Positions 1-64,000 of a stretch of DNA of 64,000 bases are shown piece by piece. The stretch is from Candidatus Hydrogenedentota bacterium (GTDB taxonomy: Bacteria > Hydrogenedentota > Hydrogenedentia > Hydrogenedentales > SLHB01). The notes under the pieces are model-generated. The model searched no databases and was not told the DNA's origin. It saw only the letters and a program-made list of their open reading frames with translations. The stretch covers positions 32,001 to 96,000 of the forward strand of contig BTWA01000017.1 of the NCBI GenBank assembly GCA_045863295.1, in the 5' to 3' direction. Position 1 is the stretch's first letter; every line of letters starts with the position of its first letter. Made by a program: the position numbers and the translations under genes.

Positions 1-1168
1 ATAGCGGTAACGGAATCGAAGCGCCAAGCACCAGCGACTGCTCCCGCGAATCGTGCGGCCGTACAGTTGATTGCGAGTATCCAAAGTTGCCCTCGCCCGT
101 GAGTCCGTACGCCTGCTGGTCACGTGCGCCAAGCCCCGTGCTTCGAAAACCCAGCGTCACCGTCACATCCGGTTTGGCATTGGCTCGTTCGAGTTCTATC
201 GCAGCTTCTCGAAGGTCAACTTCGGCCATCCAACGCGACAAATCGGGAACTGTTTCCAACTGTTGCCCAAGTTCGTCCAGCGGGGGTATGGCTTGTGTCT
301 CGTCAAACTGGCCGATGGCGTTCGTGAACGTTGCGGATGTCGCACCCCAGTAAGACACCAGAGATATTCTTGCAGCATCCAGTTCGCGTCTCGTACGCTC
401 GACTCCGATCCGCACCACACCGGCTTCGACTTCCACTTTGGAGAGTTCAATGGGAGACACTTTGCCCGCATCAACCCGCGCACGCACGGTATCCTGGACC
501 TGTTGCGCTAAGTCGGCCAAGGCGGTCGCCAGCCGTAGACGTTCTTGGGTGGCTACGACTTCGTAGAATGCCTTTGCCGCGTTCGCAAGAACATCGGCTC
601 GTGCAACCTCGTAGTCCCATGCGGCGACTGCCTGTTCGCGTTTTGCCACGTTAATTCGCTTCCCGCGTTTTCCGCCCAGTTCGATGAGCTGCGAAAGGCT
701 TAGTGTAATCTCCGCTTCGCGCAACCCGGATTCGGATCCGGTTTCTCTGGTCCGTTCATATTCGGGCACGAAACCACGCCGGAAGATAGGAACCGCTATG
801 TCTCCACTGGGGGTTGTTATGGTCTGGGTTTCGCTGGTAAGTGGACTGGAAAGTCCGAAACGCTTGGATGTCACACCCGGCCCGGATTGAAGCCGTAAAT
901 CCTCGACCTGAATGGAAAGCTCGGGATTCGGTCTGAGGCGCGCCTGTATTTCACGCGCCTCTGCAGCGCGAATGTCCCACGAGTATGCCGCCAAAGACGG
1001 ATTCTGTCTTAAGGTTAACGCGAGTGCCTGTCCAAGCGTCAATTCCCCTATAGGATTCTCAATTGCCGCAGACTCTGGCTCCTGACTGGAGTCTGCGCTG
1101 TTGGCGTGCGAAACTGAGCAAATAAGCCATGTCGCGAATAACATGACGGCTATTCGAAAAGCCCACAT
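1..1168 (-). CDS. TolC-family outer membrane efflux channel, CzcC-like (runs off the window start)
   Basis: Not in the ORF track because it is truncated. Manual translation from ATG 1168 gives MWAFRIAVMLFATWLICSVSHA (signal peptide)...LTLGQALALTLRQNPSL...ARLRPNPELSIQVED...LSLSQLIELGGKR...AKPDVTVTLG...SIPLPL, typical heavy-metal OMF motifs. Confidence 0.88.
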   Translation of the reverse strand, partial: MWAFRIAVMLFATWLICSVSHANSADSSQEPESAAIENPIGELTLGQALALTLRQNPSLAAYSWDIRAAEAREIQARLRPNPELSIQVEDLRLQSGPGVTSKRFGLSSPLTSETQTITTPSGDIAVPIFRRGFVPEYERTRETGSESGLREAEITLSLSQLIELGGKRGKRINVAKREQAVAAWDYEVARADVLANAAKAFYEVVATQERLRLATALADLAQQVQDTVRARVDAGKVSPIELSKVEVEAGVVRIGVERTRRELDAARISLVSYWGATSATFTNAIGQFDETQAIPPLDELGQQLETVPDLSRWMAEVDLREAAIELERANAKPDVTVTLGFRSTGLGARDQQAYGLTGEGNFGYSQSTVRPHDSREQSLVLGASIPLPL

Positions 1169-1169
1169 A

Positions 1170-1403
1170 TTACTTAGTCTCCTTTGTCGTCGGGGCTGAG
1201 CGTTCGAAGTGGGTATGACCCAAGTGCCGCGTTTTCTTGAACGGCTGGCCGGATGTTTTGGGACGTGGAGACGTTTCCCCTTGGGGGTCTGATGTCAAGT
1301 CCTTCGTGTGGTTGGCTCCATATGTTTTGCATCCGGAAAGAGCGAATGTTGTACATACCAAGATGGCTGTGAATAGTAGCTGTTGGATTACTCGGTTTTT
1401 CAC
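1170..1403 (-). CDS. Small putative lipoprotein (~77 aa)
   Basis: GTG at 1403 behind a purine-rich RBS (GAGAAAGGAAAGGG); VKNRVIQQLLFTAILVCTTFALSGC has an LSGC lipobox; its stop abuts the TolC start. Confidence 0.5.
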   Translation of the reverse strand: MKNRVIQQLLFTAILVCTTFALSGCKTYGANHTKDLTSDPQGETSPRPKTSGQPFKKTRHLGHTHFERSAPTTKETK

Positions 1404-1683
1404 GGCTGGGTGACCCTTTCCTTTCTCAGTGAACTCCACACGAATGGCAAAAAGCATTCGAGTTGTTGCGGTACTTTCACGAGGGCGTACGGTTAGCGTG
1501 GCGCTGGTTGAGGGGTTACGGGACCATCTTGTCGATGCTGTGCTCGACTGAATCCCGGTCACTGCACGCCCGTGCAGTCAGAGGATAGAGCGTGGAAGTG
1601 GGCCTACCCAACAATTGATGAGAAGACCAACTACCAAGTAGCCGAGAAGCGATGATCCGAACCGAACACAGAAGGTAGGCGGA

Positions 1684-2124
1684 TCAAATGAGTAGTACGA
1701 CCGTACGAAGAGGAGTGGGTGACAAATGGGTGGGATTATTGCGGTTAAAAGGTTGGCGAGTACAAAGCACGGCCGCCAGACTCGTCAATGATAACTCCGT
1801 ACAGTAGGACTTCTGGACTGGATTCGGCGCAAAAAGCCGTGAAGAAAGTGCAAGATTATTCGCATGTGTAGATATGAGCGGCATATCTGTGCAAGGGCCA
1901 CAGTGCGAATTGTCCTGCGTCACATTCGTTTGATGGTCTGGCTCTGTACGCGACGCTGACTGTGCGAGATTGTCGAAACAACGGCCTCGCTGAGCGGCTT
2001 CTATTTCCCTGTGGCCATCCTGCCCTACACACAAAACACGGAGATCGTGGCCGGGCACACCTGCCACGAGTTGTAGGACAAAAATCGTTCCAACAAGGGA
2101 AACAAACAATCTCTTTGCGATCAT
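1684..2124 (-). CDS. Cys/His-rich exported protein upstream of the metal-efflux genes (CzcI/DUF2946-like leader)
   Basis: N-terminal hydrophobic segment, VLCVGQDGHREIE, SHCGPCTD, and a Pro-rich tail ending LRTVVLLI. ATG 2124 lies downstream of a sigma70-like promoter. Confidence 0.6.
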   Translation of the reverse strand: MIAKRLFVSLVGTIFVLQLVAGVPGHDLRVLCVGQDGHREIEAAQRGRCFDNLAQSASRTEPDHQTNVTQDNSHCGPCTDMPLISTHANNLALSSRLFAPNPVQKSYCTELSLTSLAAVLCTRQPFNRNNPTHLSPTPLRTVVLLI

Positions 2125-2146
2125 GTGGACAGCCTCATCCGGCAGA

Positions 2147-2175
2147 AGGGTATCAATCGAAATCCCAAATGTCAA
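2147..2175 (-). promoter_or_regulatory. sigma70-type promoter for the czc-like module
   Basis: Minus strand TTGACA (2175-2170), 17 nt, then TACCCT (2152-2147) with an extended-10 TG. Confidence 0.55.
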
Positions 2176-2540
2176 TAAACACGCTCGGTATATCCGGGGG
2201 CGTAAAAGCCCTCTGTGCGTTCAAATTATCGAATGACGCGGCTATTGATCGCCTACCAGCAGGCGTCCAATCAGGGCTACGGAGTGTTCGGCCACCATTC
2301 ATTAGGAGGCTTCTTAAGTTCCGAAAGCAGACAATCTCTCCGCCTGATCACACAATAGCTAACAGTCCAACCAGCAAACAGAACAATTCAACACTTGTCG
2401 CATATTCCATCATTGGATTGAATATTCGACTCACTTTTCGAACCTGCTGCTACTTGACCTATTAGCCTGACTCATACGAAGGAATACGCTCCATTCTCCA
2501 ACTCCCATTCTCTGTTTTATTCAAGCGATCGGGCACGCTG

Positions 2541-2966
2541 CTATTGAAGTGCTTTCAGTTCCTTCTTCAACTCCTGAAACATTCTGCCCTGTGCCCTTGG
2601 AGAGGAGAGTCTGGTGAGACGTCGAAGGCGCCTCTCAGTGAAGAAAGTGACCTCAACATGCTCCCGGGCGGAACCCAGTTCTTGGACAATATCAGGCGGA
2701 AGCTTGAGCAGATTCAGCAATTGAGTGACTCGAGACGGCGTCAAACCTACTTGCTTCGCAAGCTGCGACTGATTGTCGACCACTCCTTGGTCGAGCATAC
2801 TTCGAAAGGACAAGGCGAGCGCTATTGGATTAATCGGTTCGGCCTTACCCGGCTCATCCCGTTGGATCGTCGTGTATATAGCATTGCGATCTAATGAGTT
2901 GCGATAAACCGGGGACACATGCCATCCGTGAGCAAAAGTTCGCTGAGTTCGCACCGCGCGGAGCCA
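2541..2966 (-). CDS. ParB-like HTH protein or displaced recombinase C-terminal segment beginning at the att site
   Basis: NPIALALSFRSMLDQGVVDNQSQLAKQVGLTPSRVTQLLNLLKLPPDI is an HTH. The frame reads WLR through the tRNA 3'-end repeat with no convincing ATG/RBS. Confidence 0.5.
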   Translation of the reverse strand, partial: WLRAVRTQRTFAHGWHVSPVYRNSLDRNAIYTTIQRDEPGKAEPINPIALALSFRSMLDQGVVDNQSQLAKQVGLTPSRVTQLLNLLKLPPDIVQELGSAREHVEVTFFTERRLRRLTRLSSPRAQGRMFQELKKELKALQ

Positions 2967-2968
2967 TT
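2957..2968 (+). repeat. tRNA-Asn 3'-end fragment (candidate attR), direct repeat CGCGGAGCCATT
   Basis: Identical 12-mer at 2957-2968 and 3328-3339. It matches the acceptor-stem 3' strand plus G discriminator and CCA, and is followed by a terminator hairpin. Confidence 0.65.
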
Positions 2969-2979
2969 TTGCTTCTAAC

Positions 2980-3004
2980 AGCCACCTCGCCGAGGTGGCT
3001 TTTT
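2980..3004 (+). terminator. Intrinsic terminator-like hairpin after the tRNA 3' fragment
   Basis: AGCCACCTCG-C-CGAGGTGGCT followed by TTTT. Confidence 0.6.
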
Positions 3005-3007
3005 CAC

Positions 3008-3259
3008 ATGTGCTGGGTATACATACTGCAAAGTCAGAGCACAGGCCGGTATTACTGCGGTTCAACAGACGATGTTGAACGGCGGGTCCGGCAGCATAAC
3101 GACTCCGGCTATCGCGGCACCAAGACGACCAAACGTTTTGAAGGTCCTTGGACTCTCGTATGGACAGAGCAGCACCCAAGCCGTTCGGTCGCGATGACAC
3201 GCGAAAAGCAAATCAAAGCACGCGGTATCGCCCGCTTTCTGGCGGATACGACGCGGTAG
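3008..3259 (+). CDS. Small GIY-YIG nuclease (YhbQ/UPF0213/Slx1-like, 83 aa)
   Basis: MCWVYILQS...YYCGSTDDVERRVRQHN...TKTTKRFEGPWTLVWTE...SRSVAMTREKQIK contains the VY-x-YxG motifs, the RxxQHN helix and the catalytic E. Confidence 0.88.
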   Translation: MCWVYILQSQSTGRYYCGSTDDVERRVRQHNDSGYRGTKTTKRFEGPWTLVWTEQHPSRSVAMTREKQIKARGIARFLADTTR

Positions 3260-3337
3260 CTCAGTTGGTTGAGTCCCGCCGCAGGCGGGATTAACCACCA
3301 TGTCCCGCGCGTCGCGGGAGTCCTACCCGCGGAGCCA
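3250..3337 (+). pseudogene. tRNA-Asn-derived pseudogene interrupted by two palindromes
   Basis: Retains CGCGG-TAGCTCAGTTGGTTGAG (D arm), TTAA-CCACC-ATGTC (3' half of the anticodon arm and variable loop) and AGT-CCTAC-CCGCGGA-G-CCA. The 5' anticodon stem and the GTAGGTTC half of the T arm are replaced by hairpins. Confidence 0.7.
3274..3319. repeat. Two related 17-nt REP-like palindromes
   Basis: TCCCGCC-GCA-GGCGGGA (3274-3290) and TCCCGCG-CGT-CGCGGGA (3303-3319). Confidence 0.8.
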
Positions 3338-3345
3338 TTGACGTC

Positions 3346-3380
3346 AAAAGGGGTTGCGCTTCATGCGCAACCCCTTTTTT
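3346..3380. terminator. Bidirectional intrinsic terminator
   Basis: AAAAGGGGTTGCGC-TTCAT-GCGCAACCCCTTTTTT. Confidence 0.8.
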
Positions 3381-3590
3381 GTAATACTCACCGCTGCTGG
3401 TTTCGCCCAGCCTCCTGTTAACCAGTTTGCGCCTCAGTGAAATCTCCGGCGCAGGTTGTGTCAAACACGGGGACCAGAACCGGGCAAAGTTGGAAGCCAA
3501 TACAGAAGTCTTATCACCAGACATCCGATTGGAACCGTAACGTCATCGTGCGCCTCGTTGTTCGGTCCAGCGATTGGCTCGGTCTGGCCG

Positions 3591-4310
3591 CTACTCAATG
3601 GGTTGCGGTAACTGACCGGTCGCAATGCGGTAGGCGATCGTGTAGATCACGCCCGCGAGAACCCCGCCGACATTGAACAGCAGGTGCGCGAAAATGGCGG
3701 GCCGCAGGCTGCCCGTCCGGGCGCGCGCCATCGCGCAGACGTATCCGAGCGCCGTCACTGACAGCACGATGACCATGACCGCGGCGATTTTCATATCGCC
3801 AAACAGCAACACCAGATGCATGGCGCCGAACAGCGCCGCACTCCACAGAACAGCGGTGGGCGTGTCGGCCCCGGCGAGCGTTTGGAACCAGGCCCGGCAA
3901 AAGATTTCTTCTACGAGGGGCGCGACAGCCCAAGTCAAGAGCACGAACCAGAGCAAGCCAGAAGCGGCAAGGTCCTCCCCGGGGCCTTGCAGGCCGAACG
4001 CCAACATGACGCCCGTGCACACGGCGCCCAGTGCGAGACCCCACAACTTGAAGTGGCCCTTGGCCGGCGCCGGGCGGCGGAATCCGAACTCTGCCAGCGG
4101 ACGCCTCGACGCAACCATCGCCCCGAACGCGACCGCCACCATCAGCCCTTGGGTCACGGCCTGCTGGGTCCACGGATACCGCGTCGTAACCGACTCGGGC
4201 AGGGCCCAAGTCGCGAGAAACGCGGCGACGAAGACGACGAGTGCGAGCCCGAATACGGCGAGCGGATTCCACGTCGACCCTCTCTGTGCATGATCAGGAC
4301 TTCGGATCAA
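3591..4310 (-). CDS. CPBP family intramembrane glutamic endopeptidase (CAAX/Abi-like)
   Basis: Multiple TM helices with APLVEEIFCR, LFGAMH and AIFAHLLFN motifs. Exact start uncertain. Confidence 0.88.
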   Translation of the reverse strand: MIRSPDHAQRGSTWNPLAVFGLALVVFVAAFLATWALPESVTTRYPWTQQAVTQGLMVAVAFGAMVASRRPLAEFGFRRPAPAKGHFKLWGLALGAVCTGVMLAFGLQGPGEDLAASGLLWFVLLTWAVAPLVEEIFCRAWFQTLAGADTPTAVLWSAALFGAMHLVLLFGDMKIAAVMVIVLSVTALGYVCAMARARTGSLRPAIFAHLLFNVGGVLAGVIYTIAYRIATGQLPQPIE

Positions 4311-4550
4311 AACCGAACTCCCAGACTTTTTGTGCGGATCGGCAGCGCTTGACCTAATGGCAATAGGTTTGCTCCGTGCGGCGGCTGTAGCGCCGCGACC
4401 GCAACACCTAACGCACCCTGCTTTCGACTTCGTTCTGCCGCCCAGTATGCACGCCGGATATCGCCTTGCTAATCAAGAATAGCGCTGCTGTGGTCGCATC
4501 GCAAGCGCCGTCTGTATCTACGGTACTAGGCCATGGTGTGTATTCTATCA

Positions 4551-4621
4551 AGCTGACGCGCCAAATGGGCCGCGCCAGATCCGGCGCGCAGCGATGCGTC
4601 GGCTCCAGTCGGATGTTAGCC
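4551..4621 (-). mobile_element. Degenerate integron attC site downstream of the GNAT gene
   Basis: Minus strand GGCTAAC (overlaps the TAA stop)-ATCCG-ACTGGAGCCG...CGGCCCATT-TGGCGC-GTCAGCT, 71 bp, with R''/L''/L'/R' layout and mismatches. Confidence 0.45.
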
Positions 4622-5071
4622 GGTCCCTTCCTCCAGATCTCCGTGATCCAGAGCGAACGTGTACATTACGTGCTCACCCACGACTTCTTTCCCACCGGCG
4701 GACGCGTAGAGTCGCATCGCCGGGCCATTCGAACGGTCAGTGAGGACCCAGGCCTCACGACAGCCCAAGCGCTTTGCGTGCTGCAGCAGCGTTCGCACAA
4801 TGGCCTTGGCAAGCCCTCGGCCCTGATGGCTCGGTGCGACACCGACTTCGTTAACCCACAGCTCAGGTGCCTTGTCGGGGTGTACGTAATGCACGCCTGA
4901 GGCGAAGCCAACGACCTGGCCCTGGTCAATGGCAACCGCCACGTGATGCCGAGGATCGCTTATGAACTCCGAGGCGAGATCAGGATCCACCGTGTGATCG
5001 AACACACCATCAGCGACGTTGTAAAAGATAGCCTGATCGCCAGAACGGAGAATTCTGATTTCGGGGCTCAT
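4616..5071 (-). CDS. GNAT family N-acetyltransferase
   Basis: ELWVNEVGVAPSHQGRGLAK motif A and NGPAMRLYASAGG motif B. Confidence 0.88.
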   Translation of the reverse strand: MSPEIRILRSGDQAIFYNVADGVFDHTVDPDLASEFISDPRHHVAVAIDQGQVVGFASGVHYVHPDKAPELWVNEVGVAPSHQGRGLAKAIVRTLLQHAKRLGCREAWVLTDRSNGPAMRLYASAGGKEVVGEHVMYTFALDHGDLEEGTG

Positions 5072-5752
5072 GGTTTGCTTTCTTGATGATCCGGCCAACA
5101 ATGGTTATATGGTTTTGTCATGCCACCTTTGGGCCGCGACGTCGCGGCATAAGAACCCGCCTGCAAATCCCTCGCAACGCCAGTATTTCCCGATCATTAG
5201 GCCAGCATTCATAGACCCAACTCTTCCGATACCATTACCGCAAACACTTGGCTGGACAACCTGTTTTCTTGCGAGGGTGCGTTGTCAACCGGTCGAGCGC
5301 GGGTACTTTGCCAGCGGCTTATCCTGATGTGAAGGAGATCGAAATTGGTTCTACAACGACTGGGCCAGATTCGGGCTTCTCCGTCATAATGCGTAATAAG
5401 AGGACTCTTGCTTGAGAAATAGTCTCTTTATGGGTTGCGCCCTACTTCACGACGCCGCACAGCTCTGTTACTTCCACTATCGAACGTCCCGTTTCTGACG
5501 ATACCCCTTGTGCAGCGTACTCGTCAATGCAACTCAAGCTTGCTGGACTTCTCTAAGTGCCTTTCTTGGCATGGGATTAGTCGAATCGTTCCGGGATTGA
5601 CCGGATGGGGGGATTCCGATAGGATTCAGGAGCGGTGTTCCCGGACGGGCTGCTGGCGCGCAGTCCGTGACATGTTCCTGTGGCGAAAAGGCTTTAGACA
5701 CGGTATACCTTGGCCGCGATGAGGCCGGGACCGAGGCTCGGGAGTGAATCAC

Positions 5753-6538
5753 ATGGTGGGCAAATTCTGGGTTGTGCTGATGTCGCAAATCAACAAGCTC
5801 GCCAATTTTTTCTGGCAGGCCGATCCCATTGCAGTGATGCAGCTTGAGTACGACAACGCCGTGGCCCAGTTGAAAGAGGGGCGGGAAGGGCTGGAGCAGT
5901 ACCGGGCCCTGGTGGAGCGCGTTACCCGTCAGGTGAAAGCCGATGAAAAGCGGGTGGCGAGCTTGACGGCGGAGGTCAAGGCGTATCTGAAGCTGAACGA
6001 CCGCGAGACGGCAGGCAAGTTTGCGCTGGAGTTGAAGCGTGCGCAGACAGAGCTTGCGGAGAATCAAGAGCAGCTCAAGTTGCATGAGACTGCGTATCAA
6101 AACCACCTCACGAAGATTCAGCATGCCACGCGCAAGTTGAATGAGGTTCAGACCAAGATTCACAAGTACGACGCCGAGCTCAAGATGAGCGCTGCGGAAG
6201 CCGAAATGGCGAAGCTGGCGGAGAGTTTCAATTTCAATGTGACTACGGATTTCGGCGAGTTGGAAAACATGATCCAGAACAAGATCGATGTGAATCGCGC
6301 GAAGGTGCGGGTATCCGCCGATCTTTCCAACGAGGGCGTAGCGGACATCGAAGCGGAGCAACGCAAGGAAGCCATGGAAGCGGAGGATCTGCTGCAACAA
6401 TTCGAGGTTGATATGGGCATCAAAACGCCGGAAACGGCGAACGTTCCGCAGCAGGAAAAGACGTTGGGCCAAGCTGAAGCGACACCGGCGGTGCGCGAAG
6501 ACGCCTTGAAGGACGTGGAAAAGCAGTTGGGCGCATAA
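5753..6538 (+). CDS. PspA/IM30 (ESCRT-III superfamily)-like coiled-coil protein
   Basis: N-terminal amphipathic helix (MVGKFWVVLMSQINKLANFFW), ADPIAVMQ (the DP motif of PspA), a long helical hairpin with a RETAGKFALE turn, and an acidic C-terminal helix (EAEDLLQQFE). Confidence 0.72.
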   Translation: MVGKFWVVLMSQINKLANFFWQADPIAVMQLEYDNAVAQLKEGREGLEQYRALVERVTRQVKADEKRVASLTAEVKAYLKLNDRETAGKFALELKRAQTELAENQEQLKLHETAYQNHLTKIQHATRKLNEVQTKIHKYDAELKMSAAEAEMAKLAESFNFNVTTDFGELENMIQNKIDVNRAKVRVSADLSNEGVADIEAEQRKEAMEAEDLLQQFEVDMGIKTPETANVPQQEKTLGQAEATPAVREDALKDVEKQLGA

Positions 6539-6609
6539 TGGAATGCTTGTTTCGCGCGACTGCGGACCGGGCAACGACTTAGGCATCCGAACACGGGAGG
6601 TAGTGGAAC

Positions 6610-8406
6610 ATGGCGCAGCCAGGCGGAGGCGGCCCTCGGGCCAGTTTTTATGTGGCGTTGTTTGTCATCGTGGCGGCCCTTGCCGTGTATGGCCTTCGTG
6701 ATTACATTTTTCCCAAGGGCGGCAATTCGGCGGATACGCCACCCCAGCCGCCAATCCAATTAAGCGATACGCAACAGACAACCGTTGACCAGGCCTCCAC
6801 CACGAGCACCGCGACGGACGGCGGGGCGGAAGCGGCCGACGACAACACCTTGACCACGGTTAAAGAGTATTCCTACGTACCGGGCGAGAAACTACCGCCC
6901 GTCAGCGGCATATCCAATTATCAGCCGTTGTCGGATCGCACCGTCAAATTTGCGCTGAACGTGTGGGCAGGCTGGGCTCCTATTCTGTTGCATAACGAGG
7001 GCAAGGGGCCGGGCAAAATCTGGAAGACGCCAAGCGGCGAAGATTTCAAAGTTGAGCTCGTGTTGATAGATGACCCCGTGGCGATGCGTGATGCCTATGC
7101 TTCCGGGAATGTACATATTGGTTGGGGCACGCTGGATATGGTGCCTCTGTTCATGGAAGAGTTCCAAAAGGATAGCCGTATCGCTCCCCGCATTTATCAG
7201 CAAGTGGACTGGTCGAACGGTGGGGACGGCATCGTCATGCGGCGTGCCCACGCGAAGGATCCGAACAGCCCCACCATCTCCGATTTGCGCGGCAAGAAAG
7301 TGGTACTTGCCCAAAACTCACCGAGTCAGTTTTTCGTGCTGAACGCGCTCATCAACGGTGGCGTGCAACCGGCTGAAGTGGATTTCATTTACACCCAGGA
7401 CGCGTTTCAAGCGGCGGCAGCGTTCAATACCAACAAAGACATTGCCGCGTGCGTCAGTTGGGCGCCGGATATTTACAACTTGACGAAGATACAGGGCAAC
7501 CATCTTCTGGTCACGACGGCGACGGCGAACAAGATTATCGCGGATGTGTGGTTCGCGCGCGCGGATTTTGCCAAAGACCATCCGGATATCTGTGAGGGCC
7601 TGGTTCGCGGCATATTCGACGGCATGGAGGCAATGAAGACCGACGAGGGGCGTCAGCAGGCGGCCCAGTTCATGTCGAAGATGTACAACATTCCCGCTGC
7701 GGACTGCATGGGCATGTTGGGCGACGCGCACTCCACGAATTTCGCGGAGAACCGCGATTTCTTCATGAATCAGAACAACCCCACGAATTTCGAGCGCACG
7801 TGGGACACAGCGAATTATCTGTACCGTCACATCGGCAAGATTTCGAGGCCGGCGGCATTCGATACAGTGATGGATTTCTCCATACTGCAAAAGTTGGCGG
7901 CGGAACCCAAATACGCCAACAGCAAGAATGAATATCAGGTGGCGTTTACGCCCAAGTCCGTGCAAAGCATCAAGGCGGAGAGCGGCGAGATTCTGACAAA
8001 GGTCGTGATGTTCCATTTCTTTCCGAACAGTTACGATCTCTATCACAAGATCACGGTACAGGAAGACGGCAAGGACACCGAGCGCGCGTATGACCCGAAT
8101 GTAGACTTCACGCTTGAGGAGATTGGCAAATTGTCCGGCCAGTACGGCGCGGCGCGCATCGTCATTGAAGGGCATGCCGACGCCAGCATGAAAGGGCAAG
8201 TTACGCCCCAATTGATCAAGCAACTTTCCGAGAACCGGGCCAATGCGGTGAAGGAGGCGCTGGTAAAGCTGTTTCCGTCCCTGGATCCGATGCAGTTCAG
8301 CGCGACCGGGATGGGTTGGGATGTACCCGCCGATCCTAGCGATCCTCTGAATCACGCCAAGAACCGCCGTGTGGAAGTAAAGGTGTATCCCCTGGAGGCT
8401 CAATAG
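6610..8406 (+). CDS. NitT/TauT-type ABC substrate-binding protein fused to a C-terminal OmpA-like peptidoglycan-binding domain
   Basis: N-terminal TM anchor; WAGWAP, DWSNGGDGIV and SWAPD PBP motifs; C-terminal IVIEGHAD...QLSENRANAVK...AKNRRVEVKV OmpA-C signature. Confidence 0.88.
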   Translation: MAQPGGGGPRASFYVALFVIVAALAVYGLRDYIFPKGGNSADTPPQPPIQLSDTQQTTVDQASTTSTATDGGAEAADDNTLTTVKEYSYVPGEKLPPVSGISNYQPLSDRTVKFALNVWAGWAPILLHNEGKGPGKIWKTPSGEDFKVELVLIDDPVAMRDAYASGNVHIGWGTLDMVPLFMEEFQKDSRIAPRIYQQVDWSNGGDGIVMRRAHAKDPNSPTISDLRGKKVVLAQNSPSQFFVLNALINGGVQPAEVDFIYTQDAFQAAAAFNTNKDIAACVSWAPDIYNLTKIQGNHLLVTTATANKIIADVWFARADFAKDHPDICEGLVRGIFDGMEAMKTDEGRQQAAQFMSKMYNIPAADCMGMLGDAHSTNFAENRDFFMNQNNPTNFERTWDTANYLYRHIGKISRPAAFDTVMDFSILQKLAAEPKYANSKNEYQVAFTPKSVQSIKAESGEILTKVVMFHFFPNSYDLYHKITVQEDGKDTERAYDPNVDFTLEEIGKLSGQYGAARIVIEGHADASMKGQVTPQLIKQLSENRANAVKEALVKLFPSLDPMQFSATGMGWDVPADPSDPLNHAKNRRVEVKVYPLEAQ

Positions 8407-8457
8407 GCCGGACAGCGACTCCTGTAACGGGAACGTGCCGGTTGATGAAGGAGCACC

Positions 8458-9489
8458 ATGGCGAGTTCAAAGATACGGAGATATTTCGAGCGCTGGACTG
8501 TCATTCGCGACAGGCCGGGCGTTGCCGAAGGCATGATCATATCCATTGGTTGCCTTGCGATTGTGCTGTTTGTTTGGTACCTCGTAACGCTTGGCAAGCC
8601 TGAAGAGCGGCTGGTCGATCGCATTACGCTTCCCAGTCCGCGGGAGACGATAGAGTCGTTTCCCGCCTTGTGGTTCGATCGGGCTGTCATGCGTGGCGCG
8701 CTTGCAAGCTTGGGGCGTGTGCTGGGAGGGTTCATCCTTGCGGCCTCGGTTGCAGTGCCGTTGGGCGTGTTGGCGGGGAATTTCCTGCGCCTGAACGCAT
8801 TCTTGAAGCCGTTGTCCATTTTCGGCCGGAATATTCCCATTGCGGCGCTCATTCCGTTGACTCTCATGTGGTTTGGCTTGGGCGAAACGCAAAAGGTGAT
8901 GTTCATCTTTTTCGCCTCGGTGGCCTTTATCTTTTTTGACAGCACCGGCGCAATCCAGCGCGTGGCGGACAGTCATTTGGATGCCGCGTACACGCTCGGA
9001 GCGGGCTCGGTGTGGAAGCGCGGCGCCCTGTGGGCTGTGGCGGTAGGCGTTTTGTACGGTGCGGTCTTCGGTGGCGGCCACGTCACACTGGCGCAACGGC
9101 CGGGACCAAACGATGCGCAGCTTTGGGCTACGTGGCGCACGCACCTCGCGGCCATGACCTTGGGCGGGTTTGCGCTTGGGTTTCTTTTGTGGTGGCCTGT
9201 CTTCAGCAAGCAAGCGATTGGCAAGGTGCTCCTGCCGTTGGCCATGCCGGATATCGTGAATAGTCTTCGACTGCTATTTGGTCTGGCGTTCGGCTACATC
9301 ATGCTCGCGGAGGTGATCAACGCGGAATACGGTTTGGGCGCCATCATCAATCTCAGCCAGCGCCAGGGTCCGCGTGAACATATCTACCTTTCTCTCATTC
9401 TGATTTCGTTGCTGGCGTTTCTGATCGATCGGTCGATATTGAGCGCACAACGGTGGCTGTTCCCGTATCGCCGCATAGGAGAGCACTAA
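8458..9489 (+). CDS. ABC transporter permease (NitT/TauT/SsuC type) with an internal insertion
   Basis: LPSP, SLGRVLGGF, RNIPIAALIPLTLMWFGLGE, DAAYTLGA (EAA-like) and YIMLAEVINAEYGLG. Confidence 0.88.
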   Translation: MASSKIRRYFERWTVIRDRPGVAEGMIISIGCLAIVLFVWYLVTLGKPEERLVDRITLPSPRETIESFPALWFDRAVMRGALASLGRVLGGFILAASVAVPLGVLAGNFLRLNAFLKPLSIFGRNIPIAALIPLTLMWFGLGETQKVMFIFFASVAFIFFDSTGAIQRVADSHLDAAYTLGAGSVWKRGALWAVAVGVLYGAVFGGGHVTLAQRPGPNDAQLWATWRTHLAAMTLGGFALGFLLWWPVFSKQAIGKVLLPLAMPDIVNSLRLLFGLAFGYIMLAEVINAEYGLGAIINLSQRQGPREHIYLSLILISLLAFLIDRSILSAQRWLFPYRRIGEH

Positions 9490-10362
9490 ATGGCGACGAC
9501 GCGACAAGCGGCGCCATGTTCGATTATCGATGCGGCGCGCGCACCCGCAAAGGAAAATGCGCCGCCGATTATAGAATTCAAGGGAGTTGCCAAGACATTT
9601 GGCGAGGGTACCGCACGCGCAACCACCGTGGTGAAAGACGTCACCTTCGTTGTTGAGGATCTTGAGGATGCTGGCGAGTTCATTGCGATCCTCGGGCCGA
9701 GCGGTTGCGGCAAGAGCACGGTGCTTCGGCTTGTCGCCGGGCTTGCCCCGCATTTTCCGGCCACTCAGGGCGAAGTACTCTACCATGGACAGCCCGTGCC
9801 GGGTCCCGGCGCGGATCGCGGCATGGTATTTCAGGATTATGCATGTTTTGACAATCGGACCGTCGTTGACAATGTAGCGTTTGGCCTGGAGTGCCAGGGC
9901 GTGGCCAAAGCGGACCGCGTCGCCCTGGCGATGGATTGGATCCAGCGCGTCGGATTGAACCCGGCACGGGATGCCTACAAGTACCCGCACCAGCTTTCGG
10001 GCGGCATGCGGCAACGCGTGGCCATCGCGCGCACGCTGATTTTGAAACCGCGCGTCATTCTGATGGATGAACCGTTTGGCGCACTTGATCCCGCGACCCG
10101 CCATAACATGCAGGACTTGTTGGTCGCGCTTTGGAAAGAAGTCCAGGCAACCGTGTTTTTTGTGACGCATGACGTGAACGAGGCGGTGTTTCTGGGCGAT
10201 CGCGTGTTCATCTTCAGCAATGCGCCCGGCACCATCCTTCACAAATTCTTCGTGCAGTCCCCTGATCGGCCCGCGCGGTTGATGATGCGCGAGGGCAGCT
10301 TTCAGGAGACCGTGATGCATGTAAGAGGTATTCTGGACAAACTTGAAGAAGGCAGCGGTTGA
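9490..10362 (+). CDS. ABC transporter ATP-binding protein (TauB/SsuB type)
   Basis: Walker A GPSGCGKS, signature LSGGMRQR, Walker [13 protein letters not shown]-loop VTHD. Confidence 0.93.
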
Positions 10363-10363
10363 G

Positions 10364-11212
10364 ATGGCGTTGGGACGCACCGGCTTCACGCAGTATGTAA
10401 AGGCCGCCTTTCTCTGGCATTGGAATCTGCTGGCGGTGGGCGCGGGCGTGGCGCTTGCCGTGCTTTCCGGCAAGCCGGATGTCGTTTTTCCACTGCTCAT
10501 GGCGGGTGAGATGCTTTACCTGGGCCTGTTGACCACGCGCCCCCGGTTTCAGAAAGCCATCGATGCGAGAACCGCCGCGGCCGTGGGATCGTCTCAGGAT
10601 GATCTCCGGTTGATGGCGGAGATCAAGAAGACCCTGCACCCCGAGGCCTGGTCTCGGTTTGAAGAGCTTCGCGCGCGCTGCCTGGCCTTGCAGAATCTGG
10701 CGGAGCAGATGCGTGGTTCTCAATCCGCGGAGCCGGTGCGCGTGCGCGAAATGCAGACCGAATCGCTGGAACGGCTCTTGTGGATGTTCTTGAAGCTAAT
10801 CTACAGCCATGAGGCGGTTCAACGGTTTCTGCGCACGACGAACCGGGACGCGCTTGTGGCGCAAATCTCCTCGGCGGAAAAGGAAATTCAGTCCGCCAAG
10901 GCGAAGAACCGTAGCGACAAGCTGATTCGATCCATCGAGGACAAGCTGGAAACGTTGAAGCAGCGTCTCACGAATTACGACAAGGCCGACGAAAATCGCG
11001 AACTGCTGGCAGCGGAAATCAATCGCATTGAACAAAAGGTAAACGCGATCAGCGAAATGTCCATCAGCGCCCGCGACGCATCCGACGTTTCAGCGCAGGT
11101 GGATGGAATTGCCGACGGCGTTTCAGTCACCGAGGCGGCGATACAAAAGCTGGACGTGATGCCGATCTTTGAGCGCCAGACTGCGCCAAAACTATTGAGT
11201 CAAAGCCACTAA
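10364..11212 (+). CDS. Uncharacterised 2-TM membrane protein with a long coiled-coil
   Basis: Two N-terminal hydrophobic helices, then a heptad-rich helical region. Translationally coupled to the ABC ATPase (TGA-G-ATG). Confidence 0.8.
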   Translation: MALGRTGFTQYVKAAFLWHWNLLAVGAGVALAVLSGKPDVVFPLLMAGEMLYLGLLTTRPRFQKAIDARTAAAVGSSQDDLRLMAEIKKTLHPEAWSRFEELRARCLALQNLAEQMRGSQSAEPVRVREMQTESLERLLWMFLKLIYSHEAVQRFLRTTNRDALVAQISSAEKEIQSAKAKNRSDKLIRSIEDKLETLKQRLTNYDKADENRELLAAEINRIEQKVNAISEMSISARDASDVSAQVDGIADGVSVTEAAIQKLDVMPIFERQTAPKLLSQSH

Positions 11213-11243
11213 TCGTCAACACGCAAGAACAAAGGGACCTCTG

Positions 11244-13025
11244 ATGCCGGATACCGCCGCGCCACAGTGGGTGGATGATCTCAAGCAAGCCTATCTTTCC
11301 GGCGCCGCCAGCATGTTCATACTGCATGGAAACACCTCAGACCTTGTGGGAAGCGAACAGGGTGGTGAATACAACCTTGATCCGCTCTCCGACTATCTTG
11401 CGCAGCATCTCTTCGGCAGTTATGACATCGTCCTGCACTTCGATTTGGGGCGCGGCCTTCGGGCGCTGCCCGGCCGGGATCAACAACGCCTCGCGCGCAT
11501 GAATGCAGACATATCGAAAGTGCTCGGCGACAAAGGTGATTTGCCACGGGATCCGACACAAGCCATGCGCGTAATCGATCGACTGGCATCGCTCTTGATT
11601 GTGGGGGCGGAGAGCCGCACACGAAAGACGGCAGTGCTGTTCGATTACGCGGACATGATCTGTCCGCCGGACGGCCGTACCGATGAACACCTTGCCACCT
11701 TTCTGAATTGGGCGCGCAGCCCGGTCATTCGGCGGGTGAACTTGATCTTTATCTTGATGACCGAGAGCCTTGGATTGCTGCATCCCGCGTTGGTTCAGAG
11801 CGGCCACACGTACGAATTGCTCGTACCCATGCCGAACGAGGCGGAGCGGCGCGCGTTTATCGCGAAGCGGTTTCCACAGTCCGCCTCCGATGCGGATCGC
11901 CTGGCCATCTTGAGTTCGGGGTTGACCCTTACCAATCTCGATACCATGATGCGACGCGTCGCGCAGTCTGAGTCTGCGCCCATACCGGCATCGGCCGCGG
12001 CAGCCGATGTGGTCAAGCCCGATACCGCGCTGCAAGGCCCCGCGCCCATCAAGACACAAGCCACGAGCGATTCACGAATGCTGGAGATTAAGAAGTCGCT
12101 CATGGAAGCGCAATGCCCGGGGTTGTTCGAATTCATCAAACCGAATTTTACGCTCGATCTCGTCGCGGGCCACACCGCCGCGAAGGACCGGTTGACAAGC
12201 GACGCGCGGCTGATTCGCGAAGGCAAGCTGGATGCCGTGCCGATGGGGTATCTGCTTTGCGGCCCCGTTGGCGTTGGCAAGACGTTTCTCGCGTTGTGTT
12301 ACGCGGGCGAAGTCGGAATACCGTGTTTGTCGATCCGGAATTTTCGAAGCAAGTATGTAGGCGAAACCGAGGCTAATCTTGAGCGTATTCTGAGCGTAGT
12401 CCGTGAATTGGGCCCAGTGGCCGTAATCATTGACGAAGCGGATGCGGCCGTGGGCGATCGTTCCAACTCGGGCGATTCCGGCACCAGTTCTCGCGTGTTT
12501 GCCCAATTGGCCAGCCAGATGGGTGATACGCGTTATCGAGGCAAGATCATCTGGTTTCTGCTCACGTGCCGTCCGGATTTGCTGCCCATCGACCTGAAGC
12601 GGCAAGGGCGATGTGAAGAGCACATTCCGCTCTTCTATCCACAGACGCCGGACGAGCTAAAAGATATGTTCAGGGCCATGTCCAAAAAGGCCAAAGTGGC
12701 CTTGGATGACGCGACGCTTGACGAGATTGGAAAAATGCCGCCTCTGAGCGGAGCGGACATCGAGGGGATACTCATGCGCGCCCGGCGCGAATCCATCTTG
12801 AGCGGAAAACCGGTCGATGCAAACATCATCAAGGAAGTGATGAAGAGTTTTCGCAGTGTGAAAGGACCGGAGCACGAACTGCAATGGATTGCCGGGATTC
12901 TTGAGTGCACGGACACACGCTATCTTCCCGCCGACGTGCGCAAAGCCACCGAGAAAGAAGGCGGCTTCGAAGTCTTTGCCAAGCGGTTTCGCGAGTTGTC
13001 GGCGTTGGAACAGGCGGGCATGTAA
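11244..13025 (+). CDS. Classical-clade AAA+ ATPase (Vps4/Cdc48/Ycf46-like) with a degenerate N-terminal AAA-like domain
   Basis: Walker A GPVGVGKT, pore loop SKYVGETE, Walker B VIIDEAD, Arg-finger region LKRQGR, and LSGADIE. Confidence 0.9.
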   Translation: MPDTAAPQWVDDLKQAYLSGAASMFILHGNTSDLVGSEQGGEYNLDPLSDYLAQHLFGSYDIVLHFDLGRGLRALPGRDQQRLARMNADISKVLGDKGDLPRDPTQAMRVIDRLASLLIVGAESRTRKTAVLFDYADMICPPDGRTDEHLATFLNWARSPVIRRVNLIFILMTESLGLLHPALVQSGHTYELLVPMPNEAERRAFIAKRFPQSASDADRLAILSSGLTLTNLDTMMRRVAQSESAPIPASAAAADVVKPDTALQGPAPIKTQATSDSRMLEIKKSLMEAQCPGLFEFIKPNFTLDLVAGHTAAKDRLTSDARLIREGKLDAVPMGYLLCGPVGVGKTFLALCYAGEVGIPCLSIRNFRSKYVGETEANLERILSVVRELGPVAVIIDEADAAVGDRSNSGDSGTSSRVFAQLASQMGDTRYRGKIIWFLLTCRPDLLPIDLKRQGRCEEHIPLFYPQTPDELKDMFRAMSKKAKVALDDATLDEIGKMPPLSGADIEGILMRARRESILSGKPVDANIIKEVMKSFRSVKGPEHELQWIAGILECTDTRYLPADVRKATEKEGGFEVFAKRFRELSALEQAGM

Positions 13026-13029
13026 CCAT

Positions 13030-14346
13030 TTACTTCGAGGATGCCTCCCACGGGGGATGCGTGTTAATGCCCGAGTGCAACATGGGGTATTTGCTGGACG
13101 GATCTCTTAGTAGTGGTACCACTTTGCCTGACAACTGTTCGTCAAAAAACCCCCCTACCAAATCAGTCAATAGCGCCAGCAGAGTCATGCCACTTACACT
13201 ACCTACCATGTCTTGGGTAATGACAAACGGGTACAGCGGTTGGAATAGAGCGAGATCCACGGAGAATCCCATATGCTCCAACCCATCAACCTGAAACGAA
13301 TAAAATGTGGACGCGTTTTCCCGCACCGCGGCTGGGCAGTTGCGCTCGTCCCAATTAGCCCAGTATTCGCTCAGGGTGATACCCCGTTCCGCGAGATACT
13401 CCGGTGGCGGCGGTTCTGACTTATCCGACACCAGCGCAAAGCCACCGGTGACCCCTTGATCCAGGATGGGTTGGAAAACAGATGTGCCGTCCATGTTCAG
13501 ACCCGCACGAATACGCGAATCCAGTGTCATGGCTGCCGCTGCATTTTGCCCGCCAAAGGAGTGTCCGAACGCACCGAGCCGAGCAAAATCAAAGAGCCCT
13601 TTCAGCGGTCCATCCTCCGAGGCGCGCTTTGTTGCTTCGTCAATCGCCGTTACCGCGTCCTCCGCCCAAACGCGCGACACCTCTTGTTTTGCCTTGTCCC
13701 TCGTTGCTTCTTCTCCTTCCCACATTGCGCCGTAGCCTTCGAAGGATGACTCGACAATGCGGCCATCGGCAAACAAGGTGCGTGACGTTGTATATGGATG
13801 CCAAAGGGCCAGAATTACATAGCCCCGGCTGGTCAAGTGTTCCAATAAGCTTGTGTAGAAGACTGGCGGACCGTCTATGCCGGGTGAAAACACCAGTACC
13901 GGATACGGGGCGCCACTCGGATCTGGTTTGGCGTTGGCTACCCAGTTGGGCGAAATGATGTCTGTTGCGATTGCCGGCACCCCGGTCACGCCTGAGGCAA
14001 TCACGGAATCCAAATACGGTCCGGGTTCGGCGTCTGTCGCGACAGCGGGGTAGTAGACATCGACACGAATCTCTCTGTGATCGGCCTCGTCAACGGTAAA
14101 AAGTTCAGGCCGATCCATGTCGACGACGTCCCACGTTGTCCGCCCAACGGCGAAGGGCCCATCCGGAGCGGGTAGGTGTAATCCTCCGCCGGCAATGAAC
14201 CTGATCGGCTTTTGTGCAAGGATTGCCAGGGATGCGATGCCTACAACGGACAACGCGGCAACGATCATTCCGATCCGGCGTAGCCGGGGGCCTCGAAGGA
14301 GTGGTGATTCAGGTGCGGCGCTCTGGTTTTCGAGTCTGCTTTGCAT
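13030..14346 (-). CDS. Membrane-anchored alpha/beta hydrolase (PAF-acetylhydrolase/dienelactone hydrolase-like)
   Basis: LPAPDGPFAVG, YPVLVFSPG, nucleophile GHSFGG, LNMDG, and the His in LEHMGF. Start uncertain. Confidence 0.85.
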   Translation of the reverse strand: MQSRLENQSAAPESPLLRGPRLRRIGMIVAALSVVGIASLAILAQKPIRFIAGGGLHLPAPDGPFAVGRTTWDVVDMDRPELFTVDEADHREIRVDVYYPAVATDAEPGPYLDSVIASGVTGVPAIATDIISPNWVANAKPDPSGAPYPVLVFSPGIDGPPVFYTSLLEHLTSRGYVILALWHPYTTSRTLFADGRIVESSFEGYGAMWEGEEATRDKAKQEVSRVWAEDAVTAIDEATKRASEDGPLKGLFDFARLGAFGHSFGGQNAAAAMTLDSRIRAGLNMDGTSVFQPILDQGVTGGFALVSDKSEPPPPEYLAERGITLSEYWANWDERNCPAAVRENASTFYSFQVDGLEHMGFSVDLALFQPLYPFVITQDMVGSVSGMTLLALLTDLVGGFFDEQLSGKVVPLLRDPSSKYPMLHSGINTHPPWEASSK

Positions 14347-14662
14347 TAGCGATGGCCTCCTTCGCCCATTCGGTAAATTGCCCGTCGTCTTCGAGCACAT
14401 CGGCAGGCACTTCATAGTACCGCCGCACGTCTACGCGCCGCGTCTTGGTGTTGTATGCGAAGCAACCGCTTCCCATGGCTTCGTATTTTGGGCGAGTCGT
14501 GTCGTCGACCACGAAATACAGCACGCCAGAGATAATCATGGCAAATTGTACGCCATCAGCGGAAAGGCCGATGCCGCCGAACAAGCGCCCGCTTGAAATG
14601 CCCTTGAAACCGGCCAGCCGATCCAATACATACTCGAGAAAGGCGTTGGATGACGAAGTCAT
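14309..14662 (-). CDS. TfoX/Sxy N-terminal domain protein
   Basis: FLEYVLDRL...RLFGGIGL...FAMI...LYFVVD...YYEVPADVLED...WAKEA. Confidence 0.85.
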   Translation of the reverse strand: MTSSSNAFLEYVLDRLAGFKGISSGRLFGGIGLSADGVQFAMIISGVLYFVVDDTTRPKYEAMGSGCFAYNTKTRRVDVRRYYEVPADVLEDDGQFTEWAKEAIANAKQTRKPERRT

Positions 14663-15057
14663 GATTCGGACTCCAGAACGCGTTTTAATCCCGCCAGATC
14701 AGTGGCAACCATCGCTGTATCCTTGTCAAACTGTTCGTCGTTCATGTCCGGCAGCCGAAATACCGTGAAAATGACCACGCTCGAACCTACTTGGGGCTCC
14801 AGTACACGCATGGGGACATACACCGTGAGGTCCGCGTCCACTGTGACCCAATGATCCAAAATCCTGTGACTGTTTACCTGCGAAAAGCGGATTCGCACAA
14901 CACCCTCCGGCGTCGTAGCGGTCCAAGCGTCACCATCGGGCCTCATGTCCTTGATAAATTGGCTCCACGCCGGGAAATTGGGTGGATGGGCTAGGTAGGC
15001 ATACACCCTATCCGCTGGCTGCCGGATAGAGACGCTAACCGTGCGACACTCATTCAT
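14659..15057 (-). CDS. SRPBCC / polyketide cyclase-like protein
   Basis: VSVSI...VYAYLAHPPNFPAW...ILDHWV...VPMRV...DLAGLKRVLE. Confidence 0.8.
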   Translation of the reverse strand: MNECRTVSVSIRQPADRVYAYLAHPPNFPAWSQFIKDMRPDGDAWTATTPEGVVRIRFSQVNSHRILDHWVTVDADLTVYVPMRVLEPQVGSSVVIFTVFRLPDMNDEQFDKDTAMVATDLAGLKRVLESES

Positions 15058-15602
15058 ACCGTTTGCTTTCCGTACTTTGCTGCCAGGCGCCGCACCGTAT
15101 TCATACCGCGAAAGGTTGCCTTGGTCTTTGTGATGCGTTCGAAAGCGGCATTCGAAAAGGTTGAGTCGCTTTGTTTCGTTTTGCAGACCCAGTATATCTC
15201 CGTGCCATGGACATGGAAATAGTCGCTGTCCGTTTTCAATGCCAGTATCGCTTTAGTGGATTCGAGCGATAAGGGTTCGGCCAGAAATCCGACAACGAAG
15301 GCCGTGGCGGAAGCCAAGATCTTTTTGCTGGCAGGCTCGTATGTTGCGATGGCCGCAATTTCGGCATCCGTGCGCAGAAACGTACTTACCTCATAGCCCA
15401 GCGCGGCTTTCAGATGGACCTCAATCGCCTTTGCCAAGGCAGCGGTGTTTTTACTTCTGGATTCGAAAATGACGTTGCCACTGGCAATGAAGGTTTCCAC
15501 TTTGGAATGACCCAGTTCTTCGAAAAGGGTTCGTAGGCGATCCATGGTGACAGTATGGCCGCCCACGTTTATGGCACGGAGAAACGCGATATACCGGATC
15601 AC
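15054..15602 (-). CDS. DUF1697 family protein
   Basis: YIAFLRAINVGG...VETFIASGNVIF...ATFRGMNTVRRL. Confidence 0.88.
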   Translation of the reverse strand: MIRYIAFLRAINVGGHTVTMDRLRTLFEELGHSKVETFIASGNVIFESRSKNTAALAKAIEVHLKAALGYEVSTFLRTDAEIAAIATYEPASKKILASATAFVVGFLAEPLSLESTKAILALKTDSDYFHVHGTEIYWVCKTKQSDSTFSNAAFERITKTKATFRGMNTVRRLAAKYGKQTV

Positions 15603-15764
15603 GGTTTTTCCCTTCGCGGCGATATTCTTTGATCGGCCCTATTGTACATGCCGGACCTTCCTCATGAAGAGCTTACACGTTTTGAATACAATGATGCTGT
15701 GCAGGCCCGATGCGGCGGGGATCGGAATTGGGATGGGGCGATGCTTAAAACCGGGAGACTGGCA

Positions 15765-16694
15765 ATGGCTAATGGAATGACACGCAGACAGTTGTTGATG
15801 GCAGGGGCTGTGGCAGGAGTGGCCGGGCAGGCATCCCGCGCCGACGCCGCGCTCCATACACGATCGAAGCGGGGCCGGGCGCTGCGGTTTGCACATTTGA
15901 CCGATGTGCATGTGCAACCCGAGTTGGCGGGCGGGGAAGGGTTCGCGGCGTGCCTCCATCACGTGCAGAACCAAAAAGACGCGCCTGAACTCCTTGTCTT
16001 CGGCGGTGACAATGTTATGAACGTAGACAGTGAAGATGGAGCCGCGCGCGCGGACGTGCAACTCAATCTCTGGAACAGCGTGTTGAAGTCCGAATGTTCG
16101 CTGCCGCACAAAGTAGCCATCGGGAATCATGACATTCTTCATAACCATCCGGTAGACGGAAAGCAATGGGCCGTCGATGCGTACGGCTTGCCGGGAAGGT
16201 GCTACGTGTACGACCAGGCCGGCTGGCGGTTCATTTTTTTGGATGGGGTTATGCCCCAAGTCACCGGATACATTGGCAAATTGGACGACGCCCAGTTCGA
16301 ATGGCTGGGCGACCGCCTGAAAGAGGCCGGGAATACGCCCGTATGTATCGTCAGTCACATTCCGATACTCGCGGTGTGCACCTATTTATGTTTGAAAGAA
16401 CCGCCGCAAGGAGACTGGCAGACTCCTGCTTCGTGGATGCATGTGGACGCGCACCGGATTAAGGATTTGTTCAACAAGCACAAGAACGTCAAGTTGTGTC
16501 TTTCCGGCCACATGCACATGGCCGACAGCCTTACGTATCTTGGGACGACTTACACGTGCAACGGCGCGGTTTCCGGCGGCTGGTGGAAGGGCGCGTATTT
16601 TGAATTCGATCCCGGATATGCACTGGTGGACCTATACGACGACGGCGAAGTGGCGGTGGAATTTGTAAACTATGGTTGGACGGCGAAAGCGTAA
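15765..16694 (+). CDS. Tat-exported calcineurin-like metallophosphoesterase (Icc/CpdA-like)
   Basis: Twin-arginine signal TRRQLL; motifs HLTDVH, GGDN, IGNHD, VSHIP and SGHMH. Confidence 0.88.
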   Translation: MANGMTRRQLLMAGAVAGVAGQASRADAALHTRSKRGRALRFAHLTDVHVQPELAGGEGFAACLHHVQNQKDAPELLVFGGDNVMNVDSEDGAARADVQLNLWNSVLKSECSLPHKVAIGNHDILHNHPVDGKQWAVDAYGLPGRCYVYDQAGWRFIFLDGVMPQVTGYIGKLDDAQFEWLGDRLKEAGNTPVCIVSHIPILAVCTYLCLKEPPQGDWQTPASWMHVDAHRIKDLFNKHKNVKLCLSGHMHMADSLTYLGTTYTCNGAVSGGWWKGAYFEFDPGYALVDLYDDGEVAVEFVNYGWTAKA

Positions 16695-16736
16695 CATCGC
16701 CTCTGATGCGGCGATTACTCAAGGTACTTGAGACAC

Positions 16737-17519
16737 ATGGACATCCTCGCACACAATCGCAAGGCGTGGAACGCGCAGGCGGAATCCGGCAATCCGTGGA
16801 CGTTGCCGGTGGATCGTGGTGTGATTCAGCGCGCCCGATGCGGGGACTGGCAGGTGATTCTCACTCCAAACAAACCCGTACCGAGGGAATGGTTCGGGTC
16901 TTTGGCAGGGTGCGATCTGCTCTGCCTGGCTTCGGGCGGAGGTCAACAAGCCCCTGTGCTCGCGGCGGCCGGTGCGCGCGTTACGAGCTTTGACAATTCC
17001 GATGCGCAACTGGAGCGGGATCGCGCGGTCGCGGATCGAGACGTCATTGCGCTGCGCACGATCCAGGGGGATATGGCGGACTTGTCGGCCCTGTCCGATT
17101 GCTCATTCGATGTGATCTTTCATCCCGTGGCGAATTTGTTCGTGCCCGATGTGAAGCCGGTATGGAGAGAGTGCCACCGTGTGCTCCGGCCGGGGGGACG
17201 ATTACTCTCCGGCTTCATGAATCCCGCCTGGTTTCTTTTCGATCATTTTGCTATTGAAAAGGGCGGGCCCTTGGAGGTGCGCTACCGGCTGCCTTATTCG
17301 GATGCCGAACATTACGATGAACTTGAGAAGCGCGGTGTACTGAATGAAAAGACGCCGGTGGAGTTTGGACATACCTTGACAGACTTAATTGGAGGTCAAC
17401 TCGCCGCTGGATTACTAATCGAAGACATGTTTGAAGACGATTGGGAAACCGCAGTAACACCGTTGAACGATTACATGCCGTTTTTCATTGCCACGTTGGC
17501 GAAAAAGTTTGCCTCCTGA
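16737..17519 (+). CDS. Class I SAM-dependent methyltransferase
   Basis: LCLASGGGQQ motif I, QGDMADL, FDVIFHPV, RVLRPGG. Confidence 0.88.
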   Translation: MDILAHNRKAWNAQAESGNPWTLPVDRGVIQRARCGDWQVILTPNKPVPREWFGSLAGCDLLCLASGGGQQAPVLAAAGARVTSFDNSDAQLERDRAVADRDVIALRTIQGDMADLSALSDCSFDVIFHPVANLFVPDVKPVWRECHRVLRPGGRLLSGFMNPAWFLFDHFAIEKGGPLEVRYRLPYSDAEHYDELEKRGVLNEKTPVEFGHTLTDLIGGQLAAGLLIEDMFEDDWETAVTPLNDYMPFFIATLAKKFAS

Positions 17520-17562
17520 GCCCACCGGGATTTCCTTCAGTGGAAAGCAGTTGGATTTTCGA

Positions 17563-18504
17563 TTACCGAATGGCCGAGTCATACGGCTTGCCGTTGCCGT
17601 CCGTGCGCTGCCAAACCGGCGCTTTCTCAGGAGACGTGAGAATATCGTAGCGGTGGGGGCGGCGGTAGGCGTTTCCATGGATGGTCTTTTCCCGTCTCGC
17701 GCGCAAGCTGTCCAGATCGATCACGGCAAGAAAGAGCCCTTCTTCCTCGCCTGCAGATACAAGGCACGCTCCGGATTGGTCAAAGGCCACGGAATGGCCG
17801 TTGTTTTGAGGTGAAGGGTAGTTTGTCATGGCCACCACCATACAATTTTCCCACGCGCGAATCTTGAACTGATCCAATCTCAGTTCTTCCAAGCCGCACG
17901 CGTTGGGCGTCAAGACGACCTCCGCGCCCTGCAACATAAGGGTCCGCGCACTCTCCGGTTGCTCTCGATCGAAGCAAATCATCGCGCCTACCTGCACTGG
18001 ACCGGCCTTGGTATCAAGCTTGCCGGTGCAAAACCGGTCGCCTGGCGTCATGCTCGCCTCCATGGGTTTGAAGTCGCTTGTATGCACCTTGGCATACGTG
18101 AATACTTCCTTGCCGTGCCGGTCGAACACTGTGACGGCATTGCGGGGTAAAGGCTCATAGGCCTGCAGGTAGGTAACCGCGATGGCCATGTTCAACTCCT
18201 TGGCGAGTTTGGCGAAGCGTTGAATTTGCGGGCTGCTGGTGGCCAGCGCTAGCTTATAGAATTCCTCGCGAGCATTGGGTTTTTCCGGGTCGAACCGGGT
18301 GTAACCGATGCTCCACATCTCCGGCATAAGGGCAATGTCCGCGCCCTTGGCGGCGGCATCGCGGCACCAGGCTTCGGCCTTGTCCAGATTAGCCGGCACG
18401 TTGTCCCGGTCAGGCAACATTTGCAGCAGGGCCACCGTGATTGTGTGCGCGGCTGCATTGCATGAGAAGAGCACCGCACATAGAATCGCCCAATGCCATC
18501 GCAT
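17563..18504 (-). CDS. Secreted carbon-nitrogen hydrolase (nitrilase superfamily)
   Basis: Signal peptide; catalytic triad E (MPEMW), K (YAKVH) and C (ICFDREQPE). Confidence 0.9.
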   Translation of the reverse strand: MRWHWAILCAVLFSCNAAAHTITVALLQMLPDRDNVPANLDKAEAWCRDAAAKGADIALMPEMWSIGYTRFDPEKPNAREEFYKLALATSSPQIQRFAKLAKELNMAIAVTYLQAYEPLPRNAVTVFDRHGKEVFTYAKVHTSDFKPMEASMTPGDRFCTGKLDTKAGPVQVGAMICFDREQPESARTLMLQGAEVVLTPNACGLEELRLDQFKIRAWENCMVVAMTNYPSPQNNGHSVAFDQSGACLVSAGEEEGLFLAVIDLDSLRARREKTIHGNAYRRPHRYDILTSPEKAPVWQRTDGNGKPYDSAIR

Positions 18505-18528
18505 GGCCTGTCAACCTCCCTGCAAAGG

Positions 18529-18909
18529 CTATGGTTTTAACACGGTTTGCTTGCCGTCGGCCTCAGTCAACGTAATGGAACTGCCTTTGTCGCGCTTGGC
18601 AAGCATGTGAACCCCCGGCTCTGTTTCCTCGTTCATCAGGGCAAGGCCTGACCCGTCTTCGTTTGCGCCGATTTTCATGCGCACGGTGCCTTTGGAATCG
18701 CGCATGCGGAACACCGCTTCGCCGCTGTCCTCGACCTTCAGTTGCGCGCGCACGGTGCCATCCGGTGCAACCAATTCAATGGTCTGCGCGCGCAACACCT
18801 CGGGATCGAATTTCGCCTTGGCGGCTGCGGCGCCGCCTTGGAAGAAGGTCGCGGCGAACACAGCGATATTCAACGCGGTCACGGCAATCGGGAGTGAATA
18901 AACCTTCAT
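18529..18909 (-). CDS. Hypothetical exported protein with short beta-rich repeats
   Basis: ATG 18909 with an AGGAGG RBS, N-terminal hydrophobic segment, and repeated (L/M)xDxxGxxR-like units. Confidence 0.65.
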   Translation of the reverse strand: MKVYSLPIAVTALNIAVFAATFFQGGAAAAKAKFDPEVLRAQTIELVAPDGTVRAQLKVEDSGEAVFRMRDSKGTVRMKIGANEDGSGLALMNEETEPGVHMLAKRDKGSSITLTEADGKQTVLKP

Positions 18910-18960
18910 GGGAGCCTCCTTTTCGTGTCGATTCACGGAATCGATACGCAACCGGATACG

Positions 18961-19410
18961 CTATTCAAGTTTTTTCACGAAGTAATACTTGGCGTTGCCA
19001 TGGGAGTCCCAGTCGTCCAGCTTTCCCGCGACGGCATAGCCGAACTTTTCATAGAAACCCGGAGCCTGGTTCTCCATGGTGTCAACATACACATACCTGC
19101 AATCGCGGGCCTTCGCCAACTCCTCGGCCTTTGCAAGCAGCGCCGAACCCACTCCCTTTTTGCGCCAGCTTTCGTGAACGATCATGACATCCAGCCGGAG
19201 CCACGAGAATTGCGTATCGGCAAAAATCGCGCCGATGGCCGCGCCCGTCTCGTCAAACGCGAACAAGTTCAATGGTTGCGGTTCGTTCGTGGAATCGTCG
19301 CGCTTGCGCCAGTATTCCGGATTGACCGCGTGGTTGTATTGCCGGAACATCGAATACATTTTTTCCCGTAAATCACCGTCGGGGCGATCAATGGTTTCGA
19401 TGTGCAGCAT
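18961..19410 (-). CDS. GNAT family N-acetyltransferase
   Basis: IVHESWRKKGVGSALL, VDTMENQAPGFYEKFGY. Confidence 0.88.
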   Translation of the reverse strand: MLHIETIDRPDGDLREKMYSMFRQYNHAVNPEYWRKRDDSTNEPQPLNLFAFDETGAAIGAIFADTQFSWLRLDVMIVHESWRKKGVGSALLAKAEELAKARDCRYVYVDTMENQAPGFYEKFGYAVAGKLDDWDSHGNAKYYFVKKLE

Positions 19411-19419
19411 GCGCGCTCC

Positions 19420-20499
19420 CTACTCCTTGGGCGGCCAGTTCGTGATAGCCTCCTCGCGAAATACCGAGTGCATAATCGTTGTTCGCCGGTTGGCCGTATA
19501 TATGATGTGAATTAATCCGTCTTTGGTTTGAATCGCGTAGGGATAAGCGAAGGTATTTTCCCCACCGCCAATGTGGCGCTTATAAGGCCACGTTTTGTCC
19601 CCGTCCGTGGAAACGGTAACCGTCAAAGGGGTTCGGTCATTCATGTTGTCGTTGTATACGAGCAGGAGGTGGCCATTCTGCAACTTGATGAAATCCACGG
19701 CGGAGTTGGGGTTCAGAAACTGGGATTTCACGGCGTCCGACCACGTGTTTCCGCCGTCATGCGATTCAGACTTCAACGTGTATCCGTCCTCCGTGGGAAG
19801 GAAATTGCCGCCGCGACGGATGTACGCAATGAGGTGGGTATCGGTCATTTGCACGACCTGGGCCTGCAGATTGCCCATTTCCGATTTGATGCGGCCGGTC
19901 TCGGTCCACACTTTTGTCTGCGGATTGTAGCGGAGAAAGTATGACATGGTGGAAGAGATCGTGCCTTCGCGGTCCTCACCGGTTTCGTGATAGACCGGTA
20001 GCAAATACTCGCCGTTGTTCAACACAATCGGCTGGCCTCGCACCATGCTTCCCTCTTCGAACAGCAACATCCAGGAATCTGTCCAGGTCTGCGCGCCGTC
20101 GTAGGACTTCTTCGCCATCACCCGCGCATTGGACCATGTCGGACCGTATAAGTTGTTGTAGAAGAGCCACACCGTACCGTCGGGCCCTTGCCACACGACG
20201 GGGTTTCCCTCGCCATGGTCGGGCGTGTCCGCGATGACCACCGGCGTACTCCACTGGGTTGTGCCTTTGACCAAGCGCATGCCGTAGACGGCCGTATCGT
20301 CTCCGTACTCGTCCGATCCGCCGTAATACGCTATGTACAGATCGCCGTTGTCGAGTTCGGTGATCGACGCGGGATGCTTGTACAATCCGGGAAATTCCGA
20401 GCCGATTACCCGGTAGGTTTCGACATTGGTCACCGGATTGCGATCGACCGGAGTCAAATTGGCGGCCCCGATGGCCAGCATTAGACACACGAAGGACAT
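19420..20499 (-). CDS. BNR-repeat sialidase/neuraminidase-like beta-propeller protein
   Basis: Asp-boxes SYDGAQTW, SHDGGNTW and STDGDKTW; HPASITEL, NPNS, RTPL and YPY motifs. Confidence 0.85.
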   Translation of the reverse strand: MSFVCLMLAIGAANLTPVDRNPVTNVETYRVIGSEFPGLYKHPASITELDNGDLYIAYYGGSDEYGDDTAVYGMRLVKGTTQWSTPVVIADTPDHGEGNPVVWQGPDGTVWLFYNNLYGPTWSNARVMAKKSYDGAQTWTDSWMLLFEEGSMVRGQPIVLNNGEYLLPVYHETGEDREGTISSTMSYFLRYNPQTKVWTETGRIKSEMGNLQAQVVQMTDTHLIAYIRRGGNFLPTEDGYTLKSESHDGGNTWSDAVKSQFLNPNSAVDFIKLQNGHLLLVYNDNMNDRTPLTVTVSTDGDKTWPYKRHIGGGENTFAYPYAIQTKDGLIHIIYTANRRTTIMHSVFREEAITNWPPKE

Positions 20500-20672
20500 G
20501 GATGCACCTCCCAGTTTGCGAAGGCCCTATCGATGGGCCGCCTTCATCAATCCCAAGTTTCGCCATCGTAACATGGACATACCTACGATTTCCCTCGGTT
20601 GGGGCAATGGGTCAGAATGGCCCGTTACGTTGAGAACACAGACAGGGCGGGCTAGCGGCGTTGTCTGATCTT

Positions 20673-21083
20673 CTATGACAGGGGTCGGTCCGCTGGCAAC
20701 GTCCATGCGCTGGGGTGCTGGTCGAAACCGAGTCGGGGGTAATACTCGACGGCCGCGGGCGCGGACAGCAGGACGAGAAGGCAGCGGGGTCCCAGGCGGC
20801 CACGCGTTTGCTCGACGAGGCTCCGCCCGATGCCCTGGCGCTGGTACGCCTGGTCCACGGCCAGATCGGCGAGATAGCAGCAGAGAGAGAAATCAGTAAC
20901 GGACCGCGCAACCCCTACGAGCCTACTGCCATCCCATGCGGTCGCCATCAGGTTTGCGCCCGCCAGGGCGCCCGCCATGGACGCGCGATCATCCAGCGGC
21001 CGCCGTTCGCCCAAGGTTGATCGGCGCAAGACACCGATGAAAGTGTCGAGATCAATGTTTCGATTTGTGCTGTACTCGATCAT
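20673..21083 (-). CDS. GNAT family N-acetyltransferase
   Basis: YLADLAVDQAYQRQGIGRSL, EYYPRLGF. Confidence 0.88.
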   Translation of the reverse strand: MIEYSTNRNIDLDTFIGVLRRSTLGERRPLDDRASMAGALAGANLMATAWDGSRLVGVARSVTDFSLCCYLADLAVDQAYQRQGIGRSLVEQTRGRLGPRCLLVLLSAPAAVEYYPRLGFDQHPSAWTLPADRPLS

Positions 21084-21289
21084 GGCGTGTGGCCTCCCGA
21101 TGCGCGTTTACAAAGTATACAGGCATGCGCATGGGAAGCACGTAAGCGCGCTGAAAGTGGGACGCTAGAAAACCTATCCGGGAAGGGGTTGTCATGACGG
21201 GTGCTTCCACGCCCAACGTGGAGAATCATGCCTTGCGGAAGCTCTTACTGACGACTCCTGCCGTCCAATGCGCACCCTTCACATGTTAC

Positions 21290-23146
21290 TTATTCCATCC
21301 TGGGGCCTTGTTGCTTTACCAATTTTCCGCCCTGCCACTTGTACCATTCGCGTTGGTAATAGAACTGGCATACGGCCCCTTCTTTGATGTCGGATTTGGA
21401 GAATGCATTTATGGCGTTCATGTCCTGGACCCGTTTGACGCCGCTGATGGTTACGCGTTTTCGAGCCGCTTCCGTCAACCCGGGCCCCATCACCTTGTAT
21501 TCAACGGCACCGCCTGTAACGAACCAGACGCCGTCAATCTGCGAGAATGCCGCCTCACTCAATGCAATGTCGGTGGATTGGCTGGGTCCAACAACCCCGT
21601 TGCAGAAATCTCCGCTTCGGACATTCAAGTGTATTTGTGCGGGAAGGTAGCCATGAGACGGATCGATCCAAACCGTGCCGCGGCCGTACTTCGATTCAAA
21701 GTCCAAGGCATAACAGGTTGAGCCGTTTATGACTTCCGTGGCGGATCGTACGGCCACGCTGCCGGCTTCCATCATTTCGTCAATGCGGAAATAACACATC
21801 CCCACAAAACCCAGTAGCGGACCTGCGGCGAATCCGCCGGCGGCCTTACGTAGATCGCCCTCGGGATCCGGACCACTTCGCAGCCCGGCGTAACCCGCGG
21901 GCTGGTTCGGGATGCGCGGATCGAGCGAATAGGCCCAGTGTTCGCTTCCGTCAAACGAAATGAGGGCGAACTTGGCACGGTCTCGGGGAACAAACTCCAT
22001 GCTGCCTGCCTGACCCCACGACCAATAGCGCCATACCGAACGATACCCATCGGTGATTAATTCGCCTTCCTCAAGGAGCGTTCGCGGCCCACCGCTATAC
22101 GCATTCGGTTCGCTCACAATGTTGCTGTTGCGAACCTCATCGGATTTGTATTTCAGGGAGACTCCATAAATCTGAGCGTCGAAAGCCTGCGATAGTGCCG
22201 TTGTGAGCGCCTGGGCATTTACTTCCACACTTTCTGCCTGGGCGTTCGCCGCGCCTGGAACCGGCCGCCGTGCCTTGGGATGGTCCGGGGTGAGCTTTAA
22301 GGGTCCGCTTCCTGCGCCGATGCTTGGTTTGCTTTCTTGAGCCTGGGCCACGTTGCCGCCAAAAGGGGCGCTTTCCGTTGTCAACCAGAAACCAGCAAAA
22401 CCGATACCCGCGAGGCTGGCCGCCGTTAATGCGATCCCGGCCGCCTTTGTGCCCAGTTTAGCCAACACTGTCTGCACGAAACTTGAACCGCCACCCGCCG
22501 CGATCACCTCACTGTGAACTGTAGCCAATTGGTCCAACATGGCTGCCAGAGCACCCGGGATGGGTGCGGCCTCTGCCATGTGCGCATGCAACAGGCCGGC
22601 CAGGGGAAGAGCCCCCACGGAGACGCCGCGCCGTTTCAGCCCTTTACCCACTTCGCCAATAGCCCGTTCGATACGGTGGCTCAGCGTTCGCCTTGGCACA
22701 CCCAAACGGCGGGCGATGGCCGTCAATGTCTGTCCTTCGACATACCGGGCGACCAACGGTTCCCTCAGCTCACTCGGCAACTCGGCGACGGCCTCGTCTA
22801 CGTAGTGGTGAATATCGTTCCATTGTGGATGTTCGGATTCAGGCCGCTGCGCCGCGTAGCGATCTTCCCGTGCGAGGCGCCGCCGATTGGTTCTGAGTCT
22901 GTGCAGGCACTTGCGTGTGGCCACGCCATACAGCCAAGCCCCAACAGCATCCTGGCGAACGCTCTGGGACTGAGCCAGCGCGACGAAACACTCCTGAGTT
23001 GCGTCTTCAGCTTCGGCGGAGTCGCCGAGCATTCGGCGGCATGTTCCATAAACCATTCCAGAATAACGTTTTACGAGTTCATCGAATGTCTTGGTATTGT
23101 TTTGATTGGCCCATCGATCCCACGCCGACCGCATACCGCCGCTCAT
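21290..23146 (-). CDS. ECF RNA polymerase sigma factor with a TM segment and large C-terminal extension
   Basis: Region 2 (FDELVKRY...AEDATQECF...AWLYGVA), region 4 HTH (LTAIARRLGVPRRTLSHRI), a TM helix, then a ~360-aa extracytoplasmic domain. Confidence 0.85.
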   Translation of the reverse strand: MSGGMRSAWDRWANQNNTKTFDELVKRYSGMVYGTCRRMLGDSAEAEDATQECFVALAQSQSVRQDAVGAWLYGVATRKCLHRLRTNRRRLAREDRYAAQRPESEHPQWNDIHHYVDEAVAELPSELREPLVARYVEGQTLTAIARRLGVPRRTLSHRIERAIGEVGKGLKRRGVSVGALPLAGLLHAHMAEAAPIPGALAAMLDQLATVHSEVIAAGGGSSFVQTVLAKLGTKAAGIALTAASLAGIGFAGFWLTTESAPFGGNVAQAQESKPSIGAGSGPLKLTPDHPKARRPVPGAANAQAESVEVNAQALTTALSQAFDAQIYGVSLKYKSDEVRNSNIVSEPNAYSGGPRTLLEEGELITDGYRSVWRYWSWGQAGSMEFVPRDRAKFALISFDGSEHWAYSLDPRIPNQPAGYAGLRSGPDPEGDLRKAAGGFAAGPLLGFVGMCYFRIDEMMEAGSVAVRSATEVINGSTCYALDFESKYGRGTVWIDPSHGYLPAQIHLNVRSGDFCNGVVGPSQSTDIALSEAAFSQIDGVWFVTGGAVEYKVMGPGLTEAARKRVTISGVKRVQDMNAINAFSKSDIKEGAVCQFYYQREWYKWQGGKLVKQQGPRME

Positions 23147-23308
23147 GGTGTAATTCCTCCATGTCGCAAGTAATATCCTAACTCCATTCTATAATTGCCG
23201 CCAACGGAACTTTTGGCCACGATTAGGATATCGTGCACATGCAATCTGCTTGAGTGTTGGCCTCATCAACTGAAATACAGGCTTCCCCACTCCTTCAGGA
23301 GAACTCCC

Positions 23309-24868
23309 ATGCGATCCGGTTTATCGCTTTTCGTGATGTTGCTGGCGTCTGTCGTAGTGTCCCTGGCGTTTGCTGAACCCGCTATGCGGGAAGTTGTGGA
23401 GGGCATATCCACCTCGCGCGTGGTGCCGGGTGAACCCTACGACCTGCAGGGGAAGCGGGTTGTCTTTACGAACTGGCATTTTGTGCAACCTGGGGATTTG
23501 GATTGGCGGGATCCGCAGGAGAAGAGCGTATACGTGCATGGGAATTCGGAATTGTTCGAGGCGCACCATGTAGGAATTCGGGCTCCGAGGGGAATCAAGA
23601 TAACCGTACGTAAGCCGGCGGTGATCGGGCCTTTCGACAACATGCCGTACCGGTGCATATTGCAGGACAGCGGGATCTACAAGGGGTGGACCTCGTCGGA
23701 GTATTACGAATCGCAGGACGGCATGCAGTGGGAGAAGAAGGCGAACCTCGTTTTGGATGCGCCTGCTTCGGACGGCGTTTACCAGGTGTTTATCGATCCG
23801 TCCGCACCCGCCGAGGAGCGATACAAGGCGGTTTGGGTGGGCACGATCTCGAAGGAGGCGTTTGACACGTACCGCGCAAATCGGCCCGATGGATGGGAGC
23901 CGCGCGCTCTATTGCATTATGGGGAAACGGGCGAGGTCTCGGCCATCCGGGGTAGCGTGTCTCCGGATGGCGTTCACTGGAGAACGCTGCCAGACCCAAT
24001 CGTGGCCGAGTATGCGGACACGTTGAATACAGCGTACTACGATCCGGTACTGCGGCAATATGTGATGTACACGCGTCAATGGTCGCTGGGCGAGCGGGCG
24101 CGGGCGTTGCCTTCAGACATTCGCAATTCGTGGACTGGTGTGGGCCGGCGGGCGGTGGGGCGCAGCGCAACAGATGACTTCGCTACGTTTCCGGTGTCTG
24201 AAATGATCCTGGAGCCGGCGCCCGACATGCCGCCGTCGGAGCAAATCTACACGAATTGTCGTACAACCATTCCCGGGGCACCGGATCATCATCTCATGTT
24301 TCCCGCGCTTTGGAACGCTTCTGTTGACGACACGACGCGCATTGCGGTGGTCTCGAGTCATGATGGCAAGCTGTGGCATTGGGTACCCGGCGGGGACATT
24401 CTTTATACCCAACCGTTTGGCCGGTGGGATGGCGGATGCATATGGACGCTGCCCAACTTGATTGAACTGCCCGATGGCGATTGGGCGTTGCCGTATCTCG
24501 GTCACAATGTGCCGCACAAATATCCGCGAGGAAAGCGGGAAGGGGGCATGGGGTACGCCGTTTGGCCCAAGGGCCGGATGATTGCTTTGGAGGCCGAGAA
24601 TTCGGGTGGATTTACGATGATTCCCGTGCTGGCCGAAGGCCGCACGCTGAAAGTCAATGCCGTGACCCATCGCACCGGGTGGGTGAAGGTGTCGGTAGCG
24701 GGCAAAGACCGCCGAGCCATGAACGATTGCATACCGATTGTGGGAGACCACCCTTGGGTGACCGTTCAATGGAAAGAGGGTAGTGATCTCGGCGTCGAAC
24801 CTGGCCAACCTGTCACGCTTCAATTTGAGATGTATCAAGCGGATCTGTTCGGGGTTGAATTCGACTAA
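23309..24868 (+). CDS. Secreted beta-propeller glycoside-hydrolase-like protein
   Basis: Signal peptide; repeated SxDGxxW motifs (SQDGMQW, SPDGVHW, SHDGKLW); C-terminal beta-sandwich-like region. Confidence 0.65.
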   Translation: MRSGLSLFVMLLASVVVSLAFAEPAMREVVEGISTSRVVPGEPYDLQGKRVVFTNWHFVQPGDLDWRDPQEKSVYVHGNSELFEAHHVGIRAPRGIKITVRKPAVIGPFDNMPYRCILQDSGIYKGWTSSEYYESQDGMQWEKKANLVLDAPASDGVYQVFIDPSAPAEERYKAVWVGTISKEAFDTYRANRPDGWEPRALLHYGETGEVSAIRGSVSPDGVHWRTLPDPIVAEYADTLNTAYYDPVLRQYVMYTRQWSLGERARALPSDIRNSWTGVGRRAVGRSATDDFATFPVSEMILEPAPDMPPSEQIYTNCRTTIPGAPDHHLMFPALWNASVDDTTRIAVVSSHDGKLWHWVPGGDILYTQPFGRWDGGCIWTLPNLIELPDGDWALPYLGHNVPHKYPRGKREGGMGYAVWPKGRMIALEAENSGGFTMIPVLAEGRTLKVNAVTHRTGWVKVSVAGKDRRAMNDCIPIVGDHPWVTVQWKEGSDLGVEPGQPVTLQFEMYQADLFGVEFD

Positions 24869-25014
24869 CGGCATTCGCTTGTGTCCGTTCGGGAGTAGAG
24901 GGCTGCTTCCATTTGTTTTCAGCGATGTTGGATTGCAGGCGCTTACACTGGAGACTTCGCCGTGCAAACCCCTTGATGCGTGGGCATTACTTAACTCAGA
25001 GGAAAATACCCCCA

Positions 25015-25806
25015 ATGAACCTTCAGCTGAACGGCAAACGCGCTTTAGTTACAGGCAGCACGGCGGGTATTGGCTATTCGATAGCGGTGGCGCTGGCACG
25101 CGAAGGGGCTCACGTTATTGTGAATGGCCGATCATCGGTTTCGGTGGAAACAGCGGTTGCCGCGATAGTTCGCGAAACGAGTGGTACCGTGGTGGGATTC
25201 ACGGGCGATTTGAGCAAGGCGGAAGCGGCAGAGTCTTTGGTGAACGCCCACCCAGATATCGATATCCTGATCAACAATCTGGGTATTTTTGAGCCAAAGG
25301 CGTTTGAAGATATTCCGGATGAGGACTGGCGCCGGTTTTTTGAGATCAACGTATTGAGTGGAGCGCGTCTGTCACGACTGGTGTTGCCTTATATGAAGAA
25401 GAAGAATTGGGGACGGATTATCTTCGTATCGAGTGAAAGTGGGGTACAGATACCCTCCGAGATGATTCACTACGGCATGACAAAAACCGCACAACTGGCG
25501 GTTTCGCGAGGTCTGGCGGAAACCCTGGCCGGGACAGGCGTTACAGTAAACTGCGTGCTGCCCGGACCCACAAAATCGCGGGGAGTGACGGATTTCGTGG
25601 ACGCGCTGGCGTCAAGCAAGGGAATGTCCTTCGAGGCTTTCGAGAAAGAGTTTTTCGAAACGGTGCGGCCTACGTCGCTCATCAAGCGCTTTGCCATGCC
25701 GGAGGAAGTGGCTGACCTCGTGGCCTTTGTGGCAAGTCCGCTGGCGTCCGCGACGACCGGCGCAGCTCTCCGAGTGGACGGAGGCACCATTAAGAGCGCC
25801 TTTTGA
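25015..25806 (+). CDS. Short-chain dehydrogenase/reductase
   Basis: TGSTAGIG, NNLG, YGMTK (YxxxK), LRVDGG. Confidence 0.92.
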   Translation: MNLQLNGKRALVTGSTAGIGYSIAVALAREGAHVIVNGRSSVSVETAVAAIVRETSGTVVGFTGDLSKAEAAESLVNAHPDIDILINNLGIFEPKAFEDIPDEDWRRFFEINVLSGARLSRLVLPYMKKKNWGRIIFVSSESGVQIPSEMIHYGMTKTAQLAVSRGLAETLAGTGVTVNCVLPGPTKSRGVTDFVDALASSKGMSFEAFEKEFFETVRPTSLIKRFAMPEEVADLVAFVASPLASATTGAALRVDGGTIKSAF

Positions 25807-25900
25807 GGCCGGACGACCGGTTGTTACTTTCAGCTCTTTGCCGCAGTGAACTCAGCCAGAATTCCGGTGTCAAAAGCCATGAGACCCTTTCAGGGAGAGA

Positions 25901-27187
25901 ATGGCGATGTCCGAACCACTTGGGCTTACAAATTCGAAGCGGCGGTTTCGACTCTATGCGATTGCAGTGGCCATTGCGTTGCTTGGCTATGCCGGCTGGT
26001 ATCTTTTGCAGGGCTGGCCTGTGTTGGTGGCGGGCGGGTTGACTCGGCCTGCGATGCCTGCAGACGCATTTGAGCTGGCGATTGCCACCGACAAGACGGA
26101 GTACGGTGTAGGGGAAAAGGTGGCCATCACGGCGATTCTCACGAACCGGTCTGGGAAGACGGTCTATCTGGCGCGCCCATTGGACGGATCGGAGCGCGGG
26201 CGGTCTCCTGTGGCGCGGTTTACCGTGGAGGCGCCGCCTTCGGCCCTGCCGAAAGAGCAACTGGGTCTATGCGGCAATACCAATCCGATTGACACGGGCG
26301 CGTTTGTGGAAGTACCGGATGGTGGCAGCCTGCCACTTGTGATCGACGGCGGTTTTTGGCTGAACTACGAGCTGAACCGTGGTGCGGGGGAATACCGCAT
26401 TCAGATGACCTATTCCACGGAAGCGACCGAACCGTCCGCGTGGGTTGGTGGGCCGATGCAGCCATTGGCTGAGAACCGGATTCTGCTTTCGATTGCCCCG
26501 TACTTGTCTTGTGTGCCGCGTATCAAGGTAGTGAGCAACGAGGTCGTTCTTTCGTTCAAGAGCCGATATCCCAGCCCAATTGCCGCCCTTCAGCAAGGAG
26601 ACCTTGAGGCCGTAAAGTTTGGTTTGCGTGAAATTGAGGCGATGGATACTGCGGCGAGACCGGCAGATTACACGACCGCGGCGTTGGACGCGTTGACCCG
26701 CCTGTACGCGGCCTCGGACTATGCCTACCACGATGTTGCCGCGCTGGCCATGCCGTTGTTGGCGTCGGATGCCAGGGAAAAGGACGCGGATCTATTCTGG
26801 AGTATGCTGGAACCGGAGCGACGGTGGGCCGAGCGGCGGGTCTATCTGGATCAAGGCGGAAGTAATATGGGAGCGTATGTGCTTGCGGTGACGTTGAAGA
26901 GTTCCGAAGCTTTGCGCGCGGATCGATTGCAGTACCTGACCCATTCTCAAAACTATGAGACCGATCATGCGGGGCAAACTTTGGATCCCATTCCTTTGGA
27001 TATGCGTACCATCCGCGTTCTTGTCATGGCCACCGGGTCCGACGTGGACCGCGCCATTGTCGGCCTTGCCGGTAGGCCGGAGCTTTTTTACGAAGGAGCG
27101 AAATCTGAAGAAGCCAAGCTACTTCGTCAAGTTATGGATGAACGCGGGTTGACGTTTCCTGAATCCTCACAGGCCAAGTCCAACTGA
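25901..27187 (+). CDS. Hypothetical membrane-anchored protein with an Ig-like N-terminal domain
   Basis: 428-aa ORF with a GGGAGA RBS, one N-terminal TM segment and a TDKTEYGVGE...LTNRS Ig-like strand pattern. Confidence 0.65.
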   Translation: MAMSEPLGLTNSKRRFRLYAIAVAIALLGYAGWYLLQGWPVLVAGGLTRPAMPADAFELAIATDKTEYGVGEKVAITAILTNRSGKTVYLARPLDGSERGRSPVARFTVEAPPSALPKEQLGLCGNTNPIDTGAFVEVPDGGSLPLVIDGGFWLNYELNRGAGEYRIQMTYSTEATEPSAWVGGPMQPLAENRILLSIAPYLSCVPRIKVVSNEVVLSFKSRYPSPIAALQQGDLEAVKFGLREIEAMDTAARPADYTTAALDALTRLYAASDYAYHDVAALAMPLLASDAREKDADLFWSMLEPERRWAERRVYLDQGGSNMGAYVLAVTLKSSEALRADRLQYLTHSQNYETDHAGQTLDPIPLDMRTIRVLVMATGSDVDRAIVGLAGRPELFYEGAKSEEAKLLRQVMDERGLTFPESSQAKSN

Positions 27188-27209
27188 TCACGGCGACTTA
27201 CTCAGCTCT

Positions 27210-30200
27210 TTACTCAGCATTCGCCAGTGACGCCACCTCAGATGCAGTCGCGGTGGCAGGCGCCGAGGCGGTGAGTCCGTCACCGCCTTCCAATGGCGCG
27301 AGAAAGAATTCCCAGTCCGCACCCCGGTTAACAAGTTTGATCACCACCGTATTGACTCCCTGCTGCAACGTTGCTTTGAATCGTTCCTGATCCGGGACTG
27401 CGGCTGTGCCCTGCAATCGTTCGAAGACTTTCTTTCCATTGACCCAGACGCGAGGCAGATCGTCGGCTCCAAACGAGAATGTGACTTCGCGGGCATCCGG
27501 CGATTGGATGGTGGTCACTGCGTAGGCTAGTTTATTCTCTCGCGATTCGTCGTCGAGCCCCAAGGCCTTGTCAATTTCTATGGCTCGAACCACGTCCGTT
27601 GGCGAAACGATTGCGGAACTCGACGCGTCGGATACGCCGGACTCAATCAAGCCTTTTTCCAATTCGGGAATGTAATCCAGCGGCGATCCTTCCAAGCCTG
27701 TCTCGGAGACGTCGAAGGGACCCATGACCACCCAATTTTCGACCATGCGATCCCACAGGGCCGCTTCCTCCGCTTCGACGCCGGTCAACCCCGCGGCAGT
27801 GGCTACTGCTGCCGCCGAATCCGCCGCGCCTGCCTTTTCCGCAAGCGCGCTGTAAAAGCCGACGAGATCCGAACCGCGGTCGTGCGCAGGTTTCTCAGCG
27901 ATTGCGGCGAGAATCACTTCCTTGAGTTTGGGAAGTGATTCGGCCGACACCTTTTCGGCAATCGCATGGCGTGCGTTCGTAGCCTGTGCATCTCCCAGGG
28001 GGATAAGTTGCACGTAATACCGCATTGCCTCGGGAAGACTGGTTTCGCATTCCAGTTTCACGGCACTCAACAGGGCTTCGTTGCGCGCACTTTGCCCGAA
28101 GCCTCCGTTCGCGATACGTTGATACAGACGCATCGCATCGTCGTGCCGGTGGTTTTCTTTGAACAGGTTGGACATCTCGGCCGCTTGCTGCTCGGTCAGA
28201 ACGGGCGATTCTATTAAGGCGGCCAATTCAGCAAGGCTTTCGTCCGAGGCGCCTTCGTGCGCCTTGAACAAGCTTTCATAGCACGCCAACTGCTGTTCGT
28301 ATGGCACATTGGCGCGCAAGAGGTCGAGAAAGGCTTGCTTTTGTTCGGGCGAGCCTGCCTTGGCATAGGCCACCAGGATCTTCGTCTGTGTGGTCCAGGC
28401 CCCAGGTTGACGCGACAACAATTTTTCGAACGCCGCAAGCGCACCGGCAGGATCACCTGCATCGACAAAGCCAGTTCCCAGCAACGCCAATTCCCCATTA
28501 TTGAGCTGAGGCGCGCCCGCCGCCTTGCGCAACCATTCCAGCGCGGCGCCGGGATCGTCCAGATCGATGAGCGCGAGTGCCAGCTTGATTTGCGCCACGC
28601 TTCTTTCCACGGGTAATGCCGTTACCGCGGCTCGCGCCGCTTGGGCGCTGTCCTTTGCTTTGCGACTCGCCCGATTGCTGAAGCCACAGACCATGGCGGT
28701 TACCGCGCCTGGAGTAGGCGCGGCGCTCACCGCAGCGAGGGCGGCGTCAAAATTTGCTGGATTCTGTGCGATGGCTTGTCCTACGGTATCGGCAAGATCA
28801 CTCGCGCGCCTATCAGGAATCTGTTGCATGGCGGTTTCGAGTGCGGCAAACGCGTTGGCGGCATCGCCCATTTCCAGATGGGCCTGTACAAGCGCGATAT
28901 GAAATTGTTCGCCTGCCGGATCGATTGAAATGCCCTTTTGGGCGGCCGCGATGGCAACGTCATACAACTTTTCCGAAACCAGCCAACGGACGAACGATTC
29001 CGGGTTTAACTCCTCTGTGGCTTCCGCCGCAACGCGAATGGCATCTTCGCCGCGCCCCAATTTGGCATAGCACCGGGCAAGAGAGGCCTTTGTGCCGCTG
29101 TAGGCGCGCGAGAGCGTGGATGCCCTTTCGAGGTACGGCAAGGCCTGTTCATAGCGTTTCTGCTCGATAAGCAGTTGGGCGATGCTCTGGCTGGCATTGG
29201 CATCCTTGGCCCATGCGTACAGTTCAGTAAGCGTTTTCACAGCGTCTTCAGGCCGCTGAATGTTGAAATACGTTTGTGCGAGTTCGATCGTAGCGCTCAC
29301 TTCGGCCTGTGTATTCGTGGCCACGCTCAGGTCGGACGTCAACGCCAGTTCTTCTTCGTACCGTCCTTGCGCGTGTAACGCACCAACCAACCCCTGTCGC
29401 GCCTGACTTTCAAACCGGTTTTTGTCAAGTACCGTTTTATAGAGTTCGATGGCGCGGTCATAGTTCCCAATTTGCGAGTTTAATCGCGCACATGCCAGTA
29501 CGAGAGGCGTCATGGGATTGGGGTCTTCGAAAATGCGCGCCTCGAGTGGCCCGTAGAACTTGCGCAGATTAAACTTACCGCCCATGCGATCGGCGATCCG
29601 GTTGACGTAGTAATCACGGTTGTAGCGGTCGCCGTATCGGAGGAACTTCCAAGCATGATCAATGATCGCGTTTGGATCGCCTTCCTGCAAACAGAGGTCC
29701 GCATATGCTTCACTAGAGCCTTGCCATTGATCCAGAAATCCTTCGTCTTTATTGGCCATGAAAAGGGCGTAGGCTTCCGAATACAAGGCTTTCTGCGTCA
29801 GGAATTCGTAGTAGGCGCTGAACGAATTTGCATCTTTTGAGCGATCGAACAGCTCTTTGTACGCAGATTTTGCCGCCTCGATGTTGCCCATAGAGGCTTC
29901 AAGCCCGGCGAAGTGCAGGATCGTCTGATCTTTCAAGGACGGGTCGACGGTTTGCAGCGCGCTTTCCTTCAACGTAAGAATCTGTTTCCAGCGGCCCACC
30001 TGCTGCAGAAAAGTTGTGTACACCGGCCCGCGCTCTGCCAAGCGTTGAGGATACCATGCTTGAAACAGTGCATCGGCATCTTCCACACGACCCAGCGAAA
30101 CCAGGCAATTGGCATACTGCTGCACATACGCGCCGTTATCCTTGTCCAGTTCCACCGCTTTTGCGAATAGAGGCGCGGCCGCTTCGAAATTGTCTTCGCG

Positions 30201-33200
30201 CACGTGATTGTCGGCCATCATTACGAGCAGTGCAGTATTCTCGGGGTCCTTTTCCAGCAGGGGTTGGAGGAATTCCCGGCACCGGACGGTGTCGTCCTTC
30301 ATGGAATTGAGAATGGCTTTCAGGAATTCAGCAGAAGTGCCTTTAATGGGCTGGGCTTTCAATTCTTCTACTGCATGGGCGAAGCCCTTTCCAAGTGCGT
30401 ATCCGCGTGCCGCAATTTGATCCATTTCACGCGCCACCCATTCTTCGGCGATTGCGGCCTTTCGGTTGTTCGTATAGTAGTCTTCCGCTTCCTCCCAGAG
30501 GCCATGATGCACAAGCTGTTGCATGACTTCGCGGTATCCGTATGCGCCACCGTATCGTTGTGCATACTTTTTCCATTCTTCATACGCCTTGACGCGATCG
30601 CCGGCGGCGAGATACATCAGTGGCAGGCGATCGCCCCAGTAGTTCGCGTTCTGACCAGACTTTTCAATCAAGGCGAGTACGGCTGCCGGGTCGGCTTGGA
30701 GCTCGGACATTTCCACCAGTTGATTGACCACGTTTTGATCTTGTCCGCGGGTCATTAGGGACTCATAGATGGCACGGGCATCGTCAAATCTCTTTTCCAG
30801 TTTTGCGATGCCGGCATCCACGGCAAGGGCGATCTTGTCGGTGGCGTTCTTTTGCAGCGCCTCCGCGTTTTTTGTTTTCAACTCGTCCAGCTTGCCGGTG
30901 GCTCGATAGAGTCCCGCCATTTGATCGACGGCATAGTAGTCGACCCAACCTTGCGCCCGGGAAACCGGCGAGTCCATCCATGCGACATAGGTGGCCAGGG
31001 CTTCCTCAATCCGGCCGGCACTGACGTAGGTTTGGGCCAACTCCGATTTGTAATACGTTTGCGTTGGAGCGAGCTTGGCGGCTTTTTCGAGCAGTTCGAT
31101 AGCCTGATTGTAATCGCCCTCCTCCCGGAAGCGCCACGCCAATTCCTGCATTTGATCGGGGGTGGTCGCTTTGGCCACCATGGTCTTTTCCATTTCGTCG
31201 AGTTGTTCGCCCTTGCCCATCCTCTGATACAAATCGCGCACGCTCCAGCTGACGCGGGAGTACATGGAAGGCGTCTTTTTGATCATGTCTTCGTACATGG
31301 CGAGGGCCTCGTCGAACCGGCCCTTATTGGTAAGCAATTGCGCCACTGTCATTTTCGCTTCGGCATAGTTGGGCCGCTTGTCGATGAGTTTCTGCCACAC
31401 CTCCATGGCCTTATCAACTTCGTTGTTCATGCTGTATAAAGAGGCCAGATGGCGGTGAATCTCTATCGAGCCAGGCTGTTTTGCCAGGCGGTCTTCGAAC
31501 TCGGCGATCAGCTCGGGTGTGCGGCCGGCCGCAGCCATATATTGGTGCAAGCGCTGCAAGATTTGGTCGGTACCCTGAGGGCCGCCACCCATATTTGCGT
31601 AGTAGACGCCACCGTAGGAGGTGTAATAGTAGGAGTTGCTCCGGGCCGTGCCCTGGATGCGCCTGTCCCAGGCTTCACGTGCGAGTTCAATGGCCTTGTC
31701 GAGGTTATCTTCTTCGCTATACAGTTCGGCGAGCAGCGAGAGCGCGTCGCTGTTGCGGCTTAACCCGGACAGATGTTCCTCCAGCAACGACTTGGTAATT
31801 TCCTTCTCCCCCGCAGTACGGAACTGGTTAATGCCTTCCATGATTTGCGCAGGGGGCAGGCCACGCTGCATAAGCGCGCGCATTCCTTCGGCGGCTTTCG
31901 CATAGTCGCCCGCGCGAATGTTCACCGCGATTCTGGCACGCGTCGCCTCGCGCGTAGTGCTGGGGTAGCGGTTTTCGACCTCGTCGTACAATGACAGCAT
32001 GGCCGGGTGGTCGTTTTGCAACTCGGCGATAGCCAGTTTGAGGTTGTACCATTCGACGTCATCCATGCCGGCTTGATGAAAATCATCCAACGCCTTTGCG
32101 GCGAGGTCATACTCGCTTTTTCCGATGTGGTGGGCGATCAAAAACTTGCCCATGGCCCATGCGCGGTCGCGTTCATCGGTGGAGCTTGCGTTTGCAAACT
32201 GCCCGGCGGAAGCCTGGAACTTGGCCAGTGTGGCCGTGCTTACCGATTCGTCCGGCATAGCCAGCAACTCCGCGGCGGCGGTTTGAACAAAGCTACTCGA
32301 GCTTCGCATGACGCCGGCGCTGCTCAGGGCGCTGAATACGCGTCGTGAGCCGGAGTAACGTTGAATCATGGATGCGATGCCTTCCGGGCGCGACACATAC
32401 AAACTGGCCTGCCGCCGGCTACCGTAGTTCATCTGGCCCTGATCGCCGTGTTCGAGCACGTCCTGATAAATCTTTACGGCTTCTGTCATGTCGCCGGTCT
32501 GATTGTGTATGGAGGCGAGCTGTATGAGTGGCGAGTACTTGTACCGCGGCTCCAACGTTTCAATGGCTGTTCTCAGCGTTTTGGCTTCTTCCATCAAACC
32601 TTGTTGTTGATACGAAGACAGTAGACTGGAGACGACGGTTGGATCGTCTTTGAACTCAGTCAAGACGATTTGTGCCAGTTCTTTTGCCTTGTTCAGCTGT
32701 TGCGACTGGAAGTAGAGCGGCAGGATCGCCATAAGCGTATCTTTGCGCTTGATTGGCTGGAGCTCCGCCACGCGCGTCAACGTATCGATCGAACGCTGAT
32801 AGTCGGCCATCTGCACGTAAAGGGCGGCCACCCATTCCAGAAGTTGAATGTCGTCGGCATGGGTGGCGAGCAGCGCTTCGATTTCCTTGGTCGATTCTTC
32901 GGGGCGATTTGCGGCGCGTAGTGCCACAACAAGGTCTTTACGCACTTCGTAGTTGGACGGATTTTCTTCGACCTTCTTTTTAAATCCTTCGAGTAACGCG
33001 TCGATTCCAATGGAATTGTCGGCCATGGCCACCATGGTCGTAACGATTTCGGGCCGGAAATCCGCGAAGGATCCGGAAAAGCCGCGACCGCCGCTGGAGT
33101 AATACCCGCCCTGCATCGCGTAGCGGATGTTGCGATAGGCGCCTCCGCTTCCTCGCTGCAGAGTCTTGACTTTCTTTTCTTTGCTCGCTTCTTCTTCCTG

Positions 33201-36074
33201 CTTCTGCTTGGTGTCTCCGGCATCGAGCAAGAGTTGAAGTTGTTCCAGTGCCTTATCGGTCTGCGATCCTCTCGACAGGTCCTGTGCGTACTCGAAGCGT
33301 AGACGGATATTCAACGGATCGAGGTCGACGGCTTTCGCTTTTGCGACCAAGGCCTCTTCGGTGAATCCCGCGCTGCTCATCGCCCGTGCAAGGGTGATGT
33401 ACGACTTGGGATCATCCGGACTCTCTTCGACAATCTTATTCCAGGTTTCGCGGGCTTTCTCTTGTTCACCCAGCTGCGCGTAGACGTTTCCCAGTCGTTC
33501 GAATTCCTGGGCCGTGGGCTTTCCAGACATAGCAAGAAGCTGTTCGTAATAGGAAACGACCTTAGGCAAGTCCTGTGCGTCATGCGCGGTGCGCACCAAG
33601 GCCTGAAGGGCAGGCGCTTTGTCATCCACGGCTTCGAGCCCTGTTTCCAGCGCTTCAAGGGCGGCGGCATTGTTGGCTTGGTTCAATTGAACCGCGGCCA
33701 AGTCCTCATACGCGGCCAGTTTCTTGGGGGTGTTTCGAATACGCTCGCGCAATTCACGAATGAACTCATCAATGGTGCCCTGTTGCTGATACAGACCGGC
33801 AAGCCTGACGATGGCAGTTCTTCTTGTCTGATCCTCCTGGGCAACGGAGAGCATCTTGCGAAACGCCTCCATGGCTTCACCGTATCGCCGGTCTTGCATA
33901 AGGGCGTCGCCGTATTGGCGAAAGTAATCGGGTTCGTCGGGTTCGAGCCGGAGGGCATAGCGGTATTGCTCCAATGCCTTTTCCATCTCGCGGTAATTCT
34001 GGTACACCTGTGCAAGATCGAGTCGTGCCTCAGGATCGGCCGGGGCGGTTTCCACTACCTTTTGCGCGGTGGCCAGGGCTTCTTCGCGCAGGTCTGCCTC
34101 CATGTAGATTGATAGCAATTCGCGGTAGTAGCCGCCAGCCCGATCCTTTTCTTTTTCGATCAGGATCTTGTACGAGTCTATGGCTTCCTGGGTTTGTTTG
34201 TTTGTACGATAGGCCGAGGCCAACGTGCGTTGGTGATCCATGTTCTCGGGATCCAGTTCCGCGCAGCGTTCGTACAGGCTGATCGCTTTTGGCCGATCGC
34301 CCAAACGTTCAAACATTCGGCCCAGCCGGGCCAGCCTGACGGGATCGGTCGCATCGGACTGGACTTCCAGTTCCCACTCTTCCTGCTTTTGTTTGAGCAT
34401 ATCGAGTTTGGCATACACGTCGAGCAAACCCCGTTCGCCCTGATCTTGCAGATAGTCGTTCTCGGTCAGGGCCGAGAGTTTCTCGAAGAGAGGCAAGGCT
34501 TCTTCGGCTCGCTCCTGCCGCATTTGGTTGCGGGCGAGGGCGAGGGCGTACTCCATGTTCCCGGCGTCCTTCTCCATGGCCTTGGCCAACAAAGGTTCCG
34601 CCTTCTCCGTCTGGTTGAATGATTCAAGTATTCCCGCCACCTCCGCATAGTCGGCGGCGGGACTGGTGGCCTCATCCAGCGTGCCTGTCCAGATGGCAAT
34701 TGCGGCCTCTTCATCGCCCTTTTCAAACTTCAGCCCAGCAAGTCTGAAACTCCATTCCTTGTTCTTGTTCGATTGCAGCGCAGTTTCATACGCAGCGATG
34801 GCTTCATCCGGGAAATCGTATTCTTCGTACCATTCGGCGAGGAGGGCTTGCCCTTCGGGTGACGGGTCGATTGCCGTGATCCGTTGCCACGTGGTTTTGG
34901 CCAGGTCGGGGTTCTTACTCTGGAGATGAAATTCGCCAATTCTGCGGATGTAGTCGGGTTCAGACGGAAAGAGCTCAATCAGCTTTTCATACGTGGCGGC
35001 GACCGCCTCGCCCTTGCCTTGCCTCTGGTGGAGGGCGAGCAGATTCTCGTAGGCGCCGCTACGTTTGGGATCGCGTTCGAGTATCTGATTGTACTCCGCC
35101 TCGGCCATGTCGAACCGGTTCATGCGCGTATACGTCTCGGCAAGGAGATCGCGCATTTCGATGTCGCCCGGCGCGATTGCGAGGCGTGCCAACACGTAGT
35201 CGGCGAGGCCTTGCAGGTCTCCCATATCCTGATACACCCCCACAAGGCGCTGCTTGATGTCCTCAAAGAGCCAATTTCCGGGGGCTACCAGTTCCAGGGC
35301 CTTTTCGTATGTGGCTACTGCCTCGGTGTATTTTTCCTGTTGCACGTAGGACTGCCCAATGGAACGCAGGGACCGGCACTGCCTGTAGGGGTCATCCTGG
35401 GAGATAGAAGCCAGATGCGTATACGTTGCGATGGCCTCATCCCACATACGGTTCTCTTCGTAAATGGCGGCTAGCTCAAGCAGTGCAAAGGCATCGTTTT
35501 GATCCAACTCAGTGAGTCTGCGCCACGCGGCGATGGCCTGGTCAGTATTGCCTTGCCGTTGATACAGCGTGCCAAGCAGCCGGCATATCTTTCCCCGTTG
35601 ATCGGAGTCTTGTGTGGCGTCCAGGGCGGCGGAAAGCAATTCGATGGCGCCCTCATCGTTGCCGATATCGTAGTAGACCGTTCCGAGCAACTGCTTGAAT
35701 TCAGGACGGTCCTCGCCCTGTGATCGGGCCTTTTCAAGCACCTCGATAGCTTCTTTGTTTTTGAATTGGCGCGCGTACACTCGACCCAGGAGGATCAGGT
35801 GGGGCGTGTTGGGTTGCGCGGTTTCGCTTTCGGCCTTCAGCTTTTCGATCCAGGGGTCAATGCCCTCGTATGCCAAGTAGCTTTCGTAAATGCGGTCGAA
35901 GGCTTGATCCTGCAGGGGACTTCTCAGAAGCGCTTTCTCGTACCGGTCGCGAATCTGGCGGTCGCGATCCGTGATCTCAGCACTAACGGGGGCCGATACG
36001 GAGGAGTTTTCCTCCTGGGCAATGGCCGTCCACGGCGTGAATGCGGCGAGAATCAGCGGAATGATTTTTCGCAT
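27210..36074 (-). CDS. Giant secreted TPR-repeat protein (~2950 aa) with a C-terminal beta-sandwich (PA14-like) domain
   Basis: Signal peptide MRKIIPLILAAFTPWTAIA, dozens of TPR units (AxxxYxxxLxxxP), and a C-terminus with WVVMGPF...GADDLPRVWVNG...LQQGVNTVVIKL. Confidence 0.88.
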   Translation of the reverse strand: MRKIIPLILAAFTPWTAIAQEENSSVSAPVSAEITDRDRQIRDRYEKALLRSPLQDQAFDRIYESYLAYEGIDPWIEKLKAESETAQPNTPHLILLGRVYARQFKNKEAIEVLEKARSQGEDRPEFKQLLGTVYYDIGNDEGAIELLSAALDATQDSDQRGKICRLLGTLYQRQGNTDQAIAAWRRLTELDQNDAFALLELAAIYEENRMWDEAIATYTHLASISQDDPYRQCRSLRSIGQSYVQQEKYTEAVATYEKALELVAPGNWLFEDIKQRLVGVYQDMGDLQGLADYVLARLAIAPGDIEMRDLLAETYTRMNRFDMAEAEYNQILERDPKRSGAYENLLALHQRQGKGEAVAATYEKLIELFPSEPDYIRRIGEFHLQSKNPDLAKTTWQRITAIDPSPEGQALLAEWYEEYDFPDEAIAAYETALQSNKNKEWSFRLAGLKFEKGDEEAAIAIWTGTLDEATSPAADYAEVAGILESFNQTEKAEPLLAKAMEKDAGNMEYALALARNQMRQERAEEALPLFEKLSALTENDYLQDQGERGLLDVYAKLDMLKQKQEEWELEVQSDATDPVRLARLGRMFERLGDRPKAISLYERCAELDPENMDHQRTLASAYRTNKQTQEAIDSYKILIEKEKDRAGGYYRELLSIYMEADLREEALATAQKVVETAPADPEARLDLAQVYQNYREMEKALEQYRYALRLEPDEPDYFRQYGDALMQDRRYGEAMEAFRKMLSVAQEDQTRRTAIVRLAGLYQQQGTIDEFIRELRERIRNTPKKLAAYEDLAAVQLNQANNAAALEALETGLEAVDDKAPALQALVRTAHDAQDLPKVVSYYEQLLAMSGKPTAQEFERLGNVYAQLGEQEKARETWNKIVEESPDDPKSYITLARAMSSAGFTEEALVAKAKAVDLDPLNIRLRFEYAQDLSRGSQTDKALEQLQLLLDAGDTKQKQEEEASKEKKVKTLQRGSGGAYRNIRYAMQGGYYSSGGRGFSGSFADFRPEIVTTMVAMADNSIGIDALLEGFKKKVEENPSNYEVRKDLVVALRAANRPEESTKEIEALLATHADDIQLLEWVAALYVQMADYQRSIDTLTRVAELQPIKRKDTLMAILPLYFQSQQLNKAKELAQIVLTEFKDDPTVVSSLLSSYQQQGLMEEAKTLRTAIETLEPRYKYSPLIQLASIHNQTGDMTEAVKIYQDVLEHGDQGQMNYGSRRQASLYVSRPEGIASMIQRYSGSRRVFSALSSAGVMRSSSSFVQTAAAELLAMPDESVSTATLAKFQASAGQFANASSTDERDRAWAMGKFLIAHHIGKSEYDLAAKALDDFHQAGMDDVEWYNLKLAIAELQNDHPAMLSLYDEVENRYPSTTREATRARIAVNIRAGDYAKAAEGMRALMQRGLPPAQIMEGINQFRTAGEKEITKSLLEEHLSGLSRNSDALSLLAELYSEEDNLDKAIELAREAWDRRIQGTARSNSYYYTSYGGVYYANMGGGPQGTDQILQRLHQYMAAAGRTPELIAEFEDRLAKQPGSIEIHRHLASLYSMNNEVDKAMEVWQKLIDKRPNYAEAKMTVAQLLTNKGRFDEALAMYEDMIKKTPSMYSRVSWSVRDLYQRMGKGEQLDEMEKTMVAKATTPDQMQELAWRFREEGDYNQAIELLEKAAKLAPTQTYYKSELAQTYVSAGRIEEALATYVAWMDSPVSRAQGWVDYYAVDQMAGLYRATGKLDELKTKNAEALQKNATDKIALAVDAGIAKLEKRFDDARAIYESLMTRGQDQNVVNQLVEMSELQADPAAVLALIEKSGQNANYWGDRLPLMYLAAGDRVKAYEEWKKYAQRYGGAYGYREVMQQLVHHGLWEEAEDYYTNNRKAAIAEEWVAREMDQIAARGYALGKGFAHAVEELKAQPIKGTSAEFLKAILNSMKDDTVRCREFLQPLLEKDPENTALLVMMADNHVREDNFEAAAPLFAKAVELDKDNGAYVQQYANCLVSLGRVEDADALFQAWYPQRLAERGPVYTTFLQQVGRWKQILTLKESALQTVDPSLKDQTILHFAGLEASMGNIEAAKSAYKELFDRSKDANSFSAYYEFLTQKALYSEAYALFMANKDEGFLDQWQGSSEAYADLCLQEGDPNAIIDHAWKFLRYGDRYNRDYYVNRIADRMGGKFNLRKFYGPLEARIFEDPNPMTPLVLACARLNSQIGNYDRAIELYKTVLDKNRFESQARQGLVGALHAQGRYEEELALTSDLSVATNTQAEVSATIELAQTYFNIQRPEDAVKTLTELYAWAKDANASQSIAQLLIEQKRYEQALPYLERASTLSRAYSGTKASLARCYAKLGRGEDAIRVAAEATEELNPESFVRWLVSEKLYDVAIAAAQKGISIDPAGEQFHIALVQAHLEMGDAANAFAALETAMQQIPDRRASDLADTVGQAIAQNPANFDAALAAVSAAPTPGAVTAMVCGFSNRASRKAKDSAQAARAAVTALPVERSVAQIKLALALIDLDDPGAALEWLRKAAGAPQLNNGELALLGTGFVDAGDPAGALAAFEKLLSRQPGAWTTQTKILVAYAKAGSPEQKQAFLDLLRANVPYEQQLACYESLFKAHEGASDESLAELAALIESPVLTEQQAAEMSNLFKENHRHDDAMRLYQRIANGGFGQSARNEALLSAVKLECETSLPEAMRYYVQLIPLGDAQATNARHAIAEKVSAESLPKLKEVILAAIAEKPAHDRGSDLVGFYSALAEKAGAADSAAAVATAAGLTGVEAEEAALWDRMVENWVVMGPFDVSETGLEGSPLDYIPELEKGLIESGVSDASSSAIVSPTDVVRAIEIDKALGLDDESRENKLAYAVTTIQSPDAREVTFSFGADDLPRVWVNGKKVFERLQGTAAVPDQERFKATLQQGVNTVVIKLVNRGADWEFFLAPLEGGDGLTASAPATATASEVASLANAE

Positions 36075-36091
36075 GGTATTTTCTCTCCGTT

Positions 36092-38698
36092 TCAACCATA
36101 GCGCTGCGGCGGCCCAAACAGCCGCAAGCCCGCCAGGTCGAATCTGCGCAAAGCCACGTCAAGCACGAATATCATCACGGCAGCCAAGAGCAGCCACGGT
36201 GCGATGCGTCTCCGCACCACGACCGCTTCTTCTGGCGCGACGCGAAAGACTTCTTCCACGGTAGGGTTGTAGGTGCCGCCCGTAACCTCGGCAAGCTGTC
36301 GCAAGAAGGATTCATTGGTTGAAAGGTGCCGGTACTCTGGCTTGTATGAAACGGTGATGCCTCGTGTGAAGTCAGATACGACTTGCTCTTCCTGTTCACC
36401 GGTTTCGTTGGTCACCATGCGAGTTTGCCGTAGTTTAAGCAAGTAGCTGCCCGTTTCTGAGATGGGCACATCTGTTTCGTATCGACCAGGGCCGCGCTGA
36501 TCCAGTGGCAGTTCGGCGACGCTCAAATCCGGCTTAATAATCTGCGCCGTCGTTGTCAAGTTGTTGACGAAGTTGCCGTCGTCGTCAAAGTTGTCCACGG
36601 AGACCTCAGCGCGATCGGGACGGATGGCAATGTCCGTCTGCGCCCCAAGGCTGGAGGTGGTACGCATTACATCGCGAACGACTTGTGCCCAGAACTTTCC
36701 GTAGCCGGGCCACCCGAGCCAGTCGCTCGCCCAACGGCTTTTCGCGTCGGATGTGAATGCGGCGGTCTTGCCCAGGCCAAATCGCCATCCCGCGAGAAGC
36801 GGATCGCCCCGTTCTGTCGCCAATGTAACTTTTGCGGTGGATTTTGCGGTGGTCACAACGTACCCAAACAGGAAAGGCGATGAATCCCAATCAATGCCCT
36901 GGACCATTTGATCCTGTTGGAAGATTTGGGGGAGGAATGGTTCTTCAATAAGCGAAGATTTCGAGGCGGACATAGTCTCTTTGGTGAATATCTGCGGAAT
37001 ATCGTAGGGGTCGGCAGTGAAGTAATACCGGCCATTGCCCCATCGTGCGATATCCTGCAGGAGGACCGTATCCGCACCATCGCCCACGGCTACGGTGGAT
37101 ACGGTCATTTGCTCCGATGTCATCTGATCGACGATACCTTGGAAATCGCCGGGCTGCGATTGGCCGTCCGTCAACAGCACGACGTGCTTAAATGCGGCCG
37201 GCGCCAACGAAAGCGCGGTGTGGGCTTCGACCAGCCCCGGATAGATACTTGTGCCGCCGCCCGCTTCGATAGTCGATATGGTTTGGATTATCCCGGTCTT
37301 GTTGTCGGCGCTCTGAAGTTCAACAACCCAGTAGGGCTCGCCGTCGAATGCGACGACCCCCACTTGATCCTGGGGGCCGAGCAATTCGACTGCCGCGATG
37401 CCCGCTTCCTTAGCCAGTTCAATTTTCTCGCCATCCATGCTTCCAGATTTGTCAACGACGAGCATCATGGCGAGGCTGGGCGTGTCTTTTTTCTTTTCCG
37501 AGCGCATTCGCACGGGGAGGGCGTCTTCGATGGCTGTCCGATAGTACCCACCGAGGGCAAACGACTCTTCGCCGCCGATCATGATCATGCCTCCGCCGAG
37601 ATCTTCAACATAGGAGCGAAGCAGGTTCATTTGCCGGACATTGACGTCCGTTGCGGGTACATCGGAGAGAATTACCGCGTCGAACGCCGCGAGTTCATCG
37701 AGGCTACCGGGCATGCCTTTGCCTTCCCGCACTTCGACGGCGACGTCCTCTGCCTCGAGCGCGCGGGCGAGATAGCGCGCTTCGTTTTCCTGGCCTTCCA
37801 GCAATAATACGCGGGGTTGACCCGCCACGAATACAATGCCCGACGCCACATTGTTGTCCGCGAAGAAGTCCTTCTCCGTGGTCACGCGCAATTCATACTT
37901 GGTCAGGCCGTCGGTGGGATTGGTTTCGTCGAAGACGAGTTCGTTTTCGCCCTTCTTCAAGTCCAGTTGTTTCTCCTGAACCTTAAAACCGTTACGGTAC
38001 AGGGTGAACGCAGCTTGGCCTTCAACGGTCGAATGCGCGCGGGCAGATACGCTGAATGATTGTCCGCGCTTCACCTCGGCGGGGACTATCAAGTCTTCCA
38101 GCAGTACCTCATCCTTTTCATCGGATTGGTACGGCATCGTATAGATACGAATGCCGTGGGTAGCGCAAAGTTTTGCCGTTTCCATCGCGTTGCCGGTGGT
38201 TTCGTTGCCGTCGGAGATCAAGAGCACGCGATTGATGGTTCCCGTGGGCATGATTTCCCGGGCGCGTTGCAGGGCGCCGGCAATGGCCGTGTCGCCCCGG
38301 GCTTCCGGCTTTTGCAGCTTCTCAGGGAAGACGGGTTTGGGTTGAACGGGTACAACCGTTGTTGCTTCGTTGGAAAAGGTAATGAGTCCCGCCTGACCGG
38401 GGTTGGCGGCGCGATCGGCCACTTGCCTCAGAATCGCACTCGCTTGGTCGACGCCTTTTTGTGGAGCGCTATCGGAAAGGTCGGCCAATACAAGCACAGC
38501 CACATGTTGGCTCTTCCCCATAAACAACGTGTTGGCCAGCGCCAATACGATTAAGGCGATAGTAATGGCGCGGACGGCGGCCGTGATCCACAACTGGATG
38601 CGTGAACTGTCAATGAGCGTGTGCCGAAGCACTATGAGCAGTGCTGGAATGATGGCGAGACCGGCAAGCCATGCATGGGATTCAAAGTCGAATGGCAT
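36092..38698 (-). CDS. Membrane-anchored double vWA protein with a GATase1-like (DUF1355-like) domain
   Basis: MIDAS motifs DLSDS and DKSGS, LISDG/LLTDG, GGGMIMIGGEESFALGGY, and N- and C-terminal TM segments. Confidence 0.85.
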   Translation of the reverse strand: MPFDFESHAWLAGLAIIPALLIVLRHTLIDSSRIQLWITAAVRAITIALIVLALANTLFMGKSQHVAVLVLADLSDSAPQKGVDQASAILRQVADRAANPGQAGLITFSNEATTVVPVQPKPVFPEKLQKPEARGDTAIAGALQRAREIMPTGTINRVLLISDGNETTGNAMETAKLCATHGIRIYTMPYQSDEKDEVLLEDLIVPAEVKRGQSFSVSARAHSTVEGQAAFTLYRNGFKVQEKQLDLKKGENELVFDETNPTDGLTKYELRVTTEKDFFADNNVASGIVFVAGQPRVLLLEGQENEARYLARALEAEDVAVEVREGKGMPGSLDELAAFDAVILSDVPATDVNVRQMNLLRSYVEDLGGGMIMIGGEESFALGGYYRTAIEDALPVRMRSEKKKDTPSLAMMLVVDKSGSMDGEKIELAKEAGIAAVELLGPQDQVGVVAFDGEPYWVVELQSADNKTGIIQTISTIEAGGGTSIYPGLVEAHTALSLAPAAFKHVVLLTDGQSQPGDFQGIVDQMTSEQMTVSTVAVGDGADTVLLQDIARWGNGRYYFTADPYDIPQIFTKETMSASKSSLIEEPFLPQIFQQDQMVQGIDWDSSPFLFGYVVTTAKSTAKVTLATERGDPLLAGWRFGLGKTAAFTSDAKSRWASDWLGWPGYGKFWAQVVRDVMRTTSSLGAQTDIAIRPDRAEVSVDNFDDDGNFVNNLTTTAQIIKPDLSVAELPLDQRGPGRYETDVPISETGSYLLKLRQTRMVTNETGEQEEQVVSDFTRGITVSYKPEYRHLSTNESFLRQLAEVTGGTYNPTVEEVFRVAPEEAVVVRRRIAPWLLLAAVMIFVLDVALRRFDLAGLRLFGPPQRYG

Positions 38699-38704
38699 AC
38701 CGCA

Positions 38705-40603
38705 CTACTCCACGATCCGGCGGTGGAACAGCCACCACTCCGCGGTCAACACAGCGAACGCCAGCGCGGCGAGAATAAGCCATGGTTCCGTGCCCAGGCG
38801 TAGGCCCCCCGCAATGACGGGAAGCGGTGCGTCGGATTGGATTGGAAGTTCATGGGATGGGGCGATGTTAGATTCGCGGGCGCTGTTGATGTTTGCCGCA
38901 AACAAGGGTATTTGCTCCCCGTCGGTCATCGTCGCGCGGTAGACACCGGACCGGTTCACGGGGAGCAACGCATCATCACTGAGCGGCGCAAGTGGCATTT
39001 GCGATTCCGCCGGGCCGGTCGCGCTTTGACTCTGGGACACACTCGAAATCACATCGTCGGCATGGGCAGTGTGCTTGGACACGAACCCGCGCAAATCGTC
39101 CGCGGACAGCATCTGTCCGATAGGGGGCGTTTGCCAGGCCGGATCGCTATCGATGCCTGCCATATACCTGACCGCATTGGCCACGAGAATGGGATAGGCG
39201 ACGCGCAGAGGCAAGTCACTTGCATTCTCATCAAATGCAAACACGAGTGTTTGGCTGTCGGTTGTCGACCGGATCAGGGCGAGCGGATCGTCGAATGCAC
39301 TAATGAGAGGGGTGAATTCGTCCGGGCAATTTACCTTGAGGGCGCTACGAATCGTAACATTTGTCAGCGACACGTGGCGGTTGATGGGATGTTCCTCATC
39401 CCATTCCGTAATGATTGCGTCCGCCAGCGGACCGTTCGACGATAGGCCGAGGTCGGCCGGCCATGCGCTGAGGAAGACGGCAATTCCCTTGGGCGTCGCG
39501 GGTGGCGCCCAGCGATCGAAGATCATCACGTGATCCCCTTCGACGGGATCGGCGCTGTAGTTCGCGGGCAGGGTCATCGTGAGATCGATTTCGTCATCTG
39601 TTCGCAATGCGCTTTCCAGGAAGAGATTTCCTTCGGACACAAGAGTGACAGGAATGACGCGCGGTTCAGGCAGGACACCATACGCCCGGTTGTCAATCGG
39701 GTATGCGTCGTCGTAGTCGAGAAAGAGGTCTACTTCGCCGCCCTCGTTGCTGAACTGGCGCACTGTGCGCACTTCGCTTGCTCCCGCCGCCAGCACCAAT
39801 TCGCCTGCATCGACCAGAATGCCCGCGGCATTCACCTCGTAAGGAATCCGTTTTTCCGATTCCGTATGGTTTACTGCTTCGAAATAGATTTCAAAGTCGC
39901 GCGGCGACGCGGGCAGCGCGCGCAGTTGAAATGCCGCAATCCCGACGTTGTCCTTGGCCTCACCCACTTTGAGATAAGCAAACTGAGTATTCTCGGCCGG
40001 TGTGAACGTCACTGGATCGAACGCCCCATCGCTGATGACGTATACGTGCGTATCGCGTTCGTCCTTGGGCAGATTGTCTAGAATGGAGAGCGCTTTGTCG
40101 AAGCGTGTGCCGCCGTGTGTAAGTTCCACCCGATCCAGCGCGTCGAGCAAATCTTTCCGGCCGTTGGTGAACGGCGAGACAATGTCCGCCTGATCGGCGA
40201 TGGTCACTAGCATCAAGTTGTCGCCCTGCCCCATGCCGCGAATCACATTCTGGGCGAGCTGTTTGGCTTTGTCGAACCGTGTCATGCCGTTCTCGACTGC
40301 GGTCATGCTGGCGGAGCGATCCAGAATGAGTACGATTCGGCGGGCACCGAGCGCCCCGCCGGACAGCAACGGCTGAGCGACCGCAAGGGCGAGTAAAGAG
40401 ACAATCAAGAGTTGGAGCAATAGCGAAAGCAGTTTCCGGATGCGCGTGAACGAAGTAATGGTGTGTTCATCCCGCAGTACCTTCTCCCAGAAGAGGAGGT
40501 TGGACACCATGACACGCCTGCGCCGTTGCTTCAGCAAATACAGCAGGATGACAGGTATAAACAGCGCAAAGAGTGCGAGTGCTATGGGTTGCGCAAAAGC
40601 CAT
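38705..40603 (-). CDS. BatA-like N-terminal and vWA domain membrane protein
   Basis: IPVILLYLLK...VSNLLFW...LLLQLL..LLALAVAQP (BatA), MIDAS DRSAS, VISDG, and a C-terminal TM ending EWWLFHRR. Confidence 0.88.
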   Translation of the reverse strand: MAFAQPIALALFALFIPVILLYLLKQRRRRVMVSNLLFWEKVLRDEHTITSFTRIRKLLSLLLQLLIVSLLALAVAQPLLSGGALGARRIVLILDRSASMTAVENGMTRFDKAKQLAQNVIRGMGQGDNLMLVTIADQADIVSPFTNGRKDLLDALDRVELTHGGTRFDKALSILDNLPKDERDTHVYVISDGAFDPVTFTPAENTQFAYLKVGEAKDNVGIAAFQLRALPASPRDFEIYFEAVNHTESEKRIPYEVNAAGILVDAGELVLAAGASEVRTVRQFSNEGGEVDLFLDYDDAYPIDNRAYGVLPEPRVIPVTLVSEGNLFLESALRTDDEIDLTMTLPANYSADPVEGDHVMIFDRWAPPATPKGIAVFLSAWPADLGLSSNGPLADAIITEWDEEHPINRHVSLTNVTIRSALKVNCPDEFTPLISAFDDPLALIRSTTDSQTLVFAFDENASDLPLRVAYPILVANAVRYMAGIDSDPAWQTPPIGQMLSADDLRGFVSKHTAHADDVISSVSQSQSATGPAESQMPLAPLSDDALLPVNRSGVYRATMTDGEQIPLFAANINSARESNIAPSHELPIQSDAPLPVIAGGLRLGTEPWLILAALAFAVLTAEWWLFHRRIVE

Positions 40604-40627
40604 CGTAGCTGACGTCGCCTTTCGCTG

Positions 40628-41548
40628 TTATTGCAGCAATTTGCCCCGGCGCAACATGTGCACCACAGCGTCTTGAAATGGCATGTCTGTACGGCACCGC
40701 ATATAGCCCACTTCCTTCGATCGGCAAAACCGTTCGATGGAATCGCAATAGCCGGTGAAGACGGTTCTGTATTTTCGCAGTAGGGATTCAGTCAAGGTGA
40801 CGTCCTTGAACTGAGCGGTCTCCGCATCGAAGAGGCGAAGATCGCCGAGGAGCGACGGTTCCGCTTCCTGAGGCGACACGATATGAATGACGTAGGGGTC
40901 GAATTTGTTGAAGCGCAGCTGATTAATGGCTTCAGTCACGCCCTTTTCGTCGTACAAATCGGATATTACCAGGGCCAGCCCGCGTTTGTACTTGCTTGCG
41001 GAGAAGGCCTTCAGGCAGTTCGTCAAATCCGTCGTGCCCGCGGCCTTCCGATTTTCGAGGAATTGAAGCATTTGGAAGACTTTTCCCCGGCCGCGAAGAC
41101 GCAGGGAATCTGCCGCTGTACGGCCGATGGCGCTGGAAAACGGCACCACGTGTACGCGATCCATGCTGGCAAGGCCGAGATAGCCGATAGCGGCGGCCAG
41201 TCTGCGCGCGTAGTGGAATTTGTATGGAGCGCCAAAGTCCATTGAACCGGAACAATCGAGCAACAGATACACGTACAGATCTTCCTGTTCCTCGAAGAGC
41301 TTTAGAAAGAGCTGATCGGTGCGAAAGAACACGCCCCAATCGATGAACCGGAAATCGTCGCCCGGAGCGTAGGGCCGGTGATCCGCAAACTCGACACTCA
41401 CGCCTTTTTGCTTGCTGCGCCGCTCGGCCTTCATCTGGCCGGAAAAGATCTTCCGCGCGACCAGGTGGAGGTAGTCGAGGATATCCATGAAGTCTTCGCC
41501 GAAGAGCGGTTCGTCGCGATCGTCAACGTAGGCCGGTGCCACTTCCAT
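40628..41548 (-). CDS. DUF58 domain protein
   Basis: GVSVEFADHRPYAPGDDFRFIDW, LKLFEE, DCSGSM, VISDL. Confidence 0.92.
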   Translation of the reverse strand: MEVAPAYVDDRDEPLFGEDFMDILDYLHLVARKIFSGQMKAERRSKQKGVSVEFADHRPYAPGDDFRFIDWGVFFRTDQLFLKLFEEQEDLYVYLLLDCSGSMDFGAPYKFHYARRLAAAIGYLGLASMDRVHVVPFSSAIGRTAADSLRLRGRGKVFQMLQFLENRKAAGTTDLTNCLKAFSASKYKRGLALVISDLYDEKGVTEAINQLRFNKFDPYVIHIVSPQEAEPSLLGDLRLFDAETAQFKDVTLTESLLRKYRTVFTGYCDSIERFCRSKEVGYMRCRTDMPFQDAVVHMLRRGKLLQ

Positions 41549-41562
41549 CTGACCCGACCCCT

Positions 41563-42642
41563 TTACGCCGCAGCGACTTTGACGGTATCGAGCACTTCCT
41601 GGACAATTTGATCCGTCTTGATGTCTTCGGCTTCGCCTTCGAAGTTAAGTAGGATGCGGTGGCGCAGTGCGGGCACTGCCACCTCACGAATATCTTCTTC
41701 AGCCACGTGATAGCGGCCATCCAACAGGGCGCGCACCTTCGCGCCCAAAATCATGGCCTGCAAACCGCGGGGGCTGGAGCCATAGCGTACATACCGCTTG
41801 ACCAGTGCGGTGCCGCGGCCGGATTGGGGCTGCGTGCTTTGAAGCACGCCTGCTGCGTACCGCTCCACATGTGCCGCAATTGGGACATCGCGCACGATCC
41901 CCTGCAATGCGGCGAGTTCCTTATCCGTGACGGCGACCGCTGCCCGTGGCATCTCTCGCGTCGTAGTCCGGCGTGCTACCTCAATGAGTTCCTCAAGCGA
42001 CGGGGTATTCACGTTCAATTTGAAGAAGAACCGGTCCAACTGCGCCTCGGGCAATGGATACGTGCCTTCCATTTCTAGCGGGTTCTGGGTGGCTATTACA
42101 TAAAACGGGGGTCCCAGCCGGTGGGTCTCTCCGGCAACCGTTACGGACCGCTCCTGCATCGCTTCCAGAAGGGCCGACTGGGTCTTTGGCGTTGCCCGGT
42201 TGATTTCATCCGCCAGCAACACCTGTGTGAACAACGGCCCTGGGTGAAAAGCGAAATGTTTGCGTCCCGTATCATCCTCGTTCACCACGCGCGTGCCGAT
42301 GATGTCGGACGGCATCAAATCCGGCGTGAATTGAATACGCGAAAACTTGCAGTGAATCGAATCGGCGAGTGTGTGTACCAGCAGCGTCTTGCCAATCCCG
42401 GGCACGCCCTCCAGAAGCACGTGGCCGCCGCCCATCAATGCGGTCAACACATCCTCGACCAATCGATTCTGTCCGACAATGACCTTGGCGATTTCCTTTT
42501 GAGTGGCGCGAAACGCTTCGATGAATTTCGCGGCGCTGTGCTCGAAGGAGGCTTTCTTCGCCGGTTTCGGTGCAGACCGTTCCGTCTTTGCCGCAGTTGT
42601 TTTCTTTTTCGCGGTTGCGGCCTGTTTCACTGCTTTCGCCAC
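41563..42642 (-). CDS. moxR: MoxR family AAA+ ATPase
   Basis: LEGVPGIGKT, RIQFTPDLMPSD, ADEINRATPKTQSALLEAMQE, TQNPLEMEGTYPLPEAQLDRF; GTG start after a GGAGG RBS. Confidence 0.93.
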   Translation of the reverse strand: MAKAVKQAATAKKKTTAAKTERSAPKPAKKASFEHSAAKFIEAFRATQKEIAKVIVGQNRLVEDVLTALMGGGHVLLEGVPGIGKTLLVHTLADSIHCKFSRIQFTPDLMPSDIIGTRVVNEDDTGRKHFAFHPGPLFTQVLLADEINRATPKTQSALLEAMQERSVTVAGETHRLGPPFYVIATQNPLEMEGTYPLPEAQLDRFFFKLNVNTPSLEELIEVARRTTTREMPRAAVAVTDKELAALQGIVRDVPIAAHVERYAAGVLQSTQPQSGRGTALVKRYVRYGSSPRGLQAMILGAKVRALLDGRYHVAEEDIREVAVPALRHRILLNFEGEAEDIKTDQIVQEVLDTVKVAAA

Positions 42643-42855
42643 TCGATACCTCCCCACTGGCAGCGTATTTCACGCCGAGGTAGATGTATGAACATTGCGC
42701 CTTGCGTCAAATGACCGAATATCGCCCAAGGCGATCAAGAATCGCCGCGGATTGGGGGGTTTACCGTGTCCGAATGTGTTGCCGTCTCCGTTATTGCGGT
42801 CGCGCGATAAGCAGCCCGCCATCGCGTGACGCAAGAACGACAGGAAAACGTGTTT

Positions 42856-44394
42856 TTACTCGGTGGGCCGAATGGCCTGGAAATACCGCTTCACGTGAAA
42901 CCGGTGGCTGAGCGGAATTTCCTCTTTCTCGATTGCTTCCTCGGCCACCGCGGCGTACTCCGCGTATACATCGGTCGCGCCAATCTGGCTTTCGGAAGTC
43001 TGGCCTTCGGTTACTTCCACTTCGGAGTCAACCGGCCCGTCGCCGGCGGTACCTTTCACTTCAAGCATATTGCGATAACTGGCGGCGAGGCGGCTCGGAT
43101 CGCCGAACGGATCGCCGGTCGCGCCTTTGCCCGCTTTCAAACCACCTTTGCCCTTGCCCTCGCCATCGCCGTAGCCGCCTTCCTTGCCTTGCTCACCTTT
43201 GCCGCTGCCGTTGCACTTGGCGCAGCCGCCGCCGCTACAGGCCTTGCACTCTTTCTTTTGGCCCAAATTGAGTTTGGCCATGCCGATGCGCTTCTGGGCC
43301 TGGCTCATTTTTTTGTATTTGCTCACGCTTGACATCTTGTTGCCCGCCGATGTGCACGCATCGCAGAACTTGTCCGAATCGCCGGACTTCATGGCCTCGG
43401 AAGCATTTGCCATGTCGCCGCCAAACGATCCCTTCTGTTTGGAGCCCAACTTCGCGGCCGCAACACCCATGTTCATGGCCAGTTGTTCTTTGTCTTTTTC
43501 GGACAATTCCTTGGCCCGTTCCTTCTTGCCCAGTTCATCCATTTCTTGCGCGGCTTTGTCGAGTTGCTGCTCTTTTAATGCCATCGCCACGGCTTTTGTA
43601 GCCTCGGCCGCCATCAGGTGGGGTACCAACTGGTTCAGCTCGTTTTGAAGATTCTCCACGCCGGCCTGTTTCAAGCTCTGGCGAAGATCTTCGTCCAGTC
43701 GCGCCAATTCGATCATGACATCGCGCTCGGCCATTTCACCTTGTTTGAAGCGCCGCTCGATTTCCTTCAGATTTTCAAGAACCTTTTCCAGCTCTTCGTT
43801 TTCAGTTCCTTGCGCCATCAGGTCGTCGCTGAGTTGGCGCAGTTCATCCAGTTGTTGCGCCTTGCGTTGATCCACCGCCGCTTCCGCCACAGACGGCGAA
43901 AAGCGGGAAGGCATAAAGAAGCTTACGGCGACGAGCGCCAGTAACACCGGAATTGCCAATGCGTAACGAGGCAGACGCTGGTGCAAGGCGCGTCCCACGT
44001 TCAATGACTCCGCATGGCGAAGCGCATCGCGAATTTGCAGTACCTTCGGCTCATCGAGTTCAGCGGAATCGGAAAGGAATTCCCATGCCGTGGAAAGCCG
44101 ATCCTTCAACGCGGCGCCTTCGTCCAGCGCCAACGCGGAATCCAATGGAGTGCGCAGGCGCGCCCACGCAAAAAGGAGGGAGGCGAGAATCCATGCGCCA
44201 GCCGCGCCCCCTGCAATGGCAACGCTCCATTGGCCTGACGCCAACCATTGATCCAGCGCCACGGACACGGCCGCCACCGGCAATAAAACAAGTCCAGCAT
44301 TGACGACGTTACGCATGCAGGATTGGAAGAAAAGGCGGCGCCGGGCGGAAGCCACGGTACGCATCAACACATCGCGGGAGTGCTCATTACTCAT
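42856..44394 (-). CDS. Membrane coiled-coil protein of the MoxR operon with a Cys-rich, Gly-rich tail
   Basis: Three TM segments, LKDRLSTAWE, long coiled-coil, CKACSGGGCAKCNGSG, and a C-terminal EEIPLSHRFHVKRYF; AGGAGG RBS. Confidence 0.8.
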   Translation of the reverse strand: MSNEHSRDVLMRTVASARRRLFFQSCMRNVVNAGLVLLPVAAVSVALDQWLASGQWSVAIAGGAAGAWILASLLFAWARLRTPLDSALALDEGAALKDRLSTAWEFLSDSAELDEPKVLQIRDALRHAESLNVGRALHQRLPRYALAIPVLLALVAVSFFMPSRFSPSVAEAAVDQRKAQQLDELRQLSDDLMAQGTENEELEKVLENLKEIERRFKQGEMAERDVMIELARLDEDLRQSLKQAGVENLQNELNQLVPHLMAAEATKAVAMALKEQQLDKAAQEMDELGKKERAKELSEKDKEQLAMNMGVAAAKLGSKQKGSFGGDMANASEAMKSGDSDKFCDACTSAGNKMSSVSKYKKMSQAQKRIGMAKLNLGQKKECKACSGGGCAKCNGSGKGEQGKEGGYGDGEGKGKGGLKAGKGATGDPFGDPSRLAASYRNMLEVKGTAGDGPVDSEVEVTEGQTSESQIGATDVYAEYAAVAEEAIEKEEIPLSHRFHVKRYFQAIRPTE

Positions 44395-44422
44395 AACCGT
44401 CTTGCCTCCTGACCTTCTCGCC

Positions 44423-44451
44423 ATGCTACCAGTAGTAGAACAACCTGTCAA
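44423..44451 (-). promoter_or_regulatory. sigma70-type promoter of the MoxR/vWA/TPR operon
   Basis: Minus strand TTGACA, 17 nt, then TAGCAT with an extended-10 TG. Confidence 0.65.
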
Positions 44452-44700
44452 TGAGATACCCGTGCACCAGAAACAATCATTGTTCCACTTCGACAACGGA
44501 CCCCAGCCTTCCCGTACTCGACGGGCATCACCACTGCCTTAAAAGACGCCGCCGGTTGGTAAATGGTTAACGGCGGCGAAGTGCTTCCGTGCGAGCGTAA
44601 TGACCCGAATTGCGTTGGGAGGTCAAACGCTTCCCCTATCCAACAGATATGACGCCGAAGCGGCCGATTTGTTCGAAAAGGACCGGCGATGAACTATCAC

Positions 44701-44730
44701 TTGACGCACTATACCGTAATGCGATATAGT
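44701..44730 (+). promoter_or_regulatory. sigma70-type promoter with an overlapping palindromic operator upstream of padR
   Basis: TTGACG, 18 nt, TATAGT; imperfect palindrome ACTATACCGTAATGCGATATAGT at 44708-44730. Confidence 0.6.
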
Positions 44731-44754
44731 TAATCAAGGCCACGGAATTGACCC

Positions 44755-45117
44755 ATGACACCCAATGATTCACTTGCAAACTGGAAAACACAGCTTCGAA
44801 AGGGGTTCTTGGATCTCTGTATCTTGCGCTATCTAAATGCCCGCGAATTCTATGGTTACGACCTTGTGCAAGAGCTCAGGAAGGTCGACGGGACGGCCAT
44901 GCGGGAAGGCATTATCTACCCGGTCCTTGCACGACTGCAGGAAGACGGGCTGGTCACAAACGAGCGTCGGCTTTCCAATTCAGGTCCGCCCCGAAAGTAC
45001 TACCAGATTACCCCCGAGGGCCAGCGGGTCTTGATGGAAATGGAAGCACACTGGCGGCGGATTGCCGAGGCGATGGCCGCGCCGATCCGGCTGGAGAAGG
45101 AGCACGAACATGCGTGA
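44755..45117 (+). CDS. PadR family transcriptional regulator
   Basis: QLRKGFLDLCIL...YGYDL...EGIIYPVLARL...GPPRKYYQITPEG. Confidence 0.93.
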   Translation: MTPNDSLANWKTQLRKGFLDLCILRYLNAREFYGYDLVQELRKVDGTAMREGIIYPVLARLQEDGLVTNERRLSNSGPPRKYYQITPEGQRVLMEMEAHWRRIAEAMAAPIRLEKEHEHA

Positions 45118-45703
45118 TACCCCGTACGACGCCTACTTGGATTGCGTGGAAGACGCTCTTGAAAGTACCGGACATCCCCGTGCGCGCGAAGTCGTGGACG
45201 ACCTGCGGATTCATCTGGCGGAGCTCCGTGCCGCCGCCGCCAGGCCGCATTCCATGGCCGATCTAATCGAGCAGTTGGGTGCGCCGGAGGAATACGTGGA
45301 GAGCATCGGCCCAATCCGGTCCTGGTTGGTACGTGCAACGTCCGCACCCGGTCGCGAATGCCGTGCAAGACGATTCCCATCGGGAAATGACCGAGTCGTG
45401 CTTGTCGCTGTCAACGCATTGTTGTCTGTGCTCTTTCTGACGGCGATTCTTCCTTTGTTCATCTTTATGGCACACGGCCCCTTCGAATGGGGCTCGGGAA
45501 CCGGCGGCACGCCTGCGTATGTATTTCGCACCATGCTCATCTTTGGCCCTGTCTTATGGGGAGCCAGTCACATCGTGACCCTGCCCGTGATGGAAATGGT
45601 ATTCCGCCTTGTAAGGCCGCGATCCGGACGAATGCCGATCTATCTGGGTACTTCGTGGTGCATTTGGATTGGATTAATGGTAGTCGGCGCAATGGGCGAC
45701 TAA
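45110..45703 (+). CDS. HAAS (DUF1700-like) domain membrane protein 1
   Basis: YLDCVEDALESTGHPRAREVVDDLRIHL...LIEQLGAPEEY followed by three TM segments; overlaps the padR end. Confidence 0.75.
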   Translation: MRDTPYDAYLDCVEDALESTGHPRAREVVDDLRIHLAELRAAAARPHSMADLIEQLGAPEEYVESIGPIRSWLVRATSAPGRECRARRFPSGNDRVVLVAVNALLSVLFLTAILPLFIFMAHGPFEWGSGTGGTPAYVFRTMLIFGPVLWGASHIVTLPVMEMVFRLVRPRSGRMPIYLGTSWCIWIGLMVVGAMGD

Positions 45704-45721
45704 CCGTCTCGGAGCAATGCC

Positions 45722-46795
45722 ATGGCAAAGCACGACCATGCGAACTACATCAGAATAGTCTCGGACGCCCTGGAACGAACCGGCCATCCGCGCCGGAACG
45801 AAGTGCTTGATGATCTAAGCACGCATTTGGACGAGATTATCGCGCGAACCAAACAGCCCTTGGACATGGCGTATCTGATTGAGACGTTGGGTCCTCCGGA
45901 GGAATATGCGGAATCGCTGGCCCCAGCGACGGGCTACCGGTCAAAGCCATGGTACCGGAGAAAGAGTGTGCGCACGGCGGGCGTGGCGGCAATTGCGGGA
46001 GTCGTGGTGTTGATTGCAGTGCTTCCCGGCCCCGAAGCCATTTCGGCGCGCGTGCGCGAGATGTTCGGCACAAACTACAGCGCCTATCCCTTTCTCGATC
46101 TCGCCGTGTTGCGGGAGTTGACGCCGGGACTTACGGAAAATGAGGTGCGCGATGCCATCGGCATTCCGCTGCATCGCGCAGTCTGGTCCGGGAAGGAAAA
46201 CGAAATCGAATGGCAGTACACCGCGCCGCCGGTTGCCGGTGCAGCGTACTACACCCACGGATCCGCTGTATTTGGCAAAGTAGACGGCCGACTGCTTCGA
46301 ACTGAAGTCGAGCGACACTCGCTGCCTTCAGTATCCGGCGGTATCCCTTTGAGTTTGAACGTGGGCCGGGTGACCCTCATCGGCCTTGACGGTAACGAGA
46401 CGGTAATAGCTCCCGGCGATCCCAGACCGTGCGTTGTAGCGATTTTGCGCCATGCCTATGGGCGCATTGACGATCGCGTGCGAGTTCACCATGAGTTCAT
46501 CACGGAACGATGGGACGCGTCGATGGTGAGCGGAGTATTGTTCGCCTACTTGCTGGAGTCCGAATCCTTAGCGGACACCCCCGCAACCGAAATCTCGACC
46601 CTTCCAGAAGGGGTCCAAATTTTTCGACGCAGTAAACCGCACCTGTCCATTGAATCCGGCGAAACGTGGATTTACAGCGGGGGCATTTTGTACCGGTATC
46701 CACAGGTTGCGCTCACCGGGATTGAACAGATTACGCAGGGTTATTACGACGATCAGGCGTGGTTGGTGCGTTGGCTAATCCGGCAGTCCGATTAA
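45722..46795 (+). CDS. HAAS domain protein 2 with one TM and a SmpA/BamE-like extracytoplasmic region
   Basis: ALERTGHPRRNEVLDDLSTHL...LGPPEEY, TM, then LTPGLTENEVRDAIGIP...WQY. Confidence 0.75.
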   Translation: MAKHDHANYIRIVSDALERTGHPRRNEVLDDLSTHLDEIIARTKQPLDMAYLIETLGPPEEYAESLAPATGYRSKPWYRRKSVRTAGVAAIAGVVVLIAVLPGPEAISARVREMFGTNYSAYPFLDLAVLRELTPGLTENEVRDAIGIPLHRAVWSGKENEIEWQYTAPPVAGAAYYTHGSAVFGKVDGRLLRTEVERHSLPSVSGGIPLSLNVGRVTLIGLDGNETVIAPGDPRPCVVAILRHAYGRIDDRVRVHHEFITERWDASMVSGVLFAYLLESESLADTPATEISTLPEGVQIFRRSKPHLSIESGETWIYSGGILYRYPQVALTGIEQITQGYYDDQAWLVRWLIRQSD

Positions 46796-46819
46796 AAGCC
46801 GCAGAGGAGCGGACAATCC

Positions 46820-47980
46820 ATGGCGAAGGAAGTTTACGAGACCTATTTGAAGCGCGTATCGCAGGCGCTTGAGCGTACCGGGCATTCTCGACGAGGCGAG
46901 GTACTCGACGACCTTCGGGAACACTTGACCGAGTTCGCAGCGCAGTCCGAAGAATCGGTAACCCTGGATTCGTTGATTCAGACCCTAGGTTCGCCCGAGG
47001 AGTATGCGGAAAATCTCGCCACACCGGGCAGCTTGATAGCGAAGCCATGGTTTCGCAGCCGCGCCTTCTGGACTCTTTCCATAATGGCCGTATTATTTCT
47101 AGTCGCGGCCGGTCTTGTGTGGCAACGCCACACCATAGCGGCCCACTATCGCGAAATCGGTCACCGGAACTTCACAGCAAACCCCTTCTTCGATCTTACG
47201 AAAGCGCGGGCCATCAAGGCGGGCGCTTCCGCGAGCGAAATCCGGGAAGCCATTGGATTTCCTTTGAAACGCTACACGGGTTATCTGAAATCCGAGTTGG
47301 CCAATATGGATCGCGCGCCGGGAGACGCCCCGTTCGCGCTCACGGCGTCGAAGGACGAAATCGTTTGGGAGTACACGGCTTCCCCCGATCCGAAATCGCC
47401 GTTTTACACGGTCTGCAATGTGATCACCGATAGGGATATGAAATTCGTTCGAGTGGATGTAACGCGCAACTACGTGCCTTTGGCCGAGCAATTCACGTTT
47501 TTCCGCGCGCCCCTGTCGCACGCTGCGGGAGACGTGACCCTCATGCGCGGCGAATCCGAAGCGAAAACCCTTGGTCGAGAGGACTCAGACGTCTATGTAC
47601 TGCTCTCGACCATCGTCCAGGGGGATTTGGTGGAGCACTGCCGTTTGGAACGGGAAAAGCTCGCGAATTCCTTGGGGAGCTTGAGCCTGGATCGCGTCCA
47701 TGTCGTCAACACACCCGTAGCGACCGATGAGCCACCTCTCGAAGCCCGGTTGGACGGCCTACCCGACGGCGAGCCAATATATAGCGGCTTGCGGATGGCC
47801 GTATCCGGATGGATTGCCGCCAAAGGGATAGTACATGGATATGGGCACGTGTATTTTTATCATCGAGGGGTTCTGTACGAGAGTCCAGAACCCTACACGG
47901 GATCCGACTCGGCGCTGAAGGCGGCCCGCACAGACGATGTGCGTTGGCTGTTAGAAAAATTGTTGTCTGGCGGCACCTGA
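46820..47980 (+). CDS. HAAS domain protein 3 with one TM and a SmpA/BamE-like extracytoplasmic region
   Basis: ALERTGHSRRGEVLDDLREHL...LGSPEEY, TM, then IKAGASASEIREAIGFP...WEY. Confidence 0.75.
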   Translation: MAKEVYETYLKRVSQALERTGHSRRGEVLDDLREHLTEFAAQSEESVTLDSLIQTLGSPEEYAENLATPGSLIAKPWFRSRAFWTLSIMAVLFLVAAGLVWQRHTIAAHYREIGHRNFTANPFFDLTKARAIKAGASASEIREAIGFPLKRYTGYLKSELANMDRAPGDAPFALTASKDEIVWEYTASPDPKSPFYTVCNVITDRDMKFVRVDVTRNYVPLAEQFTFFRAPLSHAAGDVTLMRGESEAKTLGREDSDVYVLLSTIVQGDLVEHCRLEREKLANSLGSLSLDRVHVVNTPVATDEPPLEARLDGLPDGEPIYSGLRMAVSGWIAAKGIVHGYGHVYFYHRGVLYESPEPYTGSDSALKAARTDDVRWLLEKLLSGGT

Positions 47981-48264
47981 GCGAAGAACCCTGTGCGGCA
48001 AAGTCTATCCCGTGCAAGCCAGACCACAACTCCCTCTGCTCCTGAAATTCTCCGTAACCCTTTCACCGGTTGGATGTTGGCGATGTCAGTTAAGCGCCAG
48101 CTTCACGTTGCACTTAGGCCTGCAATAGGGGTAGGCTAATCTTAGGGGACCGATACCGGGCGTGAACGCCCGTCCCGCCAGCGGCCCCCGGGCGCACTCG
48201 TGCGTTGCGGCAGTTTTAGCGGCCGTTCGCACGATGAGGAATTTATCGATAAAAGGAGTCGATC

Positions 48265-49632
48265 ATGTTTTGTGACCGCATCACCCGCTTGACGTTAACG
48301 GTAACGGCCTTTGCGTTTACTTTGTGTACCAGCGCACTTGCAACGCCTTTGGACGATTATGTGGCCAAGCCGGACCCGGCTTTCTCGTATGACCTCGATC
48401 CCGCCAATGTCGTGGAGAATGAGAAGTTTACGGCCAAGACCTACCATTTGGTTTCTCAAACGTGGCTTACGGAGGGCCAAGTCGACCGGACCAAGTGGGA
48501 ACACTGGGTGATCGTGTACGTGCCCAAGGAATTGGAGCATGAGACCGCGCTCGTCTTCATTAACGGCGGCAGCAACGGCGGCGACGCCCCCAAGGCCGAT
48601 GGCCCGTTGGGGCAAGTTGCCGTGATGACAAAATCGATTCTGGTCGATGTGAAGCAGATCCCCAATCAGCCATTGAAATTCCCCGACGAGCAGGACGAGC
48701 GTTACAAGGAACGCGGCCGTAGCGAAGACGCGATGATCACCTACGGCTGGGACAAGTTTCTGGTCGGCGGCGATCCCATTTGGCTGGCGCGCCTTCCCAT
48801 GACCAAAGCCGTCGTGCGCGCGATGGACATGGCCCAAAAAGAGAATCCGACGATTAAGAACTTCTTCATCTGCGGCGGATCCAAGCGCGGCTGGACCACG
48901 TGGACGACAGCGGCCGTGGACAAGCGCGTCATCGGTATCGCGCCGGCCGTGATCGACGTCCTTAACCTTGCCAAGTCATTGGACAATCATTTCGATTCAT
49001 ACGGCTTCTGGGCGCCGGCGGTGGGCGACTATGTCGATATGAACATTCTTCCTCGCCGCCATACGCCGGAGTTTGCGAAGCTGGAAGCAGTCGTCGATCC
49101 CATCACCTATGTCGACCGGCTCACCATGCCGAAATACATCATGAACGGCACCGGCGATCAGTTCTTCCCGCCGGATTCGTGGAAACTCTATTTCGACGAC
49201 CTCAAAGGCGAGAAGTACTTACGGTACATTCCCAACACCGATCATGGATTGAATCTGGATGCCTACACGAACATGGCTTCGTTCTATCATGCGGTGATGA
49301 CCGGAACTCCCCGCCCCCGGTTTGCCTGGAAACAGATGGACGACGGCCAACTCGAAATTCGCTGCATCGACAAGCCCACGAAAATCCTGCTCTGGCAGGC
49401 CACCAATCCCGCTGCCCGTGATTTCCGGGTGGAGTCCGTGGGCAAAATCTACACCAGCACCCCGGCTGAAGAAGTGGAACCCGGCATCTACCGCACAAAT
49501 GTGGCTGTGCCGGAAAAAGGCTGGACAGCGTTTTTGCTTGAATTGGAATTCCCCAACCCGAACTTCACCAGCCCATTCAAGTTCACGACAGGCGTAAGCA
49601 TCTTGCCGGATACGTATCCGGGCCGGAAATAG
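48265..49632 (+). CDS. PhoPQ-activated pathogenicity-related (PqaA) family secreted alpha/beta hydrolase
   Basis: TPLDDYVAKPD, SQTW, QIPNQPL, RLPMTKA, GGSKRGWTTW, GDQFFPPD, IPNTDH. Confidence 0.88.
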   Translation: MFCDRITRLTLTVTAFAFTLCTSALATPLDDYVAKPDPAFSYDLDPANVVENEKFTAKTYHLVSQTWLTEGQVDRTKWEHWVIVYVPKELEHETALVFINGGSNGGDAPKADGPLGQVAVMTKSILVDVKQIPNQPLKFPDEQDERYKERGRSEDAMITYGWDKFLVGGDPIWLARLPMTKAVVRAMDMAQKENPTIKNFFICGGSKRGWTTWTTAAVDKRVIGIAPAVIDVLNLAKSLDNHFDSYGFWAPAVGDYVDMNILPRRHTPEFAKLEAVVDPITYVDRLTMPKYIMNGTGDQFFPPDSWKLYFDDLKGEKYLRYIPNTDHGLNLDAYTNMASFYHAVMTGTPRPRFAWKQMDDGQLEIRCIDKPTKILLWQATNPAARDFRVESVGKIYTSTPAEEVEPGIYRTNVAVPEKGWTAFLLELEFPNPNFTSPFKFTTGVSILPDTYPGRK

Positions 49633-49651
49633 TTCTCATCAATAACGACCA

Positions 49652-49684
49652 ACGCCCCCGGATCCCTGCGGGATCCGGGGGCGT
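49652..49684. terminator. Perfect 15-bp GC-rich hairpin between convergent genes
   Basis: ACGCCCCCGGATCCC-TGC-GGGATCCGGGGGCGT, without a clear U-tract. Confidence 0.55.
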
Positions 49685-49695
49685 GTATGTTTCCG

Positions 49696-51945
49696 CTACT
49701 TGATCGGCAGTTGTGGCCGTTGCGGGCCCTCGTAGGGTTTCGCACCCAATTGCAGGCCGCGTTCGGGGACGGAGATGAGGTCCGGGTCCGTTGTGGCCGG
49801 GGCTTCGATTAGCCCGTAATAGCGGCCCATCCAATACACTTCCAACCAGCCCGAGGGATCGGTGACGCCCAATGCACGGCCTGGCGAATCGGGCACGGTC
49901 CAATCGCGGTTGTGGCGCTTGGGTCCGACTTCGCGCGGGCTGAACGGGCGGATGCGTTCGGCATAACTGCGGTAGCCGTCGGGGGTGCGGATGTCGTCCC
50001 GGTGGGAATTGAACTGTGGATGGCTGACAAGATCGAGCGGCCATTCGCGCAGGTGTTTCACGCCGTGCGCCGTTTCGCCCTCGTTACCCGTGACGGCGGA
50101 GTAGATGAAACTGTACCACGGCGCGCTGTCCATGCGCTTCACTTCGAAGCTACGCTCAATACTGCGCAACCACAACGATTTCAGATCAGGATCGGTTTCG
50201 TAGCGAATGAGCGGGTAATACACGAGGAACGCGAGGCGATCGTCGAAATCGGTGTAGTAACCGGGATGAAATGTGAGCTTCTGACGGACGACTTCGTTCT
50301 GCCGGCCGAGTTTCAGCAATTCGTCCTTGCCGCCCTTGAATCGGTCTTCTTTTGTGAAGTGATACGCGGTGGTCATGTAGCTCAAGGCTTCCATGCCGTT
50401 CAGCCCGCGGGCGTACATACCGTAGGGCGAATCCAAGTAGGCTGGATCCCACCGTGCCCAGCGTGTGGGCTGGCCGTCGGTATCGCGCAGCACGAAGCCG
50501 TTGTCCACGATGTGTCCAAATACCCGCGAGATATGCTGGATGGCCATATCCCGCTCAGGGCCTTCGGCAACCAGTTCGAGAAAGAGCGACACGGCGTAGA
50601 GGTGCGCATCGGTTTCGTCACTTGACGTGTCACCTTTCCATTCAAACAGGCCGTCCGGCGTGGGGTTCCATTCCGCGGGCAGGCCGCCGGACCCTTCCAT
50701 CGCCTTCGTTGCATTATCTCCTACCACCCAGATGCAGCGTGCCGGAAAGCCTGGAACGGAGGTGATTTCCTCGCTCCACTTCACGGTCGTCATCACGTTC
50801 ACGGCTTCCGCGCGCGCGGCGGGGTCTTTGGTCACCGCGTACTCGAAACATTTCGCGGCGAGGTAGTGGCAAGTGAAGCCCACGTCGTTGTCGCCAATGC
50901 TGCGCAGCCATTCACCGTCGCGGTAGTTCAGGGAATGCGTGAAACCCAGGCGGCGCATGCCCCATTCGTTCAAGAACCGCTCGTAGTACGCCGCCTTCTT
51001 GCGCAACGTATAAGGCTCAAAGCCCACGATACCGAGACCGCCATCGGTCGCAATGTAAGCCACCTTCTCTCCGACAGCAATCGCGTTCACTTTGTCGTTG
51101 GGAATCCAGCGCTCGTAGCCATAGTATTGATACTCTCCATCGACATTTCGAATGGCCCCGCGCATCGTTCCAATCCAGATATCGTCCGCGAAACCGTGGG
51201 TGAGCGAGTTGGTGTCTTCGTAACAAAGGCCATCTTCGCCTCTGATGTTGTACCACGTCATGCCGCGCAGTTCGGAGAGGCCCTCATCGGTGGCGACCAG
51301 GAGGCGGCCGCCATCGGTAAGGATGTCGCGCGTGGTCGCGCCCATAGGGATATCGCCCCAATCGGCAACGTCGTCGTATTCGAATTGATCTTTCACGACG
51401 AGACCGATCCGTTTTTCATGCCGCACATAGATGGTGCCGCTGTACGAAGCAACGCCTAGCACGGGATCGCGCCCGCCCTCGACGACAGCCGTCAGATCTT
51501 CTCCGTCCACCCTATACACGCCATTGCCCGAAGCCACGACGATCCCGCCGAGGTGTTCGGCCATGTCCGAAATCGGTAGTTTGCCGATTCGTTTCCAGTT
51601 TTGGCCGTCGAATGTTTGCAGACCCTCGGCTGTCGCAGCGTAGAGTACTCCGCCGAGGACCTTAAGTTTCGACACGCCGCCCTTGATGCCTTCGGCTTGC
51701 TTCAGTTCGCTGCCTTCCAGACGGTTCACACCTTTGTCATCACCGGTATAGAGCACGCCCTGAAACACGGCGGCTGCCACGATGGGCTTCTCCGTGCGCA
51801 CAATCGTGCTTGTGTCCTGGAGATAGACCTCGTCGGCAACGGATTTCCAGGTGGGGTTCGCGGGGATGGCCAGTTCGGCGCCCGCGGGCAGGAGCGCAAA
51901 GGCCATCCATGCAATGGTCACTACTGCGGATTGAAATGATTTCAT
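49696..51945 (-). CDS. Secreted protein with an N-terminal beta-propeller and a C-terminal helical (alpha/alpha-barrel hydrolase-like) domain
   Basis: Signal peptide; propeller repeats (ATDEGL, WIGTMRGA, IATDGGL); C-terminal WKGDTSSDE and TRWARW motifs. Confidence 0.7.
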   Translation of the reverse strand: MKSFQSAVVTIAWMAFALLPAGAELAIPANPTWKSVADEVYLQDTSTIVRTEKPIVAAAVFQGVLYTGDDKGVNRLEGSELKQAEGIKGGVSKLKVLGGVLYAATAEGLQTFDGQNWKRIGKLPISDMAEHLGGIVVASGNGVYRVDGEDLTAVVEGGRDPVLGVASYSGTIYVRHEKRIGLVVKDQFEYDDVADWGDIPMGATTRDILTDGGRLLVATDEGLSELRGMTWYNIRGEDGLCYEDTNSLTHGFADDIWIGTMRGAIRNVDGEYQYYGYERWIPNDKVNAIAVGEKVAYIATDGGLGIVGFEPYTLRKKAAYYERFLNEWGMRRLGFTHSLNYRDGEWLRSIGDNDVGFTCHYLAAKCFEYAVTKDPAARAEAVNVMTTVKWSEEITSVPGFPARCIWVVGDNATKAMEGSGGLPAEWNPTPDGLFEWKGDTSSDETDAHLYAVSLFLELVAEGPERDMAIQHISRVFGHIVDNGFVLRDTDGQPTRWARWDPAYLDSPYGMYARGLNGMEALSYMTTAYHFTKEDRFKGGKDELLKLGRQNEVVRQKLTFHPGYYTDFDDRLAFLVYYPLIRYETDPDLKSLWLRSIERSFEVKRMDSAPWYSFIYSAVTGNEGETAHGVKHLREWPLDLVSHPQFNSHRDDIRTPDGYRSYAERIRPFSPREVGPKRHNRDWTVPDSPGRALGVTDPSGWLEVYWMGRYYGLIEAPATTDPDLISVPERGLQLGAKPYEGPQRPQLPIK

Positions 51946-52060
51946 GGTGAATCGCCTAGGTTAAGGATTTCCCAAAAACAACTAGGGGTACTTTAACGAT
52001 TGAAACTGAAAAATGGTACTTTGTCCAGGCAGGTCAACAAGAACGCCGCAAACAATCGAA

Positions 52061-53386
52061 TTACTCGGGCCGGGGAGGCACAGTGGGAGATTCTTTTCGA
52101 AGTCGCATGGCGACGACTGCGGAAACTGCAAAGAGGACCATGTAGTAAACGCAGAAGGTAAGCTGTTTCCATTCTGAGACGGGCCCGGTTACCAGCAAGG
52201 CAAGGGCATTGAGCACCACAAATACCAGCCACATTACTTTCCAGTCGTGCGGAAATACGTCACCTTCATAGTGGCGGGGCAGCCGTTTGAGATAAATCAA
52301 AAGCAAGATGGCTGCAAGCGTTATCAGCATGGCCGGACCGATTATGCGCCAGAAGAACGCAGACCAATAATCTTCGTTGCCAAGATAGATGTTCGCCCAG
52401 CCTTTAAGCCCGTTTCGGATGGAGAGACCCAATCCCAGGAGCAGCCCTAGATAGCACCCCAATCGCTCAAGGTTGGGGCGCTGATTCGTCAGTTGCGCGC
52501 CCAGTGCCGCGCGGTCATGGTCGTTGAGAGGCCGGTTCACCAAATAATACGCCACACCCAATCCGATGCCGATGCTCATGCCGCCAGTCGATTCCCAACA
52601 ACGCCACCAGTTGAAGGCCCCGCCCCACCACCGTTCGGCCCACGTCCAATTCTGCAGCAGGGACCAGCCGATCCCGTTTAACAGGCCGACCGTGGCAATC
52701 AGCACCACATTTCTCCAGTCGCGGCGGCAGACTTCGAACAGAAGAAATCCCAGATACATCCCAAGATGACAGATGGCCGCGCGGTTGTCGTTCACGAGCC
52801 GGCGCAGACTGGGGTTCGCCTGAAAATCCTTGTACTGGTCTTCAATGACACTGTAAAGCGGGAGAAAGTACTGGGGATAATGCCGGAAAAGTTGCAGCGC
52901 GATGTAGTACCCGCCGACGCCGAATGCGATGCGGAGTGGCCACTGCCACCACCGCGCATGCCGCGATCCGCACCATGCCAACAAGCACGCCCCGAGTCCG
53001 CCCCACGGAACGCCGGAAATGAATTGCCAAAGAAATCCGTAGGCGGGCGATATGGGCGTAAACTCTCCAGCCGCATAGTTCGTGCTGAGGCGTCCATCGA
53101 AGAAGTGAGTCCATTGCGCCCAGCCGCGTCCGCCGGCAAACCCCACGCCGATAGTCATCGCCAGAACAATCCACCCGGAAGTGTAAGGCCGGGATTGCGT
53201 GCCACGCGGTTCTCGCGAAATAAACCACCACGCCGTGCCCCACATGACGCCGGCGAAGATGCAGCCCTGTGTGCCGCCGTATCCCGAACTGCCTCGGACG
53301 GCCCACGTCATGCCGCCAAGAGCGGCAAAGAGAACGATGGGCAGGACCAGATCGCGTGCGAGATTTCCCGGAGTCGCGTTACGCAT
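52061..53386 (-). CDS. Hypothetical polytopic membrane protein
   Basis: 441-aa ORF with many Gly/Trp-rich TM segments. Confidence 0.75.
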   Translation of the reverse strand: MRNATPGNLARDLVLPIVLFAALGGMTWAVRGSSGYGGTQGCIFAGVMWGTAWWFISREPRGTQSRPYTSGWIVLAMTIGVGFAGGRGWAQWTHFFDGRLSTNYAAGEFTPISPAYGFLWQFISGVPWGGLGACLLAWCGSRHARWWQWPLRIAFGVGGYYIALQLFRHYPQYFLPLYSVIEDQYKDFQANPSLRRLVNDNRAAICHLGMYLGFLLFEVCRRDWRNVVLIATVGLLNGIGWSLLQNWTWAERWWGGAFNWWRCWESTGGMSIGIGLGVAYYLVNRPLNDHDRAALGAQLTNQRPNLERLGCYLGLLLGLGLSIRNGLKGWANIYLGNEDYWSAFFWRIIGPAMLITLAAILLLIYLKRLPRHYEGDVFPHDWKVMWLVFVVLNALALLVTGPVSEWKQLTFCVYYMVLFAVSAVVAMRLRKESPTVPPRPE

Positions 53387-53443
53387 CCGGACACAGTAGT
53401 GTCTTCAGACGGCAATCTTCAACCGTGATTTCACGTGCCGCAA

Positions 53444-54202
53444 TCATTCGGATGGGTATACGATGCGGAATAGCGGCAGCATGGATCCCACAACCATAAA
53501 CAATAGCCACAGAATTCCGCCGCCCAACACCACACGCTCAAAGCCTGTTCTAAATCGAGCGTTGCAGGCGTTGGCGTAGATCGTTCGCAGGAGAATGGAA
53601 ACAATTGCCACGATTGCCAAGCTGAACGGCAGCGCTTCCTTTTCAATGGCGTAACTTCGATAGGTATGCAAGCAGTCAACGGCTCGACCGGAAACGGTCC
53701 CTTGGAATTCCGAGGACCAGACGGTGAACTTCGCATCTTCATATATGTTCAACAAAAGGGGGAGTGCCAGTATGCTGAACAATACCGGAATCGCGAACAG
53801 CACGGCGATCAAGACGGCCGTAAATGCATTGACATGGCCGCTCGATCGAAAGGCCTTTCCTTGCTCCGGATTGTCCCACGGAAGCAGTATCGCGGCCAGG
53901 ATATACAGAAGCCCTGTAAACGCGCCCAGCATGGGGAGAGTCAGCAATAGAAAAATGCGGATCACATTCGGATCCACTCCGAAATACGATGCAAAGCCCG
54001 CGCAGACTCCGAATATGCGCCCTTGATCCAGGCTTTTCGCCAATTTCTTTGATGTGGCCGCTTCAACAGGCAATCTCGCGGCGCCGGGTTTATCGCCGCC
54101 GCGCATGGCGCTCCAGAGCGTATGGTAGTCATCTTCCGTGATACTCCCGTCGCTCAGCATTTGATTCAGCTTGTCGATGGACGTCGATTCAGACTGGCTC
54201 AT
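53444..54202 (-). CDS. PspC-domain membrane protein with an N-terminal SHOCT-like helix pair
   Basis: LAKSLDQGRIFGVCAGFASYFGVDPNVIRI...LYILAAILLP (PspC); N-terminal KLNQMLSDGSITEDDY. Confidence 0.85.
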   Translation of the reverse strand: MSQSESTSIDKLNQMLSDGSITEDDYHTLWSAMRGGDKPGAARLPVEAATSKKLAKSLDQGRIFGVCAGFASYFGVDPNVIRIFLLLTLPMLGAFTGLLYILAAILLPWDNPEQGKAFRSSGHVNAFTAVLIAVLFAIPVLFSILALPLLLNIYEDAKFTVWSSEFQGTVSGRAVDCLHTYRSYAIEKEALPFSLAIVAIVSILLRTIYANACNARFRTGFERVVLGGGILWLLFMVVGSMLPLFRIVYPSE

Positions 54203-54207
54203 GGCGC

Positions 54208-54600
54208 TTACCCTTTCTTCGGGTCCAAATGGGAGTGGGATACATTCTCAAGTTGGCGGGCCGCGTCGTCCAGGCTCATTTCGCCGCGCTGCAAGCGATC
54301 CAGTACAGCCTTGCGCTCCTGTTCTTTGCGATGCAGAAGGCCATAGGCCTCGATAATGCGATCAAGCCGGCTGCGGATTGCCGTGTAGCCCAGACCGGAT
54401 TCTTCGGCCAACGCCTTGATGCTGAATTGGGCCAGGAGGTATTTCTCCAGAAAATGCAGATCGTCGGCCGCCAATCGCTGAAACTGGGTCTCCCGGAATT
54501 GACCTCGAACCTCGACATGGCACTGGTCGCATTCCATGACGATGGTTCGCATCGCGGCACCGCAATAAGGGCAATCCGACTTGGGCAGCAAGTAGTTCAT
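54208..54600 (-). CDS. DUF2089 family protein (Zn ribbon, HTH, SHOCT-like)
   Basis: CPYCG...CDQC...RGQF, SIKALAEESGLGYTAIRSRLDRII, VLDRLQRGEMSLDDAARQL. Confidence 0.85.
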   Translation of the reverse strand: MNYLLPKSDCPYCGAAMRTIVMECDQCHVEVRGQFRETQFQRLAADDLHFLEKYLLAQFSIKALAEESGLGYTAIRSRLDRIIEAYGLLHRKEQERKAVLDRLQRGEMSLDDAARQLENVSHSHLDPKKG

Positions 54601-54606
54601 GACTCA

Positions 54607-54636
54607 ATTCTACGGGCAGATTCCCGCTCATGTCAA
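54607..54636 (-). promoter_or_regulatory. sigma70 promoter, probably leaderless, for DUF2089-pspC
   Basis: Minus strand TTGACA, 18 nt, TAGAAT, then only 6 nt before ATG 54600; no SD sequence. Confidence 0.6.
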
Positions 54637-54710
54637 TAAAATTTTGATTCAATGGTCTTTGAAGCAATTAAAATTTGATTATTATAGCAAGTTACAATAA
54701 AAAATTAACC
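54634..54710. repeat. Three AT-rich 16-bp boxes at 30-31 bp spacing (candidate operators)
   Basis: CAATAAAATTTTGATT (54634), CAATTAAAATTTGATT (54665), CAATAAAAAATTAACC (54695). Confidence 0.55.
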
Positions 54711-55276
54711 TCCTGGGTTTGCTGCCGCCGGCTTTGGGTCGCTGTTGTACAAGCGAACGGTGGGACTGAATTCTTGCTGGAGTGGCAACGATATTAGGCC
54801 GCACAGGATGGACTCATGACCCCAAACCATACGCCTGGCTGAACGCGAATCGTGCAAAACGGTGGAACTCCAGGGCTTGGTTTACTACGGCGAAGAATCC
54901 CAACCTACTGTGTAAAATATGGCAGCCAAGCCACTTACAGCGGTCAAGAAAGTCCGTGCAGTAGTCAAAGCGTTGCCAAAACCGAGTTTGTGGCGTAGAA
55001 TTAAATCGATGGCACTGCGTCGAAGCGCCGGTGACAGTCGTGAGTTAGGCGCAGCAATCGACGCGTTGTTCGAGGGGGAGTGTCTGCTTCGCACCTAGTT
55101 GCAGTCACGTGTACGCGAAGTCTGAAGAGGGGAAGCAATGTCCGGGCACGTCAGGCTATCCTGTGCCTTGTGTTGTCATCGGGCCGTCGAGTGTCGCTGA
55201 ATTTTGGGCCTAACCAGACCGGGGTGACGTAACGTTTGGGTCCGGAGTCGCGCGCATTCGGAAAGACGTTCATTCC

Positions 55277-57286
55277 ATGCCACTCACATGTGAAGTGTCC
55301 GCCAAACAATATACCGTGGTGGCCTTTAGAGAAGGCGAAGCCGATCGCTGGGTTGTCCTCAACGGGTCCCGCTGCACCATCGGACGTTCCAAGCAATGCA
55401 CGCTTTGCATTCCCGATCCCACCGTATCCAGAGAGCATGCAATCATCTCTATACGAAACGGGGGTTTCCTGCACATTGAGGATTGCGGGTCAACCAATGG
55501 CGTGTTCGTGAATGGCGAGCAGGTGGCCAGTAGCGTGATTCGCGCGGGCGACTTCATTACGGTGGGCGTGTATACCATCGTAGTGCGCGTGATTGAATCC
55601 GACGAAGAATCTGCTGGCAGCACGGAGAGTACGCACCCGCCCGAAACCCTGGTTCAAAAAGCCGATTCTTCACATCGATTGCGCGACGCGTTTGAGATCA
55701 AACATTCCGCCGAGCATTACCGAGCGTTATATCAAGTGTCGCTCCTGATGGGCGAACGGGCGGACATCCGCACGCTGGTCCGTCAAGCATTGGCGGTCAT
55801 TTTGAAGGCACTACCCGCAAAGCGCGCCGCAGTGATCGCACGCTTTGTCGGCAACAAGGACAATAACCTTAGTGAGTTGGTATGTCTGGATCCGGAGAAC
55901 CCTAGTCCTCCAATCAGTGAGGCCTTGATTGAATTTGCCATGCGACGAAGTTCTGGTGTGCTCATGTCTGATTTTGGACACGACCGCAGGACGACGGCGG
56001 ACATCAACGAATTAACCGGGGCGCGCGGTCCGTTTATCTGCGTGCCCTTGGGCGGATCCAAGAAACAGTTTGGGATTCTCTATGTGGACGGATGCTTGGA
56101 GGGGTATCCCTTTACCAAGCAGGAACTGCAGTTTCTGACTGCGTCCGGGCACGTTCTGGCCATGTCCATAGAAAACAAAGACTTGGTGGACCGCGTAGTC
56201 CGACAGGAGCGCATGGCAGCGCTTGGACACGGGATTGCGGGGATTTCACATGATGTCCGCAATGTGTTGACTGGTATAAAAGTGGGTGTCGACATGATTT
56301 CGTCGGAAGACAACGGATCCAAACCAGTTGTATCCGATCGGGCTGTTCGCCTGATTCGAAGGTCCACTGACCAAGTTGAAGCGTACCTGTCGGAATTGTT
56401 GGATTATGTGCGACGGAATCATATTGTGAGAAAGCCCACGTATGTGAATGGGCTGATTCGTGATGCACTCGATTTGGTTCAGCCCCGTGCCAATCAGCAC
56501 GGCGTTCAGTTGACGTTTTCAGGCGGAGGGTATGAACCGGCCAATATCGACGGTACCCAGATGGCGCGCGTCATCAACAATTTGCTGAGGAATGGGGTGG
56601 ATGCCTGCGCAACCAATCAGGGCGCCGTTACCGTTGCGGTGTGGTCGCGATCCACGACTCTTTACATTCAAATCGCCGATACCGGCGCGGGGATTTCCAA
56701 ACAGGACATTGACCGCCTGTCAGAACCGTTCTTTACCAAGAAGGGATCGGCTGGAACCGGTCTCGGGCTTTCCATTAGTTATCGCATAGTTGAGCAACAC
56801 GGAGGGAATATCCACGTTGACAGCGAGTTGGGCAGAGGTACGACGTTTACAATAGTGTTGCCCGATTCCCTGGACGCGCATATCGATTTCATACCTCCAC
56901 AGCAGTCCTACGCGGAAGAGGGGTGCGCGTACAAGAAATGCCCGTATTGCGGCCATACGTGGCTTTCGCAAGACGAATTACTGCGCGATCCCGCGTGCGC
57001 GCTTGCGGGCTACAGGGCGCATTTTGAGAATTTGCCGTCCGGGCTGCTGTTGTTCAACCACGTATGCGGCACAACGCTGGCCTTTCCGGCTCAGGATTTT
57101 CTTCACCTGTACAACGGACCCGTCCACTCGGAAGCGTTAACAGGACAGCCTGAATGCCCGGGGCATTGCCTTCGGCAGGACTGTCTGGAAAACTGTGCGA
57201 ACGAGTGCGCTTGTGCACACATTCGTTCGCTGCTGCAAACCTTGCTGCGCTGGCCCAAGAATGCCGAACCGGACCAACACGGCTAG
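55277..57286 (+). CDS. FHA-GAF-histidine kinase with a C-terminal Cys-rich domain (paralogue 1)
   Basis: FHA (IGRS...VSREHA...DCGSTNG), GAF (CVPL...GILYVD), H-box GISHDVRN, N/G boxes (NLLRNG, DTGAG, FFTKK, GTGLGL). Confidence 0.9.
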   Translation: MPLTCEVSAKQYTVVAFREGEADRWVVLNGSRCTIGRSKQCTLCIPDPTVSREHAIISIRNGGFLHIEDCGSTNGVFVNGEQVASSVIRAGDFITVGVYTIVVRVIESDEESAGSTESTHPPETLVQKADSSHRLRDAFEIKHSAEHYRALYQVSLLMGERADIRTLVRQALAVILKALPAKRAAVIARFVGNKDNNLSELVCLDPENPSPPISEALIEFAMRRSSGVLMSDFGHDRRTTADINELTGARGPFICVPLGGSKKQFGILYVDGCLEGYPFTKQELQFLTASGHVLAMSIENKDLVDRVVRQERMAALGHGIAGISHDVRNVLTGIKVGVDMISSEDNGSKPVVSDRAVRLIRRSTDQVEAYLSELLDYVRRNHIVRKPTYVNGLIRDALDLVQPRANQHGVQLTFSGGGYEPANIDGTQMARVINNLLRNGVDACATNQGAVTVAVWSRSTTLYIQIADTGAGISKQDIDRLSEPFFTKKGSAGTGLGLSISYRIVEQHGGNIHVDSELGRGTTFTIVLPDSLDAHIDFIPPQQSYAEEGCAYKKCPYCGHTWLSQDELLRDPACALAGYRAHFENLPSGLLLFNHVCGTTLAFPAQDFLHLYNGPVHSEALTGQPECPGHCLRQDCLENCANECACAHIRSLLQTLLRWPKNAEPDQHG

Positions 57287-57345
57287 GCGAACCCATCCGC
57301 ATCATTCCCGGAACTTCATCTTTCATGTCGACCCTCCAGGCGCGA

Positions 57346-58341
57346 CTACGGTTGCTGCTCCACCCAGCGCCATTCCTCCCAGCGCAGAACGGCGCCTGGA
57401 CGTTCCACCGCCAATTCATACGTGCCGTCACCGTTCACGTCGGTGGGCTTAATAGACGCGTACTCACCGGGTTTGATCGAAGTGGTCGCGGTCTTCTCGG
57501 AGTCGAAGATCACAGTGGGTTTTCCATCCTTACGGGCCACAACGCAGCCTGCTTCGCGACCGCTGGCTGCCGTAAACGAAATAAACGCATCGTCCAGTTT
57601 ATCGCCGTCGAAATCGTGAAATTCGAGCTTGGGAATGGACTTCGCCGATGTCTCCGGCAATGGCATAACCGTGCCCGTAAATTCGTCATCGTCCGAATGT
57701 TGGATGAAGAGGGAAAAGGTGTCCATAAGCTGTAACGGCCCGTCGTTTTGGATGCCCAAGAGCAACACGGTGTTCTTCGCGGTGTCGGAATGAACAAATG
57801 CCTCTTTTCGTTGAAAGACGAGCGTTTCTTCCGAAAGTTTGTACCGATCCGTGGGGCTGAACCGTGACTTGGAAACATACATTTCCTTGTAGTCGCCGTA
57901 ATCCTGCAGGTCGTACCGAACGCCATCGTGGATCCAATTGGCGAAATACACGGAAGGCGCGCCCTCGTCGCTCTTTCCCTGACGGGGCATCCCCAAATAC
58001 GTGGAAATTTGATTTATAAGGACATCGCGGTCGGTGCCATCGTGGAAATGAATGGTCAATTGCATCACAACCAGCGGATCGCCGAGGGTCAACACATATT
58101 CGACTCGCAGAGGCTTTTCCGAACCAAACCATTTTTCTCCGTATTCCAAAGAGGCGAGAAACTTTCCTTCGGCACTTGAAGCATACTGTTCTTGTCCGCG
58201 GCCTTTTTGCTGGACAAGTTCGTCCGCAGACGTTCCGAAGATGGAAAATGGCGTCATGGGTGCCCAACCCGGATCCACGACCGATTCCGCCAAGACCATG
58301 GAGGAGTACAGAAGTATCACAACTGCAGCCGGCATTTTCAC
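57346..58341 (-). CDS. Hypothetical secreted protein with FG-GAP-like Ca-binding loops
   Basis: Signal peptide; DFDGDKLDD and DVNGDGTYE motifs. Confidence 0.65.
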   Translation of the reverse strand: MKMPAAVVILLYSSMVLAESVVDPGWAPMTPFSIFGTSADELVQQKGRGQEQYASSAEGKFLASLEYGEKWFGSEKPLRVEYVLTLGDPLVVMQLTIHFHDGTDRDVLINQISTYLGMPRQGKSDEGAPSVYFANWIHDGVRYDLQDYGDYKEMYVSKSRFSPTDRYKLSEETLVFQRKEAFVHSDTAKNTVLLLGIQNDGPLQLMDTFSLFIQHSDDDEFTGTVMPLPETSAKSIPKLEFHDFDGDKLDDAFISFTAASGREAGCVVARKDGKPTVIFDSEKTATTSIKPGEYASIKPTDVNGDGTYELAVERPGAVLRWEEWRWVEQQP

Positions 58342-58912
58342 GATGAGTATCCCTTAGAGGTTAGGTATGGCCGAGATCTGTTTCTGAAGATAGTATCCGA
58401 TCATTCCCACCCACCGCACTCAAGGCTTTTCCAGATTCAAATTGGGCGTATTCGGGCCGCCATTTGTCAATCAATATCTTGTGTGTTGAATACCAATCTA
58501 CCCAATATATCTGGATTTGCTCATAGACATGATCTGAATAAAAGTGATTTCCGGGTTTTGCCGGAGATGCCATCTCGATAATCTTGACACCATTTGGCAT
58601 TTTTTGCGAATTCACGATATAACTACTGTGCAGGTTTTTGGCTTCCGTTCAAAGCGGTGCCAGACGGGGTCCAAATTCGACACAGCCGGTGTACGAGACG
58701 ATTTCTTCGGTCCACTCGCTTTAAGAGGCGCGCTCTGGCCGATTCTTCAGGAATCGCGGTTGTACACACGGTGGAGATGCAGGCGTGCGCACAGAAATAC
58801 GTTGCCGCTGCCGATTGAGAAGCCTCCCGGGCTTTCTGCGCTCTCCAGGTGTGGCTCGCCAATCCTTCCATTCGCGATTTTGGGTCTGTCAACCCGGAGC
58901 AGCGGTGAAGTC

Positions 58913-64000: not shown

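Follow-up and report, generated by a model that had tools for sequence, protein, structure and literature searches.

Which ATPase, if any, acts on the polymers of bacterial PspA and Vipp1 proteins was posed as an open question by Liu et al. 2021. A 2025 review states that a Vps4-like ATPase appears to be absent in bacteria, and ESCRT systems with both parts are described as confined to archaea and eukaryotes in a part of Makarova et al. 2024 (mBio 15:e00335-24). The same question is raised by a locus of Candidatus Hydrogenedentota, where a gene of the ESCRT-III superfamily (g1) and a gene for an AAA+ ATPase (g6) are encoded in the same operon, together with four genes (g2 to g5) for an ABC unit and a small membrane protein. 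We analysed this locus within a stretch of 64,000 nucleotides, hereafter the window.

The sequence-only reading of the DNA had supposed that similar neighbourhoods might already appear in comparative surveys of the phage shock protein response, and the exact architecture is in Ravi et al. 2024 (mSystems 9:e00847-23), where row OGG56892.1 of Table S3, from Candidatus Handelsmanbacteria, a phylum different from that of the present locus, lists PspA / PBPB-OmpA / permease / ABC-ATPase / TM-Snf7 / inactive-AAA+AAA. The six architectures and their order are the same, g5 being matched for its TM part, and the part of that paper that treats the operon already proposes the Snf7/Vps4 analogy. The present locus is a further member of an architecture known only in silico, and we found no bench test of this six-gene layout in the literature. 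Added here are the two-module structure, a second gene order, a phyletic matrix, the strict co-occurrence of g1 and g5, and a fold-confirmed dead D1 domain in g6.

Organization of the locus

Six co-oriented open reading frames on the + strand span positions 5753-13025 (Table 1). The gaps from g1 through g6 are 71, 51, 0, -20 and 31 nt, with the g4 start codon immediately after the g3 stop and with g4 and g5 overlapping by 20 nt if the TTG start of g5 is used. With the ATG, at which the public gene call for g5 starts, the fourth value becomes +1 and the two genes abut. These frames and gaps agree with the six co-oriented genes, 0-71 nt apart, that had been described from the letters. The absence of PspF, PspB and PspC from the operon, also remarked earlier, was borne out in that none of the six proteins matched a PspB-, PspC- or PspF-type family in Pfam or NCBIfam. 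A scan with a sigma-54-like -24/-12 consensus found no match on the + strand of 5102-5752, and the pattern occurred 80 times in the window against 78.0 +/- 8.7 by chance.

Table 1. Genes, domains and motifs of the six-gene locus (positions in the window)
Feature	Position (nt)	Strand	Residues	Remarks
g1, predicted divergent PspA/IM30-family protein	5753-6538	+	261 aa	GTG at 5744 also open
g2, predicted SBP-OmpA fusion	6610-8406	+	598 aa	
g2 TM anchor	6640-6696	+	aa 11-29	sole hydrophobic segment in hydropathy scan
g2 SBP domain	6946-7845	+	about aa 113-412	Pfam NMT1
g2 OmpA-like domain	8092-8394	+	aa 495-595	Pfam OmpA
g3, predicted ABC permease	8458-9489	+	343 aa	
g4, predicted ABC ATPase	9490-10362	+	290 aa	
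g5, 2-TM helical protein	10343 (TTG) or 10364 (ATG)-11212	+	289/282 aa	
g6, predicted tandem classical AAA+ ATPase	11244-13025	+	593 aa	
g6 D1, degenerate	11244-11978	+	aa 1-245	FILHGN at Walker A place, LFDYAD at Walker B place
g6 linker		+	aa 246-275	low-confidence, between D1 and D2
g6 D2, active-type	12240-12803	+	aa 333-520	intact motifs
g6 D2 Walker A	12261-12284	+	aa 340-347	GPVGVGKT
g6 D2 pore loop	12351-12362	+	aa 370-373	KYVG
g6 D2 Walker B	12426-12443	+	aa 395-400	IIDEAD
g6 C-terminal extension		+	aa 521-593	conserved, without assigned family

g1 is a predicted PspA/IM30-family protein

The first gene had been read as PspA/IM30-like, and its product indeed matched the Pfam model PspA_IM30 (PF04012) with 48.7 bits, above the cut-off of 33.9 (E 9.3e-13), and the match extended from position 5 to position 213 of the 220-position profile; a whole-genome profile search gave 49 bits. 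All but one of the 30 best named clusters in the ESM Atlas were PspA_IM30, at 0.95-0.96. By its profile, g1 is predicted to be a divergent member of the PspA/IM30 family, within the ESCRT-III superfamily. The same genome also encodes two canonical PspA genes, to which g1 showed no tblastn or hhalign similarity, and g1 matched neither NCBIfam nor, by sequence or profile, any solved PspA/Vipp1 chain.

Residues 2-21 of g1 form a computed amphipathic segment (hydrophobic moment 0.45, mean hydrophobicity 0.40, Eisenberg scale), which is kept in 22/22 aligned family members, and a conserved C-terminal tail motif lies at about aa 210-240. Between phyla, identity within the g1 family is 57-82%.

g6 is predicted to be a tandem AAA ATPase with one degenerate domain

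The g6 protein matched Pfam AAA (PF00004) with 93 bits over aa 336-462, and its best PDB sequence matches were Afg2, VAT and p97/Cdc48 D2, with E about 1e-36. The Walker A and B motifs and the KYVG pore loop noted earlier were all located in the second AAA domain, D2, where R453 and R456 in the second region of homology (arginine fingers) are invariant and the sensor-1 position is Cys, the usual residue being Asn. The degenerate first domain, D1, matched Cdc48 by profile at E 4e-08, and its AF2 model (pLDDT 87.7) gave p97 ND1, Yta7, NSF, Rix7 and Pex1/6 as the top Foldseek hits (probability 1.00, TMq about 0.5). Profile and model together point to a tandem (type II) classical AAA protein, with a dead D1 and an active-type, Cdc48/Afg2-like D2. 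Pex1/Pex6, NSF and the p97/Cdc48 family, type II AAA proteins in which one ring is inactive, likewise have tandem AAA domains of which one serves as a scaffold; unlike them, g6 carries neither an N-terminal double-psi barrel nor another adaptor before D1 and is much shorter.

The designation of g6 as a Vps4-like ATPase did not survive this comparison. No MIT domain was found in g6, whose first 245 residues are filled by the degenerate AAA-fold domain, and D2 is nearest to the D2 of Cdc48/Afg2. The CdvC model NF041006 scored 40.6 bits (cut-off 650) and the CDC48 subfamily model 76.6 bits, also below its cut-off. The missing MIT domain, the two AAA domains and the higher score for CDC48 than for CdvC rule out a Vps4/CdvC architecture. 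What the locus does share with archaeal and eukaryotic ESCRT-III and Vps4/CdvC is a superfamily protein encoded beside a classical AAA protein with an aromatic pore loop, and a proposed job, the ATP-driven removal of polymer subunits; the differences are that g6 lacks the MIT domain and has two AAA domains instead of one, and that g1 lies on the PspA branch and not on the Snf7 branch.

g2-g4 resemble a type-I ABC importer

In Pfam, g2 matched an NMT1-type SBP (25.1 bits, cut-off 20.5) and OmpA (PF00691, 34.2 bits, cut-off 27.2, aa 514-584). Its nearest solved relatives were TauA (6ssy_A, E 5.6e-09) and Omp38 (3td3_A, E 4.9e-05), the OmpA-like domain having Omp38, OprF and Tpn50 as solved relatives. 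These matches suggest that g2 is a membrane-anchored periplasmic SBP with a predicted peptidoglycan-binding OmpA-like domain. The permease g3 matched BPD_transp_1 in two stretches (47.5 bits, above cut-off), with two additional hydrophobic segments within the permease domain in the hydropathy scan (aa 189-211 and 230-248), and g4 matched ABC_tran (98.8 bits, above cut-off). The unit g2-g4 appears to be of the type-I importer kind, like TauABC/SsuABC/NrtABC, with a TauC/SaoP-like g3 and a TauB/SaoA-like g4. No substrate-specific NCBIfam assignment was obtained for g2-g4, as every model was far under its cut-off: g3 reached 109.5 bits for SaoP (cut-off 295) and 89.2 bits for TauC, g4 212.5 bits for the taurine ATP-binding subunit TauB (cut-off 357), and g2 was far below the cut-offs of the urea-, SsuA- and TauA-type SBP models (64.7 vs 333.9 for the urea type).

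Such a composition is what would be expected if the ABC unit were an ordinary solute importer, for example of an osmoprotectant or a sulfonate-like compound, with the PspA and AAA proteins merely co-regulated under osmotic or envelope stress and with neither physical coupling nor sensing. The standard importer character of all three proteins, with best matches of the TauABC/SsuABC kind, favours this explanation, as does the ProX solute-binding protein found in one type of the Meth_adaptin/Halo_adaptin archaeal ESCRT loci in the part of Makarova et al. 2024 that describes them. However, g2 would be fixed at both ends, by its TM anchor and its OmpA domain, an uncommon arrangement among nutrient SBPs; the non-transporter gene g5 is kept in the g2-g3-g4-g5 block in all arrangements with the ABC block, and overlaps or abuts g4; and the substrate-specific models all stayed under their cut-offs. 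We consider a plain importer quite unlikely. The sequence-only reading had preferred an envelope sensor to a nutrient importer, which makes sensing a putative role of the ABC unit.

The cassette consists of two separable modules

Gene order was compared at 37 adequately flanked loci of other species, defined by at least 8.4 kb upstream and at least 2.5 kb downstream of g5. All six genes were found together in 29 of them, a co-occurrence on which the sequence-only reading had let its case depend, and the loci belong, judged from their record titles, to at least five phyla, including Hydrogenedentota, Planctomycetota, Acidobacteriota, Myxococcota and Thermodesulfobacteriota. With the six genes in co-linear arrangement at 29/37 loci, their clustering is far beyond chance. 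The order g1-g2-g3-g4-g5-g6 occurred 22 times, g1-g6-g2-g3-g4-g5 six times, and a divergent g1'/g6' pair following g5 once. Whatever the order, g5 lay immediately 3' of g4 in 35/35 adequately flanked loci with the ABC block. In gene order, g5 travels with the ABC block, separately from the PspA-AAA pair, and the cassette comprises two separable modules, the g1+g6 pair and the g2-g3-g4-g5 ABC block.

The AAA gene is not obligatory. Four of the 37 loci held g1-g5 only and two held g2-g5 only, and one locus had g5-g6 only. Among 41 related genomes, g1 and g5 were present in an identical set of eight, seven of which also have a g6 orthologue; g6 was not found in the remaining one, the 95%-complete genome G032, which has g1-g5.

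g5 is a membrane protein linked to the ABC block

The hydropathy scan of g5 places a TM hairpin at aa 16-58 (numbered from the ATG at 10364), which is followed by a helical, predicted cytoplasmic domain of about 220 aa. The AF2 model is all helices (pLDDT 84.5, pTM 0.70). Residues W20, N21 and E49 in the hairpin are invariant, and the C-terminus has a conserved PxLL-type end with an invariant P275. The protein fell into no family of Pfam or NCBIfam. Its homologue is labelled 'TM + divergent Snf7' in the table of Ravi et al. 2024, a label that our searches did not reproduce: the Snf7 model PF03357 was not among the families listed for any of 30 g5 family members and did not match g5 in a whole-genome search, each at E up to 1, this model being a blunt tool that stayed below its own cut-off in all 14 control genomes as well.

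As a lead only, the ESM Atlas puts g5 close to a cluster with the Rv2743c family in 40% of its members (score 0.87, with 181 features in common); the Pfam model of Rv2743c (PspM, PF25587), searched against the whole genome with E values up to 10, did not match g5. The mycobacterial ClgR-PspA-PspM(Rv2743c)-PspN system is similar in that PspA is accompanied by the gene of a small integral membrane protein, and differs in that ClgR and PspN are missing here and the Rv2743c model misses g5. As g5 tracks the ABC transporter and neither the AAA protein nor PspA, the membrane-recruiting role first assigned to it is a candidate role only.

Does g6 act on g1?

Co-folding of g6 with g1 gave a score of 0.42 (runs 0.39, 0.42 and 0.44), a value of the weak-support class, which is more often wrong than right absent a good prior. 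Contact agreement between runs was at least 93%, with a partner pLDDT of 62 or more. Of the calibration set, 116/157 solved complexes and 2/215 mismatched pairs attained the mark, and the range up to 0.60 held 18 of the 157 solved complexes and both passing mismatches. The complex of AAA protein and PspA that had been suggested stood clear of its controls (0.42 vs 0.00 for the best of three) within this weak-support class.

Linkage of the two genes extends to other loci. In the second gene order they are adjacent; over all loci, g6 is directly 3' of g1 in 11/80. Where a g5 locus had no adjacent g6, a full-length g6 was encoded elsewhere in 5/5 genomes, and in 3/5 directly after a g1 homologue, as a free-standing pair. 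PspA-AAA dyads without the ABC block are also reported for Firmicutes in the part of Ravi et al. 2024 that covers them.

In the commonest gene order the neighbour of g6 is g5 instead of g1, which makes g5 an equally good candidate for its client. Classical AAA proteins of the Msp1 or FtsH type act on membrane proteins, and g6 might mainly handle the membrane module by extracting, unfolding or assembling g5 or the ABC complex, while PspA stabilises the membrane nearby. The position of g6 directly after g5 in 22/37 flanked loci, the locus with g5 and g6 only, the PxLL-type end of g5 with its invariant P275, which could be a handle, and the weak class of the g6-g1 co-fold all agree with such a role. 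It is harder to reconcile with the 6/37 flanked loci in which g6 is directly 3' of g1 and apart from g5, with the free-standing g1-g6 pairs in three of the five genomes examined, and with the dyads lacking an ABC block in the survey section of Ravi et al. 2024, and we judge it unlikely. An external ATPase is no logical necessity, because the rods formed by Synechocystis PspA are themselves able to bind and hydrolyse ATP (as described in part of Junglas et al. 2024). The intact Walker motifs, pore loop and invariant arginines of D2 speak for an action of g6 on g1; the strong divergence of g1, the loci without an AAA gene and the Cys at sensor 1 speak against it. Weighing these points, we give the remodelling of a PspA-like g1 polymer by g6 about an even chance.

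Distribution and mobility

The cassette is widespread and horizontally patchy. It was present in 6/24 other genomes of the family, and the genes flanking it in the window were not found at the four family loci examined. In one relative, a DNA-methylase cassette is inserted within the operon.

This distribution would also suit a mobile system for phage defence or another kind of conflict, with a PspA-like protein at the membrane and an AAA+ protein as effector, as would the unconserved flanks, the very high identity of g1 between phyla, the methylase insertion and the weak matches of g6 to the IetA/IteA anti-phage ATPase models. However, PADLOC returned only generic ATPase and coiled-coil matches and no system-specific protein, the IteA NCBIfam model scored 48.2 against a cut-off of 510, and nuclease, toxin and other typical effectors are all missing from the cassette. 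A conflict system is thus very improbable.

Proposed mechanism and relation to known systems

Our preferred explanation is a two-module cassette in which g6 remodels g1 and g5 is an adaptor to the ABC complex; taken as a whole, we hold it to be evenly poised between right and wrong. Like other PspA/ESCRT-III proteins, g1 would polymerise on the cytoplasmic face of the inner membrane. A g6 hexamer would pull g1 subunits from the polymer in an ATP-driven manner, probably beginning at the conserved C-terminal tail, and so remodel or recycle it, a job equivalent to that of Vps4 for ESCRT-III and performed by a non-orthologous ATPase. The predicted anchor and OmpA-like domain would hold g2 in the inner membrane and tie it to the peptidoglycan, and g5 may be the membrane adaptor that couples the activity of g1 and g6 to this wall-tethered ABC complex.

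Enterobacterial PspFABC also combines a PspA-family effector with a genetically linked AAA+ protein. However, PspF is an NtrC-type enhancer-binding AAA+ protein inhibited by PspA, whereas g6 belongs to the classical substrate-threading clade and has no DNA-binding domain, and the operon is without PspB and PspC. In the other archaeal locus type in the cited part of Makarova et al. 2024, a PspA-like protein occurs with a Vps4-like ATPase in which a Cdc48/VAT-type N-domain replaces MIT. The wH and adaptin-like components of the archaeal loci, compared by their description, are missing here.

A bolder reading, which we regard as possible and rather doubtful, sees a bacterial counterpart of ESCRT-III and Vps4: a mobile cassette in which the Cdc48-like g6 recycles a dedicated PspA polymer, nucleated by g5 at an ABC complex stretched between inner membrane and wall, where the tethered g2 reports periplasmic strain or solute and the polymer is built and removed on demand. 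In the evolutionary part of Makarova et al. 2024, an origin of Vps4 from Cdc48 through loss of one ATPase domain is put forward. If the bolder reading is true, g6, a partner of PspA whose D1 is dead and whose D2 is live, would be a present-day instance of the state between Cdc48 and Vps4, by descent or by convergence.

The idea itself, proposed in silico in 2024, is not new, and the value of the locus is that of one more well-preserved example. Its g1 and g6 make up a compact, conserved candidate pair for a PspA polymer and its remodelling ATPase, and the cassette also ties this pair to a wall-tethered transporter.

The six-gene operon and its surroundings

The sequence-only reading had described six co-oriented genes encoding a PspA/IM30-like protein, a fusion of a solute-binding protein with OmpA, an ABC permease, an ABC ATPase, a 2-TM protein and an AAA+ ATPase. 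ORF, Pfam/NCBIfam and motif checks bore out every one of these points for the + strand genes that we call g1 to g6, which are separated by gaps of 71, 51, 0, -20 (or +1) and 31 nt. The operon is bordered by genes for a GNAT acetyltransferase, an Rce1-like protease and, on the opposite strand, a PAF-acetylhydrolase-like hydrolase, and these flanking genes did not travel with the cluster in the relatives examined. Promoter and terminator scans of positions 5000-13400 gave no excess over shuffled sequence (4 versus 3.7 +/- 2.3 and 13 versus 9.6 +/- 3.6, respectively). The lone + strand promoter-like site 5' of g1 (5597-5625) is weak and sigma-70-like, with 9 of 12 positions matched, and a sigma-54-like pattern occurred at chance frequency. 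An Rfam search of window positions 1-20000 matched no family; the 650-nt non-coding stretch 5' of g1 (5102-5752) held no Rfam family, and no sigma-54-like site was found there. Further upstream, at 2541-3259, a GIY-YIG ORF (2894-3259, + strand, 64.1 bits) overlaps a ParB-HTH ORF (2541-3200, - strand, 29.2 bits), and across the shared part at most one frame is likely to be real.

Genes of the operon, with their window positions and domain assignments
Gene	Position	Strand	Assignment
g1	5753-6538	+	PspA_IM30 (Pfam)
g2	6610-8406	+	NMT1/SsuA/TauA-type binding domain + OmpA domain (Pfam, NCBIfam)
g3	8458-9489	+	BPD_transp_1 permease (Pfam)
g4	9490-10362	+	ABC ATPase (Pfam, NCBIfam)
g5	10343/10364-11212	+	no family match (Pfam, NCBIfam); TM hairpin
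g6	11244-13025	+	single PF00004 AAA match, aa 336-462 (Pfam)

The assembly that carries the operon comprises 6.3 Mb in 88 contigs and is 96% complete. Close homologues of g5 and g6 come mostly with the name Candidatus Hydrogenedentes/Hydrogenedentota. Sludge and bioreactor metagenomes from several studies contained near-identical DNA at low depth. All of these runs are contigs, no RNA data set was listed among them, and the sole RNA-Seq-labelled run was rated 'probably DNA'.

g1 is a divergent member of the PspA/IM30 family

The assignment of the first gene to the PspA/IM30 family held: g1 scored 48.7 bits on PspA_IM30 against a cut-off of 33.9, covering nearly the whole profile, 29 of its 30 best named language-model neighbour clusters were PspA_IM30, and an amphipathic segment was computed at its N-terminus. 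Three PspA_IM30 genes occur in this genome, and the two outside the window look canonical (G000:C21:101100-101747, 137 bits; G000:C2:251325-251969, 129.5 bits; PF04012, on which g1 reached 49). The score distribution in the order is bimodal, with canonical copies at 128-163 bits and the g1 type at 43-49. Tblastn detected no similarity between g1 and the canonical copies of its own genome, sequence and profile searches of g1 against solved chains did not find PspA/Vipp1, and an NCBIfam search returned no match. The C-terminal tail carries the motif AEDxL..FE..MG...PET, then K.LG, kept in all 22 aligned members, and is a candidate handle for the ATPase.

g6 is a tandem AAA protein closer to Cdc48 than to Vps4

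The ATPase has its Walker A motif at aa 340-347, a KYVG pore loop at 370-373 and Walker B at 395-400, all in the second AAA domain (D2). This classical AAA module is complete, and two arginines of its second region of homology are invariant. Residues 1-245 form a degenerate AAA domain (D1) and not an adaptor domain. D1 matched Cdc48/p97/VAT in profile searches from the Walker-B position through the lid (E 4e-08); the family's LFDYAD aligned to the Walker-B position, and FILHGN occupies the place of Walker A. An AF2 model of D1 (pLDDT 87.7, pTM 0.83) matched p97 ND1, Yta7, NSF/Sec18, Rix7 and Pex1/6 with a Foldseek probability of 1.00, E of about 1e-6 and TMq of about 0.5. At the D2 sensor-1 position (window 12558-12578, aa 439-445, LLTCRPD) g6 has a Cys where many relatives have a Ser; Asn is limited to the most distant members of the family.

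For the placement of g6 relative to Vps4, Cdc48 and Ycf46, model scores and PDB ranks stood in for a tree of the AAA domain. Among the best 60 of 264 matching PDB chains, the nearest to D2 were Afg2, VAT and p97/Cdc48 D2 (E about 1e-36), and no chain named Vps4 appeared. The NCBIfam scores were 76.6 bits for CDC48, 64.5 for PAN, 59.9 for FtsH and 40.6 for CdvC, each below its own cut-off, and PADLOC gave generic matches only. The ATPase may therefore act like Vps4, but with its two AAA domains, no MIT domain and a closer match to the Cdc48 type, it falls outside the Vps4 family.

Gene content and order in relatives

A g6 orthologue was found in 6 of the 24 other genomes of the same family, and all four family loci that we excised contained the six genes in identical order. 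A scan with the g5 alignment, using one genome per species, found relatives in at least 356 species, and the gene content of the best 80 loci, three of which share their contigs with three of the four family loci, was determined by tblastn with the six window proteins. The complete set was present in 42 of the 80, most of the others ending at a contig edge. Flanks of at least 8.4 kb upstream and 2.5 kb downstream of g5 were available in 37 loci, of which 22 had the order of the window and six had the order g1-g6-g2-g3-g4-g5 (Planctomycetota and one deltaproteobacterial bin). In one, g2-g3-g4-g5 preceded a divergent pair of a PspA-like and an AAA gene, and the remaining eight were incomplete (four with g1-g5 only, two with g2-g5 only, one with g5-g6 and one with g5 alone). 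These gene orders indicate that g2-g3-g4-g5 is a constant unit and that g1 and g6 are mobile as a pair. In a Planctomycetota bin (L032:10933-13405), a second and far more divergent PspA-like gene, which shares 27% identity with g1, comes after g2-g3-g4-g5 together with an AAA gene sharing 32% with g6; the PspA-AAA pairing thus recurs with distant paralogues.

All five genomes checked among those whose g5 locus has no adjacent g6 encoded a full-length g6 elsewhere, directly 3' of a g1 homologue in three of them. Across 41 related genomes, g1 and g5 were present in exactly the same eight, seven of which also had a g6 orthologue. The exception was G032, a genome of the same order but of a different family (95% complete, 590 contigs). 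In it, the N-domain of g6 was not found in the assembly; its locus (L137, G032:C404:1-7500) has g1-g5 intact, followed 3' of g5 by 808 nt of unrelated sequence with no AAA gene. In a same-family relative (L019:3802-5960, on the same contig as L010), a 2.2-kb insert separates the g1 and g2 homologues. The insert codes for a 444-aa N6/N4 DNA methylase (PF01555, 54.6 bits), overlapped by a 285-aa ORF that matches no Pfam family; it probably represents a restriction-modification cassette inserted into the operon. A patchy distribution, flanks that are not conserved and a g1 identity of 57-82% across phyla suggest that the six-gene cassette moves horizontally.

The ABC unit and the 2-TM protein

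The products of g2, g3 and g4 belong to the standard type of binding-protein-dependent importer and are closest to taurine, sulfonate and nitrate systems, and no substrate-specific NCBIfam model came near its cut-off. Hydropathy analysis of g2 revealed one N-terminal hydrophobic segment only; with this TM anchor and the C-terminal OmpA-like domain, the protein should span the gap between inner membrane and wall. The permease g3 has two hydrophobic segments beyond the usual six. At aa 189-248 (window 9022-9201) these divide the Pfam permease match in two, and the region aligns poorly in distant relatives. Our guess is that the g5 hairpin might dock there.

A large protein set contained 122 matches to the g5 family; apart from two automatic 'CheA' labels, these had no name or were called 'hypothetical'. 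Its model is helical throughout (pLDDT 84.5), and the invariant residues are W20, N21 and E49 (hairpin, polar) and one proline near the C-terminus. One language-model neighbour cluster (0.87) carried the mycobacterial PspM (Rv2743c) family on 40% of its members, a lead that the Pfam Rv2743c model did not back, giving no match. The place of g5 is fixed behind the ABC ATPase gene, the two reading frames overlapping or abutting, which suggests a transporter subunit or adaptor. The ABC unit may import a solute, sense one or sense strain, with the sequence favouring none of these, and the choice of a sensor over an importer in the sequence-only reading is a hypothesis. PstSCAB-PhoU is a precedent for an importer that serves as a sensor via a helical accessory protein.

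Co-folding of g6 with g1

Full-length g6 and full-length g1 were co-folded with separate alignments. The pair scored 0.42 (runs 0.39, 0.42 and 0.44) against 0.00 for the best of three controls, which ranks as 'weak support', with contact agreement between runs of at least 93% and a partner pLDDT of at least 62. Of the 157 solved complexes used in calibration, 116 reached the mark, as did 2 of 215 mismatched pairs; scores of 0.60 or less belonged to only 18 of the 157 and to both passing mismatches. The output specified no interface. Given the genomic linkage, the result nudges the odds of g6-g1 contact slightly upward and decides nothing. We give an even chance to g6 acting on g1.

Published precedent and a proposed two-part model

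The expectation that similar neighbourhoods appear in PSP surveys proved right. According to Ravi et al. 2024 (PMC11237479), PspA of bacteria is occasionally found together with a two-AAA+ protein whose N-terminal AAA+ is inactive; PspA, a membrane-anchored divergent Snf7 and the ATPase may share longer operons that also encode a permease, an ABC ATPase and a binding protein of the PBPB-OmpA type; and ATP-dependent membrane remodelling comparable to Snf7/Vps4 is proposed. The operon they describe agrees with ours in all six genes and in their order; ours very probably belongs to that class, and the sequence-only reading is largely theirs. Other sources state that bacteria appear to lack a Vps4-like ATPase (a 2025 review), that systems with vps4 and ESCRT-III together occur in archaea and eukaryotes only (Makarova et al. 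2024), and that a Vps4-equivalent ATPase for Vipp1/PspA is an open question (Liu et al. 2021). No experimental work on the six-gene operon was found in the literature searched, which took in a minority of subscription journals.

The best-supported model has two parts, in which a PspA polymer (g1) would be served by a dedicated Cdc48-like tandem AAA protein (g6), and both would be tied through the 2-TM adaptor (g5) to a wall-tethered ABC complex (g2-g4). The operon type has already been published as a prediction, and the locus in the window is a further member of it.
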